Assembly (NCBI GenBank): GCA_963837465.1
Contig: CAWINB010000001.1
Location: 369,929-433,928, forward strand
Direction of reading: 5' to 3'
Origin: Candidatus Doudnabacteria bacterium
Lineage (GTDB): Bacteria > Patescibacteriota > Doudnabacteria > UBA920
Length of the DNA: 64,000 nucleotides
A program made the position numbers and the translations under genes. Below the pieces are notes generated by a model. It saw only the letters and a program-made list of their open reading frames with translations, ran no database searches and had not been told where the DNA came from. The number at the start of each line of letters is the position of its first letter. Position 1 is the first letter of the stretch. Shown here one piece after another: positions 1-64,000 of the stretch.

Positions 1-222
1 GAGCCATACTTAAGCACGTTTGTTTTAATCCTTAAACAAGAAATTGATCGACGCTTACGAAAGCTGTATGATACCCAAAAGTGGTATGGTAACCAAAATT
101 GATTCCGCCGATTATGGTAACAGTTATTAATGAGCTATATCGCGACAAAGTAACCCTTAGCTTAATTCTTGCCTAGAGTGCTATAATTAAGGAAGTCAGA
201 CTTTATAATTAAATGAGAATCT

Positions 223-852
223 ATGAAAATTAAAAAAATAGGCCATTCGTGCCTGCTTATTAATGAGGGCGGCTTGAATATTTTAACCGATCCGGGAAGC
301 TATACCGCCGAAGCGGTTAAAGATTTAAAAGCTGTCGACGTTATTTTAATTTGCGACGAACATATGGACCATTTTGATGTTCCATCCATCCAGGCTTTGC
401 TGAAAAACAACCCGGAGGCGAAAATAATAACCCAAAAAGCGGTACAAAAACTGTTGACCGAAAAAGGCATAAAAAGCGATTTGCTTTTGGACAAAGAACA
501 GACGGAAATTAAAGGAGTAAAATTTGAAGGTTGCGGCCAAAAGCACGCGCTGCTGCACTCCTCCATTCCCCAGTCCGACAACACCGGCTACATAATCAGC
601 GACCGGTTCTTTTACCCCGGCGACGCCTTAACCATCCCCCACAAACAAATAGAAGTCCTGGCGCTGCCCGTAAGCGGCCCCTGGCTAAAAATGTCGGAGG
701 TCATTGATTACGTCCTGGCTGTTAAACCCGAATTCTGCTTCCCGGTACACGACGGCATGGCTAACAGCGCCTTTATGGCCAATATGATAGGCCGGATGGT
801 GGAAAAAGAAAACATAAAAATGGTGGCCGCCGATGGTGAGATGGAATTTTAA
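223..852 (+). CDS. MBL-fold metallo-hydrolase (beta-lactamase-like)
   Basis: 209-aa ORF with the HxHxDH-type metal-binding motif (CDEHMDHF) and downstream His/Asp ligands (HDG) typical of the metallo-beta-lactamase fold. Confidence 0.75.
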   Translation: MKIKKIGHSCLLINEGGLNILTDPGSYTAEAVKDLKAVDVILICDEHMDHFDVPSIQALLKNNPEAKIITQKAVQKLLTEKGIKSDLLLDKEQTEIKGVKFEGCGQKHALLHSSIPQSDNTGYIISDRFFYPGDALTIPHKQIEVLALPVSGPWLKMSEVIDYVLAVKPEFCFPVHDGMANSAFMANMIGRMVEKENIKMVAADGEMEF

Positions 853-1021
853 AGACCCGCGGTGTTATAATAAAAATATCCGATTGGGAGACAATCGAAG
901 ATTGGAGGCTGTATGACGGCCCAAAAACCGGGCCAAAAAGAAGAACCGGCAGTGATGCCGGTAGGAAACCAATGCGTGGGGCCCTGGGGGTTTATTTAGG
1001 GTCCGACTAACAAAAGAAGTT

Positions 1022-1468
1022 ATGATGGGGTCGTTATTTGAAATCATACTACCCTACGGAACTTCTTCCATAATAGCAGGCCTTGCCGCTGGCCTGCTGG
1101 AGAAATATCAGGCTGGCAAACTGGCGGCCATACTTTTGGAGTGGTTGGCGGAAAATTCCGCTTACTACATTACTGCTTGGTTTTGCAAACGCTTTAGGAT
1201 CATGGAACAAAAACAGGCCGACTCCGAAAAAGAGCCGCTGAAAGAAATGATCGTGGTTGAGGCGTTTGACATAATGGTTCGCTTGGGCCTGTTTTGGCTG
1301 GCCAGCGAACTGCCGGAGCGGCACAGAAGCCTGGGCGCTTTGGCGGCAACTTCAATGGCAGACATCAGCTTTATGATTACGCTGAAAAGGAGCCACCAGC
1401 TCCTTAAGATCTGCGAGGCTTGGTCAAACCGGCCTAGGCCGTTAGTTTTGCGCTTTGAGCCGGCTTAA
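1022..1468 (+). CDS. hypothetical protein
   Basis: 148-aa ORF with coding-like composition but no recognisable motif. Confidence 0.35.
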   Translation: MMGSLFEIILPYGTSSIIAGLAAGLLEKYQAGKLAAILLEWLAENSAYYITAWFCKRFRIMEQKQADSEKEPLKEMIVVEAFDIMVRLGLFWLASELPERHRSLGALAATSMADISFMITLKRSHQLLKICEAWSNRPRPLVLRFEPA

Positions 1469-1474
1469 GTGGCG

Positions 1475-2710
1475 CGAGGCGGTTTCCCCCAAGTTACCGT
1501 TCGGGAATCCGTTGTTAGTAATCGCTTTTTTCGAAAAAATTTATTTTGTTAATTCCTAAAGTTTTTAAAGTTTCAGGCCACAGGGCCTGTTTTTTAATGG
1601 TAAATTCCAGGGAGCAGTGTTTGTTTAAATATTTAAATTTTTTGTCGCAATCGGTAAAAGTCTTGCTGCGGCGCCGAATCATCCAGGCGTTAAGCCAGCG
1701 ATTTGCCGACTTAAAACTCTGGAAACCCTTGATGGTTTTAAGGCGGCCGTTTAAGTGGGAATTAAAAAGTTCTATGAGGTTGGTGTTGTTGGGACAGTCT
1801 TTGACTTTCAGGTAATTAAACAAGGCTTCGCGTCTACGCTTAACTTCCCAGATAATATCCTGGAGTTTGGGGCTGTGTTGGGCATGATTTCTTAAGACAT
1901 GCTCCAGTCCGGCGTCAATTTTTTCCTCATCCGCTCCTTCGGTAAACACATGGAGCTTAAGTGAATTAAAAAAGTGTCTGTAGCGCTCCTCGGTTTTAAC
2001 CCTAAGCACAGCGCGGATGTTTTCCAGGAAGTGGACATGGCAGAGCTGCAGCCGCGCGTAGGGAAAGACCTTGTTTAGAGCCTGTTTTATGCCTGCTCTG
2101 TCATCGGCGACAACTATTTTAAGGTTGTAGCCCAGGTCTTTTAGTTTCTGAAAGTACTGGGAGAAAGCCGCTTCGTCCTCAGAAAAGAACAATTCTCCGT
2201 GTAAAATATCGTGAGTCAGGTAATCAATGCCGAACAGGAATGGAATCTTCCGCTCAAAGCCTTTAACCGCGATGTATTTGCCGTCAAGGATTAAAATCCC
2301 CTGGCAGCGGGCCAAATCACAGAGGGTTTTGGTCAAAAAGTCGTTTTTTGGCAGCTGATCCAGCTCTGTGATGACGCGCGCGTAGGTCTGGGGCCCTGAC
2401 AGGGTGTTTTCATCGCCTAAGCGTCTAAAGCCCACGCCGTCAATATGCTCTATCCAAAGGTTGTGAGAATCCTGGCCGTGGTAAATGGAAAAGGTGCGCT
2501 TACAAAAATGGCAGAGGTAGCGATGACTCTTGCCATCCTTACCAAATTTAATTGTTTTTAAACTGCTGCAATGTGGACAAACATGGCGACGTTTTTTTTG
2601 GCATGACTAGATTCCTTTCTTAGTTAACTGGTTAAACCTTGGTTTTATCGCTTAAGCTTAACAGGAACATCTGATTTCACCAACGGATTTCCGAACGGTA
2701 TCTTCCCCCA
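1475..2710 (-). mobile_element. IS1595/ISXO2-like insertion sequence (about 1.24 kb) with imperfect roughly 38-bp terminal inverted repeats
   Basis: Left end 1475..1514 (cgaggcggtttcccccaagttaccgttcgggaatccgttg) is the near reverse complement of right end 2671..2710 (caacggatttccgaacggtatcttcccccaaaccgcctcg). The ends bracket a single transposase gene. No clear target-site duplication was seen, so the boundaries are approximate. Confidence 0.55.
1515..2601 (-). CDS. DDE transposase, IS1595/ISXO2-like, whose N-terminal zinc-ribbon is in a different frame from the catalytic body (A8 tract at about 2588..2595)
   Basis: The 306-aa track ORF (1515..2435) has the DDE-region motif DDRAGIKQ...LQLCHVHFLEN. 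The same frame stays open upstream without an ATG and encodes CPHCSSLKTIKFGKDGKSHRYLCHFCKRTFS, the zinc-ribbon typical of IS1595/IS1-type transposases. An ATG at 2599..2601 joins this frame only if the A8 run is read as A7. This is either a +1/-1 frameshift or a homopolymer error. Confidence 0.6.
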
Positions 2711-2768
2711 AACCGCCTCGGATTTTAATTTTAAATCCATATAAATTTATTTTTCAGACAAACTAAAA

Positions 2769-2805
2769 CTCCGTCCCTCGACTTCGCTCGGGACGGAGTT
2801 TTTTG
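2769..2805. terminator. bidirectional rho-independent terminator hairpin
   Basis: ctccgtccc - loop - gggacggag (a 9-bp GC-rich stem) followed by TTTTTT. It sits just downstream of the minus-strand CDS ending at 2825. Confidence 0.5.
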
Positions 2806-2824
2806 GCACAATCAATAAAAATGT

Positions 2825-4226
2825 TTACTGACCGCCGCTAGTAACGGAAACCGCCGTGGAAGTTGAGTTATAAGTCCTGGAAAGATCCTGGACTATGGTT
2901 GCGGTAAGGTTGGTTGAACCGGAAACAGCCGAACCCCAAACTTTTACCTGGTCATTGACCTGGAAGTTGGAAAGGCTGCCGCTGTGGCCGTGTTCAAACC
3001 TGACCCTGGCTTTGCCGGCATCCACGCTGTAGCTGGTGCTGCTGGCGTTAACGACAGTTAAACTAGTACCGCTAATCGCCTGGAGCGCTCCGGTTACCGT
3101 CATAGAAGAAACTTTAATGGTAACGCGTGTCGCCGTAATGTTGCTGTTGGTCCTGTCCCAAACTCCGCTGACAGTTACGGTTTGTCCCGCTGCCACCGCG
3201 GACAGGCTGGAAGTTTGCGAGCCCTGTTTAAAGACAGTCGCGCTTGTGGTATTTACAGTCTGGCTGCCGCGGTCTTTGCTTTGCAAAGTAAAACTGGATC
3301 CGTTAACCGCGGTGACCGTGCCCACAAAGGTGCCCGGAACGCGCCTGAAGCGACATATCGCGGACTGTGGAAGCGGTAACGTTGTCGCCGTTAACCAGGC
3401 CGCGAACCTGCAAACTATCGCCAACCTGCAATTCGCTTAAAGTGGTGGAAGCGCCGTAGCGGCGGGCGATCTTTTTAACGCTGGAAGCGTCCACCGTGTA
3501 AGTGGTGGAACTGGTGCCGGAAGAAGTAACGGTTAAGGTCGTGCCGGAAATGGATGTCAAGGTGCCGGTTATGGTTTCGGTCTTTACCACTATAGTGACA
3601 ACGGAAGCGGCAACCGTACTGGCGGTGCTGTCCCAGACACCGGAAACGTCCACATTTTCACCGGTGGTTATATTGCTCATGCTGACGGATGTTTGTCCGA
3701 GTTCCTTAAAAGTAGTTGAAGAATCGGTATTTACAGTCTGGGCGCCGCGATTTTTGCTGGCTAACACAAAACTACCGCCGTTGACCGAGCTGACCGAACC
3801 GCTGAAGCTGGCATTCTTTTGCTGCTGCGACATATCGCGAATGCTTGTGGCGGTAATGTTGGTACCCGAAACCGCACCCTGTACGTTAAGCGTATCGCCG
3901 GTTTGAATGTCGGTAATGGCCATAGTTGAACCGTACTTGCGCAAAAACTTGGCGCCCGAAGCGTCCACGCTGTAGCTGGTGCCATTGCTGCCGGTCAAGG
4001 TTATGGTCGTACCGCTGGCTGAAGCCATCGTCCCTGTTACAACTTTGTGGACAGCGGCTTGATCGCTGTGCTTTAGGCTCATCATCGTGCTGCTGGAGTC
4101 TGTGCCCATGCGCGTATCACGCATTTCCATCATGGATTTCATGCTGGCGCCGCCGGCCGCAAACGCCAAAGCCGGGACGAGCATGGAACCGGCCAACATT
4201 AAGGCAAAAAATTTCTTTAAGTTCAT
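2825..4226 (-). CDS. secreted DUF5666-like beta-repeat protein (signal peptide plus at least four roughly 70-aa repeats), frame change around 3303..3424
   Basis: The N-terminus MNLKKFFALMLAGSMLVPALAFA is a signal peptide. The repeated unit (GT.TAVNG.S.TL.S..G...TV......F..G.....S.I..G..V.V.G........ITA..V.D) continues unbroken from the 307-aa ORF (3303..4226) into the 199-aa ORF (2825..3424). This indicates one gene carrying a frameshift. Confidence 0.55.
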
Positions 4227-4434
4227 TTTTATTGTTTCCTTTTGTTATTTTATTAATTATTTTTAAACTTTATATTGTGTGCTTTGACTAGTCGACCTTT
4301 AATTATTGCCGCTATAATTTAAAACGTCTGTGTTTGATAAAAGTTTCAGCCTTATGAATATAGCAGAAATAGCGCTTATTTTGAAGTTACGGAAATTTAG
4401 GCTAGAATAAAAGTATTATTTAAGTAATCCACGT

Positions 4435-5163
4435 ATGGATAAAATCCCGGGCACAAAATTTGAGATTTATAAAGCCCCAGGCCCGCGGGCGGCAGCGGCC
4501 GAAGGCGGGGAAATTTTAAGCGGGCTTTTGGCTCAAAACCAAAAACGCCCTGTTTTATTAATGCTTTCAGCAGCATCTTCCTTGGCTTTACTGGATTACG
4601 TCGGCATGTCATCTTTAGGGGAAAATTTAACTGTTTCGATGCTGGATGAACGTTTTAGCCAGGATGAAGCCGTAAATAATTTTTCCCAGTTGCAAAAAGT
4701 GGAATTTTATAAAGATGCCTTAAACGCGGGCTCTAATTTTTTTGGCACTCTCCCCCGTCCCGGAGAAACCATGCAAGAGCTGGCCGCCAGGTGGGAAAAA
4801 AATTTACGGGCGTGGAAACAAGAAAACCCTACCGGTTTGATTATGGCGACTTTAGGCATGGGACCCGACGGCCACACCGCCGGAATTTTTCAGTTTGACG
4901 ATAAAAAAGAATTTGACGGTTTATTTAATGGCGAAAGCTGGATAACCGGTTATGACGCTGCCGGCAAACATCAGTATAATCTCCGGATAACCACGACCCT
5001 GACTTTTTTAAAACTTATTGATATCGGCCTAGGCTACGTCTGCGGCTTGGATAAAAAAAACAAGCTTGATGAGCTTGTTGCAAACCAATCATTAGTAAAT
5101 AAATTTCCGGCGATGTTCTGGCGCGAAATAAAACAAATAAAAATTTTTACTGATTTAGAATAA
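4435..5163 (+). CDS. pgl: 6-phosphogluconolactonase / glucosamine-6-phosphate deaminase family protein
   Basis: Family motifs are present: DERF, LGMGPDGHTAGIF (the GxGxDGHTAS-type active-site motif) and C-terminal RITTTLTFL. Confidence 0.7.
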   Translation: MDKIPGTKFEIYKAPGPRAAAAEGGEILSGLLAQNQKRPVLLMLSAASSLALLDYVGMSSLGENLTVSMLDERFSQDEAVNNFSQLQKVEFYKDALNAGSNFFGTLPRPGETMQELAARWEKNLRAWKQENPTGLIMATLGMGPDGHTAGIFQFDDKKEFDGLFNGESWITGYDAAGKHQYNLRITTTLTFLKLIDIGLGYVCGLDKKNKLDELVANQSLVNKFPAMFWREIKQIKIFTDLE

Positions 5164-5312
5164 AAATACTTGGCCACTCGACACCATGTGTCCATCCCGG
5201 GCGAGCGCATCCGAGACCCGGGATCCAGATCGCCGCTTTGCTCTGGATCCGGATATTTTTACAGCCCTAAAAATTCCGGGTGGGCGCATGGCGCTACCCA
5301 AACAAATAACTC

Positions 5313-6641
5313 TCAAGGTTTAAAGCTGTTTACAATAGCGTCAAATTCCTTATTTGTAATCATCTTGTGCTTTTCCACAATCACCTGCCTCAGCGTTTGG
5401 CCCGAAGCCACGGCTTCCTTTACGCATTTACTTACTTCTTCATAGCCCAGTTTTGGGGTCAGTAAAACCCCGTAAGCAGTGGAAAGTTCCAACAACTCCC
5501 CGCAGCGTTCTTTGTTGGCTTTAATGGAAACCACGCAGGTCTTGGTAAATTGCTGTAAAACCTCGCTGGTCAGTTTTAATGTTTGCAGCAGGCGGTCGGC
5601 AATGGTCGGGAACATAACGCCCAGTTCCAGCTGCGCGGCGTGGGCGGCGTGTTCAATGGTTAAATTATTGCCGGAAATTAAATAATAAAGCTGGTTTACT
5701 GTTTCCGGCATAACCGGATTTACTTTGCCGGGCATTATGGACGAACCGTTTTGCAGTTCCTTTAAGCTGATTTCCCCCAAGCCGCCCCGCGGACCGCTGG
5801 CCAGCAGCCTAAAATCACTGGCCATTTTTGAACAGTCCAGGCACAGCGCCGTTACTGCCTGGGAAATAGCCAGAAAATCGGTCTGACTGCTGGTGTGGGC
5901 CATTAAATTTTTCGCCGGCGAAAAACGCTGGCCGGTAATTTTATTCAATTCCCTGTAAACGATTTTAATGTATACGGGGCTGGCGTTTACGGAATTGCCC
6001 AGCGCCGTGCCTCCCAGGCTCAAAATCTGGCTGTAATAAACCGCGCGGTTTATTTTTTCCTGGTGCCAGCGGATAATCTGGGAATAGGAAGCAAATTCCG
6101 CGCCCAAAGTCGTGGGAGCCGCGTCCTGCAAGTGAGTGCGGCCCAGCTTAACCACATCTTTAAAACCGCGGGCTTTGTCCTCCAGCGCTTTGGCCAAATT
6201 TTCCAGTGTCCCCTGCAGTTCCTGGGTCAGTTTCAATGACGCCACTTTTATGGCCGAAGGGTTGACATCGTTCGTAGACTGGCTGCGGTTAACATGGTCG
6301 TTGGGATGGACTGTAATATTTTGTCCGGCTTTTTTTAAAATTTCCGTGGCCCTGCCGGCTATAACCTCGTTGACATTCATGTTTATGGATGTCCCGGCCC
6401 CGCCCTGCAGCGCGCGCAAAGGGAACTGGTCCTTATAGCCGCCGGCCAAAACATTATCGCAGGCTTTTACAATGGCGTTTTTTATCCCGCGGCTAAAATT
6501 GCCGGCTTCAAAATTAGCCGCGGCGGCCGCGCGTTTGATTTGCACCAAAGCGAAAATAAACTCCTTGTGGACTTTGTAAACGTGGAAAGGAAAATTCTTG
6601 ACGGCTTTTTCGGTTTGCGGCCCGTAGTATTTTTTACGCAT
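5313..6641 (-). CDS. aspA: aspartate ammonia-lyase / class II fumarate hydratase (lyase-1 family)
   Basis: The lyase-1 signature GSSIMPGKVNPVMPETVNQ is present. The VNPVxPExVNQ form is aspartase-like rather than fumarase-like. The N-terminal YYGPQTEKAVKNF matches the AspA/FumC N-terminus. Confidence 0.8.
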   Translation of the reverse strand: MRKKYYGPQTEKAVKNFPFHVYKVHKEFIFALVQIKRAAAAANFEAGNFSRGIKNAIVKACDNVLAGGYKDQFPLRALQGGAGTSINMNVNEVIAGRATEILKKAGQNITVHPNDHVNRSQSTNDVNPSAIKVASLKLTQELQGTLENLAKALEDKARGFKDVVKLGRTHLQDAAPTTLGAEFASYSQIIRWHQEKINRAVYYSQILSLGGTALGNSVNASPVYIKIVYRELNKITGQRFSPAKNLMAHTSSQTDFLAISQAVTALCLDCSKMASDFRLLASGPRGGLGEISLKELQNGSSIMPGKVNPVMPETVNQLYYLISGNNLTIEHAAHAAQLELGVMFPTIADRLLQTLKLTSEVLQQFTKTCVVSIKANKERCGELLELSTAYGVLLTPKLGYEEVSKCVKEAVASGQTLRQVIVEKHKMITNKEFDAIVNSFKP

Positions 6642-6743
6642 AAATTATTTTTTGGATATCGAGAAGTTACCGTATCAATTTAGTTTTGTAGGGGCTGGCT
6701 AAAGCCAGCCCGCTTTCTGTCGACGGGCGGGCAAGCCCAGCCC

Positions 6744-8030
6744 TTACAAAGCCTTATCTGTCTTATACATGTTTAACTGTAAATTTCCCGGGCCGCCCAA
6801 GGACAGCACTTCTTTAATGGCTTTGACCGGATTTTGGACTTTAAGCTTGTGGATATTTTCCTTAACGTGCTGGTAAGCGTCCCTAAACGGCATCCCCTCT
6901 TTAACCAGGCGGTTGGCTTCGTGGACCGCGAAAAACTCCGGCGCCAAAGACTTCATCAGCACGGGCTTGTTGGGTTTTATCCCGGACATCACCAGAGCCA
7001 CAACCTCCAGGCTGCGGCGCGCTATACCCATGCCTTTTATCAGCGGCTCTTTGGTCAGCTGGGTATCGCGATTATAACCCGAAATTAAATTTTTGGAAAT
7101 ATCCTTAACCTGGGTCTGCAGCGCCACTATGACATTCACGTTGCTGCGCACAATTTCAAAAATATCGGGATTGCGCTTTTGCGGCATTATGGAAGAGCCG
7201 GTGGTAAATTCCGGAGGCAGATGGAAAAAATTATATTCCGGCGTGGTAAACCAAATCATCTCGTTGGCCAGCCTGCCCAGAGTCATCATAATTTTGGTTA
7301 AAACGGAAAGGATATAGCTTTCCGTGGTGCCGCGGCTGTTAACGCAGTAGAGCGAATTAACCTGGACGCGTTTAAAGCCCAAAAGTTTTGTGGTCAGATT
7401 TCGGTCCAGCGGCATGTTAACGCCAAAACCGGCCGCCGCGCCCATGGGATTTTGGTCGTTCAGCCAGTAAGCGGTTTCCAAAAGTTTGTGGTCGTTGGTC
7501 AGCTCTTCAAAATAAGCCGCGGCCCAGTGGCCCACGCTGGAGGGCATGGCGCGGCGGGTGTGGGTGTAGCCGGGCATGGGGATAAACTCGTAGCGTTTGG
7601 CCATAGCCAAAAAAACTTTTTCCAGTTTTATTAATTCCGCGCTAATCTGCTTTATTTTTTTGCGGCTGTACAGGCGGGTGGCCACCAAGACCTGGTCGTT
7701 ACGCGAGCGGCAGGTATGGATTTTTTTGCCCAAATCCCCCAGCTTTTCCACCAAGTGGCCTTCTATGGCCGTATGGCAGTCTTCGTCGGATTGTTTAATT
7801 ACAAACTTGCCGTCCTGGCGCAATTTCAAAATCTCGTTTAAAGCTTTGCTTAACTTTGCGTACTCGGCCTTGGTTAAAATCTTAGCCTTTACCAAAGCCG
7901 CCGCGTGGGCTTTACTGGCCTGGATATCAAAAGGCAGCAGGCGCATGTCCAAAATATAATCATTGCCTACTGTGTATTTTTCCACGAGAGGATGAAGTTT
8001 GGTGGATTTGGTTTGCCAAAGTTTTGCCAT
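6744..8030 (-). CDS. argH: argininosuccinate lyase
   Basis: The signature GSSIMPQKRNPDIFEIVRS matches ArgH GSSIMPQKKNPD. The N-terminal MAKLWQTKSTKLHPLVEKYT...LLPFDIQASKAHAAAL follows the ArgH pattern. Confidence 0.85.
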   Translation of the reverse strand: MAKLWQTKSTKLHPLVEKYTVGNDYILDMRLLPFDIQASKAHAAALVKAKILTKAEYAKLSKALNEILKLRQDGKFVIKQSDEDCHTAIEGHLVEKLGDLGKKIHTCRSRNDQVLVATRLYSRKKIKQISAELIKLEKVFLAMAKRYEFIPMPGYTHTRRAMPSSVGHWAAAYFEELTNDHKLLETAYWLNDQNPMGAAAGFGVNMPLDRNLTTKLLGFKRVQVNSLYCVNSRGTTESYILSVLTKIMMTLGRLANEMIWFTTPEYNFFHLPPEFTTGSSIMPQKRNPDIFEIVRSNVNVIVALQTQVKDISKNLISGYNRDTQLTKEPLIKGMGIARRSLEVVALVMSGIKPNKPVLMKSLAPEFFAVHEANRLVKEGMPFRDAYQHVKENIHKLKVQNPVKAIKEVLSLGGPGNLQLNMYKTDKAL

Positions 8031-8112
8031 AAAAGTTAGCCGTTAGCGTTTAGCATCTAGTGTATAGGGTTTAGTCACTAGACGCTAAACGCTATACCCT
8101 TTACGCTATTTA

Positions 8113-9093
8113 CTATTTAATTGATAAAAGTTTTTTTCCGTTAATTGACGCTATGTCAGCCAATTTTTCAAAATCATAAAACCTGCAGGCTTCCATTAAC
8201 ATACGAAGCTCTATCCACATATCACCGTCCACGAACGGCAGGTAAAAATCACAAACATTATCTACTCCCAAACCCACATTAATGCCGGCCTGGAGCATCT
8301 CGGGCACATTAGCTATAGAATTATGCATTGGACTTACACTGTCTTCAAACATGACCTGAGAAAGCATGGCCGAAGGCGAGCAGGCTACGTGCATGCCCAC
8401 ATCGGCCATTTTTTTGTAAAGGTCCGTTCTATAAGCTTTGGGTTGGGCAGAGGGAGAAACCGCGTGAACAGCGACTACCCGGCCCTGATAGCCGTGTTTG
8501 ATAGTGGCATTGACCAATTTTTCAGTATCGAATTCGTCGTGACGGTTCAGTTGGTCTATATGCGCGTGAATAGGCTTGTTTAAATTTTTTGCGATGCTGA
8601 ACATCACGTCCATATTTTCTTCCTGGCGGGGACGATCCTTAGATGGCAAACCGCCTGCTATGTCGGCTTTGGCAGTAATTTCTTCATAAAGCTTTTGCGC
8701 TTGCGGAGTAAGCAGTCCGTCCAAAGGCTGAGTCGCTATCACAACCTTGATTTTTCCTTCGAACTCTTTTCTGACTTTTAGCGCGGCATTTATGGATTTA
8801 TGGCCAACGGCACTGTAAGCATCAACAAAAGTCATGGTAAACCGGCACCCTTGGGCCACTAAAATATTGAGGCCGGTTCTAATACGCTCTTCAATTTGTT
8901 CCTGAGTTGAGTTAATTTTGATATCATCGCTCAAGCGCCATTTTTCTTCCATGGTAAATTTCATGCTTTGATCCAAGGTCTCTTTGCTAATATAAAACGC
9001 CTTGTCAAAATGCGCGTGGCAGTTTACAAAACCGCCTTTTTGTTTTATGGCTTCCAGTAGTTGTGATTTTAGGTCCCAGGGGTGGTTTGTCAT
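8113..9093 (-). CDS. amidohydrolase-family metal-dependent hydrolase (cytosine-deaminase-like)
   Basis: N-terminal VNCHAHFD and a later HAHIDQ give the His pairs of the amidohydrolase TIM-barrel metal site. The substrate is not assignable. Confidence 0.55.
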   Translation of the reverse strand: MTNHPWDLKSQLLEAIKQKGGFVNCHAHFDKAFYISKETLDQSMKFTMEEKWRLSDDIKINSTQEQIEERIRTGLNILVAQGCRFTMTFVDAYSAVGHKSINAALKVRKEFEGKIKVVIATQPLDGLLTPQAQKLYEEITAKADIAGGLPSKDRPRQEENMDVMFSIAKNLNKPIHAHIDQLNRHDEFDTEKLVNATIKHGYQGRVVAVHAVSPSAQPKAYRTDLYKKMADVGMHVACSPSAMLSQVMFEDSVSPMHNSIANVPEMLQAGINVGLGVDNVCDFYLPFVDGDMWIELRMLMEACRFYDFEKLADIASINGKKLLSIK

Positions 9094-9428
9094 TTTTGGT
9101 TTGAGGTTAATGGTAAAAATTTTTGCGTTAATTTATTTAGAATCTATTTTAAAAATAGGTTCTTAGGTTATCCGCCGTCGCCAAGGCTATGGCGGATTGC
9201 CCTCTATATAATAATTATAATATCGTGGGCAAAAAAATAACCCCATAGCCTGCGCGGGCTTGGGGCTTGAAACTGTAAAATTGTGGTGGATAAATTTATC
9301 GGGCATTGGATTGTTTGTTTATTATCCAGTATAAGATATCAGAGCCATAAATAGCCGTCAAGCCCATTTGAATTTTACCGCGAATTGGAATATGATAGAA
9401 GCATAGGAAGCTTCCCTCAAAGACAGCC

Positions 9429-10733
9429 TTGGAGGGGATTTATAAAATGGGAAAATTCGGCAGGAAACAAAAACAACTTGTCAGCATAATAGGGCCGGGA
9501 GTCATTACCGGGGCGGCGGATGACGACCCTTCGGGCATAGCCACTTATTCCCAAACCGGGGCGCAGTTTGGCTACGGCCAATTGTGGACCGCTTTTTTGC
9601 TGTTGCCTTTTTTAACGGCGGTTCAGGAAGCCTGCGCCAGGATTGGCGCGGTTACCGGCAAAGGCATTGCCGCGGTCATTAAGGAACATTACAGCAAAAA
9701 AATCCTTTACTGCATGCTGGCATTGGTTTTGCTGGCCAACACCATTAACATCGGAGCTGACCTGGGGGCCATGGGCGCGGCCGCGCATCTTGTGCTGCCG
9801 GTAAATTTTGCCGTCCTGACGCTTTTTTTTGCCGCGGTTATTTTACTTTTGGAAATATTCACTTGCTACAAAACCTACGCCAAAATTTTAAAATGGCTGG
9901 TGCTGGCGCTGCTGTCTTATCCCCTGACCTTATTTTTAATAAAGGAACCTTGGAGGCTTTTGCTTAAAGCCACCTTTGTGCCCCACATTGAGCCCAGCTT
10001 CGCTTTTTTATTTATTATTACCGGCGTCTTTGGCACCACCATATCCCCTTACATGTTTTTTTGGGAAGCATCCGAGGAAGTTGAGGAAGAACGGGAAAAA
10101 AACATGATAAAACAAGGCAGGCCCCGGCTGACCAAATCTTTTTTGCGCAACCTCAGGATTGATAATTTTGTGGGCATGCTGTCATCGCAAATAGCCACCT
10201 GGTGCATTATAGTCGTGGCGGCAACAGTACTGCGCTCAAACGGCGTAACCAATGTGGCCACGGCCGCTGACGCGGCCAAAGCCCTGGAGCCGCTGGTGCA
10301 TACTTTTCCCAACGCCGGATTTTGGGCCAAAGTTATTTTTGCCATCGGGATAATCGGACTTGGCATGCTGGCGGTACCCGTGCTTTCGGCCTCGGCCTCG
10401 TACGCCATTGCCGAAACCGCGGACTGGAAAGAGGGCCTGAATTTAAAATTCAAACGGGCGCGCGGCTTTTACGGGGTAATCACCATTGCTACTTTTATTG
10501 GCCTGATGATAAACTTCATCGGCATCAATCCCATAAAAGCCCTGGTCTTTACGGCGGTTTTTAACGGGGTGGCGGCCGTGCCCCTGATATTCATAATCGC
10601 CAAAATAGCCGGAAGCCAAAAAATTATGGGCGAATACAAAAGCGGCATTCTTTCCGGTGTTTTTGTCTGGGGCAGTTTTGTGATTATGGGCGCGGCGGCA
10701 GTGGCCATGTTTTTTACCTTAGGACATGGCTGA
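9429..10733 (+). CDS. NRAMP/SLC11-family transporter with non-canonical metal-site motifs
   Basis: TM1 region GPGVITGAADDDPSGIATYSQTGAQFGYGQLW matches the Nramp GPG...DPGN.AT..QAGA.FGY pattern but with DPSG in place of DPGN. The TM6 region reads SPYM in place of MPHN. About 11 hydrophobic segments are present. Confidence 0.75.
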   Translation: MEGIYKMGKFGRKQKQLVSIIGPGVITGAADDDPSGIATYSQTGAQFGYGQLWTAFLLLPFLTAVQEACARIGAVTGKGIAAVIKEHYSKKILYCMLALVLLANTINIGADLGAMGAAAHLVLPVNFAVLTLFFAAVILLLEIFTCYKTYAKILKWLVLALLSYPLTLFLIKEPWRLLLKATFVPHIEPSFAFLFIITGVFGTTISPYMFFWEASEEVEEEREKNMIKQGRPRLTKSFLRNLRIDNFVGMLSSQIATWCIIVVAATVLRSNGVTNVATAADAAKALEPLVHTFPNAGFWAKVIFAIGIIGLGMLAVPVLSASASYAIAETADWKEGLNLKFKRARGFYGVITIATFIGLMINFIGINPIKALVFTAVFNGVAAVPLIFIIAKIAGSQKIMGEYKSGILSGVFVWGSFVIMGAAAVAMFFTLGHG

Positions 10734-10912
10734 CAATAAGCGGCAAATTCCAAATAAGCACGGGCGGCACGGGAGCCAAAAATCACGGCCATTGCCGCCG
10801 GAATTGTTCGGGAATGTTTTCAGCGCGGGCGGGAAACGGCGGGCCCGCGGCGAATAAAACTGCCGTAATTTTTAGCCCACCCCATGGAGGCATAATCGTA
10901 ATCGTAAAATCG

Positions 10913-10941
10913 TTGACAAAATCCCCGGCCAAAGCTATAAT
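10913..10941 (+). promoter_or_regulatory. consensus sigma70-type promoter upstream of infC
   Basis: TTGACA (10913..10918), a 17-nt spacer, then TATAAT (10936..10941). Confidence 0.5.
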
Positions 10942-10977
10942 AAGCGGGCTAATCATAAAATAAACTCTTTATATTAA

Positions 10978-11484
10978 GTGTTAAAAGTACGGCTTAATCA
11001 TCAAATTAAAACTCCGACGCTGCGGGTTATCAACGAAGAAGGCCAGCAAATCGGGATTATGAAAACTTCGGAGGCTTTAGCCTTGGCTTTGGAAAATGGC
11101 CTGGATCTGGTGGAGGTCTCGCCGGTGGCCAATCCGCCAGTGGCCAAACTGATTGATTTTGCCAAATACAAGTACCAGCAAAAAAAGATGGAGCAGCAGC
11201 AAAAAAAGAAGGCTAAAAAAACCGAAGTCCGTACCATTTGGATTTCCATGAGGATTTCCGAGCACGATATGGGAATCAAAGCCGCCAAAGTCAGCGAATT
11301 TTTAACGGACGGGGATTTGGTAAAAATCGAACTGCGCATGCGCGGCCGCGAACAGGCTTACGGCGAACTGGGCCGGAAAAATCTGGATACCTTTTTAAAC
11401 TTTATCGAAGTCCCCCACCGCGTGGAAGTACCCATGAAAAGAATGGGCGGAACCTGGTCGGCGACGGTAGCCCCAACTAAATAA
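10978..11484 (+). CDS. infC: translation initiation factor IF-3
   Basis: RVINEEGQQIGIMKTSEALALALENGLDLVEVSPVANPPVAKLIDFAKYKYQ matches the IF-3 N- and C-domains. The canonical infC-rpmI-rplT gene order supports the call. Confidence 0.9.
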   Translation: MLKVRLNHQIKTPTLRVINEEGQQIGIMKTSEALALALENGLDLVEVSPVANPPVAKLIDFAKYKYQQKKMEQQQKKKAKKTEVRTIWISMRISEHDMGIKAAKVSEFLTDGDLVKIELRMRGREQAYGELGRKNLDTFLNFIEVPHRVEVPMKRMGGTWSATVAPTK

Positions 11485-11581
11485 TTAAATAAAATTTGTT
11501 AATTGAGTAAATTGACAAAATTGGCTGCATAAAATTTTACTTAATTTTATTTATTTTTTAAATTTTACTTATATAGTCTAT

Positions 11582-11776
11582 ATGCCCAAAGTAAGAACCC
11601 ATCAGGGAACAGCCAAAAGAATAAAGAAGACCGGCGGCGGAAAATTAATGGCCCGCGCCACCGGACAGGATCATTTTAATTCCCGCGAGACTGGCAAATC
11701 AACCAAGAACAAGCGCCGGGACCTGAACCTTGCCAAAACCCATCAGAAGCTGAGAAGTTTAATACCTTATAAATAA
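11582..11776 (+). CDS. rpmI: 50S ribosomal protein L35
   Basis: MPKVRTHQGTAKRIKKTGGGKLMARATGQDH... is a 64-aa basic protein with the L35 pattern. Confidence 0.9.
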   Translation: MPKVRTHQGTAKRIKKTGGGKLMARATGQDHFNSRETGKSTKNKRRDLNLAKTHQKLRSLIPYK

Positions 11777-11841
11777 TTCCAGCGGTTAGCGTATAGCGTC
11801 AAGTGATTAGTTCTATACCCTATACCCTATACCCTAACTTT

Positions 11842-12186
11842 ATGACCAGAGTCAAGCGCGGCGTTGCCGCCCACAAGCGAAGAAAAAATTTACTCAAACG
11901 GGCCAAGGGTTTTGATAACCGCCGCTCCACCAATTTTGCCCTGGCGCGGGAAGCCCTGTTGCGCGCCGACAAGTATTCCTACCGGGATCGCCGCAACAAA
12001 AAGCGCGATTTTCGGGCCCTGTGGCTTATAAGAGCCAATGCCGCCCTGCGAGAAAACGGCATCACCTGGAGCAGGTTTGCCGGAGTGTTAAAAAAGCAAA
12101 ATATTTTAATCAACCGTAAAATGCTTGCGGAACTGGCGGTTACTCATCCCGAGCAGTTTGACAAGATGGTTAAGAGCATTATTTAA
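11842..12186 (+). CDS. rplT: 50S ribosomal protein L20
   Basis: MTRVKRGVAAHKRRKNLLKRAKGF...RDRRNKKRDFRALWLIRANAA is L20. The start is placed at the internal ATG at 11842 rather than the track start at 11803. Confidence 0.9.
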   Translation: MTRVKRGVAAHKRRKNLLKRAKGFDNRRSTNFALAREALLRADKYSYRDRRNKKRDFRALWLIRANAALRENGITWSRFAGVLKKQNILINRKMLAELAVTHPEQFDKMVKSII

Positions 12187-12291
12187 AAAGCTGTCCGGAA
12201 AGCCGCTTTCGTCGCGAAATTCTAAAATCGCGGCAGAAATGGATCTTTTCAGACAGCCTCTGAGACAATAGGCTCAAGCTTACAAAAATAA

Positions 12292-12322
12292 AAGGGCAAC
12301 CCTTTAAAGGGTTGCCCTTTTT
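12292..12322. terminator. bidirectional rho-independent terminator
   Basis: aagggcaaccctt-taa-agggttgccctt is a perfect 12-bp stem followed by TTTTT. It lies between the convergent rplT and the 12339..12911 gene. Confidence 0.6.
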
Positions 12323-12338
12323 ACTTTTCAGTTCGGGA

Positions 12339-12911
12339 TTATTGAGCCGGAGTTGAAGTAGCTTGGTTGCTGGGATTGGCTTTATAGGCTTCTATGGCTT
12401 TAACAACCTGGCCATCCGCCTTTAAGTCTTCGTAAAACAGGATTTGGGCGCGGGAGATACGCATTTCATCCACCGGACCATGAAGTTCGTTGCCAAGTTT
12501 GACCAAAGAAATTTGCGGCTGCGCTTGGGACGCCGCGGCCGCGGCTTGACCGCTGCCCTGCAGCGGCGGCTGGACAACTTGCAGGTAAAAGATGTCTTTT
12601 AAGTCGGCGTAATTGCCATTGGCATCGGACATCTTGCCGAAGTAAACCTGGCCGTTGGTCAAAAAGACCGCTTGGTAGCCTGAGGGCTGGTCGCCCGTGG
12701 CTGTCATGGCGCTTGATTGCCTGTTAAACAGGTTGTTTCGGAACAAAATCCCCAAAATAACCAACACCACGACTACCACTCCCAAAATTATCCAGGGAGC
12801 CCTGGAATTTTTTTGCTGCATCATGGGTTCGCTTTGCGGCTGATACTCCGGGCGTGCCGCGGGCTGCTGCGACGGCTGGGCCGGACGGGTGACTCTAATT
12901 TCATCTGACAT
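12339..12911 (-). CDS. hypothetical single-pass membrane protein
   Basis: 190 aa. A Pro/Gln-rich N-terminus is followed by one TM (WIILGVVVVVLVILGILF) and an extracytoplasmic domain. No family was recognised. Confidence 0.5.
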   Translation of the reverse strand: MSDEIRVTRPAQPSQQPAARPEYQPQSEPMMQQKNSRAPWIILGVVVVVLVILGILFRNNLFNRQSSAMTATGDQPSGYQAVFLTNGQVYFGKMSDANGNYADLKDIFYLQVVQPPLQGSGQAAAAASQAQPQISLVKLGNELHGPVDEMRISRAQILFYEDLKADGQVVKAIEAYKANPSNQATSTPAQ

Positions 12912-13798
12912 AATATTTTAAATTTCCAATATCAAATTTCAAATTTCCCCGCCTTTGGCGGAAAATTAAAAAAGAAACTGAATTTGATTTAATTAATTAA
13001 GTAGAGATTGTCATGCTGCTGTCTGAGCTTGGGGTGTCAGCATCTTAAAATCCGGGATTGGTTAAAATTCGGCTTGAAATTTATGTTTAAACTTTCGGGA
13101 GGCAATAATTTCACGAATATTTTTTTGCCTCGGTCTTCAGTGAGCAAAGCTATGATAAAAATACCGGCTACCGCTACGGGAAGACTCGCGGAAAACGGAG
13201 CCGGGGCAACGTCCGGGTTGGGCGAGATAGTCTGACTGCCAATTTTTACGGCCAATGTAAACCTTGGCGCGGCCAAAGGCCGTACTGCCAGATTAATATG
13301 GTTCCCGGCTGTCTCAACCTGGGATTTGAGGAAAAAACAACCGGCCGGCTGGTTTAAATTTATGATATTCGGCCCCAAGGCAGCCGAACCGGAAGGTTCT
13401 GACAAAGCGGGAAAACAGGCGTTTGCCGATATTGGCGCATCCGCGACAACCACCGTCCCGCTTTGGGTGTTTGGCGAAACTTTTACAAAAATCTAACCTG
13501 TTTTAACCAAAGCCCCGGGGGGAAAAGCCGCCACGGCCATGGAAACAGGACTTGCCGCGGCCCGGGATGGCTGATACCCCGGCCAAAGGAGGCAAAATAA
13601 GAGCAAAAAGGTTAAAATTCCCCTGCTTTTATCATATATTTTGTTGGCTGTATTTTTATTCAAAATCTTTTGTTTCTTCCAAATTTATATGAATTACGTC
13701 TGCCAAAATTATATCACAAATATCCCGTAACCCATAATATTTCAGCCGGGACCGGGTTTGGAATAAAGGCTTAATTTTGTTATTATTACAATACCTTT

Positions 13799-14275
13799 AT
13801 GTCCAGAATTTTCAACCAGCAAACTTTACAAATACTCCGGGAAGTCTCCATAAATTCCGGCGCCGGACAAAGCCAAAAACTTTTTGAAATTTGCGGCAAG
13901 GACTTGTCTTACAAAGATTTTTACAACACTCTTTACCGGCTTAAACAGCAGGAACTGCTTTCCGGCAGCAACCAAAAGCTGGCCATTACCCCCGAAGGCC
14001 AAAAACTGCTCAGCCGCCATAATCCGACGCGCGACGGCGTCTGGAAACTGGTAATTTTTGATATTCCGGAAAAACAAAAATACGTCCGCGTGGTTCTGCG
14101 GGCGAAACTCAAAGCCCTAAACTTTAAGAAATGGCAGAATAGCATCTGGATTTCCCCCTACGTTTTGGATGAAGAAATAGAAAAAGAACTCAAAGAGCTG
14201 GGAAAAAAATTCTTTGTCAGGCTGATACAAACCAAAAACATAAATTTGACCGAGGATTTGGAAAAAATGTTTTGA
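13799..14275 (+). CDS. PaaX-family-like small transcriptional regulator (wHTH plus Cas2-fold C-terminal domain)
   Basis: The C-terminal VWKLVIFDIPEKQKYVRVVLRAKLKALNFKKWQNSIWISP resembles the PaaX/Cas2-like W.LV.FDIPE...R..LR..L...GF..LQNSVW.SP pattern. The N-terminal half is winged-helix-like. Confidence 0.5.
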   Translation: MSRIFNQQTLQILREVSINSGAGQSQKLFEICGKDLSYKDFYNTLYRLKQQELLSGSNQKLAITPEGQKLLSRHNPTRDGVWKLVIFDIPEKQKYVRVVLRAKLKALNFKKWQNSIWISPYVLDEEIEKELKELGKKFFVRLIQTKNINLTEDLEKMF

Positions 14276-14364
14276 ACCTGTTTGAAAAATAATTCGCGGG
14301 CGGAATTTAAGAATTTTAGCCAAAATTCTTAAATCGCGGCCCGAAGTATTTTTAAAACAGGTTC
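14274..14364. repeat. palindromic MITE/REP-like element (family core AAATCGCGGC), copy 1
   Basis: GAACCTGTTTGAAAAATAAT...GGAATTTAAGAATTTT-AGCC-AAAATTCTTAAATCGCGGCCCGAAGTAT...AAAACAGGTTC. It has terminal inverted repeats, fills the gap between two convergent stop codons exactly, and reappears at 62433..62593. Confidence 0.7.
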
Positions 14365-14784
14365 TTAATTAAAATCCCCCGCCTCCCGCCAGGAATCCAC
14401 CCGCGTGGCGGCGGGAGGGCCGCTTTGCCATTGAGCCTGGATTTCAACTTTCCTGATTACACCGTTTACGCCGGCCTCGGTTTCAACAGTGTACTCGCTG
14501 CCGTTAAGCAAAACCGGCAGTATGGAACAACTGCCTGTGTTTAAATTTACCGCCTGCCCTCCGGCGTAACCCGGATTCTGGCGCAGCGAGTCGAGGGCGC
14601 TTTCGGCGCAGGCATCGGCCAGGGCGGCTGACCGGGCGGATTGCTGTAAAATAAAATTGGTCTGGCTGTGGGCTAAGGCCAGCAAAATTAAAGAACCGGC
14701 TACGGCCACGCCGATAACGCTGAGTAAAATCACGCTGAACAAAACTATGTAACCTTGCTGGTTTGGAAAATTTTTTTGGAGCAT
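14365..14784 (-). CDS. pilin-like minor pilus component with a non-canonical N-terminus (ComGG/PilX-like)
   Basis: 139 aa. The N-terminal hydrophobic helix QQGYIVLFSVILLSVIGVAVAG lacks the +5 Glu. It is the last gene of the pilB-pilC-pilin operon. Confidence 0.4.
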   Translation of the reverse strand: MLQKNFPNQQGYIVLFSVILLSVIGVAVAGSLILLALAHSQTNFILQQSARSAALADACAESALDSLRQNPGYAGGQAVNLNTGSCSILPVLLNGSEYTVETEAGVNGVIRKVEIQAQWQSGPPAATRVDSWREAGDFN

Positions 14785-14803
14785 AATAAATCTGCTGTCA
14801 AGC

Positions 14804-15307
14804 CTACCTCAAACTCGCTGAATCATAAAAAGTGGAGCTGTAATTATATTCTTCGCCCGTAGAGTCAGTGTTATAATTTAAAGTCATTTGGATTTGGACA
14901 ATGCCCGGAGTGGCGGGCCGGGAAAGATTATTAAAAATAAGGCCCGTGACATTAATATCTGGCGACAGCAGGCTGATCGCGGATCCGCTGCCCACTGTTT
15001 CCGTCAGGCTGCCGCCGCTGCCGTCAAAAATCACGGCACCGCCCGAAGAATTTAAAGATAACAGGCTGCCGCCCGTGCCCGCGGGCGGCTGGTTAATAAT
15101 TTGGGCGTTTCTTACGGCCTGCGTCATCACGGATACCGCGAACGCTCCCTGCTGCTCAACTTCGCTTACGGTCTGGTACTTAACGCGCGCCTGCAGTACC
15201 GCGGCCAAAGACAGGCTGATGGCCAACAGCAGGGAGCCGGCAATGGCTAAGTACAGCAAAGTTTCAATTAAAGTGAAGCCGGATTTTTTTTTATTGGTAT
15301 CTTGCAA
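14804..15307 (-). CDS. type IV pilin-like protein (prepilin N-terminal cleavage/methylation motif)
   Basis: KKSGFTLIETLLYLAIAG is a class III signal peptide, G^FTLIE. Confidence 0.75.
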   Translation of the reverse strand: MQDTNKKKSGFTLIETLLYLAIAGSLLLAISLSLAAVLQARVKYQTVSEVEQQGAFAVSVMTQAVRNAQIINQPPAGTGGSLLSLNSSGGAVIFDGSGGSLTETVGSGSAISLLSPDINVTGLIFNNLSRPATPGIVQIQMTLNYNTDSTGEEYNYSSTFYDSASLR

Positions 15308-15404
15308 TTATTTAAAAAATTAATTACGGCCTGAAATTTCTAATGTGTCATCCCGGAATTTTTTAGGGCTGTAAAAAATATCCGGAATCCAGTAATTGAG
15401 AGGG

Positions 15405-15851
15405 TTAATCCCCTTTCCAATCGGTTAACCAACTCTCCAAAGAAACAGAACCATCGCGCTGCAAATTTTCCGGCCAGGTTACGGTAACCGTAACATCCTG
15501 GGTGGAAGTGGAATTTACCACCGGGGCAATGGTGATTTGCCGGCTAAAAATACCGGTAATATCCGGCCCGCCGGCCAAAACCCAGACGCCGTTTTGGACC
15601 ACCAGGCCAAAATTTCCGTCCCGCAGATTGTTAAAATTGCCGTCCCGGATATTGCGCGCGGCTTCCAGGCCTTCCTGGGCCAGTTCCACGGCGCGCGCCT
15701 GCTGGCCGGCCATGACCGCGGTATCCAAGCCGTAAATAATCGCGCCGACGAACACGCTTATGGTAAGGGCAAAAAGGGCGGCGGCCAAAAGAATTTCCAC
15801 CAGGCTGAACCCCTTATCCTGTTTTTCCTGTCCATAAATGCGCTTGTTCAT
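15405..15851 (-). CDS. type IV pilin-like protein (pseudopilin)
   Basis: DKGFSLVEILLAAALFAL is a prepilin cleavage motif. Confidence 0.75.
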   Translation of the reverse strand: MNKRIYGQEKQDKGFSLVEILLAAALFALTISVFVGAIIYGLDTAVMAGQQARAVELAQEGLEAARNIRDGNFNNLRDGNFGLVVQNGVWVLAGGPDITGIFSRQITIAPVVNSTSTQDVTVTVTWPENLQRDGSVSLESWLTDWKGD

Positions 15852-15914
15852 AAATAGAATTCTCGATATCAGAACATCTCTCCCGGCTGCGTCTGGCCCT
15901 GGATGAGGCGCGTT

Positions 15915-16376
15915 TCAATAACTTACCATCCCGGCGGCATTAACGCTTATGGTCCGGCTTTGGCCCAAAGGATCGGTTATTACAAATGACCCGCTGGTTT
16001 GGGGCTGGCCGGAAAATTTATTAAAATCAATCTCGGTTAAACCTCCGGAAGCCACAGCCTGGGGAAAATTTAAAACCTGGTCAAAATTGGAATTCCTGCC
16101 CGCGAAACTGCTGCCGGAAAAAACAACAACATCCTGGCTTTGCAGCTCAACTCCCCAGGGAGTGTCCTGGTCAACGGCCGTGGCAAAAGTTTGGGCGGCG
16201 CGCAACGATTGCGCTATGATAATCGCGGACAAATCCAGGTCGTTCCGCTCGGAAAGCGACCAGGCCACAGGCCCGACAGTGGCGGCAATCAGCACCAGCA
16301 AAGCCAAAACCAGCAAGACCTCGATTAGGGTAAAACCGCCGGGAAAAATTTTTTTAATTTTTTTCTGGACACGCAT
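15915..16376 (-). CDS. GspH/FimT-like minor pilin
   Basis: PGGFTLIEVLLVLALLVLIAA is a prepilin motif. The size and position are those of a minor pilin. Confidence 0.7.
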   Translation of the reverse strand: MRVQKKIKKIFPGGFTLIEVLLVLALLVLIAATVGPVAWSLSERNDLDLSAIIIAQSLRAAQTFATAVDQDTPWGVELQSQDVVVFSGSSFAGRNSNFDQVLNFPQAVASGGLTEIDFNKFSGQPQTSGSFVITDPLGQSRTISVNAAGMVSY

Positions 16377-16501
16377 AAGTGCGTCAAATCAATCCGCAAA
16401 AAGTTTTGCGGGGGCCGGGCTTGCCTGCCCGTCAGCCGCGGCGGACAAAACCGGCCCCGCAGGAACCGCGGTAAAAACATAAAAACCTTTCGGGCAAACA
16501 T

Positions 16502-17995
16502 CTACCGAACCAGGGAAGCGTACCGGCTTGAAACCCATCCAACAGTCCCGTCCCGCGGGGAAATAAAATACCAGCCCTGCTGCTGCCGGGTCAGGGCAAA
16601 AACCTGTCCGGGGTAAACTTGTCCAACGGCCGCCGAACCCGATGCCGGCCGGCTCCTGACATACAAATAATTAATACCCGGAGAAATTACAATTGCCAGT
16701 CCGGGTTTTTGGATGAAAGCTCCCCTGATTGCGGGCACGGGCCCGACCGGGCTGGATGTCGCGGTTTTCAACTCCGCGGCCGTTTGCGGGGTGGAAGTGG
16801 CCGCGGGCAAAAGGTTTTTTGAAACAACAGCCGGAGCGTTGGTGCTGCCCGTGGTGGCGTCCTGGAGGCCCCCTATTAAACCATACAAAGGCAAAATCAC
16901 GCCCAGAGCCACCATTGCCACGCCTATCCAGACTATAATAAGCATTATCGGCTCAAGGACAACAGTCAAATTCTGCGCGGTCAAAGCGCTTTTTTCCTCA
17001 TAATTTTTACCGATGGTCAGCAGGGAATGTTCCAGCTTGCCCGACAGCTCCCCCGCGACCACAATTTGCTGGACCGGCACGGGAAGCATTTTTTTTAAGC
17101 CGGAAAAATCGGCAAAACTTTTTTGAAAAGATTTGCCTTCTTCCAGGCTGTTTTTCAAAAAAGCAAACAGCCGCTTGTAATTTTCAAAGGAAGCGGCGCG
17201 GCTGAGCAAATCCAGCGCCTGGACTACGGGCACTCCTGCCCCAAGCAAACTGCCTAGCACATAGCCAAAACGGGTTATTTCCGTTTCCCGGACCAGCGTC
17301 CCCACCCCAGGCAAAACAAACAGGAATTTTTGGCCGATGAATTTGGTGGGGCCGAAAATAAACAAAAAATAAAACAGCGTAAAAAAACCGAGAATAAAAC
17401 ACGGGATAAACACAAGGCCGTGGGCCTGTAAAAAAGCCCCGAAACGGATAAGGATAACGGTCAACAGCGGCAGTTTGATTCTTAACTGCGAAAAAACCGT
17501 GGCCAAACGGGGCAAAATAAACCAGGCAATGGCCGTGCCCAAAATAACGGTCAAGCCTAAAACAATAGCCGGATAAATCATGGCCGACTTTATCCGCTCC
17601 TTTAAAATCCTTTCTTTTTCCTGCTGCTGGCTTAAAAATTTTAAGTTTTCGCTCAAACGCCCGGACTCTTCCCCGATACGGATCAAAGAGATGGCATATT
17701 CCGGAAACAAACCTGTTTTGGCGAAAGCTTCCCAAAAATGCTGGCCGGTTTCAATGTCATTTTCCAGTTCCGCCACAATGGCCAGCAGCCTTTTTGAACT
17801 GACCGATTCCTTCAGGGACTTAAGAACTAAAGACACGGGCATGTCCGAATTCAGCATCAGCGACAGGTTTTCAACAAAAGATTCCTTTTCCCTGCCAATG
17901 CCGAAAGTTTTAAAAAAACCGGGCGATAAAGAAGCTTGGCGCTTGGAAGCGGCCGGTATTGATTTTGTCATAGCTGATTGATTTAGGGCTTCCAC
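16502..17995 (-). CDS. pilC: type IV pilus platform protein PilC (two T2SS-F domains) with a C-terminal SH3b-like extension
   Basis: GspF/PilC repeats are present (GLFPEYAISLIRIGEESGRL...; VPVVQALDLL...IVVAGELSGKLE). About 60 extra residues follow the last TM: YLYVRSRPASGSAAVGQVYPGQVFALTRQQQGWYFISPRDGTVGWVSSRY, a bacterial-SH3-like pattern. Confidence 0.85.
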   Translation of the reverse strand: MEALNQSAMTKSIPAASKRQASLSPGFFKTFGIGREKESFVENLSLMLNSDMPVSLVLKSLKESVSSKRLLAIVAELENDIETGQHFWEAFAKTGLFPEYAISLIRIGEESGRLSENLKFLSQQQEKERILKERIKSAMIYPAIVLGLTVILGTAIAWFILPRLATVFSQLRIKLPLLTVILIRFGAFLQAHGLVFIPCFILGFFTLFYFLFIFGPTKFIGQKFLFVLPGVGTLVRETEITRFGYVLGSLLGAGVPVVQALDLLSRAASFENYKRLFAFLKNSLEEGKSFQKSFADFSGLKKMLPVPVQQIVVAGELSGKLEHSLLTIGKNYEEKSALTAQNLTVVLEPIMLIIVWIGVAMVALGVILPLYGLIGGLQDATTGSTNAPAVVSKNLLPAATSTPQTAAELKTATSSPVGPVPAIRGAFIQKPGLAIVISPGINYLYVRSRPASGSAAVGQVYPGQVFALTRQQQGWYFISPRDGTVGWVSSRYASLVR

Positions 17996-18169
17996 GCTTG
18001 GCAGGAATGGCTAAGACTGACGGTTTATATAAAACATGGGGATGATAAACACGGATTTGAATCAGATGAAGACGGATATCATGGCATCCTGTCTGTGTTT
18101 ATCTGTTTGAATTATCTGTGTTAATCCGTTTCCAAAAATTTGTTCCCTTGTCATTAAAACAGGTTCCGG

Positions 18170-19822
18170 TTAAACCGGCGGCGCTATCCTGACCAAATCT
18201 TCCAGTGTCGTTGTGCCGTTTTTGACTTTTTCCAGTCCGTCTTCAAACAAAGTCCGGAAGCCCCGCTTGCGCGCCAGCTCCCAAATTTCCTGGGCGGAAG
18301 GAGCTTTAACGATAAAATCCTGCAGCGCTTTATCCACTTTAATAAACTCAAAAATACCGATACGGCCTTTGTAGCCCGTATGGTTGCAGGCCTGGCAGCC
18401 TTTGCCTCTGTAAAAAGTAATCATGGGCGCGGGAAAATATTTAACCGCGGCCGGAAACCTGGCGGCCAGTTCGGACTGCTGGACGTTGACGCTGTAACGG
18501 CAACTGTCGCAAATCCTCCTGACCAGGCGCTGGGCAATAATCATTTCCAGGGTTGACGCCACCAGGTAAGGTTCCACTCCCATATCCAACAAGCGCGGAA
18601 TGGCCGTGGAAGCATCGTTGGCGTGAAAAGTGGAAAACAGCAAATGCCCCGTTAAAGCGGCGTTAATCGCGACTTCGGCGGTAGCCCTGTCCCGGATTTC
18701 CCCGACCAAAATAATGTCGGGATCCTGCCTTAATATAGAGCGCAGGCCGTCGGCAAAATTTAAGTTGGTGGCGGTGTTAACCTGTATCTGGTTCATGGTC
18801 GGTATGCGGTACTCCACAGGATCCTCAATGGTGGTGATATTTATTTCCGAGTGGTTAAATGTTTTCAGCAGCGCGTACAGGCTGGTGGTCTTGCCGCTGC
18901 CGGTCGGACCGGTAACTAAAATCATGCCGAACGGATGCTCGGATGCTTCCAGCAGTTCGTCGTAAGCGTGGGCCGACAGGCCCAAATCGCTTAAGCTCAA
19001 ATTTTTTACGTACTCCGTAAGCAGCCGCATAACGACTTTTTCCCCGTTGACCGTGGGCACAATGGATATTCTTATGTCTATAACAATTTCCCCTTTGCTA
19101 AAGCGCATGGACCCGTCCTGGGCGCTGAAGTGTTCGTCAATTTTTAACCGGGCCTGGACTTTAATCCGGTTTAAAATATTTTCATAATAAATTTTGGGAA
19201 TTTTGCCAACTTCCTCCAGCACGCCGTCCACGCGGAAGCGGGTACAAACCTCGTCTTCGCGCGGCTCAAAGTGGATATCGGAGGCGCGGTAAATAATGGC
19301 TTCATCCAGGATTTGATCCAAAATTTCCGGCGCCACCCTTTTTTGAGCTTTGATAATCTGCACAAAACGCGCCTCCAGCGACTGGCGGTAATGGATAAAA
19401 GCCTGCTGCAAGTCTTCGGAAAAAGCGTAAGCCAAAACCAGTTTTTTCCCGGGAAAAAATCCCGAAAGCAAACCTGGGAGGGCGGGATTTTTGGGATTGT
19501 CCGTGGCAATTTCCATCTGGCTTTCAGTATTGGAAACAACAACAACATGCTGCTGTTCCGCGATGTCCTTGGGAATTTTCAACACGTCCTGCTTTTGCGG
19601 CGGGCGTTTGGACAAATCCGCGAAAACCGTGCCAAAACTTTCCGCCACAGCCTGACCCAAAAGCTCTTTGGTTAAAATACCCCCGGACAACAAATGTTCC
19701 AGGGCGGTCTGGTGGTGCGACAGCGCGTGCTGCTCGGCCGCCGCCATATCTTCGGCAGTAACGTAATTGCCGCGCAATAAAATATCCTTAACATTTATAT
19801 GGTCCAAATTCATAACTGACAA
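18170..19822 (-). CDS. pilB: type IV pilus assembly ATPase PilB (GspE family)
   Basis: Walker A VTGPTGSGKTTSLYA, ITTIEDPVEYR, Walker B/His-box ILVGEIRD...FSTFHANDA and the C-terminal tetracysteine CDSC...CQAC are all present. Confidence 0.9.
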   Translation of the reverse strand: MSVMNLDHINVKDILLRGNYVTAEDMAAAEQHALSHHQTALEHLLSGGILTKELLGQAVAESFGTVFADLSKRPPQKQDVLKIPKDIAEQQHVVVVSNTESQMEIATDNPKNPALPGLLSGFFPGKKLVLAYAFSEDLQQAFIHYRQSLEARFVQIIKAQKRVAPEILDQILDEAIIYRASDIHFEPREDEVCTRFRVDGVLEEVGKIPKIYYENILNRIKVQARLKIDEHFSAQDGSMRFSKGEIVIDIRISIVPTVNGEKVVMRLLTEYVKNLSLSDLGLSAHAYDELLEASEHPFGMILVTGPTGSGKTTSLYALLKTFNHSEINITTIEDPVEYRIPTMNQIQVNTATNLNFADGLRSILRQDPDIILVGEIRDRATAEVAINAALTGHLLFSTFHANDASTAIPRLLDMGVEPYLVASTLEMIIAQRLVRRICDSCRYSVNVQQSELAARFPAAVKYFPAPMITFYRGKGCQACNHTGYKGRIGIFEFIKVDKALQDFIVKAPSAQEIWELARKRGFRTLFEDGLEKVKNGTTTLEDLVRIAPPV

Positions 19823-19895
19823 TTTATAATATTATGCCGGGGGTTTGAAATGCTTCCTGCTTATTGACGGCATTAAACGGGGAAGTTCTATTGCC

Positions 19896-20267
19896 CTACT
19901 GTAAATAAATTTTTACCAAATTAAGTATTTCAGCCGGCGTAACAGTGCTCTTGATAATGTATTGCTTGGCTCCGTAAGCCTTAACCTTCACAATATCTTC
20001 GGTTTGGCCCAGATTGGAAAGTACCACTACCGGCGTAACAATCCCCAACTCCTGCATTTTTTTTAAAACGTCAAAACCGTCCATTTCAGGCATCATCAAA
20101 TCCAGAAGCACCAAATCGAAATGCTCGTGCTGAAGATTGGGAATAACCTGGTCCCCGCTGATGACATGCAAAGTACGTATGCCCTCGGCATTGAACTTAT
20201 GGGCCAAAACGCTTGCCATGGCCTGTTCGTCTTCCGCGATGAGGACCTTTTTATTTTTTTCCGTCAT
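19896..20267 (-). CDS. single-domain response regulator (CheY-like REC)
   Basis: 123 aa with LIAEDE, LVLLDLMMPEMDG and a conserved Lys. It lies immediately upstream of pilB. Confidence 0.8.
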   Translation of the reverse strand: MTEKNKKVLIAEDEQAMASVLAHKFNAEGIRTLHVISGDQVIPNLQHEHFDLVLLDLMMPEMDGFDVLKKMQELGIVTPVVVLSNLGQTEDIVKVKAYGAKQYIIKSTVTPAEILNLVKIYLQ

Positions 20268-20374
20268 ACAATAATAAGCGCGGGTTTATTTTTATTTCCT
20301 TAATTTAAGAGTTTTATCAGCTCGTTTATTATAACATATTTTGTAAAAAACAAAAGCCGCGAACTTTTAATTTT

Positions 20375-20404
20375 TTGACAAAAGGGACAAAACTATATTA
20401 TACT
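20375..20404 (+). promoter_or_regulatory. candidate sigma70-type promoter for pilA
   Basis: TTGACA at 20375..20380, with TATTAT/TATACT-like -10 candidates 15 to 18 nt downstream, in the divergent intergenic region. Confidence 0.35.
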
Positions 20405-20435
20405 ATTGTCAAATTAATTTTAATTAAAAAACTAA

Positions 20436-20975
20436 ATGAAACAAAAGCAAATTTTTTCTTTTAGCCATACAGGCTGGGGAGAAACTAAACCTTCCAAGTT
20501 CCAAGGGGTTGGAGTTACGACTCAACAAAGCCGGGGTTTTACTCTAATTGAAATTTTGCTGGTTATCGCCCTTATAGCCTTGTTGGCCGGTATTGTCATA
20601 TTAGCCGTTAATCCGGCCAAGCAACTGGCTGACGGCAGAAATACCCGAAGAATAGCCGATGTCAGCACAATCCTCAACGCCGCGCACGAGTATGCCATAG
20701 ACCACAACGGCAATTTGCCTTCAACCATCCAAAATAATACGGATTGCAGCGGAACCGCTTCCAATGAAATTTGCCAAACCGGCGGCAACTGCAGCGGCCT
20801 CACGGATTTGTCAGCGCTGACAAACAACCAAACCTATTTGACCGCCATACCCGTGGACCCTTCCATAACCACAACCAACAACGCGGGTTATTTTATTGAC
20901 CTTAACAACAATGGTCGCGTAACAGTTTGCGCCCCTAACTCCGAACTCGGAATAAACATCAGCGCCACCAGATAA
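20436..20975 (+). CDS. pilA: type IV major pilin (PilA-like)
   Basis: SRGFTLIEILLVIALIALLAGIVILAVNPAKQLADGRNTRRIADVSTILNA is a class III signal peptide plus a conserved pilin alpha1 helix. The C-terminal Cys pair gives a D-region. The 32-aa leader is unusually long. Confidence 0.8.
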   Translation: MKQKQIFSFSHTGWGETKPSKFQGVGVTTQQSRGFTLIEILLVIALIALLAGIVILAVNPAKQLADGRNTRRIADVSTILNAAHEYAIDHNGNLPSTIQNNTDCSGTASNEICQTGGNCSGLTDLSALTNNQTYLTAIPVDPSITTTNNAGYFIDLNNNGRVTVCAPNSELGINISATR

Positions 20976-20991
20976 ACTCCCATCGCGATTT

Positions 20992-21025
20992 AAACCCCCG
21001 GCTTCATAGCCGGGGGTTTTATTTT
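20992..21025 (+). terminator. rho-independent terminator after pilA
   Basis: cccccggc-ttcata-gccggggg followed by TTTTATTTT. Confidence 0.6.
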
Positions 21026-21047
21026 ATCGTTTTGCCTGAACCGCCAA

Positions 21048-21070
21048 GTGTCAAGGGTCACCCTTGACAC
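21048..21070. repeat. 23-bp perfect palindrome GTGTCAAGGGTCACCCTTGACAC (copy 1)
   Basis: It is a perfect inverted repeat. A near-identical copy (centre G instead of C) lies at 46943..46965. Confidence 0.7.
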
Positions 21071-21076
21071 TGTCCC

Positions 21077-24000
21077 CTATTGGCCTGTCGCGCCAGGAGC
21101 GGATGAACCCGGAGAAGAATTATCAGAGGCATCCGGGGCGCTGGCTGTACCGGAAGAAGCCGAAGGATCGGAAGCGGAAGTGTTGACGGGGGTTCCGGTT
21201 TGGCCGGAGGAGCCGGAAGCATCACTGCTATCCCCTGCCGTAGAGCCTGTGGAGGAGCCGGAAGCCGCCTGGCCGGTAGAATTTGGATCTGACTGCGGGG
21301 TTGAAGACCCGGAACCTGGCTGAGCAACTGTTTGCCCGGATGTATCTGGGATAGCGGACCCCGAACCCAAAGTCTGCCCACCGCCCTGCTGGTTATTATT
21401 GTTCTGGCTATTGCTGATTATCTGCCCCTGATTGCTCGGCTGGTTTACCACCACAATTTGGGAATTTAAGCTGGACTGCGACGGCGTGGTAGTCGGCTGG
21501 GCCAGGGCTATCCAGTCAAAACTGGTGTCGGCCGAAACCGGCTGGCTGGTCTGGATGGTAAAGCCGGTCAGTGTTTTAGTGGCGACGCCGTAGTAGAAGT
21601 TCGGCAAGCCCTGCGCGGTGACCGCAATTTTCGGCATAGTTTCGTAAGGCACATTAAAGGTTACCGCGGTCTGGTTGTTTCCGGCTGTAATTACCGCGGT
21701 TCCGGCGGTGTCAGCCCCCACGGTTATATGGCCGGCAGCCGTAATGCTGAACTGAGTGGTGGAGCCGTTATTCACCGTTAATATAGTGGAGGTGGCGATG
21801 GTGGAGGTGGCCAATAAACTGAACGAGCCGTCATTGGCAATAAGCAAGCGGTCCGCGCCGTTCTGCTGGAGCTGCAGGACATTGCCGCTGCCGGCCTGGT
21901 TTATCAGCAAAGCCGTATCGGTGGAGCTGGAAGCCAGCCGCATAAAGCTGGTAGTGGAAGTGGCGCTTGACAACTGTCCGTCATTTTGCCCAAAGACAAA
22001 AGTATTGTTAATAACCTGGTAGCCCGGTTTAACAAACACTAATATAGTGGGATTGGAAGATGTGTTGGCGGCCGGGTCGTAATCCTCCAGAGCCTGGCCG
22101 ATGACCTCGCCGCTGACTTCGGCTTTCATGGCGAGCCCTGGAATGTCGGAAGATGTCAGGAAGTCGCCGGCGTGGATGACCGTGGAAGTGGCAATTTGTA
22201 CCGGCACGCGTCCGGCCAAAGCGATGGCCGGATGCAGCGGATCCACAACATAGTTGGCTCCGTTCATAAACTGCACGCTGTTGCCTTCTATAATCATGGC
22301 CGGGTTGGTGGAAACCACTCCAAGCAAATGGCTGTCGTAAGCCGTGGCTGTCTCGCCGATTAAGCTGCCGGTGGAAGATGCCGTGCCAAGCGAACTAACC
22401 AGTTGGCCGGCGGCCACGGGATCCCGCGACGGGTAAATTTCGGCGTAATCGGTACAAGCGCCGGAACTCTGGAAAGTCAGACAATTAGCCGCCACCACAA
22501 AGGCCGAACCCGGAGTGGTAGTGCCCACGCCTACATTGCCGCCGGTAAATACCGCGGCGTAGTTGTTGCTGGCGCCGGTTGGGGCATTTACGTACAAACC
22601 GTAACCGTTGGTTACCGCGCCGCTGTTGGTAACAGATCCGCCCTGGATGGTCAAAGCCGAGGAACTGGAAATCGTCATATGGTTACCGGCAATCGCCGCG
22701 CCGGTAATGTTGATGACCGAAGCGTTGGCAATGGTGGTGGCGCTGGAAGAAGCCAGGGTGTAAGCGTTAAACAACGAACCGTAGGCAATTTGGTTTGTGT
22801 TGATGGCGCTGCCGGCGGAAAGCGTGTAAGTCAGGGCCGGAATGTTAATAGCGCGGTAATCGGAAACGGCAGTCAAAGTCGGGTTAAAGTTAATACCGGT
22901 AACAACACCGCTGGCGCCGCCGGTTTGGTTAATTGTCGGGCTGGCATTGATGGTATTAAACTGGGAGCTGCCGGAAGTAGGCCCAATAGGCTGCTGGATG
23001 TCCAGAATATTTACGGTGCTGCCGTTATTCTTGGTCAAATTGGAACCGGAAGAAATACGCAAACCGGCCGACATGCTAGCGCCCATCTTAAACACAAAGG
23101 CCGCGTTGGTTGTGTTGGCGGTGTTGGCCGTGGCGTCAAAACTCTGGCTGGCGCCGCTGCCGTAAATAAAGTCGCCGCTGCTGTCGACAGACAGCTCTTT
23201 GACGCCGTTGTCCTCGAATGTCAGGAAGTTGCCGCTGAAGTTGGATTGCGAATTAATGCCAAAATAAGTACCGTTGGCGGAGGCGCTGGACAAAGCCGTG
23301 GAGCCGAGACTGAGCAGCTCGGTGGTGTTGCTGGACGAAGCGTCTGTCGGAATGTTGACGCGGCCGGCCGGGGTAACAGTCAACAAAGACGCGCCGGTGG
23401 ACGAAGCAATGCTTAATAAGTTTGTAGCTGAGCCCGCTGACCCCTGAAGTGTCAATAAAGAGCCGGGCGTAGTTGTACCGATGCCGACATTGCCTCCGTT
23501 AAACACAGCCGCGTAATTATTGGCCGCTCCGCTGGGAGAATTAACTTCCAATCCGTAAGCGTTGGTGGTTGAAGCGTTAACGGCATCAGTATCTACCAAT
23601 AAACCATAAGAGTTGGTGAGTTTGACATTCTTTCCAACTAAAGGTAATCCGTTGACATCAAGACTGGAAGAAGTTGCTATAGTGTCAACAACAGTGGAAG
23701 CAGTCTGGTAAGTTATGGGATTAAACAGGACGTTGTAGACAGTATTAACGGGAGTGCCGGTAGCTAAGTTGTCAATTAAGCCGGATTGGGTTTCTATACT
23801 GCGGTAATCCACGGCGGAAGTTAAAGTCGGACTGACTAACAGGCCGCGGGTAATGCCGGAAGCGGCGGCGGTTTGGATGACAATCGGATGCAAGTTTTCT
23901 TCATTCCATACGGCGGAGCCTACTCCGGCGAACAAGCCGCCGGTATTTATCTGCCCGCCCGTGCCGGTCGTGGCTTGTTCGTAGTTGGTTGTGCCAAAAA

Positions 24001-27000
24001 CATATCCATAATAGGCCGCTCCGGTATTGTATTCGTCCACGTCAAAATTCATCTGACCACTGCTTCCGGCGTCAATATAAGTATCTCCTACCGAGCCAAG
24101 GTAAAGAAAACCGGAAGTGGATTGGATGTTTCCAGCGGCAGTAATAGCGCCATTGTTAGTTATGGCTCCCCCGTTAGTTAGCGTAAATTCATTAGTGCCG
24201 TTTTTTTGCAAGTTAATCAGGTTGCCGCTGAAATTTGACGGAGAGTTGATTGCCAGATAAGTTCCGTTGGCAGAAGGTGAGGATAATGAAGTGGGGCCAA
24301 GCTCGCAGAACAGGGACAGTTGAGGCAACAGACGTTGAAGAATTAGTGCTGGAAGCGTTTTGGGAAAGCAGGACGCCATTGGTTGGCAGGACTTCCAAGA
24401 TAGATTGGCCTGATGAAGATGAAACATTAACAGGAGTATTCATTCCCGTCCCCTGAATGTTAAAGTTTACCGTTGAGCTGGTAGCGTTTACTCCCGATAC
24501 AGTTCCGTTATCCTCAATATCCCCGCTGGCTGCCAAAGCGCTTGACCCTGTCCAGATGGCATTGTACCCATTAGTCCCCGACCCTGTAAGGCTGCTGCCG
24601 GCAGCAGTAATAGTTATCTGCCCCGGTGTAGAGGTGGTAATAGTGATGTTGGTTCCCGCGACCAGATTGGTGGGAGCATAGTTGTTTCCTGTGCCATCCG
24701 CGGCCAGCAGCTGTCCGGTAATGGTGGGAGCAGTGGAGGTTCCGGTACCGCCGTTGCTTACTCCTAAGCTACCGGTAACCTGGGAGCCATTTAGGGTAAT
24801 GGCGCTGTTGTAAAGATTACCGGATGCCGTGCTAAACACCGGCAGGTTCTGGGTTAAGGAAGATATTGTGGTGGAACCATTGGCGGCAACAGTCAGCAGG
24901 GAAGCTCCCGATGACGAAGCCACATTGAAAGGATTTAAGGTTCCCGTGCCCTGGATGTTAAAGGAGACGGTGGAAGATGTGGCTCCGACACCGGCAACCG
25001 TACCATTGTCCAGCAGCGCTCCGGCAGTCAAGGTGTTCGGTGAAGTCCAGATGGCGTCGTAGCCGGTGGTACCGGACAGGCTTGAGGCCGAAGCAAAGCC
25101 CAGGGTGGAAGTGGCTATCCACTGGGTGGAGTTGCCGGTGGTTTCCAGGATTTGTCCCAGGGTGCCCGAAGCATTGGTGCCGTCAAACAGGGCGCCGGTT
25201 AACTGTTCGCTGCCGGCAACCGTCAGCAGCTGGGCCGGGGTGGATGTGCCGATGCCGACGTTGCCGTTCTGCGAGCACGGTCAGCAGCTGGCTGCCGGTG
25301 GAGGAAGCTATGGTAAAGGGATTAACTCCCCCGCTGCCCTGGATGGCCAGGGTGGTAGAAGGGGTGGTGCTGCCAATGCCCAAAGAGTCGCCAAAGTAAG
25401 AGGGAGTGGAGGTGGCGGAGATGGCTAAGGCGCCGGAGCTTAAATGCCGCCCGCTCCCACGTTCAGGCCGCCCTGGATCTGCAGCTGGCCGGCTATCAGA
25501 GCGTCATTCCTGACCTGCAAGTTGCCTATGTCGGCGCTGCCGGCTACCAGGGAGGTGGTTTCCGTGCCGGAGATGTTGACGACGGAGATGGAGTTGGAGC
25601 CATAATTGGCCACATAGGCGTAGCGGCCGGAGACGTAGATGGAATAGGGACTGGTGCCCACGCTGGCGGTAGCCACCTGGGTTGGAGCTGTGGGGTTGGA
25701 GATGTCAACGACGGAGATGGTGTTGGAGTTTTTATTTGCCACATAGGCGTAGCGGCCGGAGACGTAGATGGAATAGGGACTGGTGCCCACGGTAGTTGTG
25801 GCCACCTGCACCGGAGCTGTGGGGTTGGAGATGTCAACGACGGAGATGGTGTTGGAGTTAAGATTTGCCACATAGGCGTAGCGGCCGGAGACGTAGATGG
25901 AATTGGGCAAGCTTCCCACGGTGGTGGTAGCGATTTGCTTGGGAGCGCCGGGATTGGAGATGTCAACGACGGAGATGTTGGCGGAGCCTTGGTTTGCCAC
26001 ATAGGCGTAACGGCCGGAGACGTAGATGGAATTGGGCTGGAATCCCACGCTGGCGGTAGCCACCTGGGTTGGAGCTGTGGGGTTGGAGATATCAACTACG
26101 GAGATGTTGGAGGAGTTAAGATTTGCCACATAGGCATAGCGGCCGGAGACGTAATGCTTTGAGGATTATTTCCCACATTGGCGGCGGCAACTTGAGTAGG
26201 GCTCGAAGGGTTTGAGATATCAACTACGGAGATATTATTGGAGATATTATTTGCCACATAGGCATAGCGGCCGGAGACGTAGACGGAAACGGGCCCGGCT
26301 CCCACGCTGGTCGTGGCTACCTGGACCGGAGCTGAGGTATTGGAGATGTCGACTACCGAGATGGTACCGGAGCTATAGTTTGCCGTGTAGGCGTAGCGGC
26401 CGGAGACGTAGACGGACTCGGGATTGCTCCCCACGCTGGTAGTAGCCACCTGGGTAACCTGGGAGCTATTGGCAATGATGTTGGAAATGCTGCCGGTTAC
26501 GGTTAAGGCTTGGCTGGGGGTGGAGCTGCCGATGCCGACGTTGCCGTTGGCTAAAACAGTCAGCAGCTGGCTGCCGGATGAGGAAGCTACGGTAAAGACC
26601 GGAATGGTGGGATAAGTGGAAGTGCCTTCCACCGTTAACGTGGAGCCGGGAGTGGTGGAGCCAATGCCCACTCGCTGGGTGGCCGTCACCCTTAATACGG
26701 ATATACCGCTGGAGGAAGCTATGTTGAGCAGGTCGCTGGATCCGGCTGTGCCCTGGATGGCCAGGGTGGTAGAAGGGGTGGTGCTGCCGATGCCCAAAGA
26801 GTCGCCAAAGTAAGAGGGAGTGGAGGTGGCGGAGATGGCTAAGGCGCCGGAGCTTAAGATGCCGCCCGCTCCCACGTTCAAGCCACCCTGGATCTGCGAG
26901 CTGGCCGGCTATCAGAGCGTCATTCCTGACCTGCAGGTTGCCTATGTCGGCGCTGCCGGCTACCAGGGAGGTGGTTTCCGTGCCGGAGATGTCAACGACG

Positions 27001-30000
27001 GAGATGGTGTTGGAGTTAAGATTTGCCACATAGGCGTAGCGGCCGGAGACGTAGATGGAAATGGGATTGGTTCCCACGCTGGTGGTGGCTACCTGGACCG
27101 GAGCTAGAGGGTTTGAGATGTCGACTACCGAGATGTTGTTAGAACTATAGTTGGCCACATAGGCGTAGCGGCCGGAGACGTAGATGGAATTTGGACTGGT
27201 GCCCACGGTGGTGGTGGCGATCTGGATGGGAGCTAGAGGGTTTGAGATGTCGACTACCGAGATGTTGTTAGAACTATAGTTGGCCACATAGGCGTAGCGG
27301 CCGGAGACGTAGATGGAAATGGGATTGGTTCCCACACTGGTGGTGGCCACCTGGGTTGGAGCTTTGGGGTTGGAGATATCAACTACGGAGATGTTGGAGG
27401 AGTTAATATTTGCCACATAGGCGTAGCGGCCGGAGACGTAGACGGAAACGGGATTGGTTCCCACACTGGTGGTGGCCACCTGAACCGGAGCTGTGGGGTT
27501 TGAGATGTCAACTACGGAGATGTTGGAGGAGTTAATATTTGCCACATAGGCGTAGCGGCCGGAGACGTAGATGGAAAAGGGATTGGTTCCCACGGTAGTG
27601 GTGGCCACCTGAACCGGAGCTGTGGGGTTTGAGATGTCAACTACGGAGATGGTGTTGGAAGTACGATTTGCCACATAGGCGTAGCGGCCGGAGACGTAGA
27701 CGGAATAAGGATTGGTTCCCACATTAGCGGTGGCCACCTGGATGGGAGCTGAAGGATTGGAGATGTCAACTACGGAAATGGTGTTGGAGCCGGAATTCGC
27801 CACGTAAACATAGCGGCCGGAAACATAGATGGAAGCGGGGAGATTGCCCACGCTGGTAGTAGCCACCTGGGTAATATTGGCATTGCCGCCAATTAAGTTG
27901 GAAACACTGCCAACAACAGACAAGGCCTGGGTGGGAGTTGTGGTGCCGATACCCACATTGCCATTGCTTGCCACAAACAGTTCAGAAGCTCCCGATGACG
28001 AAGCCACATTGAAGGGATTTAAGGTTCCCGTGCCCTGGATGTTGAAGGAGACGGTGGAAGATGTGGCGTTGACTCCGGCTACGCTGCCGTTGTCAATAAT
28101 GGCTCCGGTACCAAGAGCGGAAGGAGAAGTCCAGATGGCGTTATAACCATTAGTACCACCCGACAGTCCCCCTCCGGTGGCATTTAAAGTGTTACCGCTA
28201 AAGCTTAAGCCGGTGCCCAGCTGTACGGATTCCAGGTTGCTGTTGGCATCGGACATTACTAAACTTGAAGGGGTCAGCGTAGCAACGTTTACGTTGCCGA
28301 TGGAAGAAATATTAAAGTAAGGCGAACCGCTGGAAGAAGCTACGGTCAACAGGTTTGAAGTTTGCGACGAGGTGGCAATTATTAAGACTGTTGGTTGGGT
28401 GGTGGAAGATGAGGCTACGGATAATTGAGCGGTCGGAGTGGTAGTGCCTATACCCAACCAACCTTGAGCACTTACTACCGAATAAGTCGTAGCTCCTCCG
28501 CTACTGGCCCAAACTTGTAGGTTTGCAGTTTGACCACCCGCGCCTCTTATATTGAACGGAACACCACCACTGTTAGTGGAAGTAATAATGACTTGGCCGG
28601 CAGCTATAGTCCCAGCCACATCCAAAGGATAAACAGCAGTATTTTTTCCAATCCCCACATCCCCATTAGCCAGCACCGTTAAGCCAGTAGCGCCCGACGA
28701 AGAAGCAATGGTCAAAAGGCTGCCGGATTGTCCAGCGGTTCCTTGAACCAACAAATTACTCGTCGGCGCACTGGTTCCAATCCCCACATTGCCGCCCATA
28801 ATAGCAGCAGCATAGTTACTCGAGGCGCCAGTGGAAGCCTGGAGATAAATTCCATAAGCATTTGTGGTGGAAGCGTTCAAGGTGCCACCCAATATGGATA
28901 AAGCCGAAGAAGAACTGATGATAACTTGGTTAGCCACTTGCGGATTATACAGCGCCATAGTGGCGGCACTGTTTAGGGTGGTTACCGCGGTAGTGGAAAC
29001 ACTGTTATACGTTATGGGGTTAAACAGGGCATTGTACTGGTTTAAGGCCGGGGTAGTAGAAGCGTCCAGGTTTACGGTAGTACTTGTGGCAAGCAAGTTG
29101 ATATACTGATAGGCTTGGGTAACGGTTGGATTAAAATAAAGGCTGGTGGTGGTGCCACTGGCATTTCCCTTTTGATTTATAGTAGTTAATAAATCTAAGA
29201 GGTTATTTGTTGCGGAACCGGATGCTGGCGAAAAAGTTGATGATATTTTAACGGCTCCTCCTTCACCGCTGGTAGAAATTGAGGGACCTAAAGGTTGCTC
29301 CAATATATTATATCCCGCATTAGTATTGGTTATTTCACCGTATAAAGAAAGCGGTTGTCCACTGGAAGCTTTAAAGGTATTTCCGGCAGTAAAATCAATT
29401 TCCCCATTTAGCGAAAGGAGGCCCGCACTGGTAACTTTAAACTCACTCGTTCCGCCATTAATTAAATTCAATAAATTTCCACTTGTTCCCTGAATATCAA
29501 CCAAATCAGCCGGGGTAGTTGTTCCTATCCCCACGTTCCCCGCTTGCGTAACATGCAGGAAGGATGTTCCGGAAGAAGAAGCCACGTCAAAGGGATCCAG
29601 CGTGCCGCTGCCCTGAAGTTCAAAGGCTACTGTAGAAGAAGTGGCATTAATGCCGGCGACTGTGCCATTGTCGAGAACAATACCCTTAGACACGGAAGTC
29701 GGAGAAGTAAACATGGCATCATAGCCAACCGTGCCGCCGGTTACCCCCGCTCCTCCGGTAATGCCGAGAGTTGAAGTAGCTACCCACTGCGTGCCGCTGC
29801 CCGTGGTTTCAAGCAGCATGCCCGGAGTACCAGAGGCATTTGTTGAGTCAAACAGGGCGCCGGTCAATTGCTCATTTCCGGCAACAACCAGCTTTTGGCT
29901 GGGGGTAGTAGTGGCAATACCCACATTCCCACCAGAGGTAATGTGTAAGTAAGACTGGCCGGTGGAAGTAGAGACGTCAAACAAATCCGAACTGTAAGAG

Positions 30001-33000
30001 GAGCTCGCCTGGACTTGCAGTAAAGTTTGCGGCGTAATGGTGCCAATGCCAAACTGACCGTTCTGGTCAACCACATCGTAAATTCCCTTACTCGTCCTGC
30101 CCCACTCTGCAATGGGTACAGATTGGCCGGTAGTGCCGGTTACAGTTAAAATAATCTGGCTGCCGCTTCCGTTACCGATGAGATTAGAAGTATTAAAGTC
30201 TAATATACCCCCGGTCAAAGTGCCGCCGTTGGTTACGGATAAAATACTACCACCGACATTATTGAAAACTTGAAAAGGAACGGTCGTTTGCGTACTATTA
30301 GACCGCACAACCAACTGCTGCTCGTCGCTACTGCCCTGGATATACAAGGCTGCCTGGGGGCTAGTCGTCCCAATCCCGACATTGCCGCTGTTGGCAACAT
30401 ACAACACACTACTGCCACTGGAAGAAGCGATATTCAAAAGCGAGGCAGTAGAAGTAGTTCCCTGCAAAGTTAACAACGATGAAGCGGAAGTTGTGCCGAG
30501 CCCAAGATTACCACCAACCCAGACATTGCCATTAAATCCACCGGCATAAGCATTGGTAATAGACCCGGCGGTAATGGAAGGTGCGTCTCCATAAACACTA
30601 TAAGCAAGAGTAGTGGTACCTACTCCGCTATTTTTAACTTGTCCATAAACACCGTAGGCTAGTGGAATGCCGGTGTTAGCCGCGCCGCTAAAAGTCGCGG
30701 TACCAGAAACTCCCACTAAAGTTGATGGCGAGTTGCTGGCAAGAGTTCCGGCGGAACGAATAGCCGAACCCAGGACTCCGGCTCCAAGGCCGGTATTTGC
30801 GGAGCCGCTTAGCGTTAAAGTAGCACTGACGTCGGTAGAGCTTGCCGTAGCTGAAGTGCTGGCACTGATAATAAGAGTGCTTGCGTCAATTTGGTTAACT
30901 CCGCTAAATGTACCAAACTGGCTAAGATTTACACCGGCACCTGGAAATACATATCCACTATTAAGAGCCGTCGTCAGGGTTCCGCCCCCATACGGCCTGG
31001 CATAACTGCTTTGTTCCAGTTGCGGCCCCCAGGCGGCTATAGCTGATGTACCAACAACAATTCTGGCAACCACGCTGGTAAATACTCCTGTTAAATTGCT
31101 GGTGACGGCATAGCGCTGCCAGCTTGGACCTATGGTAAAAGTCGTAGGCGTACCTGAGGCGACGTTGGTATCTATTTCCAAAGCTGTGGTGGTTGCGCCG
31201 CCCTGGGATTTTAAGTAGACCGAAAAAGTCCAAGGCGTAGTCGAGCCGCTAACTACAGCCTGGCTGATGTTGCCTGTGGCGGAAGTTCCGGAAAGGTTTG
31301 AGGCAAGAAGGGCATCCAACGGAGATGTAGCAGTAGCCGCGGCAACGCTATTCATATTAACTTTTATCCATTGGCTGGCAGAAAAATTCGTAGCACTGAC
31401 CAAAAAGTTTTGCCACTCCCCCATACCCAACCAAGGCGTGCTAAGGTAACCGTCAATTTCCGTAGTTTGACCATCACCTCCATTGGTAATACCGTTACCA
31501 ACGTCCAGGGGGCCAATAGGATATTGGTTATCTACACCAATATTGCCCGCGCTGTTAATATACAAATTACTGGTTCCTGAAGAAGAAACTACATTCAAAA
31601 TATCCTGAGCGCCGCTTCCCTGAATAGCCAAAGTCTGACCCGCGGTTGTAGTCCCAATCCCCACATTCCCCGCACGGGTCACGACTAACTCACTAGCTCC
31701 CGATGACGAAGCCACATTGAAGGGATTTAAGGTTCCCGTGCCCTGGATGTTGAAGGAGACGGCGGAAGAAGTAGCTCCAATGCCCGCCACCGCGCCGTTG
31801 TCCAGCAGTGCTCCTGCGGCAAGAGTGCTTGGGGAAGTCCAGATGGCATCGTAACCTGTTGTACCGCCGGACAGGGAGCCTGCGGCATTTAAAGTGTTAC
31901 CGCTAAAGCTTAAGCCGGTGCCCAGTTGTACGGATTCCAGGTTGCTGTTGGCATCACTCATTACCAAAGAAGAAGGAGTTAAAGTGGCGATACTGACATT
32001 GCCGATGGCAGATACATTTAAGTAAGACGAGCCACTGGAAGAAGCTACGGTTAGGAGGTTTGAAGTTTGGGAAGAAGTGCTTTGGACAAAGAGCAGAGAG
32101 CTTGGAGCAGTTGTCCCAATTCCGACGTTGCCATTAGTTATTATTCTCATTGCTTCTGTTCCGCCGTTGTTACCAACTACAAATTTAATATAATCAGCAG
32201 TTCCTGCGCCGCTCGTTGACTTAAGCGTAAGAAAACCATTTGTTGCTCCGCTTCCATAAAGTGTAGTGTTATTGCCAGAGTTGTTGTTAATGTTTCCAAA
32301 AAGAGCAGTCCCATTTAAGTTAGCCTGGAAAGTACCCGACGCAATCACTGCCGCCCCTCCACTTACACTCAATTGCCCATCCGTCTTAATCGTCCCCGCT
32401 CCGCTTCTGTACAAATCCGCCGTAGCATCACCAAAATTTATGCCGCCGGAAGCAAGAGTGGAAGAAGCAAAAGACAAAGCCGCTATTGGTGTCGTTGTCC
32501 CAATCCCGACATTGCCGAGCATATAGTTATTCCCTGCCCCATTTGCACTCAATGTACCTGCCGTTATAAGGTTTGCCCAGCCAGTAGAGCTATTTAAACT
32601 AGCAAATGTGCTGTATGCTCCGCTATTGGCTGAAATATCAAAATTCAATTGTGCCCCTACACCAGAATAACCTGCTATTGGTGTGTTATACATTCTGATT
32701 ATGCTTGACTGAGAAGTGTTGCCGTTTGTTTTTAATCCCGTGCCTGATAAATACAATGCTGGGGATGCTTGGGAATTAACACCAGCAGTTGCCGCGGTTA
32801 AATTTTGAAGCGTCAATCCATTTGACGGCGTGGCTCCAAGACCCTCACTATCTACTGTTAGCAAGCTCCCCGGACTCGTAGTCCCAATCCCAACGTTGCC
32901 ACCATTGAATATCGCGGCGTAGTTGTTAGTGGCGCCAGTAGGAGCGTTCACATAAAGACCCGCACCGTTAGTGGTAGAAGCATTTAGTGTTCCACCCTGG

Positions 33001-36000
33001 ATTAAAGCTCCATAGGAATTGGTTAATAAAGTATTACCAGTGGTGGAAGCAATCGGAGCGCCGCTGATAGTTAAGGTGGAAGAAGTGGCAATTGTGTAAG
33101 TTGAAGTCGAAGCCGTACCGTAAGTAATGGGATTAAATAATACATTGTAAACCTGGGAGGCAGGGTTGGCGGCATTGGAAATAATCTCGCTTATGCCGGA
33201 GGCAGTTTCTAGGGAACGATAATCGTAAACGGATTTTAGACTCGGAGTAAGATAAATGCCACGGGTGATACCGGAGGCTGAACCTGTTTGATTGATGGTT
33301 TCCAACGAGGTTACTGCTGCAAAATTTCCTGTACCAGAAGAAGGCTGGAAGTCAGCGTTAGTTCGTCCAATTTCCAATATGCCTCCACTACCATTAGCAT
33401 AGCTTTGTGTTGAGTTTGCAAGAATATTTACTTGATAACAGCCACCACCACAACCATTCCCCCTAACACTCAATGTCCCACCACTTGGAGGTTGAATTTG
33501 ATGCAGTATAAAAACAGACGCATCTGTCTGAATTATCCCCGCTCCGCTCCTGTACAAATCTGCCGTGTCATCGCCAAAGTTGATTCCGTTGGCGGCAGTG
33601 GTGTTAGTGCCACTACCGACAGTTAATAATGCCGCTGGTGTCGTTGTCCCAATCCCCACATTGCCGCCATTAAATATGGCGGCGTAGTTGTTAATGGCGC
33701 CGGTTGGGGCGTTAATAATGGCGCCGTAGGCGTTAGTTACGTTGCTTACAGCGTTACCCTGGATCATTAAAGCCGAAGCATTGGTAACGGTGGCGGTGGA
33801 AGAACCCAGCGGCGTGGCCAGGTTTAAGGTAGAAGCATTGGCTAAAGTGTAAATGGAAGACGAAGCCGAGGCGTAGGTGAACGGATTAAACAGAACATTG
33901 TAAGCCGTGGAAATTGCGGAAGAAGTGGAAAGGGTGGTTGTGGTAGCCGCGACTTCCAAGGAGCGGTAGTCAGCCACGGAAGTTAATATCTGGTTCAAAT
34001 AAAGTCCGCGGGTAATGCCGGAAGCACTGCCGGTTTGGTTAATCTTATTCTGAAATACCATGGTATTCAAAACAGCGGTGCCGGAAGTAGGGCCAAAAAT
34101 ATCACCTGTTGAACCAACTCCAGCTATTCCGTAAGTGCCGCTGGTGCCGGTCATAATATCGCTATTATTGGATAGGGTAATACCTATTGCGGCATTGTTG
34201 GTATTATTACCAGCCAAGGTGATTTGCGTACCACCAGCAGCAACTATAAAACCAGACGGGGTTATTTGGAGGTTGCTACTAATATTCACCCTACCGTTCG
34301 GATTCACCCAGAACAAAGGCAAGCCCGTTGATGAAGCCACGGTAAAAGCGTTAGTCGTACCTGCTGCTCCTACAACCGCCAGAGTGCTTTGCGGCACGCT
34401 CGTTCCAATGCCCACATTACCGTTAGCCGAAACAGTCAGCAAGGAAGAGCCGGATGAGGAGGCTACATTAAATGGATTTAAAATTCCCGATCCCTGAATG
34501 TTGAATGAGACAGTGGAAGAAGTAGCTCCAATGCCCGCAACCGTACCGTTGTCCAGCAGCGCTCCTGCGGTAAGAGTGCTTGGGGAAGTCCAGATGGCGT
34601 CGTAGCCTGTTGTACCGCCGGACAGGGAGCCTGCGGCATTTAAAGTATTACCGCTAAAGCTTAAGCCGGTGCCCAGTTGTACGGATGACAGGTTATTGTT
34701 GGCATCACTCATTACCAAAGAAGAAGGAGTTAAAGTGGCGATACTGACATTGCCGATGGCAGATACATTTAAGTAAGACGAGCCACTGGAAGATGCAATG
34801 GTCAACAGGTTTGAAGTTTGTGAAGATGTGGCGATTATTAAAACCGTTGGCTGGGTGGTGGAAGAAGAGGCTACGGTTAGCTGGGCTGCTGGGGTTGATG
34901 TTCCAAGACCAATATTACCGCCAGCCAATACTTCCATAACCGACGCGCTATTTGTTTCCAAATCCATTAGTGCCTTGGTACCGGTAGCCGAAGACAAAGC
35001 GCCTAAGGTATTTACATAAATAGCCCTAAACCCGCCTCCCCCTGTTGTGCTATCGCCGACGATTATTGACAAACCCTTTGAACTTTGCCCGTTACCGCTG
35101 GAGGCCGTAAAGTTTGTGTTCATCATCTGCTGACTCGTAAGGGAGGTGCCATTTATTTGAAGCCCTGTTACCCCGGCAGTCGGCGATAAAATTAAAAAGG
35201 TGCCCTGTATAAGCCCAGTACTATTAACACTAAATTCACTCGTCCCGCCATTAAATGCTTGGATTAAATTGCCGCTCGTACCTTGGACGGATAAAGCCGC
35301 TGACGGGGTAGTTGTCCCAATCCCCACATTCCCACCCATAAAGGCAGCGGCGTAGTTGTTGGATGCGCCGGAGTTGGCGTTAACGTAGAGGCCGTAGGAA
35401 TTAGTGACGCTGGTAAGCGCTACGCCCTGGATGCTTAAGGCGGTGGAAGATGAAATCGTTGTGGAAGCCGTAGTCCCATTTGGCGCTCCGGCAATGTTTA
35501 AGGTGGAGGCGTTGGCTAGGGTGTAGAGGGAAGAAGAAGCGGAAGTATAGGTAAGCGGATTGAATAATACATTGTATGCTGTGGAAATGTTGGTTGAGGT
35601 GGAAAGAGTGGTGGTGGTGGCTGCGGTTTCCAGGTTGCGGTAGTCAAAGACGGAAGTAAGAGTAGGTGCCAGTATAATTCCTCGGGTGATGCCGGTGGAA
35701 ATTCCGGTTTGGTTAATGGTTGGGTTTATGCTTAAGCTATTAAAAGTTCCTGTTCCCGAAGTCGGCGCAAAAGTATTTTGGATTTGAGCAATACCATTAA
35801 CGCCACTTACCGGAGTTTGGAGGGCATTCTCCGATCCCAAGGTAACTTCGTAACCACTGGTGCTGCTAAGACTTCCTAAAATTTTTATGTTTTCGCTTGA
35901 CCCGCTGTTTTCAATAGTTCCAGAAGTTAGTATGGTACCTATAGTCAAACTACCGACAGCGGTTATATTTCCTGAGCTATCGACTTTAAACCGATTTAAA

Positions 36001-39000
36001 CCGCTATTTTCAAACTGAACAAAATTCCCGCCAAAACTGCTTGGGGAATTAATACCTAAGTATGTGCCATTAGCAGAACCGGCAACCAGCGAGTTGCTGC
36101 CTAAAAGAACAGCCGGTGTAGTGCTGGCAGTTAATGTCCCCCCCGCTGTAGTAGTAGCATCCACAGCCAACTGGGTAGATTGGTTGGCAAAGACTTGCAG
36201 TATAGAGGAGCCGGAAGATGAAGCAACTTTAAACGGATTCAAACTGCCTGTTCCCTGGATGTTAAAGCTAACGGCGGAAGAACTGGCGTTGACTCCAACG
36301 ACCGTACCGTTGTTCAGAAGATCGGCAGACGATGTTAGAGTATTGACGCCATTGTAGTAAGCATCCTGGCCTATGGTACCGGAACCGATATCAGAAGCAG
36401 GGCCGATGTATAATCCCCCTGATCCTGTGGAGTAGACTGTGCCTGCTGTCAGGGAGCTTAAGGTGGTGGAACCTGTTACGTTTAAGCTGTCGCCAATATT
36501 CTGGTTGCCGGTAGCGGTTAGGTTGCCGTTAAAGTACCCGTCCCCTACCACGGAAAGTTGCGAAACCGGCGACGTGGTATTAATGCCAAAGTAACCGGCC
36601 GAAGTAATGACGCTGGAAGTCGCGCCGGAGGTATTGTAAATATCTAAAATGTCAGCGGTCTGGCCCGAAACGGGGGTTAAGCTTAACACCGGCGTGGTGG
36701 AAGATGTGGAACCTACGGCAAGTTTGGCTGTTGGATTAACAACGCCAATACCGACCAAATCTGTGGAGGTGGCCAAGTGGACAATGTTGGGGGAAATCCA
36801 GGTCCAGCCGCCGGCCGAGGAGCCGCCGATGCTGGTAATGGTGCCGCAAGTCAGCTGGCCGCTGCCGTCGGTCTGGATGGCGGAAGCGGAATTATCACAG
36901 TTAAGCACGGCGCCGACGCGCACGTTGCTGCCCGCCACAACATTGCCGCTGGTTTGCAAACTGCCGGCCGTGGCGTTAAGCACGCCAAGCCCCAGGCCGC
37001 CGCTGGCAAAAATATTTCCCGCGACCGAAAAATTGGTTACCGGCGAACTGGAATTTATGCCGACATTGCCATTGGCCAAAATACTTAAAATTTGCGCGCT
37101 GGAAGAAGACGCTACGGCAAAAATCTGCAGCGTGGATTGGGTTGAAGATCCCTGCACTGTAAAAATGGCGGCCGGCGAAGAAGAATTAATCCCCAGCTCG
37201 CTTCCGTTATCAAACAATAACGAATTGCCCGTGGTGGACGAGCCGGTGTATTTAACCAGATAATTGTTCGCGCCGCTGCCGGAAAGTTTGTTGTTAAAAG
37301 CCAGCCAGTCGGAATTTTGCAGCTGGCCGGTGTTGACGGAGGAAGCAAACGGCAGGTTAATGCTGAGGGAGTTTGTGGAAGTTGAGATGTTGAAAATATT
37401 TCCGGTTGTGCCGGTGGCAACATTCGCAATGACGTTTGGGGACAAGCCAATGGCTGTGGAAGTACCGATAATAATTTGGCTGCCATCGCCGCTTGTAAAG
37501 GCAAGGCCGCCGCCCAGGGCCAAATTGCCCAGGGTGGTGGTGCCGGTGCCGCCGCTGGCCGGAGTTAAGGCGCTGGTTAAAGTTAATTGGCTGATGGTGG
37601 TAGTTGCAAGAGTGGAAAGTCCGCTGACATTAATCTGGCCCGCGGTTAAGACAGTAAGAGTTGTGGAAGCAAGCGAGCTGGAGCCGCTCACCGTAAGCCG
37701 GCCAATTGCGGCGTCGGCCAAAGTTGATGTGGCGCCGACGCTTAACTGGCCGAGCAAAGTTTCGTCGCCGGTCAGCAGAGCATCTCCCACCACGCTTAAA
37801 GCGCTGCCCGGTGTTGAAGTGCCGATGCCCAGGTTGCCGCCTGCCGTTACGGTGAGCAAAGTTTGCCCGGAGGCCGATGCAAGCGTAAACAAATTCGTGG
37901 GTGAACCCGTAGCCTGCAAAAACAACTCGGAGCTTGGCGCGGTGGTGCCGATCCCCAAACTGGAACCTGAAAGGAATAAAATGTTTTCCGGGCTTACCGT
38001 CGTGCCAAAGGATTGGTAATAGGCGAAACTGCCGGGCGTCCCCGTCGCTACCCCGCTGCTGCCGCCCGTACCGCTGCCTACCAGGCTCCAGGCCGTACCG
38101 TTAAAAAAATTGTACTGGTCGGTGTCCGTGTTAAAAATCAAAAGTCCGGCGGCGGGGCTGGCAATCGCGTCACGCTGCGCCTGCGTCATGCGCGGCGCCA
38201 AAAATCCCTTGCTGGAAGAATCAAGCTCCAGCAAACTTGACGCGTCCGGAGTCGTAGTGCCTAAGGACAACTGGCTGGTAGAGGCTGTGTAAAATAAATT
38301 GCCGTTATCCTGGCTTAAGCCGTTGGCGCCCTGAAAAACCACGCTGCCGGCGGTGAAACCGGGGTTAATATTTGAAACATTTAAATCGGCAATTGTCGTG
38401 CTGCCGCTAAAAGAGGCGTTGCCGTTAAAATCAGAACCGCCCCGCACGTTCAAAGAAATTATATCGGCCTGGTTGGCGCTCAGCGAGTCGCCGGACAACT
38501 GGCTGAAGCCGGCTATTGAACCTATGGTGCCGTTTGAATTTTCCGAACCTACGTAGGCAATCGGCGCCGCCGGTCCGCCGATAAACGACTGACCCGCCCC
38601 GGCGGGACCTTGCGGCCCCTGGGCTCCCGGCGCTCCGTTTTGCCCTTTGAATTTTCCCCGCGCGAGATAAGCGTTCAGCCTGTCATCAATAATCGAATAA
38701 ACTTGGGATTCGTTCAGACCCAAAAGCTGGTTTATAATTTGCGTTCCATCCTGGCCATTAACCACAACAGGGCTGTTGGCATTATCCGCAATACCGGAGG
38801 TGGAGTTTCGCGCTCCTGACTTGCTGTATAAAATATTTGTAATGCCGCCCCGGACATCCGGTTGTTTGGGGGAAATTAAACTCGACCACGCAACGGAAGC
38901 CACAAGTCCGGTTAGCGCGATAATTCCGGTGGCTAAAATCAGCGGAAGATTTGAGGATACCGGTCTGGCAAAACTGCCGTAAAGCTGTTTGATTTTTTCT

Positions 39001-39782
39001 TTGCCTAAAACCAATCCGGCCAGGAATTCCCCGTTCTGCCGCTGAGGCTCAGTCCCGGTTTCGGAAGGCAAATCAAAATTGGAAACAAAATTTTCCATTA
39101 ACGGCAACCGTTCGGCTGCCCGGGTCACCGCCGGCATGGCAATCGGAACGACCGCCGGAATTGAATTCTGAACCAAAGCTTGCTCCGCTTGGTCCGCGAT
39201 TTTTTTGGTCTTTTGTTCCGCCTCCGCCAAACCCCGTGACAGGGTATCAATACGGTTTTCAATATTTTCAAAAACCTCTTTTTTTAAATTGCTCAGCCGC
39301 ATAATTTGCTCCGGCAATTGCTGGACCGGTAATGCCGGTGCCGAACCAATAATATGCTGCTGGGGTGCTTGGACCTGCTGGTTATTCTGCCCGGACCCTG
39401 GCCGATCCAAACTTTGAATATTCGCTTGCTCGGAGGCAACGTGCACGGGGATTTTGTTTCCCGTCTCGTCCAGGACTTCGGAAATCCCATTTTTGTAATT
39501 TTTTATAAAATCATCCAAAGCCGCCCTGGTTGTTACCCAGTTCCGGCCCATTTTGAAACCCTTTAACTTGCCGGTTCTGCAAAGGAAACCAAGGTAGTCC
39601 TGATGGTAGTGGGTCAGCTTACTGGCCTCGGAAAGGGAAACAAAGTCAGATTGGTTTTGAGCCGGAAAAGGAGGCTGGAACGAAGCGCCGGTTGTCTGCC
39701 TGGAATCCGAAAAGCCCAATCCAATTTCCGTATGGTTTGGTTGGCTCGGGTTTTCTAAATTTTTATCTGTTTTTTCGTCCAC
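21077..39782 (-). CDS. giant (about 6,200 aa) type-II membrane surface protein: cytoplasmic excisionase-type HTH, single TM, extracellular collagen-like / tail-fibre-like / YVTN beta-propeller region, interrupted by at least four frameshifts
   Basis: The track ORFs 26466..39782 (4438 aa), 26096..26881, 25440..26129, 25183..25383, 24213..25031 and 21077..24427 carry the same repeat families (GNVGIGTTTP units, YVSGRYAYVAN blades) across their junctions. N-terminus: HTH LSEASKLTHYHQDYLGFLCRTGKLKGFKMGRNWVTTRAALDDFI, then a coiled coil, a TM LPLILATGIIALTGLVASVAW near aa 285 (positive-inside), the collagen-like stretch GAPGAQGPQGPAGAG, and KGFLAPRMTQAQRDAIASPAAGLLIFNTDTDQYNFFNGTAW. Confidence 0.7.
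25560..27830. repeat. imperfect tandem array of about 120-bp units (16 or more, each one YVTN beta-propeller blade), plus a roughly 370-bp segmental duplication
   Basis: The unit gatgtcaacgacggagatg...tttgccacataggcgtagcggccggagacgtagatggaa recurs with a roughly 120-bp period. The segment 25240..25610 matches 26510..27030 apart from indels. Confidence 0.75.
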
Positions 39783-40889
39783 TTTTTTTGGAAAATGCTT
39801 TCGGAAAATTTTATATTATTTGGCGTTCCGGATTAAATTTTGCGTTTATTTTTGTGTCATTTTTCCTAATATCGGATAAGCGATATCTGTATTAATTATA
39901 GCCTTTACCTAAAATCGGGGTCAAGGAATATAAAATAAAAAATGATTGATATTTATAAAATTTGTGTTTCATAATTTAGTAAAAACTAAACCGGAATTTT
40001 GAATAAAATAACTACAAAACCAGCCATGAAAATAAGAGCTTTGGCGGGTAATTATAAATCTGCTTACTTTTTCTTTTTTTGAATCAGGTTTTTTATTTAG
40101 TTTATGAAACATCAATATTCACTAGCTGATTACTCAAAAATACACTTACTCTGCCGACCCATAAATATCGGCTTCTAAAAAACCCATAAACGCTTAGCAA
40201 GCCCGCGGTTAGCGCGATTGAGCAATTTCAAGCTTTTTAAAATGAATAGCGATAGCGTTTTAAAATTTAATATCGGAGCGATTCTAAAATATTTCATTTA
40301 AGAAGCTTCGCAAAAATTACCTCTTATCGAATAACAAAATTAACCATCTCGGATATCCCAAATGGGATAATTTTAAACAAATTTTTGCTCCTAAAGCAAA
40401 ACTGCTTATAAGGCAGATAATTTATAATTAGCTTAGGATAAAATAATTAATTGATTAGATGACACTTTATATTTATTACGCTCAATGAATATAAAAATTA
40501 TTATTTTCAACCCTTATACCATGAAACAGCAATTGTTTAAAGAAAGTTGACTTTATTTTGTTGCACAGCTTGATTTTGAATAAATTCAGCGGAATCTGAT
40601 TATCTAATTAAATTATCCACAGCTAGTATCACTCAAACTGCTTTCTTTTTGTTTTATGCTGCTATATCATCGGCTCGTTTGACAAGAAATTTTTTATGGA
40701 ATAAGCTTAAAAAGCCAAAGAAATTCCTTAACAAAAAGAGTCTTATTTGGGGAAGTCGGGTGAGAATTATCATAATAAGATGATTCAATTCCCGCGCTGT
40801 GCCGCAACTGTAAATTCGCCCTTCGGCGGATAAGCCAGATCGCCGAATAAGGTCTATTCCCGAGCAGGACAATTGCACCCGTAATTTCA

Positions 40890-40914
40890 CCGTCCCTGCC
40901 TGGGGCGGTTTTTT
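40890..40914 (+). terminator. intrinsic terminator-like hairpin immediately upstream of the 40930 start codon (possible attenuator or sRNA 3' end)
   Basis: ccgtccc-tgcct-ggggcgg is a 7-bp stem including one G-U pair, followed by TTTTTT. It lies 15 nt before the ATG at 40930 at the end of a 1.1-kb non-coding region. Confidence 0.35.
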
Positions 40915-40929
40915 AATTAACAACCCCTC

Positions 40930-43399
40930 ATGGACATTCCTGGAAATAATCGAGGTGAATTAACTACGGAAGGTTTTAGCTCTGCTGAAAATGCCTTGGA
41001 TTTTTTGTCGCGCTCGGATAACTGGAGGGAGGGAACAAAATATAACGGCACTGTGTTTACCCATCGCTTAACAGAAAAGGATGAATGGATTCAGGAAGGA
41101 GACGGGATAGAAACTAACAAGACAGAGGAAAAGAGAGCGGGAGACAGACTTGAGCTGCGGGAGCACTCACAGATTATAAGTGATTTAAGAAATAAAGGTT
41201 ACTCAATAATTAAAAAAGAATGCCTTACAAATTCACTCGGGAAAAGAAGAAGCAAAAGCGGGATACGATCAAAAAACCTACGCAGCTGTTTATGTTCTAA
41301 GGGGTGAGATAATTGAAATACACGATTTTGAGGGAACCGAGGAAGAATTTAATAAACGTTTCGCGAACGAACAATGGCTTCAAGATTTAATGGATGACGA
41401 TGACGAACAGTCGCCTGCTCCCCAAGGGGGGAAGGAAACGGTTTTGGATTTAAATAGTTTTTTTGGTTCTAAAAAGGGTGGGCAAAAGCGGGAAGAAAAA
41501 ATGAGTGTTTGGGATGGAGGGTTTTGGCAACGGTTGTTACAAATCGGGAGCAAGACCGAGGAGCAAGATCTCGACAGGTACGAAGATGGAATTTTTAATA
41601 TATCCCAAAGCGTCAAACCAGAGGCAACAAACGACGACATTGGCAAAACAACTGAAAAAAATATTGATTTTTCTTTTTTGGGTATAGCCCCTTTTGGCAT
41701 CACTGTTGAAAAAGGTATTCCTATTACACCGAGATCTGAGTTAAAACAAAAGTCAAAAGCGAGCGACCCGGCCATCAGATTACTTCCAACTAACCCCGAA
41801 CCGTCTTTAGTCCCCTCTTTGGAGCAAAGCGATATCCAAAGCCGCGGCGCGAAACCGGTTTTGGAAATCGCCGTCATGGAAGCGCGAACAGAGAGTCTAA
41901 CGACCGAAGACGGTAATAATTTTTTGGAGATTATTACAATTAAGCAGCGCTCTGTCAACGAGCAGACTAAACATCCGGCTCCGGCAAAAGAGCGCCTGGC
42001 TGTTCAAAATTCAAGCTCTGGCTACGAAGGACAGCCGGCCAAACACCGGGATCTGATTCAGTCGCAAGATGTTTTAACAGAGCCGGTAATAAACAGAGTC
42101 GTTGGCCCGGCTGAAAATGCTGAACAAAAAACCAACCCCACCTTAAGCTTTAAACATCCGGCTCCGGAAATATTAAATATTGACGCCGAAAAAAATAACG
42201 ACAACCTACCGGGCGTAAACATTCCCAACACAACAGCCAAAAGCGCCGATAAGCCAATTTCCACAAAAATTAAAGCTCAGGTAAAAATTCCCATAAAAAA
42301 CAATGCCCCGGAGTTACAACCGGAACCCGAAATGCCGACTGGCATTAAGCTGGGCGATAACGAACCTTATTTAGAAGAAAAGGCCTTCGAGCAAACCATC
42401 ATTCCAACGGAAATTGTAAAAAGTCGACCGGAGATGATTTTGGACAATGCCAATGGCGTTGCTGATGCGGAGGTTGCCGTAGGTTTATTGGAAAAATTAA
42501 GCCTGCCTGACAATGAAAATGGCGCTAAAGAACCAGTAAAGACCCAAAAATCTATCAAAGAAATTTCCACCAACCCGATGATTATTACGGAGAAGGTTCA
42601 ACAATCATCTAAAGATCCTGCCGAAACCCACGTATTGGAAGTTACCAAACCGGCTGAAATACCCGCAAATGAATTGGCGCGAACCGGGGAGGCCGCCGAC
42701 ACACCCTACAACCTTAGGATGGAACCATTAATCCTGACCACGCGAAGGCAAATCCGGGCCTTAGACAAAATGCTTGTTAAAGTAGCGTTACCGGCCGAAA
42801 TTGAAGAATACAAAGAACTCCCCGATGCGTCAGACGAAACAAAAAATCAAGCCGGAGCAACAGAGGCAACCCTTACCGCGAACCCGGAGAGCCGCCAAGT
42901 CGCGATAAATCCGCGGCATGAACCGCGGACAAAACCGGAAAATAAAAACGCGGGCAGTTTTGCCCAAAAGGCCATGGTTTTAAAACGGGAAACCGCCTTT
43001 AACAGGTCGGCTGATTTTGGCCAAAAATCCCGTGCGCGGGAAGTTTCCGTCTCCTCTATATTAAACACCCTATCCAAACTTCAGGATAGCATCCCCGAAC
43101 CAAAAACCCGAACGGCTTTGGCGTTAAATGAAAAACCGGCAATAGCCAAAAACCGCGAACAACAGATATATCCAGACACTTCCAAAGAGCCGGCCGGCGC
43201 TTTCCAAATGATTAACCATAACAGAGCAATATCCGAGCTAAAAAAACCGGCTAAAATTAAACCACCTAAGACAAAAGCCGCGGCTAAATATTATGAAGCC
43301 GATATGGCGAGACAATCATTGATATCAATAGCTCAACTACAGCAGGATCAAACAGACCTAACCGACACTCAAGCCATCACCCTAAAAATGGCCGCATAG
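40930..43399 (+). CDS. hypothetical protein with a globular N-terminus and a long K/E/P-rich low-complexity region; probable frameshift at the A6 run about 41212..41217
   Basis: The track ORFs 40930..41307 and 41390..43399 are joined by an open reading frame: frame 2 is open from 41210 and encodes ...GKEEAKAGYDQKTYAAVYVLRGEIIEIHDFEGTEEEFNKRF. The 125-aa ORF ends in junk-like KRRSKSGIRSKNLRSCLCSKG. The short motif KHPAP recurs. Confidence 0.45.
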
Positions 43400-43436
43400 C
43401 CCCTGACCCCTATCCGCTAAAACCTAACCCCCACCT

Positions 43437-45104
43437 ATGTCCCCGGATTTTTCTAAAATCGGCTACTACGACTTAAAACTGGAAGCGCGAAACCTGCGCC
43501 TGCCCAAAGTTGTGGGCCTGCAAAAGGAAACCGCCCGCTTAAACCGCATCCTGGCGCGCGACCTCCAGCACAACGCCATAGTTTGCGCTCCGTCCGGCTG
43601 CGGCAAAACCGCGCTTGTTGGCGCTTGGGCATTACAGGCGCTTGAAAACCCCTTGTTTGGGGGTAAAAAAATAGCCATGCTGGATTCCGGAAGCCTGCAA
43701 AAAATCGGCCAACTGCCGCAAAGCTCGCTGGCCGGTTATCAGGAAGCTTTCCTGTCGCTTTCAAACTGCGTGTTGATAATAGACAGCTTCGGGGAAATGA
43801 TTTACCAAAGCCTGGGCTCCTTACAAAACTGGAATACTCTTTTAAAGCCGTTATTTTTTAAGCCCGATGTTAATATCATCCTGAATACGCAGCCGGAAGA
43901 ACTGAAATGGCTGCGGGACAACAAGAGCCATTTCTTAAGCCACTTTGAAGTCTTGAAACTGGAAACGCAAAAGACAGAAGAGCTGAGAGAAATTTTAAAC
44001 CAAGCCGCCAAAAAAACCGGCGGGAGGGTTGGCATTGATGCCGATGCCCTGGATTTGATGCTGCGGCTTTGCGAACGTTTCCCAAGCCTGGGACAACTGC
44101 CTAAAAGCGCGCTGCAGTTACTGGATGAATCTTTGGCGGAAATTAAATCCCTCCCGGGCGCGTTATCGCACCGGCTTACGCGAGCGGTTGTGGAAAAAAT
44201 CGCCTCGGAAAAAACCGGCGTTCCCACCGGCCGCCTGGCCGAGGACGATAAAACCATGCTTAAAAATTTACCGGATATTTTGCAAAGCAAAATTATCGGC
44301 CAAAAATCCGCGCTTTTAAAAATGGCTTCGGTTATCCAGCGGGCCCGCCTGGGCCTGCGGGGCCAAACCAGGCCGCTGGGTTCCTTTTTGCTGCTGGGAC
44401 CCTCGGGCGTGGGCAAAACCGAAACCGCCAAAATTTTGGCGGAAACTCTTTACGGTTCCGCTTCCAGCTTTTTAAGAATTGATATGTCGGAGTTCGGCGA
44501 AAGCCACTCCGCGGCGCGCCTGCTGGGCAGCCCGGCCGGTTACGTGGGTTTTGAAGCCGGCGGCCAGCTGACCAATCATTTTAAAAACCATCCTTACAGC
44601 CTGCTGCTTTTGGACGAAATTGAGAAAGCTCATCCGAAAATTTTTGATATTTTTCTGCAAATCCTGGATGACGGCCGGGTAACATCGGGGGGCGGCGAAA
44701 CCGCGGACTTAACGCAGAGCATTATTATGGCCACGTCCAACCTGGCTGTGCAAAAAATTCTGGATGCCTTTGCCGAAAACCCCGAAGCCGGTGATGAAGA
44801 TTTCCTGAAAAATTCCGTCATGCCCGAACTGCTGAAACATTTCCGCCCGGAATTTTTAAACCGCTTTGACAGCATTTTAATTTATAAACCTCTGTCCCTG
44901 GAAGACTTAACCGACATTGCCCTGCTGGAAGTTGGCAAGATAGAAGCCAGGACAAAAGCCCACAATATTAAATTTGCCGTAACCAGGGAAGCGCTGCGGG
45001 ACAAAATCATAGCTCTGGCCGATCCCCGTTTTGGCGCCCGTCCGGTTAAACGCTTTGTGGAAGAAGCCTGTGAAAATCTGATAACGCGGGCGCTGCTTAA
45101 ATAG
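43437..45104 (+). CDS. truncated Clp/Hsp100-family double-AAA+ ATPase (ClpB/ClpC-like, no N-domain or middle domain)
   Basis: The D1 region matches ClpB (RLNRILARDLQHNAIVCAPSGCGKTALV; KIAMLDSGSL; LLKPLF...DVNIILNTQPEE; the sensor region RLCERFPSLGQLPKSALQLLDE) but its Walker B is IIDS, not DE. D2 is canonical: LLLGPSGVGKTETAKILA, LLLDEIEKAHPKIFDIFLQILDDGRVT, SNLA. Confidence 0.8.
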   Translation: MSPDFSKIGYYDLKLEARNLRLPKVVGLQKETARLNRILARDLQHNAIVCAPSGCGKTALVGAWALQALENPLFGGKKIAMLDSGSLQKIGQLPQSSLAGYQEAFLSLSNCVLIIDSFGEMIYQSLGSLQNWNTLLKPLFFKPDVNIILNTQPEELKWLRDNKSHFLSHFEVLKLETQKTEELREILNQAAKKTGGRVGIDADALDLMLRLCERFPSLGQLPKSALQLLDESLAEIKSLPGALSHRLTRAVVEKIASEKTGVPTGRLAEDDKTMLKNLPDILQSKIIGQKSALLKMASVIQRARLGLRGQTRPLGSFLLLGPSGVGKTETAKILAETLYGSASSFLRIDMSEFGESHSAARLLGSPAGYVGFEAGGQLTNHFKNHPYSLLLLDEIEKAHPKIFDIFLQILDDGRVTSGGGETADLTQSIIMATSNLAVQKILDAFAENPEAGDEDFLKNSVMPELLKHFRPEFLNRFDSILIYKPLSLEDLTDIALLEVGKIEARTKAHNIKFAVTREALRDKIIALADPRFGARPVKRFVEEACENLITRALLK

Positions 45105-45109
45105 ACACT

Positions 45110-45228
45110 TAACACGGATATACCGACGCGACGCGGATCTACGGACATCTACTGATTCTAAGAGCCTGGCGACATCCGTAGGCATCGGTAAATCCGTTTC
45201 TAATCCGTATATCCGCGTATATATATTT
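45110..45228. repeat. duplicated intergenic spacer, copy 1 (about 119 bp, runs from stop codon to start codon)
   Basis: The repeat reads taacacggatataccgacgcgacgcggatctacggacatctactgattctaagagcctggcgacatccgtaggcatcggtaaatccgtttctaatccgtatatccgcgtatatatattt and is followed directly by an ATG. Its ends are inverted repeats (cggatatacg / cgtatatccg). TATATAT sits 3 to 4 nt before the ATG. Confidence 0.8.
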
Positions 45229-45531
45229 ATGAGCAACGAAACACTCCATCCCAAAGAATTTCCGCCAATAACTCCGCCGCGAAACGGCGGCGGTACGGAT
45301 AATTTAAGCAAACAGCGGATTCAAAGCCTGGCGGTCCAAAGGAAGCAATGTTTGGAAGGAATCAAACCGGATATTTCCCGCAAGCTTTATTTTATGCTGG
45401 AAGAAAAGCTGGAAAAAGAACAAAAAAACCTGGAAGAAATTCTGGACTGGCAACAGGGAAAATTAAGCCGTCTGTCCAGGTACTCGCTGATTCTGGATTC
45501 GCATTATTTTGAACAGGAATTTTTAAGCTAA
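45229..45531 (+). CDS. hypothetical protein (100 aa)
   Basis: The ORF is bracketed exactly by the two copies of the duplicated spacer. It has a coiled-coil-like C-terminal half and no recognised family. Confidence 0.45.
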   Translation: MSNETLHPKEFPPITPPRNGGGTDNLSKQRIQSLAVQRKQCLEGIKPDISRKLYFMLEEKLEKEQKNLEEILDWQQGKLSRLSRYSLILDSHYFEQEFLS

Positions 45532-45653
45532 CACGGATATACCGACGCGACGCGACGCGGATCTACGGACATCTACTGATTCTAAGAGCCTGGCGACATC
45601 CGTAGGCATCGGTAAATCCGTTTCTAATCCGTATATCCGCGTAATATATATTT
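45529..45653. repeat. duplicated intergenic spacer, copy 2 (about 125 bp)
   Basis: It is near-identical to 45110..45228. It carries one extra gacgcg hexamer and one extra A. It again spans stop codon to start codon. Confidence 0.8.
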
Positions 45654-46943
45654 ATGAACTACGTTACCCTGGGCCACAATGTTTTCCGCGGCAAGTCCAC
45701 ACCCATACAGTTTTTGGATAATGACCGGCTGCGGCATATGTATATGATAGGCAAAACCGGCGTGGGCAAATCCACCCTGTTTGCCAATATGATGCTGCAG
45801 GACATTATTAACCTGCGCGGCGCCTGCTTTATAGACCCTCACGGCGAGGCAATATCGTGGCTGCTGCAAAACATCCCCAAAGGCCGGCTGGAAGATGTGA
45901 TATTGTTTGACCCATCCAATACGGAAAATCCCGTAGGCTTAAATCTCCTGGAAGCTAGCACGGAAAGCGAGCGGGATTTTTTGGTTGGCGAACTTATTGA
46001 AATTTTTTACAAGCTGTTTGATCCGCAAAAAACCGGCATCATCGGCCCGCAATTTGAACATTGGCTGAGAAACGCGGCGCTGACTATTATGGCCGACCCG
46101 GCCGGTGGCAGTCTTTTGGAAATTCCGCGGCTGTTTACCGATAAAAGCTTTGAGCGCCACAAACGCGAATTTGTTAAAGACCCCCAGGTAATGGAATTCT
46201 GGACCGGACAGATGGCTAAAACGAGTGATTTCCACAAAAGCGAAATGCTGAATTATTTTACTTCCAAATTCGGCCACTTTTTAAACAATTCGCTCTGCCG
46301 CAATATCATCGGCCAAAACCACAGCGGCTTTAATTTTGGGGACATTTTAAAAAAAGAAAAAATCCTGCTGGTGGATTTATCCAAGGGAAAAATCGGCGAA
46401 CTTAATTCCAGATTTTTGGGTTTGATTTTAATTTCCAAGCTGCAGGCGGCGGTGCTGAAACGGGCGCGCCTTAAACCCGGCGAGTATCCGCCGTTTTACC
46501 TTTACGTGGACGAGTTCCAGAACATGACCACGGATACTTTTGCCAGCATGCTTTCGGAGTCGCGCAAATACGGGCTTGGCGTGCACCTGACCAACCAGTA
46601 CTTCCAGCAGCTGCCGCAAAATATCCAGGACGCGGTCCTGGGGAACGCGGGCACGCTGCTGAGTTTTGCCCTGGGCGTGGAAGATGCCGAACTGTTGGAA
46701 AAGCAGCTATATCCTTTTACCAAAGAAGACCTGTCCAATTTGGGAAAATTTAATTTTTACATTAAGCTGATGTCCAACGGCCAGGCCACGCAGGCTTTTT
46801 CCGGCATCAGTCAACAGCCCTTAAAGCGGGCCGAAACCGACCACGGCGAAACCATAAAAACCCTGAGCCAGCTGGCCTACGGCAGTCCCCGCCTGCTGGT
46901 GGAACAGGAACTCCAGCGCAGAATAAGAACGAACGGCATTTAG
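45654..46943 (+). CDS. soluble VirD4/TraG/TraD-like (type IV coupling protein family) P-loop ATPase
   Basis: Walker A is YMIGKTGVGKSTL. Walker B plus the downstream motif FYLYVDEFQNMTTDTFASMLSESRKYGLGVHLTNQYFQQL...LGNAGTLLSF matches the TrwB/VirD4 pattern hhhDE...(R/K)K.G....Q...QL. There is no N-terminal TM segment and the protein is only 429 aa. Confidence 0.65.
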   Translation: MNYVTLGHNVFRGKSTPIQFLDNDRLRHMYMIGKTGVGKSTLFANMMLQDIINLRGACFIDPHGEAISWLLQNIPKGRLEDVILFDPSNTENPVGLNLLEASTESERDFLVGELIEIFYKLFDPQKTGIIGPQFEHWLRNAALTIMADPAGGSLLEIPRLFTDKSFERHKREFVKDPQVMEFWTGQMAKTSDFHKSEMLNYFTSKFGHFLNNSLCRNIIGQNHSGFNFGDILKKEKILLVDLSKGKIGELNSRFLGLILISKLQAAVLKRARLKPGEYPPFYLYVDEFQNMTTDTFASMLSESRKYGLGVHLTNQYFQQLPQNIQDAVLGNAGTLLSFALGVEDAELLEKQLYPFTKEDLSNLGKFNFYIKLMSNGQATQAFSGISQQPLKRAETDHGETIKTLSQLAYGSPRLLVEQELQRRIRTNGI

Positions 46944-46965
46944 TGTCAAGGGTGACCCTTGACAC
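46943..46965. repeat. 23-bp perfect palindrome GTGTCAAGGGTGACCCTTGACAC (copy 2)
   Basis: It overlaps the stop codon of the T4CP-like gene. The same element is at 21048..21070. Confidence 0.7.
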
Positions 46966-46978
46966 TAAATGTAAATTT

Positions 46979-47011
46979 AAACCTCCTTGAGGGTAGACCT
47001 CAAGGAGGTTT
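46979..47011. terminator. terminator hairpin between convergent genes
   Basis: aaacctccttgagg-gtaga-cctcaaggaggttt is a perfect 14-bp stem. A T-rich run follows on the plus side. Confidence 0.55.
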
Positions 47012-47053
47012 AGTTTAAATTCTAATTCTTATAAATCAGATAGCTGTCGGATA

Positions 47054-47866
47054 TTACTTCAGGGCCGCGTCAATTGCCTGTTCAAAAGTGGTCACGGGTT
47101 CGGCTCCAACTATAATTTGCCCGTTAACAAAGACGCTGGGGGTACCCGACACGCCGTAAGATTTACCGGCCGCGGTTTCCTTTGCGACCTCGGCCGCGTA
47201 TTTGCCGCTGTCCAAACATTGGTCAAACTGGGTGGTATTTAAGCCAAGGGTGGCCGCAAATTGTTTTTGGTGCACAGCCGTGGCCCAGCCAGTGTTTTCT
47301 TCCTGCTGGTTGTTGAACAAATAATCGTGATATTGCCAAAACTTGCCCTGGTCTTCGGCGCAATGAGCGGCCTCCGCGGCAGTGGTGGAATCGGCGCCCA
47401 AAAAAGCAAAATCCTGATAAACAAATTTAATTTTGCCGGTATCAACATATTTGGCTTTCAGTTCCGGCCAGACGGTTTTGTAAAACTCCTCGCAGAATGG
47501 GCACTGATAATCGGCAAATTCCACAACCGTCACTTTGGCTTTGTCATTGCCCAAATAGGGAGTATTGGGGGCTAAAGTAATGTTAACCGGACCAGCAGCC
47601 GCGGCCTGGGGAGCCGAAGGAGGGGTAACGGCCGAAGGAACGGCGGCGCTTTGAGCCTGCTGGCTTGACGCGAGCTGAGCAAAGCCTAAATTAAGATGCT
47701 TAAACAGCAAATTAAAATTATAAAATAAGCTGGCGGAAATTAAAACCGCGCCAAGCAGAAAACTGCCTGCTAAAATCCAGGTTTTCAAACCGACATTTTT
47801 ATTTTTTGCTTCCAAATTTAAATCCGCGCTGATATTTTGGTTTTTTTGATCCGGAGGATTATCCAT
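47054..47866 (-). CDS. membrane-anchored DsbA-like thiol:disulfide oxidoreductase
   Basis: It has a thioredoxin fold with CPFC (YQCPFCEEFYKTVWPEL) and an N-terminal TM anchor, following the DsbA/BdbD pattern. Confidence 0.75.
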   Translation of the reverse strand: MDNPPDQKNQNISADLNLEAKNKNVGLKTWILAGSFLLGAVLISASLFYNFNLLFKHLNLGFAQLASSQQAQSAAVPSAVTPPSAPQAAAAGPVNITLAPNTPYLGNDKAKVTVVEFADYQCPFCEEFYKTVWPELKAKYVDTGKIKFVYQDFAFLGADSTTAAEAAHCAEDQGKFWQYHDYLFNNQQEENTGWATAVHQKQFAATLGLNTTQFDQCLDSGKYAAEVAKETAAGKSYGVSGTPSVFVNGQIIVGAEPVTTFEQAIDAALK

Positions 47867-47946
47867 AAAGCTTAAACTTTTAATTAATTAAACGATGAAA
47901 TAGGTCAATTCTGTCCTGACTCTGTCCAAAAAATCTTTTGATTTTT

Positions 47947-50900
47947 TTAAGACAAATTCTGCGGTATCACCAACTCATACCCTACCTTAAGCGTCTTGGT
48001 ATTGCCGGGGATGCTTAAACAACGGGGGTTGGCGGCCAGGATGGCTCTCCAGTTGGAGACGCTGCCCGTCAGCTTTTTGGCAATTCCCGACAGGGTGTCT
48101 CCTTTCTTAACCGTGTAAGTAGTGGAAGCCGACGAGGTAATAGAAGCTCCCTGGACCTGCGGCGATGGTTGCTGCGGATATTCCATCTGCAGTCCCTGGA
48201 AATTGGCCGGCATCTGCAAGCCCGTAAAGGGTTGGGTTACGGCCGCGCCAAGCACGGAAACACCGCCCGTTGCGTTGACTTGAATGCTAAACTGGCAACT
48301 ACTGCTTATGTTCAGCTGGTTGGTAACCTGGACAATAAAATTGTAGGTACCCGCTGTCGTAGGCGTGCCGGAAATTTGGCCGGTGGAAGTGTTAAAGTAA
48401 AGTCCCGGCGGCAAGGAACCGCTGATAAGGCTAAAGCTGGTGGAAGAAGCCCCTCCGACCAAAATATTGCTGTTGTAACCCTGGCCTAAATTAGCCTGGG
48501 GCAAAGAAGTGGTAAGGAAATAAGGATAGTAGGAAGTGCCGTAGCTATAACCATAACTGGTACCCGTCCCGCTGCCGGTTGATGTGCTGCCGGTTGAGCC
48601 GGTATTGCTTGTGCCGGAGTTACCGGAACTTGCGGCCGCGTTAATGGTAATCGTCAAGGGCACGGAACTGCTGACCAGGCCATTGCCATCGGTAACCCCC
48701 GCGTAAAAAGTATAACTGCCGGCTGTGGTTGGGGTGCCGCTTAAGCTGCCATTCTGGCTTAAAGTTAATCCCGGGGGCAAATTTCCGGTATAAGAGAATG
48801 TCAGGGCAGTGTTGCTGGAAGACGAAGCCTGCAAATTAGTGGTCGGGTAAGCCTGTCCAGCCGTGCCATTGGGTAATGATGTTGTGGTTAATACAGGCGG
48901 GGCAACAGCAGAAGCCCCTCCCGAGGCGGCAGCAGGATTAACAGTCAGGCTAAACTGGACTGAAGTAAAATTACCCAGGGAGTCCGTGGCCACAACCGAG
49001 AAACTACTGCTACCGGCCGTGGTTGGAGTGCCGCTGATAAGTCCGGAAGGGCTTAAAGTCAACCCGACCGGCAAGGTACTGCCGGTGGCCAGGGCGAATG
49101 TTATGGCTCCCGTGCCCGTGCCGGACAGGATATTTAACTGCTGGCTATAAGCAGTCCCCACAGTGGCGGCGGGAATGGAAGTCGTGGTGATAACCGGAGA
49201 GGCGGCAGTTCCGGTGGTTCCGGATGTCTGAGCAGCGGAAGACGCGGCGGGCACGGTTACGGAAAGAGCGTTGGAAAACAAAGTGGGATTAGCGCCATTG
49301 GCCACCTGTATTGTATATTGTCCGGCAGACAGGGCGCCATACAGTACCGTAATTTGGCTGTTATTGGCGGAAAGAATGCTTACCCCCATTACCTGGCCGG
49401 CGCTGTTGGTCATATGGACAATATCCGAGGTAGCGTTGGCGGCAAAGCCGCTGCCGGTAATTACTATCGTACCAGCCTGCTGGTTAATCGTGGCAAGGCT
49501 GATGGTGGGGGCAGCAGTGGAGCCGACAACCGCGGAACCTCCTGTTGAGCCTCCGGACGAGCCTGCAACGGTTGAAGCTACCAGCATACTCCATGGCAAA
49601 CTTACAGTATTACCGGCGCTGTCTGTAACAACCACCGTAAAACTGTAAGTGCCGGCTGTGACTGGAGTCCCGGTAATTGTTCCGTTGGCATTTATTGTAA
49701 GTCCAGGCGGAAAATTTCCGCTGCCGGAAAACTTATAGCCTGTACCGCTGCCGCCGACAGCGGAAAACTGCCCAACGTAGGCTACCCCAACCGTAGCCGT
49801 GGGAGTGGCCTGGCCGGTTATGAAAGAGAGGGTCGAAGATGTTGCGGCCGCTCTGCTGGCCTGTACGGTAAAATTTAAATTACCTATTGCCGTGGCCGAT
49901 GATTGAGAAGCACCCACGGACCAGGTTTCCGCCCATGCGCCAATATCAGCGGTTACCATCTGGCCGGATATAACCAAACTGCCCGACGCGGGTATGGTTC
50001 CATAATTGGTTGTCGATAACGCGCCCGCGTTTTGAGAGGCGCTGCCATAAACATTCAAACCAGCGGCACCGGTAATGGTAAGCTGCCAATTATCCCCTAC
50101 GGCCAAAGTGGCGGCATTGGCAGGCGATGTAAGATTGGCAAAAGTCAGGCTGGTGGCCGCGCTGCCCACTGTGGGTCCGTTCACAACAGTCGCTCCTGTA
50201 GTACCGCCGGTTCCGGATCCCGTGGTTGCTGCTGTGGATCCGTTAAGGGCGACCGGATTTGTGGTCGCGGTAGAAGATGGTTTGCCTATGTAATTGGTGG
50301 TGGAAACAAACGAGCCCGGTTGAGCATTAGGGTTGTCGTGATAATATTGAGCCGCGGCTATCTCGCTCTGTACAAATCCTGTAGCCACATTTGCCGGCGA
50401 GGTTACAAACCATTGGGCCAGGTTGCCGGCATTCATTTGGGTACCGTCGGGAAACTGGATCATCCACTGGCTGGCGCCGGCGGCATTGGCTTGGAACGGG
50501 CTGGCCGCAGTATAAGTGGTAATAGGGACCAGTACAGCCGTGCCGCCAAACTGCTGAGCCAGCCACTCGGCAGTTGCCTGGGTGGCATAGTTGGCAGGGT
50601 TAAGCGCCTGACTCTGTCCGGTTGGTAAATAAACTACGGCAGCATTGGTAATAAATGTCGGGGTAAAAGGAACGGTTGCGGGGCTGACTGTAAAATTAAG
50701 GGTATTGCCGACCTGCTTAAGGCTACTGATGCTTGGGTTACTGGGCGGTGTTGCGTTTGCGGCAAGAGAACTTCCAACCATAATGCTGACGCTCCAAGTG
50801 CCGACATCGTTATTTGTTAAAATCGGGCCCATGGTCTGCAAATTACCGTTGGCATCTGTTATTCCAAGGTAAATGGTTCCGTTTTGGTTGATACCATAAA

Positions 50901-53900
50901 CAGGCGCGTTGGGAGTGGCGCCGGTAACGTTAATCACCCAGTTATTTCCAACTCCTATGGTATTGCTGGAGGTGCCAAAGGTACTCATGGTCGCCGTAGA
51001 GCCGGTTACGGGAGTGCCGGTGGGGACTACCCCTTCGCTACCTGTAAGCGAAGGAGCGGCCGGAGAGGTGGCTGACTGCCCTAACTGCGGCGTTACGCTA
51101 AAATTCAGGGTGCCCGCGCTTACTGCCGAACTGCCGCTGGCAGCGCCAATTGTAAATTGCTCGCTCCAATTGCCTACTTGCTGATCGCCGACAGTTCCAG
51201 CCAATACCAACTTGCCGCCTTCAATAGTACCCATCTGGGTAGTAGTCTGGACACCATTTTGGATACTGGTGGCGAACACGGGAGTACCATCTTTAGTGCC
51301 GGCAGGAGCCGTAATAGTAATAGTCCAGTTATTGCCTACGGACAGGTTTGAATTATTGCCTGAGTCGGTGGAAAAACTAACATTGCTGCCCGAAGTACCG
51401 TTAACTACTGTAGGGGTAGCTTGGGCGCCGCTTGACGCAAGAGAATTATTAGCGGCTCCAAGTTGATTATAGGCCTGAACAAACAACTGAAAAACCGCCT
51501 GAGAGACCGGGGTCACGGTACCGGCATTATATGCCTGTAATTGAGAACTAAGACTGGCTAGATTTGAAGCCGTAATCGGCGGAATACCCGCTACCGAGTT
51601 ACCATTGGCATCAACAACAGTTACCGTCACGCTGCCGTTGCTGTTTTGGGTAATTTGGGTAGTAACACCTGCCGGGAGTGTTGCTGGGAGAGAAGGCGCG
51701 GTACCTATGGTACCGGACGACCCGCTCCCGGTGGCGCTGCCCACCGTACCCACGGTTAATTTCTGACTTTGTCCAATGCTGGCAATGGCCGATAAGGTGG
51801 CCTGGGAAATATTGGGATTAAGAGTGCCGTTAACGTAGCCTGAATAAGTGCCATTGGCGTTCTGGACGACCGTAACATCACCATTGATGGCGTTACCATT
51901 GGCATCTGTTCCTACATAAGCCAAAACTCCGGCAGTATTATTGACAGTGGAAGGAAATACTGTATATGGAGTGTTGTCGGTCACGCTACCGGCAGTAAGC
52001 GCGCTTTGGATTGCGGCAACTTGCGCGGCTGAAAATTGATTGGTAATATCAGCACCCGAAGAGTCTAAAATTCTTCCGGTGGAAGTTACGGTAAGAATTT
52101 GAGGTGTATTATTTACATTTATAGTTGCGGACAAACCTCCGCCAGAAACTTGAGTGACAGATGAACTAAGCGTAACAGTAGGATACGCAGTAGTGATGGA
52201 ACCAATACCACTAGCTCCAACAGTAACAGGCTGGCCGCTGGCAGTCGAGTAAGGGGAACCGCCGACCGGTACGTTGTAGTAAGGTGTACCATCGGAAAGA
52301 GTTCCGGCAGGAGTTAGATTTGCGTAAAGAAGCGGCTCGTCCCAGGAATTACTAGAAGCGTTGTAAGTCCATGTATTCCCGGAAGAATCCGTATAGGTTG
52401 CGCCATTGGCCGGGTTGGTTGGAAAAGTTGTTGAAGTTGCCGCAGTAACATTAACAGTCCGGCTTGTCGAAACTGTAGAGTCGTTCGGATCTGTATAGGT
52501 AATGATATAAGTGCCCGCGGGGGAACCGGCAGGGACAACGCCGCTGACCAAGGGAGTGCTACCATCGGAAATAGTGGCGTCGGGATCAGTAAAATACTGG
52601 CCGACAGTCAAGTTCATCACAGAATCACCATTTAATGTTATGGTGGGGGCGGCAGGGGCGGTAACAGTTACAGTCCTTGTTACTGGAGAAGCATTCGTAA
52701 AACTATAGGTAACGGTGTAAGTGCCTGGCTGACTAGTATTAACATTCCCGCTTCCTGTGATATCACTACTAATTTCATTGTCATTTTCATCATAGACGTT
52801 TGCGCCGGCATCCGCCCAAGTACCGCCTTGTTGAACCGTATCGTTGCCAGTATTTAATTTGATTGTGTAGGAAGCATCTTGGGTGGGGTCAGTAACATTA
52901 ACAGTCCGGCTTGTCGAAACTGTAGAGTCGTTCGGATCTGTATAGGTAATGATATAAGTGCCCGCGGGGGAACCGGCAGGGACAACGCCGCTGACCAAGG
53001 GAGTGCTACCATCGGAAATAGTGGCGTCGGGATCAGTAAAATACTGGCCGACAGTCAAGTTCATCACAGAATCACCATTTAATGTTATGGTGGGGGCGGC
53101 AGGGGCGGTAACAGTTACAGTCCTTGTTACTGGAGAAGCATTCGTAAAACTATAGGTAACGGTGTAAGTGCCTGGCTGACTAGTATTAACATTCCCGCTT
53201 CCTGTGATATCACTACTAATTTCATTGTCATTTTCATCATAGACGTTTGCGCCGGCATCCGCCCAAGTACCGCCTTGTTGAACCGTATCGTTGCCAGTAT
53301 TTAATTTGATTGTGTAGGAAGCATCTTGGGTGGGGTCAGTAACATTAACAGTCCGGCTTGTCGAAACTGTAGAGTCGTTCGGATCTGTATAGGTAATGAT
53401 ATAAGTGCCCGCGGGGGAACCGGCAGGGACAACGCCGCTGACCAAGGGAGTGCTACCATCGGAAATAGTGGCGTCGGGATCAGTAAAATACTGGCCGACA
53501 GTCAAGTTCATCACAGAATCACCATTTAATGTTATGGTGGGGGCGGCAGGGGCGGTAACAGTTACAGTCCTTGTTACTGGAGAAGCATTCGTAAAACTAT
53601 AGGTAACGGTGTAAGTGCCTGGCTGACTAGTATTAACATTCCCGCTTCCTGTGATATCACTACTAATTTCATTGTCATTTTCATCATAGACGTTTGCGCC
53701 GGCATCCGCCCAAGTACCGCCTTGTTGAACCGTATCGTTGCCAGTATTTAATTTGATTGTGTAGGAAGCATCTTGGGTGGGGTCAGTAACATTAACAGTC
53801 CGGCTTGTCGAAACTGTAGAGTCGTTCGGATCTGTATAGGTAATGATATAAGTGCCCGCGGGGGAACCGGCAGGGACAACGCCGCTGACCAAGGGAGTGC

Positions 53901-54717
53901 TACCATCGGAAATAGTGGCGTCGGGATCAGTAAAATACTGGCCGACAGTCAAGTTCATCACAGAATCACCATTTAATGTTATGGTGGGGGCGGTCGTGGT
54001 TTGAAGCGGGTCGTTCCAGGTATCAGTAGAAGCGTTGTAAGTCCATACAGTCCCGGAAGGATCAGTATAGGTATCACCATTGCTTGGATTGCTTGGAAAA
54101 TTTGCCAGATTGCTTTTACTAGTTCCTGTGCTAGGGTCAGTAGTCGTTACATCCAAAATCTGACTGTTGGGATCTGATGAAGCATAATAATTACCATCGG
54201 AGCCCAGGTAAACAGTGACTGCCGAGCCGTCACTGACATACCAAGCATTTGTAGGAGTGGTGCTAACGGTGACAGTATTAGGGTCAGTAGTTACACCGCC
54301 GCCATCCCCGCCGCCATCCCCGCCGCCGGAAGCGCCTTGGTCAGAAGCACCCGCGTCGCCGCTAGCGGCAAGCATCTCTTCTGCTTTAGCCTGCTTCGGG
54401 CCTATGGTATTTTGGTAAATGCCGCCGAAAATTTTATTTAACGTATCTTTTATTTTGGATGTGCGGGCTGTTTGCTCCTGGCTCTGCGTGCTGACAAACT
54501 GGGTATCCTGGGTTTTTGGCACTACTGCTCCAGCTCCCCCAAGCAGCGTAGCTCCCACGCCCAAGCCCGCGACCACTTTTTCCTGGGTTGTAATTTTTTT
54601 CTTATTTCGTTTTACGCGTTTTATTTTAACCTTATTCATGGGGTTTTTATAATGATTGGCTGGTGAATGTTTAGGCTCGTGCTTGCGAGTCTTCCCAGGA
54701 GGTTTTGTTTTAGGCAT
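47947..54717 (-). CDS. giant (2,256 aa) TM-anchored surface protein: basic cytoplasmic tail, single TM, tandem Ig-like (DUF5011-type and putative-Ig-type) domains, C-terminal LysM
   Basis: The N-terminus [17 protein letters not shown]...KRVKRNKKK is followed by the TM [19 protein letters not shown]. A 149-aa unit ([28 protein letters not shown]...[24 protein letters not shown] plus [69 protein letters not shown]) is repeated 3.5 times identically. Later regions such as [69 protein letters not shown] are putative Ig domains. The C-terminus is LysM: [31 protein letters not shown]...[10 protein letters not shown]. Confidence 0.85.
   Translation of the reverse strand: [2256 protein letters not shown]
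52440..54000. repeat. perfect tandem repeat, 447-bp unit x about 3.5
   Basis: Identical small ORFs recur in the track at a 447-bp period (52511/52958/53405 and 52879/53326/53773). The repeat lies inside the CDS and encodes two Ig-like domains per unit. Confidence 0.9.
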
Positions 54718-54787
54718 AGTTGTAATTTAGTATTTAAATTATACCATAAATCTTAATTTTGTATATAAACAGGATTAAAATTTACTT

Positions 54788-55770
54788 TTACCGCCACTCG
54801 CCGGAAATACTGTAGCGCAACGGGTGTTCCCATTGCCTCCATTGGGAGTAAAAATTCGCGGGCAGAAAGCCGGCGTCCGTTATTTCCTTAAAAACCGACA
54901 GGGTCAGCTTTTCCAAAAGCTCGTCGCACATATCCGTGCTTATAGCGGCGGCGCATTGCTCAACTAATTCCCTGTATGGCTTTAGCCCCGCTCTCTGCTT
55001 CGCCATAAGATACAAATTATGAGAGTCAAAAAAATAATTATGCCTCAAGCACAGCAATATCAAATTCAGCTTAACCAATTTGGCCCGCATAGGTATTATG
55101 CTCAAAGTATCTTTATAAGCCAAACGGCGGGCCAGGCGGGCCAGGATTTTCATCAGCTCCCAGCCGGTGAAAATAATTTTTTCTTTTAAAACTTCCGCCG
55201 GATAGCTGTTTAGGCGCTGTACCCTGCCGGGAAAAATATTTTTGGGGTCATACAAAGCGGCCGCTTCCGATAACGCGTGCAGTAAAAAATCGTTGTTCCA
55301 GGCCGCTTCCGAAAAAAGCGTTTCTTCCGGGTAGGAAAATGAAAAATCAATGGAATAGGCGTGCCAAAATTCGGCGGAGGCTTTCTGACATCCTGTTCGC
55401 GGGACCGCGAAAGCTGCGCCGGTAAAAATAAAAGCAGGTCGGCATCGCTGCCGATTATCATCTGTCCGCGCGCGGCCGAACCGTAAAGTATTAAAAGGCC
55501 TTGTCCGCGGGCAAAAGGCAATTTATCCAGCATTATCGGCACAAAAGATGCCTGAAGCGCTGCCGCAATTTCTTTTGAGGGTTTGCCGATAAAATCCGGG
55601 GCCTGAAAATTTAACATAGGATGTGGTTTAAAAAATAATTTCCGGCTGGCCGGTTTGGGAACAAATATTTTGTCGGATTTGCCGTCCATAAAATCTGCCG
55701 CGGTCCGGGCGATTTTTTTACCCGCTCGCCCAAGCTCCCCAGGCCGGCCATCGCTGTCCGCCATTGCCAA
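54788..55770 (-). CDS. nucleotidyltransferase-domain protein (Pol-beta superfamily, GlnE/DUF294-like) with an apparent frameshift near 55380..55400
   Basis: The upstream ORF (55210..55770) carries LYGSAARGQMIIGSDADLLLFLP, the GS...SDxD NTase motif, and then degenerates into junk. The downstream frame (54788..55255) is open much further upstream (..AEFWHAYSIDFSFSYPEETLFSEAAWNNDFLLHALSEAAALYDPKNIF) and is the plausible continuation. Confidence 0.55.
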
Positions 55771-55845
55771 TTCCGGCTAAACCGGCGGGGGCGAAACAAC
55801 GGCGGGTCAATTCCAAAGACGGTTATTTTCATATATCGCGTCGCG

Positions 55846-57138
55846 CTACATCCCCGCCATCTGCCAAACTTTTGCCGCCACGTCGCGCGGTCGGCCCAGG
55901 AGCGGATCGTGGTGGAGGTTAATAAAAGGCAGGGAGTTGACTTCTATAAAGCCGCAAATCTGATTTTTGTAAGATTGGGCGATATCGGGAATAATAAAAT
56001 CAAATCCCACCAACGGATCGCCCAGGGCCCGGGCAGCCTGTTCAAACAGCTTAAGATTATCCGGATGGCAAACATCAAACTCCTCGGCGGACGAGCCGCC
56101 GTAATTAACGCCGATTTTTTCGGACAGGTTAACTGTTTCGCCCGCTTTTGGGACAGATTGCAAACCAAGGCCCTGCCTGGATAAAAATAATTCCGCGGCC
56201 TCATCGGTCGCGATATTTTTTACGCCCGGATGAAGCGCCTGGTTTTTAATATCCGCCAGTTGGCTTATTGTATTATTCCCGTCCCCCGTTATTGTCGGCG
56301 GATCGCCGCGCAATACTCCCACGGTTTCAAAATTAACCGCGGCGCCGCGGTAAACAGGACCGAAAATTTGCCGCTCTATTATTACCCAGTGGCACAGCTG
56401 CTTGGCAATTTTAAAAGCTTGCGCCAAATCTTTTTCCGTACGGACAAATGTCGTGGTATGGCGGCCGCGGCTGCCTGCCCGCGGTTTAACAATTACGGCT
56501 GACTGCTGACTGCTGACTGCTGACTGCTGGATTTCCCTAAAAATTTTCCTGGCCTGGCTGAAATTCGTTGCCGATCCCCCTTTGGGAACCGGCAAACCGC
56601 GCTCCATCATAATCTGTTTAAACAACCACTTGTCGTCCATCAAATCCAGCAAGGGATTGCTGTAGCCCTCCGGCCGCGGCAGTCCGCTAAAGAGAATCGT
56701 GGAGTCGGCAGCTGACAGCCGACGGCTGACGGCTGCGTACGTATCAAAGGGCTTTCCGAATATCAGCAGCTCGGACATTTTAATCCCCCGCTTATCCGCC
56801 TCCTCCCACAAAACCTGTGCCCGGCGGACGGCGCATTTGGTCCGGTCATTTTGCCGGCTGATAATCTTTAACCGCTCCGCGGCAGCCAACGCGGCCAGGG
56901 AAACTTTTTGGTCCCAGGCTTTTTTTTTAATATAGCCGGTAAAGCGATTGTACAATACTTTTTGCCGCAAAGGCGTAAGAAGGATATTCAGGCTTTCGTT
57001 GTACCAGTAAAGCCGGTGCGGCACCGGATTGTTGCCGCAAAACCGGCAGGCGGTTTTTAACCCAGTATTTTTTTTCTTTTGATCCATAAAAAGGCCGAAG
57101 CCGCCGCGATAAGCGACCCATAAATTATTAAAGTCCAC
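55846..57138 (-). CDS. ATP-grasp domain protein resembling the N-terminal/ATP-grasp half of cyanophycin synthetase (no Mur-ligase domain)
   Basis: NLSEKIGVNYGGSSAEEFDVCHPDNLKLFEQAARALGDPLVGFDFIIPDIAQSYKNQICGFIEVNSLPF resembles the CphA ATP-grasp C-terminal region. VIVKPRAGSRGRHTTTF is an ATP-grasp K-loop-like motif. The true start may be internal, since the first ATG overlaps the neighbouring gene. Confidence 0.6.
   Translation of the reverse strand: MDFNNLWVAYRGGFGLFMDQKKKNTGLKTACRFCGNNPVPHRLYWYNESLNILLTPLRQKVLYNRFTGYIKKKAWDQKVSLAALAAAERLKIISRQNDRTKCAVRRAQVLWEEADKRGIKMSELLIFGKPFDTYAAVSRRLSAADSTILFSGLPRPEGYSNPLLDLMDDKWLFKQIMMERGLPVPKGGSATNFSQARKIFREIQQSAVSSQQSAVIVKPRAGSRGRHTTTFVRTEKDLAQAFKIAKQLCHWVIIERQIFGPVYRGAAVNFETVGVLRGDPPTITGDGNNTISQLADIKNQALHPGVKNIATDEAAELFLSRQGLGLQSVPKAGETVNLSEKIGVNYGGSSAEEFDVCHPDNLKLFEQAARALGDPLVGFDFIIPDIAQSYKNQICGFIEVNSLPFINLHHDPLLGRPRDVAAKVWQMAGM
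56497..56526. repeat. heptanucleotide microsatellite (GACTGCT x4) inside the ATP-grasp CDS
   Basis: The sequence is gactgctgactgctgactgctgactgctgg. It encodes QQSAVSSQQSAV. The unit length is not a multiple of 3. Confidence 0.7.
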
Positions 57139-57440
57139 GCGTTATCGTCATCCGAAGCAGCCCCGGCCTCCCCGGCCGCGGGCGGGGCGGCAGTAGCCGG
57201 GCTTCCGGAAGAACCGGCAGGTTGCCCGGCATTGCCGGATGACTCGTTGTAACCGCTTTCCCGCAGCTCTACATTATTGTTAAAGTTAGCCCGGACAAAA
57301 GGCGGCGGCGGCTGCAGCGGCTGCGGATGAGGCACCGTGCCGGGAATCGGGCGCGCCGCGTAGGCAGGGGTGAAGATGACAAAGGATAATAAAATTATGG
57401 CGGCAAGGTATTTCATAAAACGTAAATAAGATAACTTCAA
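57057..57440 (-). CDS. small secreted/membrane-anchored Pro-rich protein
   Basis: It has a signal peptide (MKYLAAIILLSFVIFTPAYAA), a Pro-rich stretch and a C-terminal TM plus KRKK anchor. Confidence 0.45.
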   Translation of the reverse strand: MKLSYLRFMKYLAAIILLSFVIFTPAYAARPIPGTVPHPQPLQPPPPFVRANFNNNVELRESGYNESSGNAGQPAGSSGSPATAAPPAAGEAGAASDDDNAWTLIIYGSLIAAASAFLWIKRKKILG

Positions 57441-57478
57441 ATTACCGCGGCATCATTTGTAATTTGGTATTTGTCATT

Positions 57479-58891
57479 TTAATTACTGCTCCAGCTAATC
57501 TGCTGATAACCCGAAGACGACAAAGGAAAGCTCGGCGGCGGGGAATACAATAAATAAGAGTCGTAGTTCTCGTACGTATTGGTGTATCCCGATACCACCG
57601 GTCCGTTGGTGCTGTTTACCCAGTTCCAGGTCCAGGTAGTGTTGCTGGCCAGGGTGCCGTAAACTGTAATTGAATTTTTAAGGCTGCCGGGGTAGTACCA
57701 GAGCTGATCAGCGCCGTTTTGGGCAATAAGCGCGGCGTCAATTTCCAGATTATTGGGCGACTCGTAAGTTACCAGAATATTCTGCTGGCCGATAAGCCCC
57801 AAGGAATTGGTGCCATCTTTGACCGCGTAGACAATATTGTTGGGGATCATAATGTTCGGAGCGGTTAACGAGTTATAAGGCAGCATGGCGGCCGCCACCA
57901 TAACCCGCCCTTTAACCGTCCCCTCCACCCAAACATTGTCTTCAATATAAATAATACCGTTGGCGGGAATTGGTATATTGTAAAGCAGGGTCCGGTTCTG
58001 ATAATCCAGGCTGTTGGTATGCGCGTTGCCGCTGGTATCATAACCTTCCGGCTCCCCTGCCACCAGCGAAGTCACCTTGTAAACATTTACCGTGCCGTTA
58101 TTTTGGAAAACCAGGGAATAGCCCTGGGCGTTGGAAGGCGGTAAAAACAAGCCTCCGCTTTGGGCGCTGCTCTGCAGCGCGGCTAAATTGGCGGTAATGG
58201 AAGAAAAGTCGGTATTGGGTACCGGAAACTGCCAAAAATTCCGGGTTGAGGTTGCCGCGCTCCCCCAAATGCCGTTTTGGGTGGAAGGGCAGGGCGGACT
58301 GCCGTAAATAGCCGCTTCGCAAGTGTAGGTGCTTTTAGCGGACATAATAGGCGCGTTAGCCGTGCCGTCAAAACGGACACCCCCGTTTGTAAAATATTCA
58401 CCGCTGACACTCTCGGTGCTGCCGATCCAGTCGTCGCTGTTGGCCAAAAACGCGTACTGGGCCAAGGAAGGAATGCCGTAGAGTACTGTAACCGTACGCG
58501 CGGCTTGCGGATCCGCCAGGGTGTAACCGGTGGACCGCACGGCGGTTATGGTTGAGCCAATGCTTGGCGGAGTAATAGTCAGGCTGAACCGGCCAATGGT
58601 TTGGCCGGTGCTCTGGTCCACGTAATTATGGACATACGGTCCGGGGGTGGTACTGGCGTTACCGTCCCAAAAATCAGAGGGAAAATTGGCCAGGTGCCAT
58701 TCATAATAATTAGTCCCGGCTTCGGCAATCTGAAAAGCCTGGTCGCTGGCAATGGTACTCCTGGTCACTCGCAATTCCAGGCTGGCCGAACTGAGCAATC
58801 CCACCATAACCAGGCTGAAAATAAAAATCATGATCACCATGTAGATGAGGATGGAGCCGGATTGGGGTTTTTCATTTAAGCATTTAAGCAT
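57479..58891 (-). CDS. PilX-like minor pilin / pilus tip-associated protein
   Basis: The N-terminal hydrophobic helix followed by SSASLELRVTRS matches the PilX_N pattern (..SSLELRMAGN). The 470-aa size and position in the minor-pilin operon fit the call. Confidence 0.6.
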   Translation of the reverse strand: MLKCLNEKPQSGSILIYMVIMIFIFSLVMVGLLSSASLELRVTRSTIASDQAFQIAEAGTNYYEWHLANFPSDFWDGNASTTPGPYVHNYVDQSTGQTIGRFSLTITPPSIGSTITAVRSTGYTLADPQAARTVTVLYGIPSLAQYAFLANSDDWIGSTESVSGEYFTNGGVRFDGTANAPIMSAKSTYTCEAAIYGSPPCPSTQNGIWGSAATSTRNFWQFPVPNTDFSSITANLAALQSSAQSGGLFLPPSNAQGYSLVFQNNGTVNVYKVTSLVAGEPEGYDTSGNAHTNSLDYQNRTLLYNIPIPANGIIYIEDNVWVEGTVKGRVMVAAAMLPYNSLTAPNIMIPNNIVYAVKDGTNSLGLIGQQNILVTYESPNNLEIDAALIAQNGADQLWYYPGSLKNSITVYGTLASNTTWTWNWVNSTNGPVVSGYTNTYENYDSYLLYSPPPSFPLSSSGYQQISWSSN

Positions 58892-58918
58892 AATAGCATT
58901 TAAGCATTATGGCACCGG
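58872..58918. repeat. left arm of the roughly 40-bp imperfect inverted repeat bracketing the four-helix-bundle cassette
   Basis: tcatttaagcatttaagcataatagcatttaagcattatggcaccgg pairs with the reverse complement of 59358..59398 (ccggtgctcccatgcttagatgcttctatgcttaaatgccc). It overlaps the first codons (MLKCLNE) of the PilX-like gene. Confidence 0.65.
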
Positions 58919-58955
58919 AACATTTAGCGTAGAAGCATCAAAGTATGAAAACATT

Positions 58956-59333
58956 CTAAGAGGTTGCCTCTTTAGATTTTTTAATGGCCTCAACTGCTTT
59001 CCAAAGCATTGCGCCTATTTCTTCCGACATTTGAAATCCCTCATTATATTCTTCCTCAGTTATCCAGTTCTCTTTAAAAGCAAAATAAAGAAGATACTTT
59101 GATTCCTTTAATGAACCGTAAGAAATTTCCCAAAAATTTATTTTTACCGCCAATCTTTGTCTGGCGTAACCTTCTATGAAATTCAAAATGACGGACAAAG
59201 TCGCTCTCCTAAATTGCGAATTTGCTCCATATAACTCTTCCTTAGGAAATTTTCTTGTAATTTTATACACGAGATGCGTATAAGTATCCATTTTATTTTT
59301 TAATGAATCTAAAAATGAGTCATTCTTTGCCAT
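58956..59333 (-). CDS. four-helix-bundle protein (23S rRNA intervening-sequence protein family)
   Basis: YKITRKFPKEELYGANSQFRRATLSVILNFIEGYARQR matches the family pattern ([26 protein letters not shown]). The protein is 125 aa. Confidence 0.8.
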   Translation of the reverse strand: MAKNDSFLDSLKNKMDTYTHLVYKITRKFPKEELYGANSQFRRATLSVILNFIEGYARQRLAVKINFWEISYGSLKESKYLLYFAFKENWITEEEYNEGFQMSEEIGAMLWKAVEAIKKSKEATS

Positions 59334-59357
59334 GCCATTTGTTTAAATGATTGTATA

Positions 59358-59398
59358 CCGGTGCTCCCATGCTTAGATGCTTCTATGCTTAAATGCCC
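59358..59398. repeat. right arm of the inverted repeat bracketing the four-helix-bundle cassette
   Basis: See the left arm at 58872..58918. Confidence 0.65.
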
Positions 59399-59405
59399 TA
59401 TGAAT

Positions 59406-60041
59406 CTAACTACCCAAATTTGTCTTTAAATTCCTGATTGCCGCGCTGGAGGTTACCGTGTAAGTGTTGGTGTCCTTTACCCCGGCTTTATTGTAAATCT
59501 GGAGCAGGACTTTAACAAACTTAACCTGGGTAACGTTGACCGGCTGGACGAGTGAGGCCTGGGTAGTGGAGCCGGTATAAGCGCCATCATAATAATAAAA
59601 TACCGGACTTAAACCGTTGGCCAGGTCTTTTTGCACCACGTAAGTTGTTTCCGTGGAAGTGTTGTAAGTGCTGCCGTTATAGCTGGTCAGGCCTTCCCAC
59701 AGCTGATTATTCTGAGTAAAGTACCTGATTCTTTCCACAGCCGGATTGTTATTGATGGTGGAGTAAAAAATAATCTGCTGGGCGGCCGCGGTGTCCAAAA
59801 CATAAGCGCCGTTGCTGCCGGTTTGGGCGTTGCGGAGCTGGCTGGTTATGTTAAAAGCCAGCGCTCTGGCCTGGTCGCTGTCGCTTAAAAGGCCGGCCTG
59901 CCGGTTGCCGTAAAAAAAGACACGGGCGACCAAGCCTATCATGCCCCAGGCAATAAGGCTGAAACCTAAAATCACCACCATGATTTCCACCAAAGTAAAT
60001 CCCGACTGTTTTTGATTCTTAATTCTGTATTCTATATTCAT
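59406..60041 (-). CDS. type IV pilin-like protein (minor pilin)
   Basis: QSGFTLVEIMVVILGFSLIAWG is a prepilin cleavage/methylation motif. Confidence 0.75.
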   Translation of the reverse strand: MNIEYRIKNQKQSGFTLVEIMVVILGFSLIAWGMIGLVARVFFYGNRQAGLLSDSDQARALAFNITSQLRNAQTGSNGAYVLDTAAAQQIIFYSTINNNPAVERIRYFTQNNQLWEGLTSYNGSTYNTSTETTYVVQKDLANGLSPVFYYYDGAYTGSTTQASLVQPVNVTQVKFVKVLLQIYNKAGVKDTNTYTVTSSAAIRNLKTNLGS

Positions 60042-60050
60042 AATTCTTAT

Positions 60051-61883
60051 TTATGGGCTCATTAACACCGTCAGCGGCGGCTGGTCGGCGCTAATGCTGA
60101 GCGGAATATTGCTCTGGGTTTGATAACCGGCCATGGAAACGGTAACGCTGTAATTATTGCCGGCGGTTAAGCCGGTAAAAATTACCTGGCCCGGGGTGAA
60201 GCAGCCGGTAACAAAATTGGCCGCCACCGAAGTTAACACCGGCGTTTTAGCCGGGTCTTGGCTTGACAAAAAAACCTTATAGCGAAAATAACGGTTGCTG
60301 TTTAAGCTTGGACCTATGTCCTGCCCAGGGGTAGTAAAATAAGTATTGGCGGTACCGTCGGGGCCGACGTAATTCCAGGTAGCATTGTCGTTATTGGCCG
60401 CCACCTGAAAGGCCAGGCTGGTGGAAGCGCTTTGTGAAGAAGGCAGCCAGGTCAAAATTGTATAATCAGTCTGGCCGGTTCCGGTATCAAAAGTGGAAGA
60501 TTCCAAAGTGCCGGTGGCCGTTACATAACTGCCGCCGACCTGGTTTAAAACCACGCTGCCGGGATTGGTAACGTTAACATTACCGTTGTCCTGGAAATAC
60601 TGGTTGGGGGTGGTGGTGCCGAACGAAGAAGCGCCGCTGCCGCCACTCCAGTCATTCTGGGTCCAAACGCTGCCGCCTGTAAAAAGCGTTTCCAAAGGAG
60701 CCAATCCCCGCGAAAGCGTTACCGAAGCGTTTTCCAAAGCTGTGCCGCTGGAAGCATCCTTAACTATGACCAATAAATTGTTCGGCGTGGGACTGGTGCC
60801 CAAGATTATTGTAAAGGTCTGGGCAGTAGCGGGCAAAACCGAAACTTGCTGGACAGGCGAAGTGCCGAACACCACCCACGGCTGGCCGGTCAGCAAAACC
60901 GGAGTGTAAGTATCCCACTCAATGTTGTTTAAATTAATAACGCCGCCGGACGAAGAAAAATTTTGGCTGTACTTATACAACCCGCTGCCCGGAGGCGTAG
61001 TAGTGGCCGCGCCGATAAGTTTTGAACCCGTGACATTAACATTTACTCCGCTTAAGGCATTGCAGGTGGAATCCAGAGTTTTAATATTCAAGTTAGCCAA
61101 CCGGTCGATGGAAAGCGTCAGCTGGGTTATGGTGCCGGTGGCTACGGTCGCGTCGGGATGGATGGGATTGGGATTTTGCGGGGTTATCGGGTAGGTCTGG
61201 TCGGTAGAATAACCAGGCTCCGTGGCCACAATACGGTAATCATTGACAGCGGCCGGCAGGCCGACTTCCGTAACCTGACCGCTGCCGTTGCTGGTATCGG
61301 GCAAATCGTAGGTATACGGGCTGGTGGTGGGATAGGTAATTGTCACCGAAGCTCCCTGCAGATACTGGCCCTGGGAATTAATCACGTTAACCTGCAGGGC
61401 GCCTGTATTCGGGTTGGTAATAAGTCCCTTGGGAGAGACTGTGGTTAAAAAATCAGTCACTTGCCCGGAAGAAGTATTTAAAATACTCATTTTTACCTGT
61501 TTGTAATCCGGCGTACCCGTGGCCGTATCAGCAGCGTCGTGCACATAGCTGACTTTGTAATAAATATCGTAGGTATAAGGCCCTATGGTCTGGCTGACGG
61601 CATTGGGCAAATCCGGCAATTGGCCGCTTGGATTGCCCTCCAAAGTGCCAACCTGGCTGTAGGGCATGTTGCGCGCAATTTCCAGATAATTGGTGGCTAG
61701 GCTGGAAAGGATAATTTTTTCCCGGGCCTTTTTCACCGATTGCCCAAGGACGGCAAAACTGGCCAGCATAGCCGTGGCCAAAAGGGCAAAAATAAACAGA
61801 GTGACCAGGAGTTCCATAAGGGTAAATCCTGAATGACTTTTGCCGGACTTTGGTTTAAAAAAATAGCTTAAAAATTTAGTCAT
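60051..61883 (-). CDS. large (610 aa) prepilin-type protein (PilV/PilY-like minor pilin or tip adhesin)
   Basis: HSGFTLMELLVTLFIFALLATAML is a prepilin motif. The long Thr/Ser/Gly-rich beta-type C-terminal region is consistent with a pilus-associated adhesin. Confidence 0.7.
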   Translation of the reverse strand: MTKFLSYFFKPKSGKSHSGFTLMELLVTLFIFALLATAMLASFAVLGQSVKKAREKIILSSLATNYLEIARNMPYSQVGTLEGNPSGQLPDLPNAVSQTIGPYTYDIYYKVSYVHDAADTATGTPDYKQVKMSILNTSSGQVTDFLTTVSPKGLITNPNTGALQVNVINSQGQYLQGASVTITYPTTSPYTYDLPDTSNGSGQVTEVGLPAAVNDYRIVATEPGYSTDQTYPITPQNPNPIHPDATVATGTITQLTLSIDRLANLNIKTLDSTCNALSGVNVNVTGSKLIGAATTTPPGSGLYKYSQNFSSSGGVINLNNIEWDTYTPVLLTGQPWVVFGTSPVQQVSVLPATAQTFTIILGTSPTPNNLLVIVKDASSGTALENASVTLSRGLAPLETLFTGGSVWTQNDWSGGSGASSFGTTTPNQYFQDNGNVNVTNPGSVVLNQVGGSYVTATGTLESSTFDTGTGQTDYTILTWLPSSQSASTSLAFQVAANNDNATWNYVGPDGTANTYFTTPGQDIGPSLNSNRYFRYKVFLSSQDPAKTPVLTSVAANFVTGCFTPGQVIFTGLTAGNNYSVTVSMAGYQTQSNIPLSISADQPPLTVLMSP

Positions 61884-62165
61884 TTTTGTTTCAAAGTTTC
61901 CAGATTTATTTTATTTATTATACCATTTTTAAGGAGAAAACAAAAATCGCGGGCCAAACTGCGCAAGGGCGCCCCTTTGCAGCAAAGGGGCGCCCTTGTG
62001 GATACTATTCCGCGCTTGATCGAGTACGAGGTATTTTTTGAGGATCTTTGGAGGCGTAGTCAGGCTACGACGGCAAAGACCGGAAGAAAATAACGAAGCA
62101 ATCGGACAAGCCTTTAGATTTTAAGCTTTTATTTAATACTTATGGCTAAAACGCGGAAGTCATAC

Positions 62166-62399
62166 TTAGTCGCAAACCTGGTTTTTATTTTCCTGCATGC
62201 ACAGCTCGGGACTATCCTGGCACTTGGCCAAATCCGGCGAGCAGGTGCCAACAGGCTGCCGAAGCGAAGACTTAATTACCGTTGGCTGGACCGGCTGCTG
62301 TTTTAGCTTTTGGTATTCAACCGTAATAAAAACCAGAGCCGCTATAACCATAAGGCCTAAAATTATAAAGATGATTTTGGTGGGAGTATGCAGGCGCAT
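62166..62399 (-). CDS. small membrane protein with a Cys-rich C-terminus (hypothetical)
   Basis: 77 aa with one TM (IIFIILGLMVIAALVFITV) and C-terminal CSPDLAKCQDSPELCMQENKNQVC. Confidence 0.35.
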   Translation of the reverse strand: MRLHTPTKIIFIILGLMVIAALVFITVEYQKLKQQPVQPTVIKSSLRQPVGTCSPDLAKCQDSPELCMQENKNQVCD

Positions 62400-62432
62400 A
62401 AATAAAAATTATTTTGATTCCGGAAGTGTTTA

Positions 62433-62593
62433 GAACCTGTTTGAAAAAATAATATGCGGGCGGAATTTAAGAATTTTGAGACAAAATATCAAAACAAATT
62501 TTGAGGTTTAACCTTAAGTTAAGCGGAGAAATTTTTTTGGGATTTTGGCCAAAATTCTTAAATCGCGGCCCGAAGTATATTTAAAACAGGTTC
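62433..62593. repeat. palindromic MITE/REP-like element, copy 2 (with a roughly 70-bp insertion in the central loop)
   Basis: It has the same ends and arms as 14274..14364 (GAACCTGTTTGAAAAAATAAT...GGAATTTAAGAATTTT ... AAAATTCTTAAATCGCGGCCCGAAGTAT...AAAACAGGTTC). Confidence 0.7.
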
Positions 62594-62719
62594 TAGGAAT
62601 TTACTTTGGTTTTATGGACAAAAGGGCTTTCTTTTGGTTGTTCTTGCGCGCGTTTGAAGATTATTACAATTGCTGAAAATATTACAATCCCTCAACGCGT
62701 TCACTATCTGTATCTGTCC

Positions 62720-62986
62720 CTATCCGTTCTTTAAAGGCACAAAAGGAGCGGTTGGTTCGTTGACTTCCACACCTTCCACTTTCGCGCCAACGGGACCCCG
62801 ATGGCACCATTCCACAAATTGGCTTAAGGCCTCTTCCGGGCCCTGGGCGTTTATAACCAGACTGCCGTCTTTGGTATTTTCCGCCAGGCCCAACAGCCCC
62901 AGCTCCACAAATTTATCATAAGCGGAAAACCGAAAACCCACTCCCTGTACCCGCCCTGTAATTTTTACGCTAATATGTTTAATCAT
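62720..62986 (-). CDS. acyP: acylphosphatase
   Basis: VKITGRVQGVGFRFSA is the acylphosphatase signature V.G.VQGV.FR. The protein is 88 aa. Confidence 0.85.
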   Translation of the reverse strand: MIKHISVKITGRVQGVGFRFSAYDKFVELGLLGLAENTKDGSLVINAQGPEEALSQFVEWCHRGPVGAKVEGVEVNEPTAPFVPLKNG

Positions 62987-63008
62987 AAAAAATCGTCCCT
63001 GAACCTGG

Positions 63009-63063
63009 CTGAGAGGCTGTTTGAAATCGCGGCGGAAACGGATCTTTCCGGACAGCCTCTGAG
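63009..63063. repeat. palindromic element of the same AAATCGCGGC-core family (related copy at 12191..12264)
   Basis: ctgagaggctgtttgaaatcgcggcggaaacggatctttccggacagcctctgag has terminal inverted repeats. Copy 12191..12264 reads ctgtccggaaagccgctttcgtcgcgaaattctaaaatcgcggcagaaatggatcttttcagacagcctctgag. Confidence 0.6.
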
Positions 63064-63077
63064 TTACAAATAAGCCT

Positions 63078-63503
63078 TTAATGCTGGAACGAGGACAGGA
63101 ATTTTATCCAATCCTTGGGCAGATGGTTTTGGGTCGCGCCCAAAATTACACGGTTTAAATACTCGCCTTTAATATAGTCGCCGTCAAACAGGTCGCTGTT
63201 TTCTATGTAAACCCAAGCCTCAAAACTGTCGCCGTTCTCGTCTTCCACCTGGACTTTGGCCCGATTAAAAACTTCCGGGTAACCCTCAAATTCGTCCAGG
63301 GTATCAAGACAGCGCTGGTCTAACTCATACAACACTCCCAGCACCCGGCTGCGGTCTTTTGGGCGAATGTTGGCATAACCCCGTCCATCGGCGCCGAACT
63401 CAAAATCGCGCAGATTGGCCACGCCCAGCAAAGTAAAATGCCAGCCGCACAGCCTGCGCATATGCTCCATATTCATGTTGGATCCGTAGGCGAAATAGTA
63501 CAT
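63078..63503 (-). CDS. gamma-glutamyl cyclotransferase-like (AIG2/GGACT family) protein
   Basis: YYFAYGSNMNMEHM...GYANIRPKDRSRVLGVLYEL gives the YGSNM and GVLYEL family motifs. Confidence 0.75.
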   Translation of the reverse strand: MYYFAYGSNMNMEHMRRLCGWHFTLLGVANLRDFEFGADGRGYANIRPKDRSRVLGVLYELDQRCLDTLDEFEGYPEVFNRAKVQVEDENGDSFEAWVYIENSDLFDGDYIKGEYLNRVILGATQNHLPKDWIKFLSSFQH

Positions 63504-63549
63504 AGCAAAATTATCTTACAACAATAAAGTTGCCGGCGCAAGAGAAAAT

Positions 63550-64000
63550 TTAAGCCGTTTTTTTGATGTGGGACAGCGCGTACCCGAGCGAAGCGTTGAC
63601 TTTTTTGCCCGGATTAAAAATATTTCGCGGGTCAAAAATTTCCTTGGTCCGCTGAAACAAAGCCATAATTTCCGGTCCGTACATTTTTGCCAAATAAGGA
63701 CTGCGGATAAGCCCGTCATTATGCTCGGCTGTAATGGATCCGTTATATTTAAGCACCAAATCGTAAACCCGGTCAGCCAGCTTGGGTATGATGTCCCTCT
63801 GATCCGCCTTGGTTAAATCCATAAGCGGAATAATGTGGAAATTGGCGTCCCCGGCATGCCCGGCAATTGTATAAATTAAAGACGGGTATTGGTTTAAAAT
63901 GGCGTTCAGTTCCGGCAAAAATTGCGGCAGCTGGGCGGGATGGACCACGATGTCGTCTATAAAAGGCGCGGTGGAAAGTCCGTGGGTGTGCTGCCTCAGC
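63550..64000 (-). CDS. FAD-linked oxidase (GlcD / D-lactate dehydrogenase-like), C-terminal part. The gene continues beyond the window end.
   Basis: GSITAEHNDGLIRSPYLAKMYGPEIMALFQRTKEIFDPRNIFNPGK matches the C-terminus of FAD-linked oxidases. The reverse-strand reading frame is still open at position 64000. Confidence 0.7.
   Translation of the reverse strand, partial: LRQHTHGLSTAPFIDDIVVHPAQLPQFLPELNAILNQYPSLIYTIAGHAGDANFHIIPLMDLTKADQRDIIPKLADRVYDLVLKYNGSITAEHNDGLIRSPYLAKMYGPEIMALFQRTKEIFDPRNIFNPGKKVNASLGYALSHIKKTA

Follow-up and report, generated by a model that had tools for sequence, protein, structure and literature searches.

Single-base frameshifts in a giant LVIVD-propeller gene of a Candidatus Doudnabacteria genome fall beside the adenine of two methylation motifs and are probably consensus errors

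Is a giant gene whose reading frame is lost again and again a decaying or switchable surface protein gene, or is it an intact gene recorded with errors? This question is raised by a minus-strand locus in the window, by which we mean the whole 64,000-nt stretch of Candidatus Doudnabacteria DNA analyzed here. A sequence-only reading had proposed that the gene loses its frame repeatedly while the same repeat families run on across every junction, and both observations were borne out, with the losses falling between 24.2 and 26.9 kb of a gene that spans 18.7 kb. At least four frameshifts had been counted; these are present in the sequence, but the number is five, the break at 24304 having been missed.

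The giant gene and its repaired frame

Five edits of 1 nt were found to yield a single ORF of 6,234 aa on the minus strand, running from 39782 to 21077 with no other stop.

21077..39782, minus strand: giant gene, one 6,234-aa ORF after five 1-nt repairs; resemblance to LVIVD/tail-fiber surface proteins from homologues and Pfam LVIVD matches

Fragments of the gene matched Pfam LVIVD (PF08309) with E values of 3.8e-38, 5e-35, and 3.5e-14, and tandem 43-aa units are arranged in two arrays of 6.9 x 129 nt, as expected of LVIVD beta-propeller proteins. The real gene most likely encodes a single, unbroken protein of 6,234 aa that is secreted or at the surface, for which the most likely predicted architecture is two tandem seven-bladed LVIVD propellers together with many fiber-like repeats. 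In the source annotation, the fragments are entered as separate proteins of 4,438 and 1,100 aa.

Homologues share about 40 to 60% identity, reach up to 5,397 aa, and belong mostly to Patescibacteria metagenome-assembled genomes (MAGs), which were also the relatives found in a scan of GTDB genomes. The closest known proteins are the giant LVIVD or "tail fiber domain-containing" surface proteins of Patescibacteria (CPR), which likewise contain Pfam LVIVD propellers and have in common with the giant gene the fiber-like repeats "SSTVSFNIQGTG...NGNVGIGTTTP". The protein differs from them in its two tandem propeller modules and in its 6,234 aa, which exceeds the length of any among the matches listed. 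Homologue searches and an exhaustive search of representative proteins gave only the source's own fragments and homologues at 57% identity or below; an independent, near-identical counterpart of the frameshift region was not among them. No record was returned by exact-protein look-ups of P0001 and of the two large fragments, and megablast against Escherichia coli genomes gave no match.

Placement of the indels at two motifs

The five frameshift sites, which are given without strand assignment, are as follows.

26894..26900: FS1, plus-strand CTGC[G]AG, extra base at 26898
26150..26158: FS2, plus-strand GTA[-]ATGC, base missing between 26153 and 26154
25441..25448: FS3, plus-strand TTAA[-]ATGCC, base missing between 25443 and 25444
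25269..25275: FS4, plus-strand CTGC[G]AG, extra base at 25273
24302..24308: FS5, plus-strand CT[C]GCAG, extra base at 24304

From FS1 to FS5, the signs of the shifts are +1, -1, -1, +1, and +1. The five indels are all found directly 5' of the adenine in CTGCAG or GATGC and so recur at two motifs: an extra G in CTGC[G]AG was found at three sites (FS1, FS4, and FS5), and the G of [G]ATGC is lost at two (FS2 and FS3). No site lies within a homopolymer or simple repeat (contexts CTGCGAG, GTAATGC, and TTAAATGCC). The 9-mer GCTCGCAGA occurs three times in the 64 kb, both strands counted, and each of these copies is a frameshift site, two in one orientation and one (FS5) in the opposite orientation. 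Because the sites are found in both orientations, a strand-symmetric cause in the reading of the DNA fits, and a translational cause does not. The 11-mer GCTCGCAGAAC is common to FS4 and FS5.

The region also contains a tandem segmental duplication (copy A, 25295 to 26590, versus copy B, 26706 to 28007; 81% identical overall), with one 7 x 129-nt LVIVD array in each copy.

26986..27870, minus strand: LVIVD beta-propeller array of module B, 6.9 x 129 nt, from Pfam and repeat analysis
25569..26455, minus strand: LVIVD beta-propeller array of module A, 6.9 x 129 nt, from Pfam and repeat analysis
25335..25575, minus strand: near-identical block of module A, partner 26749 to 26991

The sequence-only reading had placed all of the breaks in a near-identical duplication with a segment of ~370 bp. 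The duplication is present, but the near-identical block measures only ~240 nt, over which the copies differ by four substitutions and two indels; the rest of the duplication is 80 to 88% identical. FS1 and FS3 lie inside the block and are its sole indel differences, in keeping with the suggestion that the breaks coincide with 1-nt differences between the copies. That suggestion does not extend to FS4, which is in an 87%-identical part, to FS2, which is in the LVIVD array, or to FS5, which is ~1 kb outside any duplication. Since these three sites are outside the block, the breaks are not all confined to it. The example given for such a difference, gcagaacggc against gcaaacggc, was imprecise, as copy B reads gccaacggc.

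Comparison with paralogues and homologues suggests which bases were altered. At the extra-G sites, CTGCAG appears to be the original sequence, judging from the paralogue for FS1 and from homologues for FS5. The paralogous site of FS1 in copy A, 25479 to 25484, is an intact CTGCAG with flanks identical over ~40 nt. Repair of FS5 gives VPVLQLG, of which PVLQLG is kept in at least 12 homologues, and 39 HSPs cross the junction in the repaired frame. At FS2 and FS3, the deletion of the G of GATGC follows from comparison with the paralogue, copy B, and with the LVIVD consensus: FS2 reads AGCAT[-]TACGTC on the minus strand, where the LVIVD blade consensus (129-nt repeat) is ATCTACGTCTCC, and the counterpart of FS3 in copy B, 26855 to 26863, is TTAAGATGCC. 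Repair of FS4 gives LLTVLQNGNVGIG, which is also present in the homologue P0023.

Two internal paralogues of FS4 read L-A-N-G, and GCA[G]AAC is a possible alternative repair at that site.

Independent contigs and methylation-linked consensus error

Logan contigs from runs ERR10755945 and ERR10755938, which derive from the same samples as the window, served as independent sequence. Over 17,125 aligned nt, they differ from the window by zero gaps and three transitions. Of the three transitions, two affect the motif position lost at FS2 and FS3, the G of GATGC (P about 7e-6), and at all three the window has C/G and the contig has T/A in a TY/RA context.

18885..24303, plus strand: coverage by contig L003 (run ERR10755945), 99.98% identical, no gaps
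23480, no strand assigned: window/contig difference at the G of GATGC (G in the window, A in the contig), synonymous (ATC/ATT)
9789, no strand assigned: window/contig difference at the last C of GCATC (C in the window, T in the contig)

The difference at 9789 exchanges Leu for Phe in an Nramp transporter; PDB alignments show that the position is not conserved, and they are therefore uninformative as to the correct base. L003 is the sole independent contig that reaches any of the frameshift sites, and its last base, 24303, directly precedes the extra C of FS5; no break at this point is predicted by a k=31 graph built only from the window. Further look-ups for more independent contigs retrieved none, and no mention of the run and analysis accessions was found in papers or supplements.

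With five breaks beside the adenine of two known methylation motifs, consensus errors are the most likely cause, and the gene is probably intact. We assign a probability of roughly 75% to the reading that the five frameshifts are consensus errors made at methylated restriction-modification motifs in a long-read metagenome assembly, the platform being most probably Oxford Nanopore. The 699,532-bp source contig and an organism sampled only once fit an assembly of this kind. In other bacteria, m6A has been documented at both CTGCAG and GATGC/GCATC, the latter methylated at position 2 (PMC8754150). We infer that this organism carries N6-methyladenine in its CTGCAG (PstI-type) and GATGC/GCATC (SfaNI-type) sites, which would alter the pore signal and leave the base 5' of the methylated adenine ambiguous. 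The consensus would then gain a G at three CTGCAG sites, giving CTGC[G]AG, and drop a G at two GATGC sites, giving [-]ATGC.

It has been reported for nanopore R10.4.1 that methylation leads to ambiguous R/Y positions with the minimal shared motif RA/TY, not all of which turn into assembly errors (Lohde et al. 2024, PMC11610573), and that strand-specific C-to-T/G-to-A (C2T/G2A) errors persist in assemblies (PMC11610603). Like the errors described in these two studies, those found here recur at short motifs beside adenine and affect only a subset of motif sites in the final consensus, and all three substitutions are C/T or G/A in the TY/RA context. The published errors are substitutions, with indels not described there, whereas the consequential errors in the giant gene are ±1 indels clustered in 2.6 kb, for which both platform and methylation are presumed.

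Intact motif sites are numerous in the window (21 CTGCAG and 97 GATGC), and one of them, the CTGCAG at 25479, stands in the same context as FS1; the error is therefore not deterministic. Between 24.2 and 27.0 kb, 3 of 5 CTGCAG and 2 of 7 GATGC sites are affected, compared with 0 of 19 and 0 of 92 elsewhere, and the affected sites are significantly clustered, all being within 2.6 kb. The clustering could stem from less effective polishing or mapping within the tandem duplication, from low coverage at this locus, or from strain heterogeneity.

Alternative explanations and consequences for annotation

An assembly or polishing artefact that does not involve methylation, arising from reads mis-mapped in the tandem duplication or from co-existing strains that differ in a hypervariable surface gene, is unlikely. 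It would suit the clustering of the errors within the 1.4-kb tandem duplication and beside it; strains might diverge where the contig breaks at 24303, and the near-identical block suggests gene conversion or recombination. However, it leaves unaccounted for the position of all five indels 5' of the A in CTGCAG/GATGC as well as the substitutions at 9789 and 23480, which affect the same position of GATGC, and the distance of FS5 from the duplication also stands against it. The sequence-only reading had offered a choice between an artefact in a collapsed repeat and genuine inactivation or phase variation. An artefact is indeed favored, but a collapsed repeat is not the route, because the indels are motif specific and one lies outside the duplication.

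Genuine recent pseudogenization, in which the shift at 26898 inactivated the gene and later indels arose downstream under relaxed selection, is quite improbable. The indels do stand in the deposited sequence, the source annotation does list separate proteins, and decay often strikes giant, repeat-rich surface genes. However, homopolymers are where spontaneous indels mostly arise, and none of the five is found in one; rather, all five events are ±1 nt at two motifs, and three of them make the same 9-mer. Instead of the mixed spectrum of lesions expected of decay, the giant gene contains only the five ±1 indels, with no nonsense substitutions or larger deletions, and a 1,120-codon frame is still open downstream of the last shift. 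Of the 5.8 kb that follow FS1 downstream, the first 2.7 kb contain all of the shifts (P about 0.02 for a uniform distribution), and the independent contig halts exactly at FS5 with no read-through. It is the lack of nonsense mutations, the 1,120 open codons, the identical 9-mer at three insertions, and the contig end at FS5 that make decay unlikely.

A further alternative, which we regard as very unlikely, is that the indels are genuine and vary within the population. Error-prone repair at restriction-modification sites, or another process that targets methylated CTGCAG/GATGC, would make ±1 indels beside the methylated adenine and thereby switch off or truncate the giant surface protein in an uncultivated bacterium that is probably Patescibacteria-like, the contig break at FS5 reflecting two co-existing alleles.

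In known contingency loci, switching comes about through slippage at homopolymers or short tandem repeats. Reversible on/off switching of an adhesin-like protein by truncating indels would suit a large surface protein gene, which is a typical target of phase variation, and the existence of two population alleles would agree with the contig break at FS5. As in phase-variable adhesins with simple-sequence contingency loci, the frameshifts affect a surface protein gene, but no repeat tract is present at any site, and the shifts are multiple, of mixed sign, and noncompensating, so that five separate events cannot act as a switch. As none of the indels is in a homopolymer or a simple-sequence tract, we find no support for phase variation and give it very little credence. 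Programmed ribosomal frameshifting or transcriptional slippage that restores the frame during expression is effectively refuted: although a +1 shift after CTC at FS1 and FS4 would yield the same Leu-Gln as CTGCAG, almost no product would remain after five such events in succession, of both signs, neither X XXY YYZ heptamers nor long homopolymers are present, and the opposite orientation of the shared 9-mer at FS5 rules out an mRNA signal, for which a slippery site of fixed orientation would be needed.

Should the reading as methylation-linked consensus errors hold, a single surface protein of 6,234 aa is broken into five or more fragments in the deposited genome and appears in annotations under several protein entries or as pseudogenes. 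The breaks would then not be a real feature of the genome, and no new biology would follow from them unless the indels prove to be real. For MAGs built from long reads only, frameshifts that share a motif (here GCTCGCAGA and (A)ATGC) could serve both as a warning in practice and as a cheap diagnostic, pointing to methylation-linked consensus errors and indirectly revealing the likely methylation motifs of the organism.

Two other candidates in the window were considered and set aside. A Mutator-type transposase at 1515 to 2435, suspected of being frameshifted, has an open frame of 363 codons and looks intact. At 46939/46940, where contig L011 ends (GCAT|TTAG), a motif-linked error is unproven because TAAATGCC is common (11 sites in the window) and repair adds only 16 aa. 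A further 1-nt indel, at 3333 to 3335 in an unrelated gene, is of the homopolymer type and adds to the case for consensus errors. Residual long-read indels of this type resemble those of the giant gene in that single-base breaks split otherwise intact ORFs, and they differ from them in that the five sites of the giant gene are all outside homopolymers.

Frameshifts in the giant gene and their repair

The longest open piece of the minus-strand giant gene, which carries LVIVD repeats, encodes 4,438 amino acids (26466..39782) and is followed by further open stretches in other frames. Two repeat arrays lie within a tandem duplication of an approximately 1.4-kb module, of which copy A (25295-26590) and copy B (26706-28007) match at 81% overall.

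26908→26099, minus strand, open stretch after the 4,438-aa piece, other frame
26165→25443, minus strand, open stretch, other frame
25503→25186, minus strand, open stretch, other frame
25280→24216, minus strand, open stretch, other frame
24439→21080, minus strand, open stretch, other frame
25569-26455, LVIVD-region repeat array, 6.9 x 129 nt
26986-27870, LVIVD-region repeat array, 6.9 x 129 nt

The loss of frame described in the sequence-only reading is real, but the count rises from four to five, an additional change near 24300 having been overlooked. That the same repeat families continue across the breaks was borne out, since the fragments on either side share Pfam LVIVD beta-propeller repeats (E = 3.8e-38, 3.5e-14, and 5e-35). 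The lesions (FS1 to FS5) were located by reading the minus strand and by comparison with the paralogous copy, the blade consensus, and homologues.

FS1, + strand CTGC[G]AG, one base gained at 26898; in copy A the identically flanked site at 25479 reads CTGCAG
FS2, + strand GTA[-]ATGC, base lost between 26153 and 26154; the coding-strand blade consensus is ...ATCTACGTCTCC
FS3, + strand TTAA[-]ATGCC, base lost between 25443 and 25444; copy B reads TTAAGATGCC at 26855
FS4, + strand CTGC[G]AG, one base gained at 25273; compared with the homologue P0023 and internal paralogues
FS5, + strand CT[C]GCAG, one base gained at 24304; compared with homologues

Five 1-nt edits yield a single open reading frame of 18,705 nt (6,234 aa) without an internal stop. 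FS5 sits in a conserved domain, and 39 homologue HSPs cross the junction in the repaired frame, where VPVLQLG agrees with a PVLQLG motif in at least 12 homologues; the original codons at this site were therefore CTG CAG. Repair of FS4 to CTGCAG gives LLTVLQNGNVGIG, found verbatim in P0023; two internal paralogues instead read ...ANGNVGIG, so that GCA[G]AAC is a possible alternative repair.

Once repaired, module B comprises 472 aa and module A 427 aa, with a dN/dS of 0.36 between them. The near-identical part of the duplication extends over only ~240 nt (25335-25575 versus 26749-26991), in which the copies differ by four substitutions and two single-base indels. After repair this block amounts to 81 identical residues within a duplication otherwise ~80% identical, and so close a match suggests that the two propeller modules recently underwent gene conversion.

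A further indel was found in an unrelated gene, where the overlapping minus-strand open reading frames 3303..4226 and 2825..3424 both contain DUF5666. Removal of one G from the GGG at 3333-3335 fuses them into a 466-aa DUF5666 repeat protein with a signal peptide (secreted), and the repaired junction RDMSLQARSGTFVGTVTAVNGSSFTL mirrors the preceding repeat RDMSQQQKNASFSGSVSSVNGGSFVL. This is probably a sixth single-base error or frameshift, of the homopolymer type; an indel in this gene indicates that the assembly holds residual indels elsewhere too.

Sequence motifs and independent contigs

Exactly three copies of the 9-mer GCTCGCAGA are present in the window, both strands counted, and they are FS1, FS4, and FS5. 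FS2 and FS3 each lack the G of GATGC, which corresponds on the coding strand to the final C of GCATC. Every one of the five lesions is thus situated directly 5' of the adenine in CTGCAG or GATGC. Both motifs are documented as carrying N6-methyladenine in bacteria, with methylation of GATGC/GCATC at its position 2 (PMC8754150). The errors are not deterministic, because 21 CTGCAG and 97 GATGC sites remain intact in the window, including one CTGCAG that shares a 40-nt context with FS1. Within 24.2-27.0 kb, 3 of 5 CTGCAG and 2 of 7 GATGC sites were struck, versus 0 of 19 and 0 of 92 outside it (Fisher p ~0.005 per motif). Such clustering could stem from low local coverage, strain heterogeneity, or less effective polishing of the tandem duplication.

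The protein collection represents this organism only once; apart from one 699,532-bp contig (NCBI/ENA), its genes were found solely on short Logan contigs from runs ERR10755945 and ERR10755938. Three ERR10755945 contigs span 6087-12259, 18885-24303, and 46940-52472 of the window; over these 17,125 nt there are zero gaps and three differences, all with C/G in the window and T/A in the contig in TY/RA context. Two (9789 and 23480) affect the same G of GATGC that FS2 and FS3 lose, for which the chance is ~7e-6, given that the compared sequence contains 26 GATGC sites. The third, at 48673 (window G, contig A), falls within the gene for a 2,256-aa LysM protein (GACC, reverse complement GGTCAGCAG); it has the RA context yet is outside CTGCAG and GATGC, and on the coding strand the affected base is the first C of CAGCAG.

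The Logan contig L003 terminates at 24303, one base ahead of the C gained at FS5. When a de Bruijn graph (k=31) is built from the window by itself, the unitig is expected to run unbroken between 23901 and 25364; the ERR10755945 reads must therefore branch or fail exactly at FS5. Another Logan contig, L011, terminates exactly at 46940, beside GCAT|TTAG (46934-46943), with the 9-mer TAAATGCCG in common with FS3; this end coincides with the stop codon of a TraD-like open reading frame (45654..46943) and the start of a perfect hairpin with 13-nt arms. Another GATGC base may have been lost at 46934-46943, restoration of which would add 16 aa to the TraD-like frame, but the 8-mer in question is common in the window, which weakens this reading.

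Origin of the frameshifts

We consider it likely, with a probability of roughly three in four, that the frameshifts are a consensus artefact which long-read assembly produced where CTGCAG and GATGC are methylated; an artefact in general is more probable still, and the giant gene is most likely intact. Were both motifs methylated in this organism, consensus errors would arise directly 5' of the adenine. With nanopore R10.4.1, methylation produces ambiguous purine/pyrimidine positions with the minimal common motif RA/TY, only part of which end as assembly errors (PMC11610573), and C-to-T and G-to-A errors remain in nanopore-only assemblies (PMC11610603). The substitutions between window and contigs match this signature exactly, and the position hit by the indels, counted from the adenine, is the same; these published descriptions, however, concern substitutions, whereas the lesions of the giant gene are indels.

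Genuine decay, raised in the sequence-only reading, is unlikely: the lesions are limited to two motifs without nonsense mutations, the downstream frame is still open for 1,120 codons, three lesions create an identical 9-mer, and the independent contig breaks off before FS5 instead of crossing it. Phase variation, proposed there as well, does not pass the test that defines it, because none of the five sites carries a homopolymer or simple repeat tract. Programmed frameshifting fails on the number of events and on the orientation of GCTCGCAGA, which at FS5 is opposite to that at FS1 and FS4 and argues for a cause in the DNA or its reading, not in translation.

The giant protein and its neighborhood

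Homologues of the giant protein come mostly from Patescibacteria MAGs, with identities of at most ~57% and lengths of up to 5,397 aa, some being annotated as "tail fiber domain-containing" or "beta-propeller fold lactonase family." The neighboring genes encode type IV pilus components (PilB, PilC, and prepilin-like proteins) and the LysM protein, and a cell-surface role would fit. The predicted N terminus (…LSEASKLTHYHQDYLGFLCRTGKLKGFKMGRNWVTTRAALDDF…, 39500-39782, minus strand) resembles an excisionase/MerR-type helix-turn-helix, which is unexpected in a protein presumed to be surface-located; the GTG start could also be misassigned.

Two type IV pilus/pseudopilin clusters (14100-20975 and 57479-61883) flank two giant surface-protein genes and encode PilB-like/PilC-like ATPase/platform proteins and several proteins with prepilin N-terminal motifs, some of them large (470 and 610 aa). 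At the window edge lies a Mutator-family transposase (Pfam PF00872; 1515-2606, minus strand) with a Cys-rich N-terminal extension, which looks intact with an open frame of 363 codons.

Follow-up and report, generated by a model that had tools for sequence, protein, structure and literature searches.

Positions 40930 to 46943 of the window, by which we mean the whole 64-kb stretch of a Candidatus Doudnabacteria contig analyzed here, hold a single copy of a chromosomal four-gene operon (Table 1). All five open reading frames (ORFs) reported in a first-pass annotation of this DNA are present on the + strand at the positions it gave, but its five-gene block comes down to four genes: ORFs 40930-41307 and 41390-43399 are a single gene, with the frameshift between them at an A6 run (41211-41216). 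A continuous gene 1 orthologue (L007) spans the junction in two frames in a tblastn comparison, and the repaired gene was rebuilt from this alignment. Other genes of the window are broken too, namely the tail of a giant adhesin and the LVIVD ORFs at 25440-26881, which suggests that the frameshift is an assembly error. All four genes point the same way, and in most genomes neighboring ones abut or overlap, with intergenic distances of ~0-30 nt or overlaps in the ORF table across loci. The terminator-like hairpin beyond gene 4 forms the shared end of the operon and of a convergent DsbA gene.

Table 1. Coordinates of the operon and of type IV pilus genes in the same window.
Feature	Coordinates	Strand	Description and basis
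Gene 1	40930..43399	+	Acidic, mostly disordered protein; ~822 aa after frameshift repair
Gene 1 C-terminal tail	43373..43399	+	AITLKMAA codons and stop
Gene 2	43437..45104	+	ClpB-like double-ring AAA+ ATPase, 555 aa; Pfam, NCBIfam, structure alignment
Gene 3	45229..45531	+	Small helical-hairpin protein; same-position cluster in orthologous loci
Gene 4	45654..46943	+	Soluble VirD4/VirB4/HerA-superfamily ATPase ('short form'), 429 aa
Hairpin	46977..47013	.	Intrinsic-terminator-like, bidirectional, strong, 16-bp stem
PilB	18170-19822		Window
PilC	16502-17995		Window
Five pilin-like genes	14804-15307, 20436-20975, 57479-58891, 59406-60041, 60051-61883		Window

The flanking genes encode giant surface proteins with Ig-like, He_PIG, LysM and LVIVD domains and a DsbA-like thioredoxin, a member of a DsbA/MdbA-like family that is enriched in Patescibacteria and was previously linked to pilins (PMC6744442). 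The first-pass annotation saw an island between adhesins, functionally tied to them and to DsbA, and neither idea survives comparison: the GC content of the block is unremarkable with no compositional break, the adhesins do not recur elsewhere, DsbA is found in 8 of 53 loci, and the neighborhood is not conserved in other genomes. Its statement that no other secretion components lie nearby stands for VirB4 and VirB6, neither of which was found in the 64-kb window, but not for type IV pili, whose genes are present.

Conservation of the operon

Synteny in related genomes had been set as a check on the block, and it bears the block out. The acidic disordered protein, the Clp-like protein, a ~100-residue hairpin protein and the TMD-less ATPase are encoded in this order in all 60 of the fetched loci with a short ATPase, which come from many Patescibacteria lineages, and the chromosomal flanks, made up of housekeeping genes, differ between genomes. 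The suspected pairing of an unfoldase with a coupling-type ATPase is real and non-random, as the gene immediately preceding the short ATPase is the Clp-like gene at each of the 60 loci. Identity of the short ATPase across the Patescibacteria loci is 60-82%, and the most divergent copy found (57% identity) retains its operon partners, with the Clp-like gene again directly upstream. The recurrent neighbors are the operon genes only (in 53, 52 and 45 of 53 loci), any other gene being shared by at most 10 of the 53; the operon is intact in every examined genome of these ultra-small Patescibacteria that has the short form. We found no published description of the combination of an unfoldase, a coupling-type ATPase and an Ala-Ala-ended disordered protein, or of its function.

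Linkage to a type IV secretion system (T4SS; VirB4) or to a relaxase was found neither in the 64-kb window nor recurrently within 10 kb at the 53 loci. This agrees with a systematic study of Patescibacteria T4SSs, in which 5,713 VirD4-like genes were counted in 2,918 of 3,035 genomes, 148 of them near virB4; most lie far from virB4, which is present in 2,417 genomes versus the 2,918 with genes resembling those of T4SS coupling proteins (T4CPs), and exaptation was proposed (PMC12102498).

The four gene products

Gene 1 encodes the disordered protein noted in the first-pass annotation, and ~50 loci have a long acidic ORF in the corresponding place upstream of the Clp-like gene. The protein begins with a folded N-terminal region, continues through a long disordered stretch and finishes with the C-terminal tail ...AITLKMAA-COOH. 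The orthologues contain 14.5% Glu and carry a net charge of about -10 per 100 aa, the N-terminus and middle being acidic and the last 100 aa neutral to basic. No transmembrane segment was found, and searches of Pfam, NCBIfam, PADLOC and PHROG gave zero matches. An HMM of the N-terminal domain (~100 aa) matches 22 of 48 orthologues significantly and a further 4-7 more weakly; in this region the window protein matches no orthologue but L007. The family consensus of the tail is L-N-G-I-T-[LM]-[RKE]-x-A-A-COOH. Thirty of 45 orthologues end in AA, as ...ITL(R/K)xAA-COOH, versus 8 of 730 background ORFs (~60-fold), and 37 of 45 end in A versus 39 of 730, an enrichment (Fisher p = 1e-35) computed on sequences that are not independent of one another. 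One third of the orthologues lack the exact AA end. All four synonymous Ala codons are found at both positions, and gene 1 is the sole AA-ended ORF of at least 100 aa in the window. Judged by its sequence, gene 1 is fast-evolving, with visible selection confined to the N-terminal domain and the Ala-Ala tail, and this tail has an ssrA-like form: a free hydrophobic-Ala-Ala end on an unstructured segment.

Gene 2 proves to be, as first read, a two-module Clp-like protein without N-domain or middle domain. The second module (D2) matches AAA_2 (3.7e-53, residues 312-480) and ClpB_D2-small (5.7e-10, residues 486-555), the first (D1) aligns to ClpC D1, and alignment to ClpC and ClpB structures gives 43 bits for D1 and 261 bits for D2. 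The N-domain is absent, since residue 12 aligns to ClpC residue 169, and no Clp_N (PF02861) match was found in the window protein or its 120 closest relatives; lengths among these best database relatives run from 432 to 579 aa, nearly all falling at 528-579. D1 ends near residue 237 and joins D2, which starts near residue 247, without the ~55-125-residue middle domain, leaving ClpB residues ~400-520 without a counterpart. The score against the ClpB NCBIfam equivalog is 347 versus a cut-off of 1232, and the protein falls far under every equivalog cut-off.

The two rings of gene 2 differ in their motifs. The D2 Walker B, LLDEIEKAH, is found in 53 of 53 orthologues, and the D2 Walker A and B motifs, pore-loop Tyr (GYVG), Arg finger and sensor-2 are near-invariant. 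D1 retains Walker A and lacks the pore-loop aromatic, and its Walker B reads VLIIDSFGEM in the window, with DS rather than DE as the first-pass annotation observed; the form hhhhD(S/N/D) in all 53 orthologues means that the catalytic Glu is missing family-wide. The earlier reading of these motifs, ATP binding probably without hydrolysis, holds for the whole family, and the D1 ring probably binds nucleotide only. A ClpP-docking loop (IGF/VGF) is absent from gene 2, which has a four-residue gap opposite the VGF loop of ClpC. In the family this region reads ..(E/D/Q/N)GF.. or ..AF.. and resembles that of ClpB (..I(I/L)xGF..), and the protein is therefore probably protease-independent, like ClpB and ClpV. 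Among known Clp proteins, the middle domain links ClpB to DnaK, the N-domain links ClpA and ClpC to adaptors, and the IGF-type loop links ClpA, ClpC and ClpX to ClpP.

Gene 3 orthologues of 75-125 aa cluster at the same operon position in 45 of 53 loci. They have a disordered N-terminus, a helical hairpin and a C-terminal motif, YS(F/L)xLDxxYFEQ(K/E)FL, the AF2 model (pLDDT 71) placing helices at residues 22-45 and 51-89. No significant fold match and no Pfam or NCBIfam family match was found.

Gene 4 has the T4CP-like motifs ascribed to it, with Walker A GKTGVGKS, Walker B YLYVDEF and an invariant Q315-x3-Q319-L320, and it indeed lacks a membrane anchor (maximum Kyte-Doolittle 19-mer 1.32); its start lies only 20 residues ahead of Walker A. 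The family test proposed with that reading has a mixed outcome. TrwB_AAD_bind (22.9 bits, cut-off 20.5) and TraG-D_C (22.1, cut-off 22) pass marginally and DUF87 falls just short (23.0 versus 23.2), and Pfam and NCBIfam matches favor TrwB_AAD_bind, TraG-D_C, T4SS-DNA_transf, CD1115 and TraD over FtsK or HerA, but the sequence is equally near HerA and TrwB. The fold is VirB4/TrwB/DotL-like, with an all-alpha segment inserted between the two Walker motifs, and the best-ranking fold matches also include HerA and DptH. We found no HerA or FtsK HMM match over threshold, no nuclease partner and no FtsK transmembrane, linker or gamma region; likewise, there was neither an N-terminal VirB4 domain nor a match to the VirB4 HMMs CagE_TrbE_VirB and AAA_10. 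This hexameric-type ATPase is very strongly conserved, with a mean column identity of 74% and catalytic motifs intact and nearly invariant. T4CPs without a TMD do exist in monoderm systems, for example TraJ/TraI of pIP501 (PMC7431656).

Relatives of gene 4 provide further context. Long-form Patescibacteria paralogues, exemplified by SEML1_0142 and SEML1_0293 of Southlakia epibionticum, have an N-terminal transmembrane helix and DUF8128 ahead of the same ATPase domain (38-55% identical); they are encoded away from T4SSs (PMC12102498), and no Clp-like or small-protein partner accompanies them. Some carry a long disordered C-tail with a conserved end, fused in cis, and other relatives have an acidic protein encoded directly upstream (AA-ended in 5 of 24), so a disordered partner is a recurring feature of this ATPase clade. 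In a rough neighbor-joining (NJ) tree the short forms share a paralogue group with a long form flanked by gyrB-gyrA, which corresponds, by synteny and size only, to SEML1_0142, a core, Patescibacteria-enriched gene with a Tn-seq call of ES/ES/ES (essential; PMC10633639 Table S1).

Possible roles of the operon

Our best explanation, put forward tentatively as possible rather than probable, is a four-step model: threading of the Ala-Ala-tagged protein by the Clp-like ring, which works together with the coupling-type hexamer, and hand-off of the chain to the membrane. The Clp-like hexamer would be a dedicated threading motor, independent of a protease, that grips the free Ala-Ala carboxy-terminus of the gene 1 protein, much as ClpX and ClpA hold on to the ssrA tag by its ...LAA-COOH end. 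The disordered chain would then be pulled through D2, up to the N-terminal domain, which would unfold. The coupling-type hexamer, probably bridged by the hairpin protein, would serve as receptor and second motor for this chain, whose basic and hydrophobic C-terminal region resembles type IV secretion signals. It would then pass the chain on to a partner in the membrane whose gene lies elsewhere, for which an MPF-FATA-like T4SS (found in ~80% of Patescibacteria) or a membrane-anchored paralogue is a candidate. T4SS substrates need unfolding and the responsible unfoldase is unknown (PMC5826034).

Export is the least secure step. The operon encodes no membrane component, none of the loci has a T4SS gene within 10 kb, and obligatory coupling to a T4SS is disfavored because T4CP-like genes occur in more genomes than virB4 (PMC12102498). 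A tether or recruitment arm fits the gene 1 protein better than secreted cargo does, because some relatives have the disordered region covalently joined to an ATPase with a membrane anchor. In the sister clade, acidic proteins, AA-ended in some cases, are encoded upstream in the absence of any Clp-like gene, and the tail may therefore be directed at the ATPase and not at the Clp ring. Secretion coupling proteins do not usually show identity of 60-82% across lineages, a level more like that of a core cellular function.

The strongest competitor is a cytoplasmic, DNA-linked housekeeping machine that exports nothing, which we judge unlikely yet deserving of serious weight. Here the ATPase would be a HerA/FtsK-like nucleic-acid translocase or other core motor, and the disordered protein a DNA-mimicking regulator, tether or scaffold that the Clp-like ring removes or resets via the Ala-Ala tail. 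The extreme conservation of the ATPase (74% mean column identity), its nearness to HerA, the HerA and DptH fold matches, the spread of T4CP-like genes beyond virB4 (PMC12102498) and the in-cis disordered regions are all consistent with it, as are RecG, Pif1, DprA and RmuC near some copies; however, such DNA-related neighbors are not conserved, neither a nuclease or NurA-like partner nor a DNA-binding domain was detected, and the profile matches prefer T4CP families over FtsK or HerA. The NJ grouping with the essential, gyrB-gyrA-flanked long form also argues for a core role, although SEML1_0142 was equated with that clade by synteny and size, not sequence comparison.

An anti-phage or inter-bacterial conflict system, built of a HerA-like ATPase and an AAA+ partner, seems highly improbable. 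Several top fold matches are defence ATPases, namely DptH/DndH, TdpA, HerA-Sir2 and HerA-DUF, and there are weak PADLOC matches for the ATPase (mad8, 7.5e-14; HerA, 2.7e-8) and for D2 of the AAA+ protein (PDC-M37B, DolB), but these are limited to generic P-loop and AAA+ cores, and the operon has no nuclease, Sir2, TIR, protease or other effector domain. Defence islands tend to be patchily distributed and to move fast, whereas the fetched short-form loci have a fixed gene order and vertical-looking identity of 60-82%, and a relative is reported essential for growth. Finally, we reject the first-pass suggestion of a decayed integrated conjugative element, along with chance juxtaposition beside the adhesins, as having next to no likelihood: the ATPase matches conjugative coupling-protein families and the window contains a Mutator-type transposase at another place (1515-2435), but the four-gene order is common to 60 loci with differing housekeeping flanks, the window has no integrase, relaxase, VirB4 or VirB6, composition shows no break, the highly conserved catalytic motifs are intact, and no relatives were found among 2.9 million viral contigs.

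Returning to the four-step model, a bolder and rather doubtful extension is a hitherto unrecognized, Patescibacteria-specific, two-motor polypeptide translocation machine, in which an Hsp100 ring reads the Ala-Ala tag and feeds a polyanionic, DNA-like chain to a coupling-type hexamer that would pump this chain instead of DNA, for delivery to the host (through an essential T4SS or pilus) or as a force-generating tether. If true, it would be the first example from nature of a T4CP to which a dedicated unfoldase is hard-wired, and the 'orphan' coupling proteins that are ubiquitous in Patescibacteria would gain a function. These bacteria, which account for much of bacterial diversity, live attached to other microbes, and for most of their conserved lineage-specific genes no function is known. 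The operon supplies genetic context, with fixed partners and a tagged candidate substrate, for part of the ~5,700 'orphan' VirD4-like genes, and such natural coupling of unfoldase and coupling-type ATPase genes bears on what unfolds type IV secretion substrates (PMC5826034). The machinery is probably central to Patescibacteria biology, because a membrane-anchored relative appears essential in the sole genetically tractable species, and the four proteins should be amenable to in vitro work because none has a predicted transmembrane segment.

Comparison with known systems

Gene 2 shares tandem AAA+ modules and a canonical D2 (AAA_2 plus ClpB_D2-small) with ClpB, ClpV and ClpA/ClpC, but it lacks Clp_N, the coiled-coil middle domain and the IGF/VGF loop, has a degenerate D1, and sits in a fixed operon with a VirD4-like ATPase. 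Gene 4 differs from most T4CPs (VirD4, TrwB, TraD, DotL) in lacking a membrane anchor, for which the TMD-less TraJ of pIP501 is a parallel, and from conjugative T4CPs in its lack of T4SS or relaxase linkage and its far greater conservation; by fold, VirB4, DptH and HerA match it about as well as T4CPs do, and we found pairing with an Hsp100 protein and a cognate disordered protein described for no T4CP. The long-form paralogues are like the short form in lying away from T4SSs and in their linkage to acidic or disordered polypeptides, whether upstream or fused.

The ssrA/tmRNA tag resembles the gene 1 tail in its free Ala-Ala after a hydrophobic or aliphatic residue on an unstructured chain; it is recognized by ClpX and ClpA, and the gene 1 tail adjoins a Clp-family ATPase gene. 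Unlike the ssrA tag, the tail is part of the genomic coding sequence of a single dedicated protein, and degradation of that protein is unlikely because the adjacent Clp lacks the ClpP-docking loop. Type VII (ESX) secretion combines an FtsK-like EccC/EssC, a cytosolic AAA+ EccA and helical-hairpin WXG100 partners, and type VI secretion uses ClpV. In contrast to ESX, the operon has no membrane domain and no WXG or YxxxD/E motif, and the match of the gene 3 hairpin to EsxB is not significant (E > 1); moreover, EccA is a CbxX-type AAA+ protein, whereas that of the operon is of the Hsp100 type.

A conserved four-gene operon of Patescibacteria

The genes between window coordinates 40930 and 46943 form a conserved, chromosomal, lineage-specific operon of four genes, encoding in order a disordered protein, a Clp-like ATPase, a small protein and a coupling-type ATPase. 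A word-indexed search with the 429-aa coupling-type ATPase returned more than 6,600 relatives, the best 120 of which are 379-435 aa long, share 64-82% identity and belong to Patescibacteria lineages including Magasanikbacteria, Doudnabacteria and Paceibacterota. An exhaustive search among 50%-identity representatives gave 18,496 relatives at E ≤ 1e-3 and 4,544 at E ≤ 1e-30, and a genome scan identified at least 599 stretches, 580 of them confirmed. We fetched 85 loci for synteny (L-numbers below). The Clp-like gene lies directly upstream of the ATPase gene in all 60 loci with an ATPase identity of at least 60%, and was found within 10 kb in none of the 25 with an ATPase at 52-55% identity; the ATPase ORF was recovered in 24 of the latter, at 790-869 aa in 23 and at 591 aa, shortened by masked sequence, in the other. 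The order is fixed as a long ORF (400-1,000 aa), the Clp-like gene (~553 aa), a small ORF (75-125 aa) and the ATPase gene (~425 aa), and ORFs extracted from the loci are usually separated by 0-30 nt or overlap. Among the short forms found (soluble ATPases without a membrane anchor), the most divergent, at 57% identity, is likewise preceded by a small ORF and a Clp-like C-terminus.

Clustering of all neighbouring ORFs recovered the Clp-like protein at 53 of 53 loci, the ATPase at 52 and the small protein at 45; the next-best cluster is present at 10 loci and DsbA at 8. The flanks vary by genome, with EngA, LytR and RecG in one lineage and FtsX, MerR, META and Pif1 in another. The adhesin and DsbA context stressed in the first-pass annotation is therefore not conserved but incidental. 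The DsbA/MdbA-like family has been described as enriched in Patescibacteria and linked to pilins (PMC6744442).

The ORF listing of the window contains five co-directional ORFs in the block, which had been read as five genes but represent four, since ORFs 40930-41307 and 41390-43399 are a single gene. Against the unbroken orthologue in L007, the window aligns in two successive frames, with the switch at an A6 run (41211-41216), and repair of the frameshift yields a product of 822 aa. An assembly error is likely, more so than a genuine slip, perhaps a phase-variable one, because the giant adhesin gene is interrupted too, with an out-of-frame tail and LVIVD-repeat ORFs continuing at 25440-26881. 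Family profile searches assigned no family to the three ORFs other than the Clp-like and ATPase genes, no hydrophobic segment was found in any of the four operon proteins, and the GC content of the block is not distinct from the remainder of the window. Upstream, a 1.1-kb AT-rich stretch (39783-40929, ~39% GC) separates the divergent giant gene from the operon, and a terminator-like hairpin with a T-run (40889-40909) lies immediately ahead of the first start codon of the operon. No + strand ORF of at least 60 aa was found in this stretch, no Rfam family was matched across the window including this ORF-free leader region, and the window yielded neither tRNA nor tmRNA, with no tmRNA found in 36 loci either.

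Features of the window, in order of position
Feature	Coordinates	Strand	Remarks
Mutator-family transposase ORF	1515-2435	-	Transposase_mut 1.7e-17
Pilin-like	14804-15307		
PilC	16502-17995		Type IV pilus gene; C-terminal SH3 domain
PilB	18170-19822		Type IV pilus gene
Pilin-like	20436-20975		
Giant surface-protein ORF	within 21077-39782	-	4,438 aa; end looks out of frame
Gene 1, disordered protein	40930-43399	+	
Gene 2, Clp-like	43437-45104	+	555 aa
Gene 3, small protein	45229-45531	+	
Gene 4, ATPase	45654-46943	+	429 aa
Bidirectional terminator	46977-47013		16-bp stem; closes operon block
DsbA-like thioredoxin gene	47054-47866		Convergent to operon; ORF listing and family match
Adhesin	47947-54717	-	2,256 aa; LysM domain at its end
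PilX_N protein	57479-58891		
Pilin-like	59406-60041		
Pilin-like	60051-61883		

Other secretion components had been thought lacking nearby, but the window holds PilB, PilC and five pilin or PilX-like genes; VirB4, VirB6, relaxase and integrase genes were not found in it. Both giant adhesins, as well as the DsbA-like gene, are placed within this pilus and surface neighbourhood (14804-20975 and 57479-61883), and the proteins flanking the operon are confirmed as genuine giant surface proteins. The 4,438-aa ORF is continued downstream on the same strand by LVIVD-repeat ORFs (26096-26881 and 25440-26129) and then by ORFs 24213-25031 and 21077-24427; the true gene may exceed 6,000 aa, broken by frameshifts that are probably assembly errors, as with that of gene 1. 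The ~100 first residues of its product (39600-39782, - strand; …LSEASKLTHYHQDYLGFLCRTGKLKGFKMGRNWVTTRAALDDFIKNY…) resemble by eye an excisionase/MerR-type helix-turn-helix and precede a TM helix; Pfam at E ≤ 0.001 did not report the helix-turn-helix. The 2,256-aa adhesin has a ~150-aa Ig-like segment (…APTITLNGDSVMNLTVGQYFTDPDATISDG…) in three to four near-identical tandem copies. The transposase, 38 kb away from the operon, is the sole mobile-element gene seen in the window.

Features of the operon products

The gene 2 product is a Clp/Hsp100 protein matching AAA_2 (3.7e-53) and ClpB_D2-small (5.7e-10). In an alignment with ClpC and ClpB structures, conservation is weak in D1 (43 bits) and strong in D2 (261 bits), and the absence of the N-domain and middle domain is borne out; there is a four-residue gap where ClpC has its VGF loop, and the would-be ClpP-loop region is similar to that of ClpB. 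Across 53 orthologues D1 keeps GxxGxGK(T/S), lacks the pore-loop aromatic and in every case has D(S/N/D) at the Walker B position where DE is canonical, such that the loss of Glu first noticed in the window copy holds throughout. In D2, Walker A is GPSGVGKT in 52 of the 53, and Walker B (LLDEIEKAH), the pore loop G(A/P)xGY(V/I)G, the Arg finger and sensor-2 (GARP) are essentially invariant. The best 120 database relatives are 432-579 aa long (nearly all 528-579), none with Clp_N, and the protein scores far under all NCBIfam equivalog cut-offs. Together, the motif pattern, missing domains and low equivalog scores indicate, at the level of sequence, that it is an Hsp100-type threading motor with a single active ring and with none of the known points of contact for adaptors, for DnaK or for ClpP. 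We note that SEML1_0700 of S. epibionticum is another Clp_N-less double AAA+ protein (860 aa, AAA_2 and ClpB_D2-small; PMC10633639 Tables S1, S2); it adjoins SEML1_0701, a 127-aa helical-hairpin protein, with no T4CP-like gene adjacent (PMC10633639), and these may be the Saccharimonadia counterpart of the Clp-like/small-protein pair.

The gene 4 product matches TrwB_AAD_bind, DUF87 and TraG-D_C marginally; in Pfam and NCBIfam it falls to T4CP families, at marginal scores. Its AF2 model (pLDDT 84.7, pTM 0.86) has a RecA-like core with a ~130-residue helical insertion between Walker A and Walker B, and gives fold matches to the VirB4 C-terminal domain (28.3), DptH/DndH (27.4), TrwB (26.2), DotL (24.1), HerA (23.5) and Cagβ (21.5). 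Sequence and profile searches against solved structures lacked the power to tell HerA from TrwB. A Q-x3-Q-L motif, which we take to be T4CP-type, is invariant in the family alignment. The protein is best described as a T4CP-like member of the VirD4/VirB4/HerA branch, a candidate rather than an established bona fide coupling protein; T4CPs without a TMD are a recognised class (PMC7431656).

BLAST with the disordered gene 1 product of the window gave no match in the fetched loci, and orthologues were assigned by position in the operon; phmmer with its N-terminal 175 aa matched L007 only. An iterated HMM seeded from L045 detects an N-terminal domain of ~100 aa in 22 of 48 orthologues, and more weakly in 4-7 others, the window copy not being recovered, and no overall alignment is possible. 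The orthologues are strongly acidic (Glu 14.5%, net charge about -10 per 100 residues), with a charge of -5 to -29 over the first 100 residues in nearly all, whereas the last 100 are neutral to basic; no TM segment was found. Their conserved C-terminus is L-N-G-I-T-[LM]-[RKE]-x-A-A-COOH, and 30 of 45 end in Ala-Ala, compared with 8 of 730 other ORFs of the same loci (Fisher p ≈ 1e-35, not a true probability as the sequences are related); the eight include a missed orthologue in L064 and the window's own copy. Among window ORFs of at least 100 aa, gene 1 alone ends in AA. All four Ala codons are used at both positions and no common motif was found in the spacers downstream, which argues for selection on the protein and against an RBS or RNA-level constraint.

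Orthologues of the small protein share an invariant-looking C-terminal motif, YS(F/L)xLDxxYFEQ(K/E)FL. AF2 predicts a helical hairpin after a disordered N-terminus (pLDDT 71), a model built on a thin alignment since the word-based homologue search with the 100-aa protein found 3 sequences. Foldseek against the PDB gave no significant match for this model (E > 1); the EsxB-like hairpins among the matches are generic.

Longer relatives of the ATPase

Remoter relatives (38-55% identity) have an N-terminal TM helix and a ~370-aa domain annotated DUF8128. A subgroup of 1,100-2,000 aa, adjoined by gyrB-gyrA, is extended at the C-terminus by a very long, disordered Ala/Pro-rich tail with the conserved end motif ...GEVFVDExGNVIIGE. 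Six relative proteins (P0126, P0127, P0129, P0130, P0134 and P0141) and locus L088 (10001-13351), likewise beside gyrB-gyrA, combine TM, DUF8128, ATPase and an Ala/Pro-rich disordered tail of 300-1,200 aa with the conserved ending ...KLxxGE(V/I)(F/Y)(V/I)DxxGNV(I/T)xGE. By synteny and size, not by sequence, the gyrB-gyrA-linked type corresponds to SEML1_0142 of Southlakia epibionticum, the arrangement being that of SEML1_0141/0142 beside gyrB-gyrA. SEML1_0142 is flagged as core and Patescibacteria-enriched and was called essential (ES) at each of the three time points of Tn-seq, and a second paralogue, SEML1_0293, neighbours a sigma factor and is not essential (PMC10633639 Table S1).

In a rough NJ tree the short forms are monophyletic and sister to ~840-aa TM forms; the gyrBA-linked forms branch next, and the sigma-linked paralogue is the outgroup. 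Directly upstream in the ~840-aa clade (L060-L085) is a gene for an acidic protein of 150-600 aa, 5 of 24 ending in AA. Some loci, L062, L066, L070 and L074 among them, also have a DUF5663-like ~110-aa and/or a very acidic 950-1,570-aa protein upstream, and in L062 (2983-16209) a sigma70_r4/HARE-HTH protein comes after the ATPase, together with a second T4CP-like paralogue that is more distant. With tails fused in some forms and acidic genes upstream in others, acidic or disordered partners, encoded in cis or in trans, recur in this ATPase clade; only the short form is accompanied by the Clp-like and small proteins. PADLOC and PHROGs gave core-domain matches only, except for phrog_5156, an 824-position phage-protein family without assigned function that corresponds to the long form and whose profile positions 388-806 match the window ATPase (E = 3.8e-48). 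Catalogues of viral proteins thus already include long-form relatives; for the short form, a scan of 2.9 million viral contigs (IMG/VR) recovered none.

Possible roles of the operon

We propose a series of steps in decreasing order of security. Most securely, the four products would act together. The Clp-like ring may be a ClpP-independent threading motor with the gene 1 protein as its client, and the engagement signal could be the Ala-Ala carboxy-terminus, by analogy with the ssrA tag, which is recognised by ClpX and ClpA. The coupling-type hexamer might then take over or co-process the gene 1 chain, with the hairpin protein as a bridge. Least securely, the chain could be exported via a membrane machine encoded elsewhere, a step weakened by the lack of a membrane partner linked to the operon, by T4CP-like genes being commoner than virB4, and by the presence of the disordered region in cis in some relatives.

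The chief alternative is that the operon has a housekeeping role in the cytoplasm, possibly linked to DNA, a reading favoured by the extreme conservation, the apparently essential relative beside the gyrase genes and the HerA-like affinities of the ATPase. A defence system is unlikely, and so is the remnant of an integrated conjugative element suggested at first: the recurrence of one gene order amid differing flanks rules out such a remnant as well as chance adjacency, and no relatives turned up in the viral contigs. The first-pass annotation was largely right, and its idea of an undescribed module is strengthened, but its statements on gene number, adhesin/DsbA context, secretion genes and a conjugative element are wrong.

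VirD4-like genes number 5,713 in 2,918 of 3,035 Patescibacteria genomes, 148 of them near virB4, and VirB4 is present in 2,417 genomes; exaptation has been suggested, with no mention of a Clp partner (Quiñonero-Coronel et al. 2025, PMC12102498). The operon is not described in Méheust et al. 2019 (PMC6744442) or Wang et al. 2023 (PMC10633639), and we found nothing relevant to it in full-text literature on Patescibacteria/CPR coupling proteins, unfoldases and disordered proteins. For type IV secretion systems the substrate unfoldase is unknown according to Trokter and Waksman 2018 (PMC5826034). Judged from its sequences, the operon appears to be a new combination in which a candidate tagged client joins known kinds of machine, an Hsp100 protein and an ATPase of T4CP-like type.

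Follow-up and report, generated by a model that had tools for sequence, protein, structure and literature searches.

Introduction

Correia elements (CREE/NEMIS) of Neisseria, ERIC/IRU of enterobacteria, and RUP of Streptococcus pneumoniae are full-length palindromic MITEs. The mRNA hairpins formed by such elements are long, can be cleaved by RNase III, and can alter mRNA stability; the ends of the elements can resemble −10 boxes, and those of Correia-type elements are known to create them. REP elements can likewise act as 3′-end stabilizing stem-loops, as in malE-malF. No relevant work on such MITEs or on palindromic repeats in CPR/Saccharibacteria turned up in a literature search.

Here, we describe a palindromic element in a 64-kb stretch of DNA (hereafter, the window), where two near-identical copies flank the gene for a conserved 100-aa protein. 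The balance of the evidence tips towards a MITE/REP-like palindromic element that was recently copied to a second gene junction and is co-transcribed as an mRNA stem-loop.

Results

A conserved Patescibacteria operon

The two copies lie in an operon conserved across Patescibacteria, which encodes, in order, a large unknown protein, a ClpB-like AAA+ ATPase, a protein of ~100 aa, and a VirD4-like coupling ATPase (Table 1). We refer to the junction upstream of the ClpB-like gene as j0, to that between the ClpB-like and small genes as j1, and to that between the small and VirD4-like genes as j2. The ClpB-like gene is syntenic in related loci L004, L005, and L009–L014, and its product matches the NCBIfam ClpB/ClpV/ClpA models below their cut-offs. 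For the VirD4-like ATPase there are 6140 homologs at E ≤ 1e-60, and their source names point to Patescibacteria; type IV coupling-protein homologs are widespread in this group, with about 5,700 reported, mostly away from virB4 (PMC12102498). The 100-aa protein has no match in Pfam or NCBIfam. It ends in a C-terminal motif, YSLILDxHYFEQEFL, that is invariant or near-invariant in 13 aligned loci, and its AlphaFold2 model (pLDDT 71) consists of a disordered N-terminus followed by helices spanning residues 22–45, 51–89, and 91–99.

A comparison of related loci revealed that the junctions around the small gene can be very short. Junction j1 measures 5–10 nt in L003, L004, L007, L011, and L012, with the 5-nt sequences CCACT (L004), TATTT (L003), CTAAT (L007), and ACTTT (L011), and j2 measures only 4 nt in L004. 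Thus, several lineages are spacer-free at j1, and one is spacer-free at both junctions. Because junctions of 4–10 nt occur in several relatives, the long spacers are insertions. The same comparison indicates that the small gene is native to the operon and not cargo, as it occupies the same position in 15/15 related loci, including those with 4–5-nt junctions and no element. The original prediction that the element had moved together with the small ORF is therefore wrong. In the window, the five nucleotides between the ClpB-like stop codon and copy 1 look like a remnant of the native tight junction.

Table 1 Features of the element and its surroundings in the window
Feature	Position	Strand	Details and evidence
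ClpB/ClpA-like AAA+ ATPase gene, 555 aa, upstream cistron	43437–45104	+	Pfam AAA_2 (3.7e-53), ClpB_D2-small; stop TAG 45102–45104
ACACT, 5 nt between ClpB-like TAG and copy 1	45105–45109	+	5-nt j1 junctions in relatives
Copy 1 of palindromic element	45110–45228	+	TAA, hairpin core 45112–45218, AT-rich tail 45218–45228; identity to copy 2, fold, consensus hairpin shared with L005 homolog
Copy 1, left arm	45112–45156	+	CGGATATAC 45115–45123, (CGACG)2 45124–45133, CGGATCTAC 45134–45142
Copy 1, right arm	45174–45218	+	reverse-complement sub-motifs GTAAATCCG 45188–45196, GTATATCCG 45207–45215
Conserved 100-aa gene	45229–45531	+	homologs at 37–57% identity, 13 aligned loci
Copy 2 of element	45529–45653	+	first 3 nt are the TAA stop of the small gene; (CGACG)3 45543–45557; tail TAATATATATTT 45642–45653
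VirD4/TraG-like type IV coupling-protein ATPase gene, 429 aa, downstream cistron	45654–46943	+	Pfam TrwB_AAD_bind, DUF87, TraG-D_C
Tentative decayed family member at pilB(T2SSE)/pilC(T2SSF) junction	18048–18132	+	opposite orientation relative to transcription

Two copies of one palindromic unit

The spacer duplication flanking the 100-aa ORF is real. Copies 1 and 2, of 119 and 125 nt, align with no substitutions and two indels, and they share two blocks of 100% identity, one of 96 nt (45124–45219 and 45548–45643) and one of 26 nt (45110–45135 and 45529–45554), where dinucleotide shuffles gave an expectation of zero matches. Both indels are of the slippage type: copy 2 carries three CGACG units in place of the two in copy 1, and its tail has one additional A. 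Together, these account for the 6-nt length difference, which had initially been described as a single extra GACGCG hexamer in copy 2. The nearest homologs of the flanking genes are 54–82% identical at the protein level; set against this divergence, the lack of substitutions between the copies implies that copying was recent or that the copies have been homogenized. No further close copy was found in the 64-kb window by blastn-short or nhmmer.

The boundaries of the two copies differ slightly from each other. Copy 2 starts exactly at the upstream stop codon (TAA, 45529–45531), as had been proposed for both copies, but copy 1 starts 5 nt past the TAG of the ClpB-like gene, and its own TAA (45110–45112) is out of frame with that gene. 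At the other end, both copies do run up to the next start codon through AT-rich tails, TATATATATTT in copy 1 and TAATATATATTT in copy 2. The AT-rich box noted earlier is present in both; it directly abuts the ATG instead of lying 3 to 4 nt before it. ORFs that cross the copies are spurious and antisense only, and the element is non-coding.

The palindrome is imperfect and takes in the full length of the element, its 45-nt arms being 71% complementary; the 11–12-nt AT-rich tail follows. The predicted terminal inverted repeats are present in the form CGGATATAC(C)G ... CGTATATCCG and can be extended to ACACGGATATACCG / CCGTATATCCGCGT, with 12/14 positions matching. The left repeat begins 2–3 nt from the end of the unit, and the tail lies beyond the right one. 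When folded, as the original prediction had suggested, the arms pair into a long hairpin that is more stable than shuffled sequences on both strands, at −37.2 and −38.7 kcal/mol for the plus strand (z −2.6 and −2.3) and −46.6 kcal/mol for the minus strand (z −3.3). The antisense strand folds better in the window, the better strand varies among the junction hairpins of relatives, and there is no consistent sense-strand advantage, which fits a palindrome at the DNA level. We accordingly rejected a sense-strand-specific RNA structure based on G-U asymmetry. The spacers contain no intrinsic terminator: the hairpin of the element is long and interrupted, with alternating UA after it, and canonical terminators are found elsewhere in the window, at 46977–47013 and near 20990–21025. 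No tRNA was found, and the window has no match to Rfam 15 covariance models at gathering score; permissive settings yielded a lone chance miRNA match (E = 5) inside the small ORF.

Related elements and their insertion sites

A profile built only from the two window copies was run with nhmmer against 209 kb comprising the window and the loci of relatives. It recovered a full-length homolog in another lineage, at L005:6091–6192, aligned over model positions 1–115 (E = 1.1e-10). This homolog resides at a different junction, j0, upstream of the ClpB-like gene. Conservation is highest at the termini, where TAACACGGA is identical at 9/9 positions and TCTAATCCGTA-ATCCGC at 17/18; ends of this kind have the form TAACACGGAT ... 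ATCCGYGTTA. The tail of the L005 homolog differs (TAATAAAACCC). A consensus hairpin of the window element and this homolog comprises 34 pairs. Between the two sequences, one compensatory pair stands against nine broken pairs, a weak covariation signal for the hairpin.

At window j2 and at L005 j0, a TAA lies on both sides of CACGG...CCGC, and at window j1 the arrangement is TAA...TA-. The TAA pairs at window j2 and L005 j0 are compatible with a 3-bp target duplication, and the TAA/TTA could also belong to the inverted repeat. This putative duplication falls within AT-rich sequence of low complexity and is incomplete at j1, which counts against the MITE/REP-like reading.

A further candidate lies at an unrelated junction in the window, at 18048–18132. 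Copy 1, copy 2, and this segment are the only places in the window with the 9-mer AACACGGAT or the 10-mer AATCCGTTTC; the segment keeps their order and strand, with a spacing of 75 nt versus 80 nt, and forms a hairpin. A profile built without the segment did not recover it. It is probably an old, decayed relative of the element, and we treat its membership as tentative. The window also contains other dispersed palindromic repeats, at 14276–14364 / 62434–62600, 21048–21070 / 46943–46965, and 12187–12265 / 62987–63077.

Searches of wider collections yielded no additional members. An exact 20-mer of the element had zero matches in the genome contig collection, and two element 20-mers had zero in viral contigs; a gapped terminus pattern gave five matches in viral contigs, all due to chance and none recognized by the element profile. 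A blastn search with the element against plasmids and phages found nothing.

Other lineages carry other hairpin families at these junctions. A CGAA family occurs at j2 of L012 and L013 and at j0 of L014 (E = 7e-10), and a GTAG family at j2 of L014, j2 of L003, and j1 of L010. Each of these two families thus behaves like that of the window, occupying different junctions in different lineages, which favors the MITE reading. We considered whether the window element is homologous to the hairpins of CGAA type that its closest relatives, L012 and L013, carry at j2, and found little support, as the alignment is unconvincing and neither profile matches the other family. The two are alike in style only, having TACGGA and TACGAA sub-repeats, respectively, and a similar CGTAA-AT tail.

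Evidence on possible mobility

The interpretation as a MITE, one of those originally offered, is the best supported. At under about 300 bp the element is small; it is non-coding and has a palindromic structure with inverted repeats at its termini. Relatives have empty junctions at the orthologous positions, and the L005 homolog sits at a non-orthologous site. Within the 64 kb, we count two adjacent close copies and the one probable decayed copy, and a REP or REPIN-RAYT system finds little correspondence here, with 2–3 copies and no RAYT gene. Specifically, tblastn with the Y1_Tnp of L011 detected no Y1/RAYT-like gene in the window. The sole insertion sequence in the window (1475–2720) is IS256/Mutator-like; it was rejected as a partner because its 40-nt terminal repeats are unrelated to the ends of the element, and the window holds no autonomous insertion sequence with the element's termini.

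Four other observations also count against the MITE/REP-like reading. Both copies share TATATATTT(ATGA) beyond the terminus set by the L005 comparison, and a clean transposition would not copy such a flank. The 64 kb contain no more than two close copies, which are adjacent. The window has no transposase with matching ends. Finally, all significant cross-lineage family matches within the 209 kb fall in the three junctions of one operon, a confinement not predicted for a randomly inserting MITE.

Discussion

We propose that the element belongs to a Patescibacteria MITE/REP-like family that would insert at TAA/AT-rich stop-to-start junctions of originally tight operons, presumably mobilized by a transposase acting in trans. 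The element has a core of about 105 nt; its arms are made up of CGGATNTAC sub-repeats together with a (CGACG)n tract prone to slippage, and it ends in an AT-rich tail. Junction j2 was probably colonized first because the TAA of the unit is the real stop codon of the small gene there. The whole unit may then have been copied from j2 to j1, a distance of 424 bp, through a second (local) transposition or through recombination that took a few flanking bases along. An origin by tandem duplication plus deletion is less parsimonious, as it needs a precise 300-nt deletion without microhomology. The element, which has no promoter of its own, would be transcribed within the mRNA of the ClpB-like, small, and VirD4-like genes and form a stem-loop reaching from at or near the upstream stop codon to about 10 nt before the next ATG, leaving the AT-rich, Shine-Dalgarno-free initiation region single-stranded. 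Such a hairpin may serve in 3′-end protection or processing, and tight translational coupling may be lost.

The leading alternative, which we regard as possible but doubtful, is that these sequences are not transposons but operon-specific structured spacers, that is, selected cis-acting hairpins at j0, j1, and j2. They could be stem-loops for mRNA processing or stability, fixing how much small protein is made relative to the two ATPases. Alternatively, the stems could bring stop and start codons into proximity for reinitiation without a Shine-Dalgarno sequence. Spread between junctions would occur by recombination or gene conversion, and the window would represent a whole-spacer copy from j2 to j1. 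The extent of the duplicated unit suits this idea: it runs exactly from TAA to ATG, including 9–10 nt past the conserved terminus of the family. Microhomology for copying would come from the gene ends, as the two upstream genes finish with similar codons (L-L/F-L-N/K/S-stop) and the two downstream genes share the opening ATGA-C-ACG. The wider distribution points the same way. Junction j2 is visible in 14 related loci, of which 12 carry a 65–185-nt repeat/hairpin spacer and two an inserted 23S_rRNA_IVP gene, with only L004 tight, and 15/20 inserted spacers reach a folding z ≤ −3 on one or both strands, with stems that take up almost all of the spacer. An unrelated metagenome contig, L002, has one element of different sequence at both j1 and j2, each copy starting at the TAA stop. 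In L012 and L013, the j2 hairpins are 83.5% identical, above the DNA of the ClpB-like (72%), small (59%), and VirD4-like (74%) genes, and the confinement of the cross-lineage matches to junctions of the ClpB-like/VirD4-like operon also speaks for selected spacers. On the other hand, the junction occupied by a single family changes from lineage to lineage, and this family is probably also present, in opposite orientation, at the unrelated pilB/pilC junction. The lack of a sense-strand folding bias, the excess of broken over compensatory pairs between the window and L005, and the spacer-free state of j1 in several lineages, one of them spacer-free at both junctions, also speak against selected hairpins.

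The original prediction also offered a portable promoter or leaderless 5′-end cassette, in which the TATATAT box acts as a −10 element and the mRNA starts at the downstream ATG. We consider this quite improbable. Copy 2 does contain TAATAT (45642–45647) 6 nt before the ATG, a TAAAAT hexamer at the same 6-nt distance from the ATG recurs at j2 of L012 and L013, and there is a precedent in the −10 boxes created by Correia-type element ends. However, a sigma-70 scan of 45105–45228 and 45532–45653 found no promoter in either spacer, and inspection by eye revealed neither a −35-like hexamer at 16–18 nt nor a TG extension. The −10 geometry is also poor: the A missing from copy 1 abolishes the TAATAT-6-ATG arrangement, and the sole hexamer with A2/T6 in that copy, TATATT (45222–45227), ends 1 nt before the ATG. 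By comparison, the recognizable promoters elsewhere in the window are canonical (TTGACA-N17-TATAAT), with leaders of 6–35 nt. The AT-rich box matches what generally precedes start codons in this genome, where A+T is 75% at positions −12 to −1 in 28 genes and Shine-Dalgarno-like tetramers occur at background frequency, and the corresponding tail of the L005 homolog has a different sequence.

A protein-binding array, in which the inverted CGGATNTAC repeats serve as operator, iteron, or oriT-like sites for the small protein, the coupling ATPase, or a regulator, appears highly improbable. Each copy contains four such sub-repeats (two plus two inverted, about 19–25 nt apart), and the copies hold eight of the ten matches in the window, where 1.4 are expected; the arms of other families are also assembled from short sub-repeats (TACGAA, GTAG, GATATT, ATCAGCG), and sequence conservation above the coding level in L012/L013 would suit binding sites. 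Nevertheless, the spacing of the sub-repeats is unequal, 19 nt in one copy versus 24 nt in the other, no relaxase gene lies nearby, and slippage within a palindrome explains the sub-repeats equally well. The small protein, modeled with moderate confidence as a disordered tail and a helical hairpin, has no recognizable DNA-binding fold.

An erroneous duplication by the assembler is a negligible prospect: the absence of substitutions and the break of a Logan contig (L001) inside the repeat could hint at one, but a real repeat should also cause such a break, two indels and distinct unique flanks tell the copies apart, the copy-2-specific right end GTAATATATATTT-ATG is reproduced at 100% identity in that separate Logan assembly (run ERR10755945), and L002 shows an analogous arrangement on both sides of the small gene.

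Taken as a single case, the MITE/REP-like element is a modest and fairly ordinary finding, a new small palindromic repeat family in a candidate-phyla-radiation genome. It does illustrate that two junctions of a tightly coupled operon can accept a 120-nt insert in a genome that is very small and Shine-Dalgarno-free; the insert folds on itself and leaves the AT-rich start region free. The comparative pattern carries more weight, as hairpin elements with a distant relationship or none appear repeatedly at precisely these junctions. We tentatively raise the possibility, unlikely as it may be, that the three junctions of the ClpB-like/VirD4-like operon form a dedicated habitat for palindromic families of the ATCCG, CGAA, and GTAG types, which would cycle between junctions, sometimes become homogenized on both sides of the small gene (window, L002), and can exceed the conservation of flanking genes (L012/L013). 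If true, this would imply either a new site-specific, stop-codon-anchored mechanism of insertion or copying, or a selected, operon-specific system of cis-acting hairpins that controls processing, stoichiometry, or reinitiation in organisms without Shine-Dalgarno sites. Should the pattern hold in a large survey, it would define a target-specific class of mobile palindromes or regulatory intercistronic hairpins in the ClpB-like/VirD4-like module, which is widespread in Patescibacteria.

Comparison with known systems

Among the closest known systems are the Correia, ERIC, and RUP elements, which are also about 100–150 bp, non-coding, and imperfectly palindromic over their whole length, with terminal inverted repeats and TA-containing targets near genes and between co-transcribed genes. 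Their termini share no sequence similarity with those of the window element (TAACACGGATATAC...), and they reach tens to hundreds of copies per genome, compared with two close copies and one doubtful copy in 64 kb. The window family further differs in its arms of 9-nt sub-repeats and in strongly favoring one operon's junctions.

REP/BIME and REPIN-RAYT systems resemble it as lineage-specific extragenic palindromes located just past stop codons inside operons, and a REPIN is similarly an inverted pair of short repeats that generates a hairpin of about 100 nt. REP units, however, are 20–40 nt, very abundant, and linked to a REP-flanked RAYT (Y1 transposase), whereas the window has few copies and no Y1 gene. 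In Tourist-like MITEs of the IS5-PIF-Harbinger type, the 3-bp TAA/TTA target duplication would match window j2 and L005 j0, but no related transposase was found in the window and the duplication is uncertain in AT-rich sequence. Lastly, the intercistronic stem-loops of the puf, pap, and mal operons likewise place a stable hairpin right past a stop codon and can give mRNA segments different stabilities. These are single, locus-specific, and vertically inherited structures, whereas the repeat family of the window element turns up at junctions that vary between genomes.

Two copies of a hairpin element flank the small gene

The 100-aa small gene lies between a ClpB-like and a VirD4-like gene, and its upstream spacer (junction j1) recurs as its downstream spacer (j2). 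Repeat analysis and end-to-end alignment confirmed this duplication: stretches of 96 and 26 nt are identical, and the copies differ by two indels and no substitution. The extra hexamer originally read in copy 2 is in fact a pentamer, (CGACG)3 versus (CGACG)2 in copy 1, plus a separate single A in the tail. Shuffled sequence gave no comparable matches. A separate Logan assembly (L001, run ERR10755945) matches the right end specific to copy 2, together with the gene that follows it, at 100% identity and itself ends within the repeat; recovery of that right end speaks against an assembly artefact.

Both copies had been thought to begin at the upstream stop codon, which holds for copy 2, whose TAA is a real stop; copy 1 begins 5 nt past the TAG. 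The terminal inverted repeats originally noted are present, with the left one correctly read as CGGATATACCG; both copies are full-length imperfect palindromes whose 45-nt arms are 71% complementary and, in the suggested fold check, fold as hairpins. The building block of the arms is a 9-nt sub-motif, CGGATNTAC, present in two forward copies on the left and two reversed copies on the right; eight of its ten matches in the window fall within the two copies (1.4 expected). The plus-strand RNAs fold at -37.2 and -38.7 kcal/mol (shuffle-based z of -2.6 and -2.3), and the minus strand folds more stably (-46.6 kcal/mol, z -3.3). The stem terminates in CCGCG, followed by an 11-12-nt AT-only tail (TATATATATTT / TAATATATATTT) directly against the ATG, and the start region is unpaired in the minimum-free-energy folds of both copies.

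Positions of the element, its operon and other features (window coordinates unless prefixed by a related locus)
Feature	Position	Details
ClpB/ClpA-like AAA+ ATPase gene	43437-45104	stop TAG
Element copy 1 (j1)	45110-45228	119 nt
Small gene	45229-45531	100 aa
Element copy 2 (j2)	45529-45653	125 nt
VirD4/TraG-like coupling ATPase gene	45654-46943	
96-nt identity	45124-45219, 45548-45643	
26-nt identity	45110-45135, 45529-45554	
CGACG units	45124-45133, 45543-45557	two and three units
TATATT, copy 1	45222-45227	
Family homolog (j0)	L005:6091-6192	
pilB/pilC hairpin	17996-18169	motifs at 18048 and 18123
Promoter-bearing intergenic regions	10734-10977, 20268-20435	TTGACA-N17-TATAAT
23S_rRNA_IVP genes (j2)	L005:8344-8720, L011:8687-9058	
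Tandem-repeat spacers	L009:5956-6042 (j2), L009:3976-4026 (j0)	(GATGATAA)7, (GTTAAAAT)3
Y1_Tnp gene	L011:11802-12239	minus, 145 aa
Dispersed palindrome	14276-14364, 62434-62600	87 nt; ~80 nt more interior
23-nt palindrome	21048-21070, 46943-46965	GTGTCAAGGGT[C/G]ACCCTTGACAC
Intergenic hairpins, third family	12187-12265, 62987-63077	AAATCGCGGC[A/G]GAAA[T/C]GGATCTTT[T/C]C[A/G]GACAGCCTCTGAG
125-aa gene	58956-59333	minus
39-nt inverted repeats	58880-58918, 59358-59396	82% complementary, 439 nt apart
Insertion sequence	1475-2720	
Giant surface-type proteins	26466-39782, 21077-24427, 47947-54717	minus; 4438, 1116, 2256 aa
447-nt tandem repeats	52443-53783	in the 2256-aa protein gene
Intercistronic hairpin	8031-8112	GTTAGC/GTTTAGC sub-repeats
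GGTTAGCGTATAGCGT motif	11785-11802	immediately upstream of L20 gene

The spacers as insertions into a compact operon

The 100-aa ORF is a genuine, conserved gene. Its homologs are 37-57% identical, with a near-invariant C-terminal YSLILDxHYFEQEFL motif, and the predicted structure has three helices after a disordered N-terminus. Relatives keep the gene order (large unknown protein, ClpB-like, small gene, VirD4-like), which continues beyond the VirD4-like gene, on the opposite strand, with a DsbA-like and a giant LysM protein. The close homologs of the VirD4-like protein number >6,000 and carry Patescibacteria source names; in this group a survey recorded thousands of such T4CP genes, mostly away from virB4 (PMC12102498).

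We compared 15 related loci holding the same operon (L002-L016). The Saccharibacteria MAG L004 has minimal junctions (TAA-CCACT-ATG at j1, TAG-CTTT-ATG at j2), and j1 is merely 5-10 nt also in L003, L007, L011 and L012, so the ancestral operon was tightly packed and the 120-nt spacers were added later. The 5-nt ACACT between the TAG and copy 1 resembles the CCACT of L004 and looks like what is left of the native junction. The small gene occurs in every locus, spacer-bearing or not, which rules it out as cargo of the element and leaves the idea that the two arrived together unsupported.

Spacers of 65-185 nt occupy j2 in 12 of the 14 related loci where this junction is visible, and j1 spacers reach at least 70 nt in seven. 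Fifteen of 20 inserted spacers reach z <= -3 on one or both strands, with a stem spanning nearly the whole spacer. Short sub-repeats (TACGAA, GTAG, GATATT, CTAATT, ATCAGCG or (GATGATAA)7) usually make up the arms of these inserts. The L009 spacers at j2 and j0 (upstream of the ClpB-like gene) are pure tandem repeats, so slippage-driven expansion contributes to junction spacers. L002, from a JGI metagenome, carries one element at both j1 and j2, unrelated in sequence to that of the window, and both copies begin at a TAA stop. In L005 and L011, j2 contains an inserted 23S_rRNA_IVP gene (four-helix bundle), which seems disrupted in L005. L011 also has a hairpin-flanked Y1_Tnp (IS200/IS605-type) transposase gene 1.4 kb downstream of its VirD4-like gene, with no counterpart in the window.

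A palindrome family shared across lineages

The proposed search for further copies yields no close one elsewhere in the 64-kb window and one homolog in another lineage. With only the two window copies as input, a profile search of 209 kb gave a full-length match (model positions 1-115, E=1.1e-10) at j0 of L005, whose small-gene protein is 52% identical. Conservation is highest at the termini (left TAACACGGA, 9/9; right TCTAATCCGTA-ATCCGC, 17/18), L005 j0 and window j2 have an identical 14 nt (TAAGCTAACACGGA) in common, and at both sites TAA flanks CACGG...CCGC on either side. Folded as a consensus, the three sequences form a single long hairpin of 34 pairs, with one compensatory and nine broken pairs in L005. 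Within the window, the 9-mer AACACGGAT and 10-mer AATCCGTTTC are confined to the two copies and a single further site (18048 and 18123), where they keep the same order and a similar spacing inside a pilB (T2SSE)/pilC (T2SSF) hairpin that folds at -48.9 kcal/mol on the plus strand versus -29.0 on the gene-sense minus strand. This site is probably an old, decayed family member in opposite orientation relative to transcription, a tentative assignment because a profile made without its sequence misses it. Two further families show the same behaviour: the CGAA family occupies j2 of L012 and L013 and j0 of L014 (E=7e-10), and the GTAG family j2 of L014 and L003 and j1 of L010 (E=6.6e-5; 17-mer TAGCTTGTAGNNGGTAG in common).

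We lean, by a modest degree, towards a MITE/REP-like palindrome of a Patescibacteria-shared family that inserts at TAA/AT-rich stop-to-start junctions. The MITE reading in the original prediction is in part supported by the palindrome, its insertion status and the cross-lineage family; the flanking TAA at window j2 may mark a target-site duplication. The main rival, in which the hairpins, specific to this operon, are under selection and are copied between junctions, is the less likely of the two readings. It is supported by all significant cross-lineage matches in 209 kb falling in the operon's three junctions and by stop and start codons delimiting the duplicated unit. It also draws on the same element having arisen on either side of the small gene at least twice (window, L002), and on the L012 and L013 elements at j2, which at 83.5% identity are conserved above the coding level (ClpB-like 72%, small-gene 59%, VirD4-like DNA 74%).

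The idea that the AT-rich box is a promoter -10 retains little probability, through the TAATAT of copy 2, which lies 6 nt upstream of the ATG. That hexamer has neither a -35 nor a TG extension, and the tail differs in the L005 homolog. The sole A2/T6 hexamer of copy 1, TATATT, ends 1 nt upstream of the ATG. A sigma-70 scan found no site in either spacer, leaving the portable promoter unsupported; textbook promoters exist elsewhere in the window, for example in two intergenic regions (table). The box is better explained as the genome's general start context. Positions -12 to -1 of 28 ATG-start genes are 75% A+T versus 51% overall, and GGAG-like Shine-Dalgarno tetramers precede 2 of 28 starts, the background rate, so that gene starts across the window do without Shine-Dalgarno usage. 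A scan of the spacers for canonical intrinsic terminators found no site, and the element matches no Rfam family.

Other repeats in the window

The 87-nt palindrome (ACCTGTTTGAAAAATAATTCGCGGGCGGAATTTAAGAATTTT...AAAATTCTTAAATCGCGGCCCGAAGTATTTTTAAAACAGGTTC), between convergent genes, and its second copy 48 kb away, with the same ends, constitute a separate dispersed MITE-like family. The 23-nt palindrome occurs twice (0 expected), both times adjoining a canonical terminator, and its second copy overlaps the VirD4-like stop codon. Two hairpins with a common sequence form a third small repeat family, and the hairpin of GTTAGC/GTTTAGC sub-repeats resembles the motif upstream of the L20 gene. The 125-aa gene is, like the 100-aa gene, small and enclosed by related spacers, but these are inverted; their arms are 16-nt tandem sub-repeats (AGCATTTAAGCATNAT). 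The insertion sequence has 40-nt terminal inverted repeats (83% complementary), which bear no relation to those of the element. It encodes a Mutator/IS256-family transposase of just 306 aa that aligns to profile positions 162-367 of 379 only and so may be truncated. Three giant repetitive surface-type proteins are encoded, one containing three 100% identical tandem repeats.

Proposed origin and comparison with known elements

For the favoured mobile palindrome, one junction would have been colonised first, probably j2, because the unit's TAA is a real stop codon there. The gene's final codon is AGC (Ser), where most relatives have Asn, and it coincides with the element-flanking GC of L005. The unit would then have reached j1, 424 bp away, perhaps by recombinational copying instead of clean transposition, since both copies share TATATATTT beyond the family terminus. 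Co-transcribed with the operon, it would form a stem-loop that begins near the stop codon and ends some 10 nt short of the next ATG. Tight translational coupling would be lost, and the hairpin could be 3'-protective or undergo RNase III-type processing.

A single such case is ordinary; recurrence at operon junctions across lineages is the point of interest and merits a systematic survey. With reservation as to target-site duplication and genome-wide dispersal, we regard the element as new within the known class of small palindromic intergenic repeat elements. Its closest known counterparts in function and structure are the full-length palindromic MITEs of the Correia/ERIC/RUP type and the REP/REPIN elements. 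It resembles them in size, palindromic nature, intergenic and intra-operon location and lineage specificity. Unlike them, it has a low local copy number, arms of sub-repeats and a bias to one operon, and the window shows no transposase with matching ends.

What the first reader, a model, noticed from the sequence alone, without database searches (positions are those of the whole stretch)
47947..54717. 2,256-aa TM-anchored Ig-repeat protein with C-terminal LysM and three perfectly identical 447-bp repeats
The architecture is a basic cytoplasmic tail, one TM, tandem DUF5011-like Ig domains, putative-Ig (He_PIG-like) domains and a terminal LysM domain (YTVKKGDTLSGIAKKL...). A C-terminal LysM on an N-terminally anchored giant suggests the protein can reach and bind peptidoglycan of another cell, possibly a host bacterium. 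The 100 percent identity of the three 149-aa units (52440..54000) means very recent expansion, or a collapsed array whose true copy number is unknown.
Basis: partly seen in the sequence, partly recalled or inferred. Interest (0 to 1): 0.65.

Follow-up and report, generated by a model that had tools for sequence, protein, structure and literature searches.

The report
Variable-length LysM surface fibre of Patescibacteria
This is a real gene from an ultra-small, probably symbiotic bacterium (Patescibacteria) for a very long cell-surface fibre that is anchored in the membrane at one end, carries a peptidoglycan-binding LysM domain at the other, and contains a freshly amplified block of identical repeats; it belongs to an unnamed protein family that always sits next to pilus genes and is a reasonable candidate for cell-to-cell attachment.

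Summary
ORF 47947..54717 (minus strand) encodes 2,256 aa. It has a basic tail, one hydrophobic segment, 7 DUF5011 (PF16403) domains, 4 He_PIG, one IPT/TIG and a C-terminal LysM above Pfam's cutoff. Bases 52443..53993 are 3×447 + 210 nt, with no mismatch and in frame.

New here: the protein belongs to an unannotated family found only in Patescibacteria MAGs (28 genome loci). Two ends define the family: a conserved N-terminal leader (M[DN]KVKIKRVKR..KK…AGLGVGG, 69% identity) and a GLQMP–LysM C-terminus (24 of 28 members). The middle is shuffled (14–23% identity).

The gene lies in a conserved cluster: three pilin-like genes, an ATP-grasp gene, one to three paralogous giants, then a DsbA-like gene. 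The DUF5011 cassette is nearly unique to this member. Other members carry their own in-frame near-perfect repeats, so intragenic amplification recurs, as in Periscope proteins.

Two further modules have no Pfam family: an Ig/macroglobulin-like β-sandwich and a small α/β domain with no PDB match.

Repeat number could not be checked, because no reads and no close relatives are available.

The parts
47947..54717 (-). Whole gene, 2,256 aa plus stop codon
   Evidence: An identical protein, P0001, is on record from a 699,532-bp contig.
54738..54765 (-). Promoter-like site, TATACA-16 nt-TG-TATAAT, ending 21 nt before the ATG
   Evidence: consensus scan only; sequence read.
54577..54717 (-). Basic N-terminal tail, aa 1-47 (17 K+R, 3 H, 2 D+E). 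It includes the family-invariant motif M27-x-K-V-K-I-K-R-V-K-R-N-K-K-K.
54520..54576 (-). Glycine-rich hydrophobic segment, aa 48-66 (VVAGLGVGATLLGGAGAVV). Predicted signal-anchor or TM helix.
   Evidence: Kyte-Doolittle mean 1.92, the only 19-mer window above 1.6 outside this segment's neighbours. Aligned residues 27-66 are 69% identical across the family.
54373..54519 (-). Conserved juxtamembrane stretch, aa 67-115 (..TQFV.TQ...SKIK..L..IFG....AKA)
   Evidence: 45% identity across the family. No Pfam or NCBIfam hit.
54003..54104 (-). Flank motif W1 (aa ~205-238, FPSNPSNGDTYTDPSGTVWTYNASTDTWNDP)
   Evidence: 81%-identical 102-nt direct repeat with 52329-52430 (family D18); protein-level match.
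52443..53993 (-). Perfect tandem array of 3 x 447 nt + 210 nt (aa 243-759), giving DUF5011 domains A-B-A-B-A-B-A
52329..52430 (-). Flank motif W2 (aa ~763-796, FPTNPANGATYTDSSGNTWTYNASSNSWDEP)
   Evidence: D18. Weak phiSA1p31 hit, E 0.009-0.05, below cutoff.
51451..52328 (-). Region aa 797-1089 with no family assignment. It contains a thrice-repeated strand-plus-helix module ending in '..L..QLQ.YN..'.
   Evidence: Internal 26% repeat. Homologous stretch in P0091. No Pfam hit.
51103..51450 (-). NW domain copy 1 (aa 1090-1205), an unnamed beta-sandwich
50743..51075 (-). NW domain copy 2 (aa 1215-1325)
50293..50754 (-). YAT domain (aa 1322-1475), a small alpha/beta domain of unknown fold family
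49873..50244 (-). NW domain copy 3 (aa 1492-1615)
49543..49860 (-). He_PIG domain 1 (aa ~1620-1725)
49234..49515 (-). IPT/TIG domain (aa 1735-1828)
   Evidence: PF01833, 24.7 bits against cutoff 20.9, on the isolated segment.
48913..49230 (-). He_PIG domain 2 (aa ~1830-1935)
48583..48900 (-). He_PIG domain 3 (aa ~1940-2045)
48268..48534 (-). He_PIG domain 4 (aa ~2062-2150)
   Evidence: best stretch 2070-2148.
48124..48267 (-). Linker with two GLQMP/GLQME motifs (aa 2151-2198), conserved in the family
47959..48123 (-). LysM domain (aa 2199-2253)
   Evidence: Pfam 28.3 bits against 20.9. PDB sequence hits to Ecp6, Kbp, a phage LysM protein, LytN and LytE.
47054..47866 (-). DsbA-like thioredoxin gene directly downstream, syntenic in about 20 related loci
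55846..57138 (-). ATP-grasp-like gene upstream, syntenic in about 19 related loci
57479..61883 (-). Pilin-like gene block upstream: PilX_N protein (470 aa), a bAvd-like 125-aa protein, an N_methyl pilin (211 aa) and an N_methyl + CarboxypepD_reg pilin (610 aa). The block is syntenic in related loci.

Best explanation
The ORF is a genuine gene of a Patescibacteria (CPR) bacterium. It encodes a rod-like cell-surface protein of a lineage-specific, so far unnamed family.

Shown: the family has a conserved N-terminal leader (basic motif plus a Gly-rich hydrophobic segment) and a conserved C-terminal GLQMP-LysM module. The middle is freely shuffled and consists mostly of beta-sandwich 'stalk' domains. 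The gene has a fixed place in a cluster ordered pilin-like genes, ATP-grasp, giant(s), DsbA.

Inferred: the leader is an uncleaved signal-anchor. The basic tail stays in the cytoplasm and about 2,190 residues (roughly 16 beta-sandwich domains plus one small alpha/beta domain) lie outside. The 447-bp cassette (two DUF5011 domains) was amplified very recently by unequal recombination or slippage between identical copies. Because it is in frame, it can keep changing in number. That would lengthen or shorten the membrane-proximal part of the stalk, in the manner of Periscope proteins.

The LysM domain binds peptidoglycan. I lean towards the cell's own wall, so that the two conserved ends fix the protein (membrane plus wall) and the variable middle is what the outside world sees. 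The fibre would then act as a close-range adhesin or coat element during the pilus-mediated contact that these bacteria make with other cells.
For: Gene and repeat. Domains.

Family and taxon: 28 loci, all Patescibacteria MAGs, were found with the leader alone. Leader core residues 27-66 are 69% identical, LysM 52% and the middle 14-23%. LysM occurs in 24 of 28 full-length members, He_PIG in 8 and DUF5011 in 2.

Synteny: PilinBig-Pilin211-PilX-ATPgrasp-[variable]-giant x1-3-DsbA on one strand in most loci, with flanking proteins only 40-69% identical.

Recurrent in-frame near-perfect repeats of different modules occur in other members: L014 273 nt x 2.7 at 99%, L016 312 nt x 2.0 at 100%, L026 330 nt x 1.9 at 100%, and P0123 with 138/180-aa units.

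A signal-anchor is more likely than a cleaved signal peptide. The residues after the hydrophobic segment are mostly '..AV[A/S]PKP', with Pro at +1 of any AxA-like site (inference from the known specificity of signal peptidase I).

Literature: LysM is listed among anchor domains of fibrillar adhesins (PMC8286594). Highly identical long repeats drive length variation in Periscope proteins (PMC8201768). In Saccharibacteria, pili are proposed to bring cells together so that 'close-proximity adhesins' can bind (PMC12206443).
Against: No experiment or expression data exists for any member. Topology rests on hydropathy and the positive-inside rule only. A membrane anchor is present in all members, so a second anchor looks redundant, which favours LysM as a ligand-binding tip (the rival reading). 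A mere membrane-to-wall tether would not need about 2,000 residues of stalk. Repeat-number variation, the defining behaviour of Periscope proteins, could not be tested. Synteny with pilin genes may partly reflect shared ancestry of these genomes and not a functional link. The 100% identity could be inflated by consensus polishing of a repeat.
Confidence: 0.4

Rival explanations
1. Reach-out adhesin. The N-terminal leader is the only anchor and the Ig-like domains form a stalk tens of nanometres long. The C-terminal LysM is then the distal tip that binds exposed peptidoglycan (or another GlcNAc polymer) on a host or neighbouring cell. The amplifiable DUF5011 cassette next to the anchor tunes how far the tip projects.
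For: The layout follows the usual grammar of fibrillar adhesins: anchor, stalk, tip (PMC8286594). The repeat array lies at the anchor-proximal end, as in Periscope proteins (PMC8201768). The membrane anchor is universal in the family, so LysM is not needed for retention. All relatives are Patescibacteria, whose cultivated members are episymbionts (PMC12206443). The gene sits in a conserved cluster with pilin-like genes.
Against: In characterised bacterial proteins LysM overwhelmingly binds the producer's own wall (established knowledge; solved examples LytE and LytN). Hosts of these environmental lineages are unknown, and a Gram-negative host's peptidoglycan is covered by an outer membrane, yet LysM is kept in 86% of members. 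During Sec export the C-terminus emerges last, at the membrane face beneath the cell's own wall, where LysM meets own peptidoglycan first (inference).
Confidence: 0.3
2. Pilus-associated factor. The giant is functionally part of the type IV pilus system encoded next to it. It could be a peptidoglycan-binding brace for the machine (as the LysM proteins FimV and TsaP are in diderm bacteria). Or it could be a PilY1-like adhesin delivered by the minor pilins.
For: Conserved order of pilin-like genes, ATP-grasp, giant and DsbA across loci whose proteins are only 40-69% identical. LysM proteins are known partners of type IV pilus machines (papers listed, e.g. PMC12918733, abstracts only). PilX2 and PilY1 adhesins are encoded with minor pilins (PMC12206443).
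Against: The giant has no prepilin (N_methyl) motif, vWA domain or beta-propeller. An ATP-grasp gene and 0-5 kb of variable genes separate it from the pilin genes. It has its own promoter-like site. One to three shuffled paralogues per locus is unlike a fixed machine component.
Confidence: 0.1
3. Surface coat or S-layer-like protein. The family forms the outer protein layer seen on CPR cells, fixed to both membrane and wall. The paralogue arrays and repeat changes would provide surface variation against phages or predators.
Confidence: 0.08
4. The repeat is partly an assembly product. The gene is real, but the number of units (3.5) and/or their perfect identity come from assembly or polishing of a repeat longer than the reads.
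For: A 1,551-nt perfect array cannot be resolved by short reads (general knowledge; PMC8201768 stresses the need for long reads). No independent sequence of this gene exists in any collection searched.
Against: The array lies inside a 699.5-kb contig and is in frame with clean borders. An assembler that collapses repeats would more likely give 1-2 units or break the contig. Shorter perfect repeats occur in relatives from independent assemblies.
Confidence: 0.2

Closest known systems
Periscope proteins (SasG/Aap, Rib, Esp, Sgo_0707; PMC8201768)
   Same: A bacterial surface protein with a tandem array of long (>50 aa) folded domains that are near-identical at the DNA level. The units are in frame and placed next to the anchor, so unit gain or loss would change how far the rest projects.
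   Different: The anchor is an N-terminal membrane segment, not a C-terminal LPXTG. The unit is a two-domain DUF5011 cassette. The organism is a Patescibacterium. Strain-to-strain number variation, which defines the class, is not shown here.
Fibrillar adhesins (stalk + adhesive domain + anchor; PMC8286594, PMC9210967)
   Same: A long string of Ig-like stalk domains (DUF5011, He_PIG, TIG and an unnamed beta-sandwich) with attachment modules at the ends.
   Different: No recognised adhesive domain is present. The only non-stalk modules are LysM and an alpha/beta domain of unknown fold. LysM is normally counted as the anchor, yet here it lies opposite the membrane anchor.
Inverse autotransporters (intimin, invasin, YeeJ; PMC5595812)
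   Same: N-terminal anchoring, Ig-like repeats running outward towards the C-terminus, and a LysM domain that binds peptidoglycan.
   Different: In those proteins LysM is at the anchored N-terminus in the periplasm and the anchor is an outer-membrane beta-barrel. Here there is no barrel and LysM is at the far C-terminus.
LysM-retained wall proteins of Gram-positive bacteria (AcmA, Sle1, LytE, LytN)
   Same: A C-terminal or repeated LysM holds a secreted protein on the producer's own peptidoglycan. The LysM here is sequence-related to LytE and LytN.
   Different: Those proteins are small hydrolases with cleaved signal peptides. This one has no catalytic domain, a retained membrane segment and about 2,000 residues of stalk.
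FimV/HubP, TsaP and PilY1/PilX2 (type IV pilus partners)
   Same: These are LysM-bearing or adhesin proteins functionally and genomically tied to type IV pili. The giant likewise sits beside pilin-like genes in every related locus.
   Different: No sequence or architectural homology to any of them was found. The link here is gene neighbourhood only.

Membership tests
LysM domain (PF01476) | Match to the family HMM above the curated gathering score | tested here: met
   28.3 bits against cutoff 20.9, residues 2201-2252, full model 1-43. PDB sequence hits to Ecp6 (E 8.7e-8), Kbp, a phage LysM protein, LytN and LytE.
LysM domain (PF01476) | Beta-alpha-alpha-beta fold and binding of GlcNAc-containing glycans (peptidoglycan, chitin) | not testable with these tools
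Binding needs biochemistry.
Bact_surface_Ig-like / DUF5011 (PF16403) | HMM match above cutoff, in tandem copies | tested here: met
   224.4 bits against cutoff 27, 7 stretches. Best outside relatives are DUF5011 proteins at 35-43% identity.
He_PIG (PF05345) | HMM match above cutoff | tested here: met
   126.3 bits against cutoff 24, 4 stretches.
IPT/TIG (PF01833) | HMM match above cutoff | tested here: met
   24.7 bits against cutoff 20.9 for isolated residues 1735-1828. Not reported when the whole protein was scanned.
Periscope proteins | [quoted passage not shown] | tested here: met
   149-aa units, 100% identical at the DNA level, 3.5 copies. Surface location is predicted only.
Periscope proteins | Different repeat numbers in the same gene of closely related strains | not testable with these tools
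   No close relative exists in any collection. The cluster has 1 member, the next best hit is 35% identical on DUF5011 only, and two metagenome scans were empty.
Fibrillar adhesins | Stalk of repeated Ig-like domains plus a recognised adhesive domain | tested here: inconclusive
   The stalk is present. No known adhesive Pfam domain was found. The YAT domain has no Pfam hit and no PDB fold match.
Gram-positive extended signal peptides (YSIRK, KxYKxGKxW) | Match to the signal-motif HMMs | tested here: not met
   The leader alone gives no Pfam hit and no relevant NCBIfam hit even at E <= 1. It resembles them only in style: a long basic n-region and a Gly-rich core.
Type IV pilins / pseudopilins | N-terminal methylation (prepilin peptidase) motif PF07963 | tested here: not met
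   Absent from the giant but present in the neighbours 59406-60041 and 60051-61883.
Inverse autotransporters | IAT beta-barrel with N-terminal LysM | tested here: not met
   No IAT_beta hit, and LysM is C-terminal.
S-layer proteins with SLH anchoring | SLH domain | tested here: not met
   No SLH hit in this protein or in 28 family members.
Unnamed Patescibacteria 'KVKIKR-leader / LysM' family (defined here) | Leader M[DN]KVKIKRVKR..KK..T.KEK.LAGLGVG..L.GG at the N-terminus | tested here: met
   Invariant M27, V30, I32, R34, K36, K47, A50, G53, L58 and G60 across 28 members. tblastn identity to the loci is 39-67%.
Unnamed Patescibacteria 'KVKIKR-leader / LysM' family (defined here) | GLQMP-LysM C-terminus and position between ATP-grasp/pilin genes and a DsbA-like gene | tested here: met
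   The C-terminus is 41-64% identical to the loci. LysM occurs in 24 of 28 members. Synteny.

The most novel reading that the evidence does not exclude
The conserved 'KVKIKRVKRNKKK + Gly-rich core + ..IFG..AKA' leader would be a previously unrecognised, lineage-specific sorting or anchoring signal recognised by dedicated machinery. It would mark a whole repertoire of Patescibacteria surface proteins. The LysM tip of these proteins would bind the peptidoglycan of the host cell. On this reading the family would be the 'close-proximity adhesin' that locks these episymbionts onto their hosts after pilus retraction, and cassette amplification would tune the reach.
Probability: 0.2. Interest if true: 0.75.

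Novelty: new variant of a known kind. Interest (0 to 1): 0.45.

Why it matters
How Patescibacteria (a large share of bacterial diversity, mostly obligate episymbionts) recognise and hold on to partner cells is largely unknown beyond type IV pili.

This finding gives a concrete and easily recognisable candidate family. It has a 40-residue leader motif that retrieves members from any genome. It also has a near-universal peptidoglycan-binding end, a fixed position beside pilin-like genes, and visible ongoing repeat amplification.

The work also flags three sequence modules without any database family: the leader, the NW beta-sandwich and the YAT alpha/beta domain.

If LysM targets host walls, it would suggest a simple and testable attachment mechanism and a hint about host type (exposed peptidoglycan). 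If it targets the cell's own wall, the family is a doubly anchored, variable surface display system. Either way the general kind of protein (long Ig-repeat surface fibre with identical repeats) is familiar, so the advance is moderate and not fundamental.

Tried and rejected
1. Exact look-up of the protein's encoding contigs found nothing on record, although the identical protein P0001 exists. Its cluster has one member and no name or accession, so the source organism's name could not be obtained.

2. The whole-protein homology search was swamped by unrelated DUF5011 proteins from other phyla (35-43% identity over about 23% of the query). True relatives appeared only after the DUF5011 and He_PIG parts were removed from the query.

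3. A profile search with the leader alone against the 5.8-billion-protein set returned only short contig-end fragments. It was useless for a census. The census was made instead from 28 genome loci.

4. I looked for close relatives to compare repeat number. An exact 30-mer of the unit in metagenome contigs gave 0 hits. A protein-guided scan gave 177 pattern hits, none confirmed.

6. The DUF5011 array searched against PDB sequences gave no hit.

7. Two literature searches for this family or for LysM surface proteins in Saccharibacteria/Doudnabacteria found nothing specific. A third, for giant surface proteins and host attachment in Patescibacteria, found nothing specific but listed the Saccharibacteria pilus paper PMC12206443.

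8. Rejected readings:
- Pilin or pilus subunit: no N_methyl motif.
- Inverse autotransporter: no barrel.
- SLH S-layer protein: no SLH domain.
- Phage tail fibre or mobile element: the locus is syntenic across divergent chromosomes.
- Diversity-generating retroelement target: a bAvd-like gene lies nearby, but no reverse transcriptase or template/variable repeat pair turned up among the ORFs scanned or in the repeat scan. Not all ORFs were scanned.

9. Taxonomy look-ups did not resolve whether the lineage is Saccharibacteria or Doudnabacteria. The record labels disagree, so only 'Patescibacteria' is claimed.
Full report
**Observation.** The window has a single long ORF at 47947..54717 on the minus strand, 2,256 codons from ATG to stop. 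Tandem Repeats Finder reports 52443..53993 as 3.5 copies of a 447-nt unit with 100% matches and no indels. A direct comparison confirms three full units and a 210-nt partial unit without a single difference. The identity ends abruptly at both borders. Since 447 = 3 x 149, changes in unit number keep the frame. The array has 48.3% G+C, against 52.6% for the rest of the gene and 49.1% for the window. A promoter-like site (TATACA, 16 nt, TG-TATAAT) ends 21 nt before the start codon.

**Anatomy of the protein.**
- Pfam assigns seven PF16403 (DUF5011-type Ig-like) stretches, four He_PIG stretches and a full-length LysM at residues 2201-2252. LysM scores 28.3 bits against a cutoff of 20.9.
- NCBIfam adds only a sub-threshold match to the LysM protein model PRK11198.
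- An isolated segment, residues 1735-1828, passes the IPT/TIG cutoff.
- Hydropathy shows one strongly hydrophobic segment, residues 48-66 (mean 1.92). It follows a tail with 17 Lys+Arg and only 2 acidic residues. By the positive-inside rule this predicts N-in/C-out.
- Self-comparison shows that each 149-aa unit holds two different DUF5011 domains, so the array reads A-B-A-B-A-B-A.
- The array is bracketed by two copies of a 34-residue motif (..GDTYTDPSGTVWTYNAS..W..). Their DNA is an 81%-identical 102-nt direct repeat.
- Further along there are three copies of an unnamed ~110-aa module ('NW', VGNNWxIxItG…VGxWxExWxVG) and one ~150-aa module ('YAT', FTPTF…YATxxTAxWLAQxFGG…FPDGTxMNAGxLA). Neither has a Pfam or NCBIfam family.
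- The C-terminal 106 residues match solved LysM proteins by sequence: Ecp6, Kbp, a phage LysM protein, LytN and LytE.

**Relatives.** The identical protein is on record once, from a 699,532-bp contig, without a name. All other hits to the full protein are unrelated DUF5011 proteins of other phyla at 35-43% identity.
- With the DUF5011 and He_PIG parts removed, true relatives appear: P0091 and P0121-P0125.
- They share the N-terminal ~110 residues (45-55% identity), parts of the NW/YAT region, and a C-terminal GLQMP-LysM module.
- A scan of one genome per species with the leader alignment retrieved 28 loci. Every one is from a Patescibacteria MAG, labelled Candidatus Saccharibacteria, Candidatus Doudnabacteria or 'Patescibacteria group'. 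The class is not resolved. The window's own genome is not among the representatives.
- Across 28 full-length members, the leader core (residues 27-66) is 69% identical to ours, the juxtamembrane stretch 45%, LysM 52% and the middle only 14-23%.
- Pfam finds LysM in 24 of 28 members, He_PIG in 8 and DUF5011 in 2.
- The family is therefore defined by its two ends, and the DUF5011 cassette is a rare, lineage-specific insert.
- The leader has no match in Pfam or NCBIfam, even at E <= 1.
- An exhaustive HMMER search with residues 763-1625 found 270 proteins at E <= 0.001 but only 7 at E <= 1e-30. NW also occurs in many short proteins with a C-terminal membrane segment. YAT also occurs as stand-alone 105-160-aa proteins.

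**Genomic context.** In the window the gene is preceded, on the same strand, by:
- a 610-aa and a 211-aa protein with prepilin N-methylation motifs;
- a bAvd-like 125-aa protein;
- a 470-aa PilX_N protein;
- an ATP-grasp-like protein;
- a nucleotidyltransferase remnant.

It is followed by a DsbA-like thioredoxin, then by VirD4/TraG-like and ClpB-like genes on the other strand.

The same order recurs in nearly all related loci with enough flank: PilinBig, Pilin211, PilX, ATP-grasp, 0-5 kb of variable genes, one to three leader-bearing giants, DsbA. The flanking proteins are only 40-69% identical to ours. Many loci have two or three tandem paralogues. The window has one.

**Repeat behaviour in the family.** Five of about 35 members contain internal repeats of at least 50 residues at 80% identity or more, each with a different unit (91, 104, 110, 138/180 and 149 aa). 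At the DNA level the related loci show in-frame arrays of:
- 273 nt x 2.7 at 99% (L014);
- 312 nt x 2.0 at 100% (L016);
- 330 nt x 1.9 at 100% (L026);
- 285 nt x 2.8 at 85% (L006).

Independent assemblies thus show the same habit. This argues that recent intragenic amplification is biological and recurrent. It matches the sequence criterion used to define Periscope proteins (>50 aa, >=80% identity; PMC8201768). The behavioural criterion, different numbers in close strains, cannot be tested, because no close relative exists in any collection and no reads are available.

**Mechanism.**
- Shown: the domain content, the conserved ends, the taxon, the synteny and the perfect in-frame array.
- Inferred: the leader is a signal-anchor. 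Any AxA-like site after the hydrophobic core is mostly followed by Pro, which signal peptidase I does not accept.
- Inferred: the roughly 16 beta-sandwich domains form an extended stalk tens of nanometres long.
- Inferred: unit gain and loss by recombination between identical copies changes stalk length.
- Inferred: LysM binds peptidoglycan.
- Open: whose peptidoglycan. I lean to the cell's own wall, at roughly 45% against 30% for a host's wall. The reasons are that this is what bacterial LysM usually does, that own wall is always at hand while a Gram-negative host's wall is covered, that LysM is kept in 86% of members across a broad lineage, and that the C-terminus leaves the Sec channel beneath the cell's own wall.
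- The position beside pilin-like genes fits the model proposed for Saccharibacteria, in which pili bring cells together and close-range adhesins then bind (PMC12206443). That link is by neighbourhood only.

**Comparison and novelty.** The protein works like a Periscope-type fibrillar surface protein, but with inverted polarity (N-terminal membrane anchor) and a LysM at the far end. It is not a pilin, an inverse autotransporter or an SLH S-layer protein, since the defining modules are absent. The family, its leader motif and the NW and YAT modules are not described in the libraries searched, and sources call the members 'hypothetical protein'. I rate it a new variant of a known kind. It is of moderate interest as a concrete and testable candidate for cell-surface interaction in Patescibacteria.

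Noticed in passing
window 45124-45219 and 45548-45643: A perfect 96-nt direct repeat brackets the small ORF 45229-45531 (+), which lies between the ClpB-like and TraG/VirD4-like genes (family D17). Homologues of the small ORF sit at the same place in L005 and L022.
   Followed up: no
window 26466-39782 (-) and 24213-26881: A second giant ORF of 4,438 aa has LVIVD beta-propeller repeats and many internal repeats. The ORFs just downstream of it (lower coordinates) carry 129-nt periodic LVIVD units. They also carry a 109-nt stretch that is 99% identical between 25335-25443 and 26749-26857 (D1 and D16). This looks like a duplicated C-terminal cassette or gene fragment.
   Followed up: partly
window 58956-59333 (-); L001 1-179; L025 4379-4741: A bAvd-like / 23S rRNA IVS four-helix-bundle protein is embedded in the pilin-like gene block. 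It recurs at a similar place in related loci. No reverse transcriptase or template/variable repeat pair was noticed.
   Followed up: partly
window 54788-55255 and 55210-55770 (-): Two overlapping ORFs both match one 269-aa NTP_transf_2/Polbeta gene of L001 (4801-5610), which suggests a frameshifted or split nucleotidyltransferase gene directly upstream of the giant.
   Followed up: no
window 48124-48267 (aa 2151-2198); family members in L003-L016: A short 'GLQMP' motif occurs in 1-3 copies just before LysM in most family members, and L2167 is nearly invariant. Its role is unknown. It could be a linker, a processing site or a modification site.
   Followed up: no
window 49873-51450 (NW) and 50293-50754 (YAT); proteins P0133-P0272: The NW beta-sandwich also occurs in about 140 mostly short proteins that end in a membrane segment plus Arg-Arg. 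The YAT domain also occurs as stand-alone 105-160-aa proteins without a signal peptide. Neither has a Pfam family.
   Followed up: partly
window 14804-20975: A separate type IV pilus block is present: PilC-like T2SSF with a C-terminal SH3 domain (16502-17995), PilB-like ATPase (18170-19822), a response regulator (19896-20267) and three N_methyl pilin-like genes (14804-15307, 15405-15851, 20436-20975).
   Followed up: no
window 1515-2435 (-): A Mutator-family transposase gene is present. It is the only obvious mobile-element gene seen and lies far from the finding.
   Followed up: no
L014 5939-6613: A perfect 342-nt x 2.0 in-frame tandem repeat lies in a different gene of the variable stretch between the ATP-grasp gene and the giant. 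Repeat amplification is therefore not confined to the leader-bearing genes in these loci.
   Followed up: no
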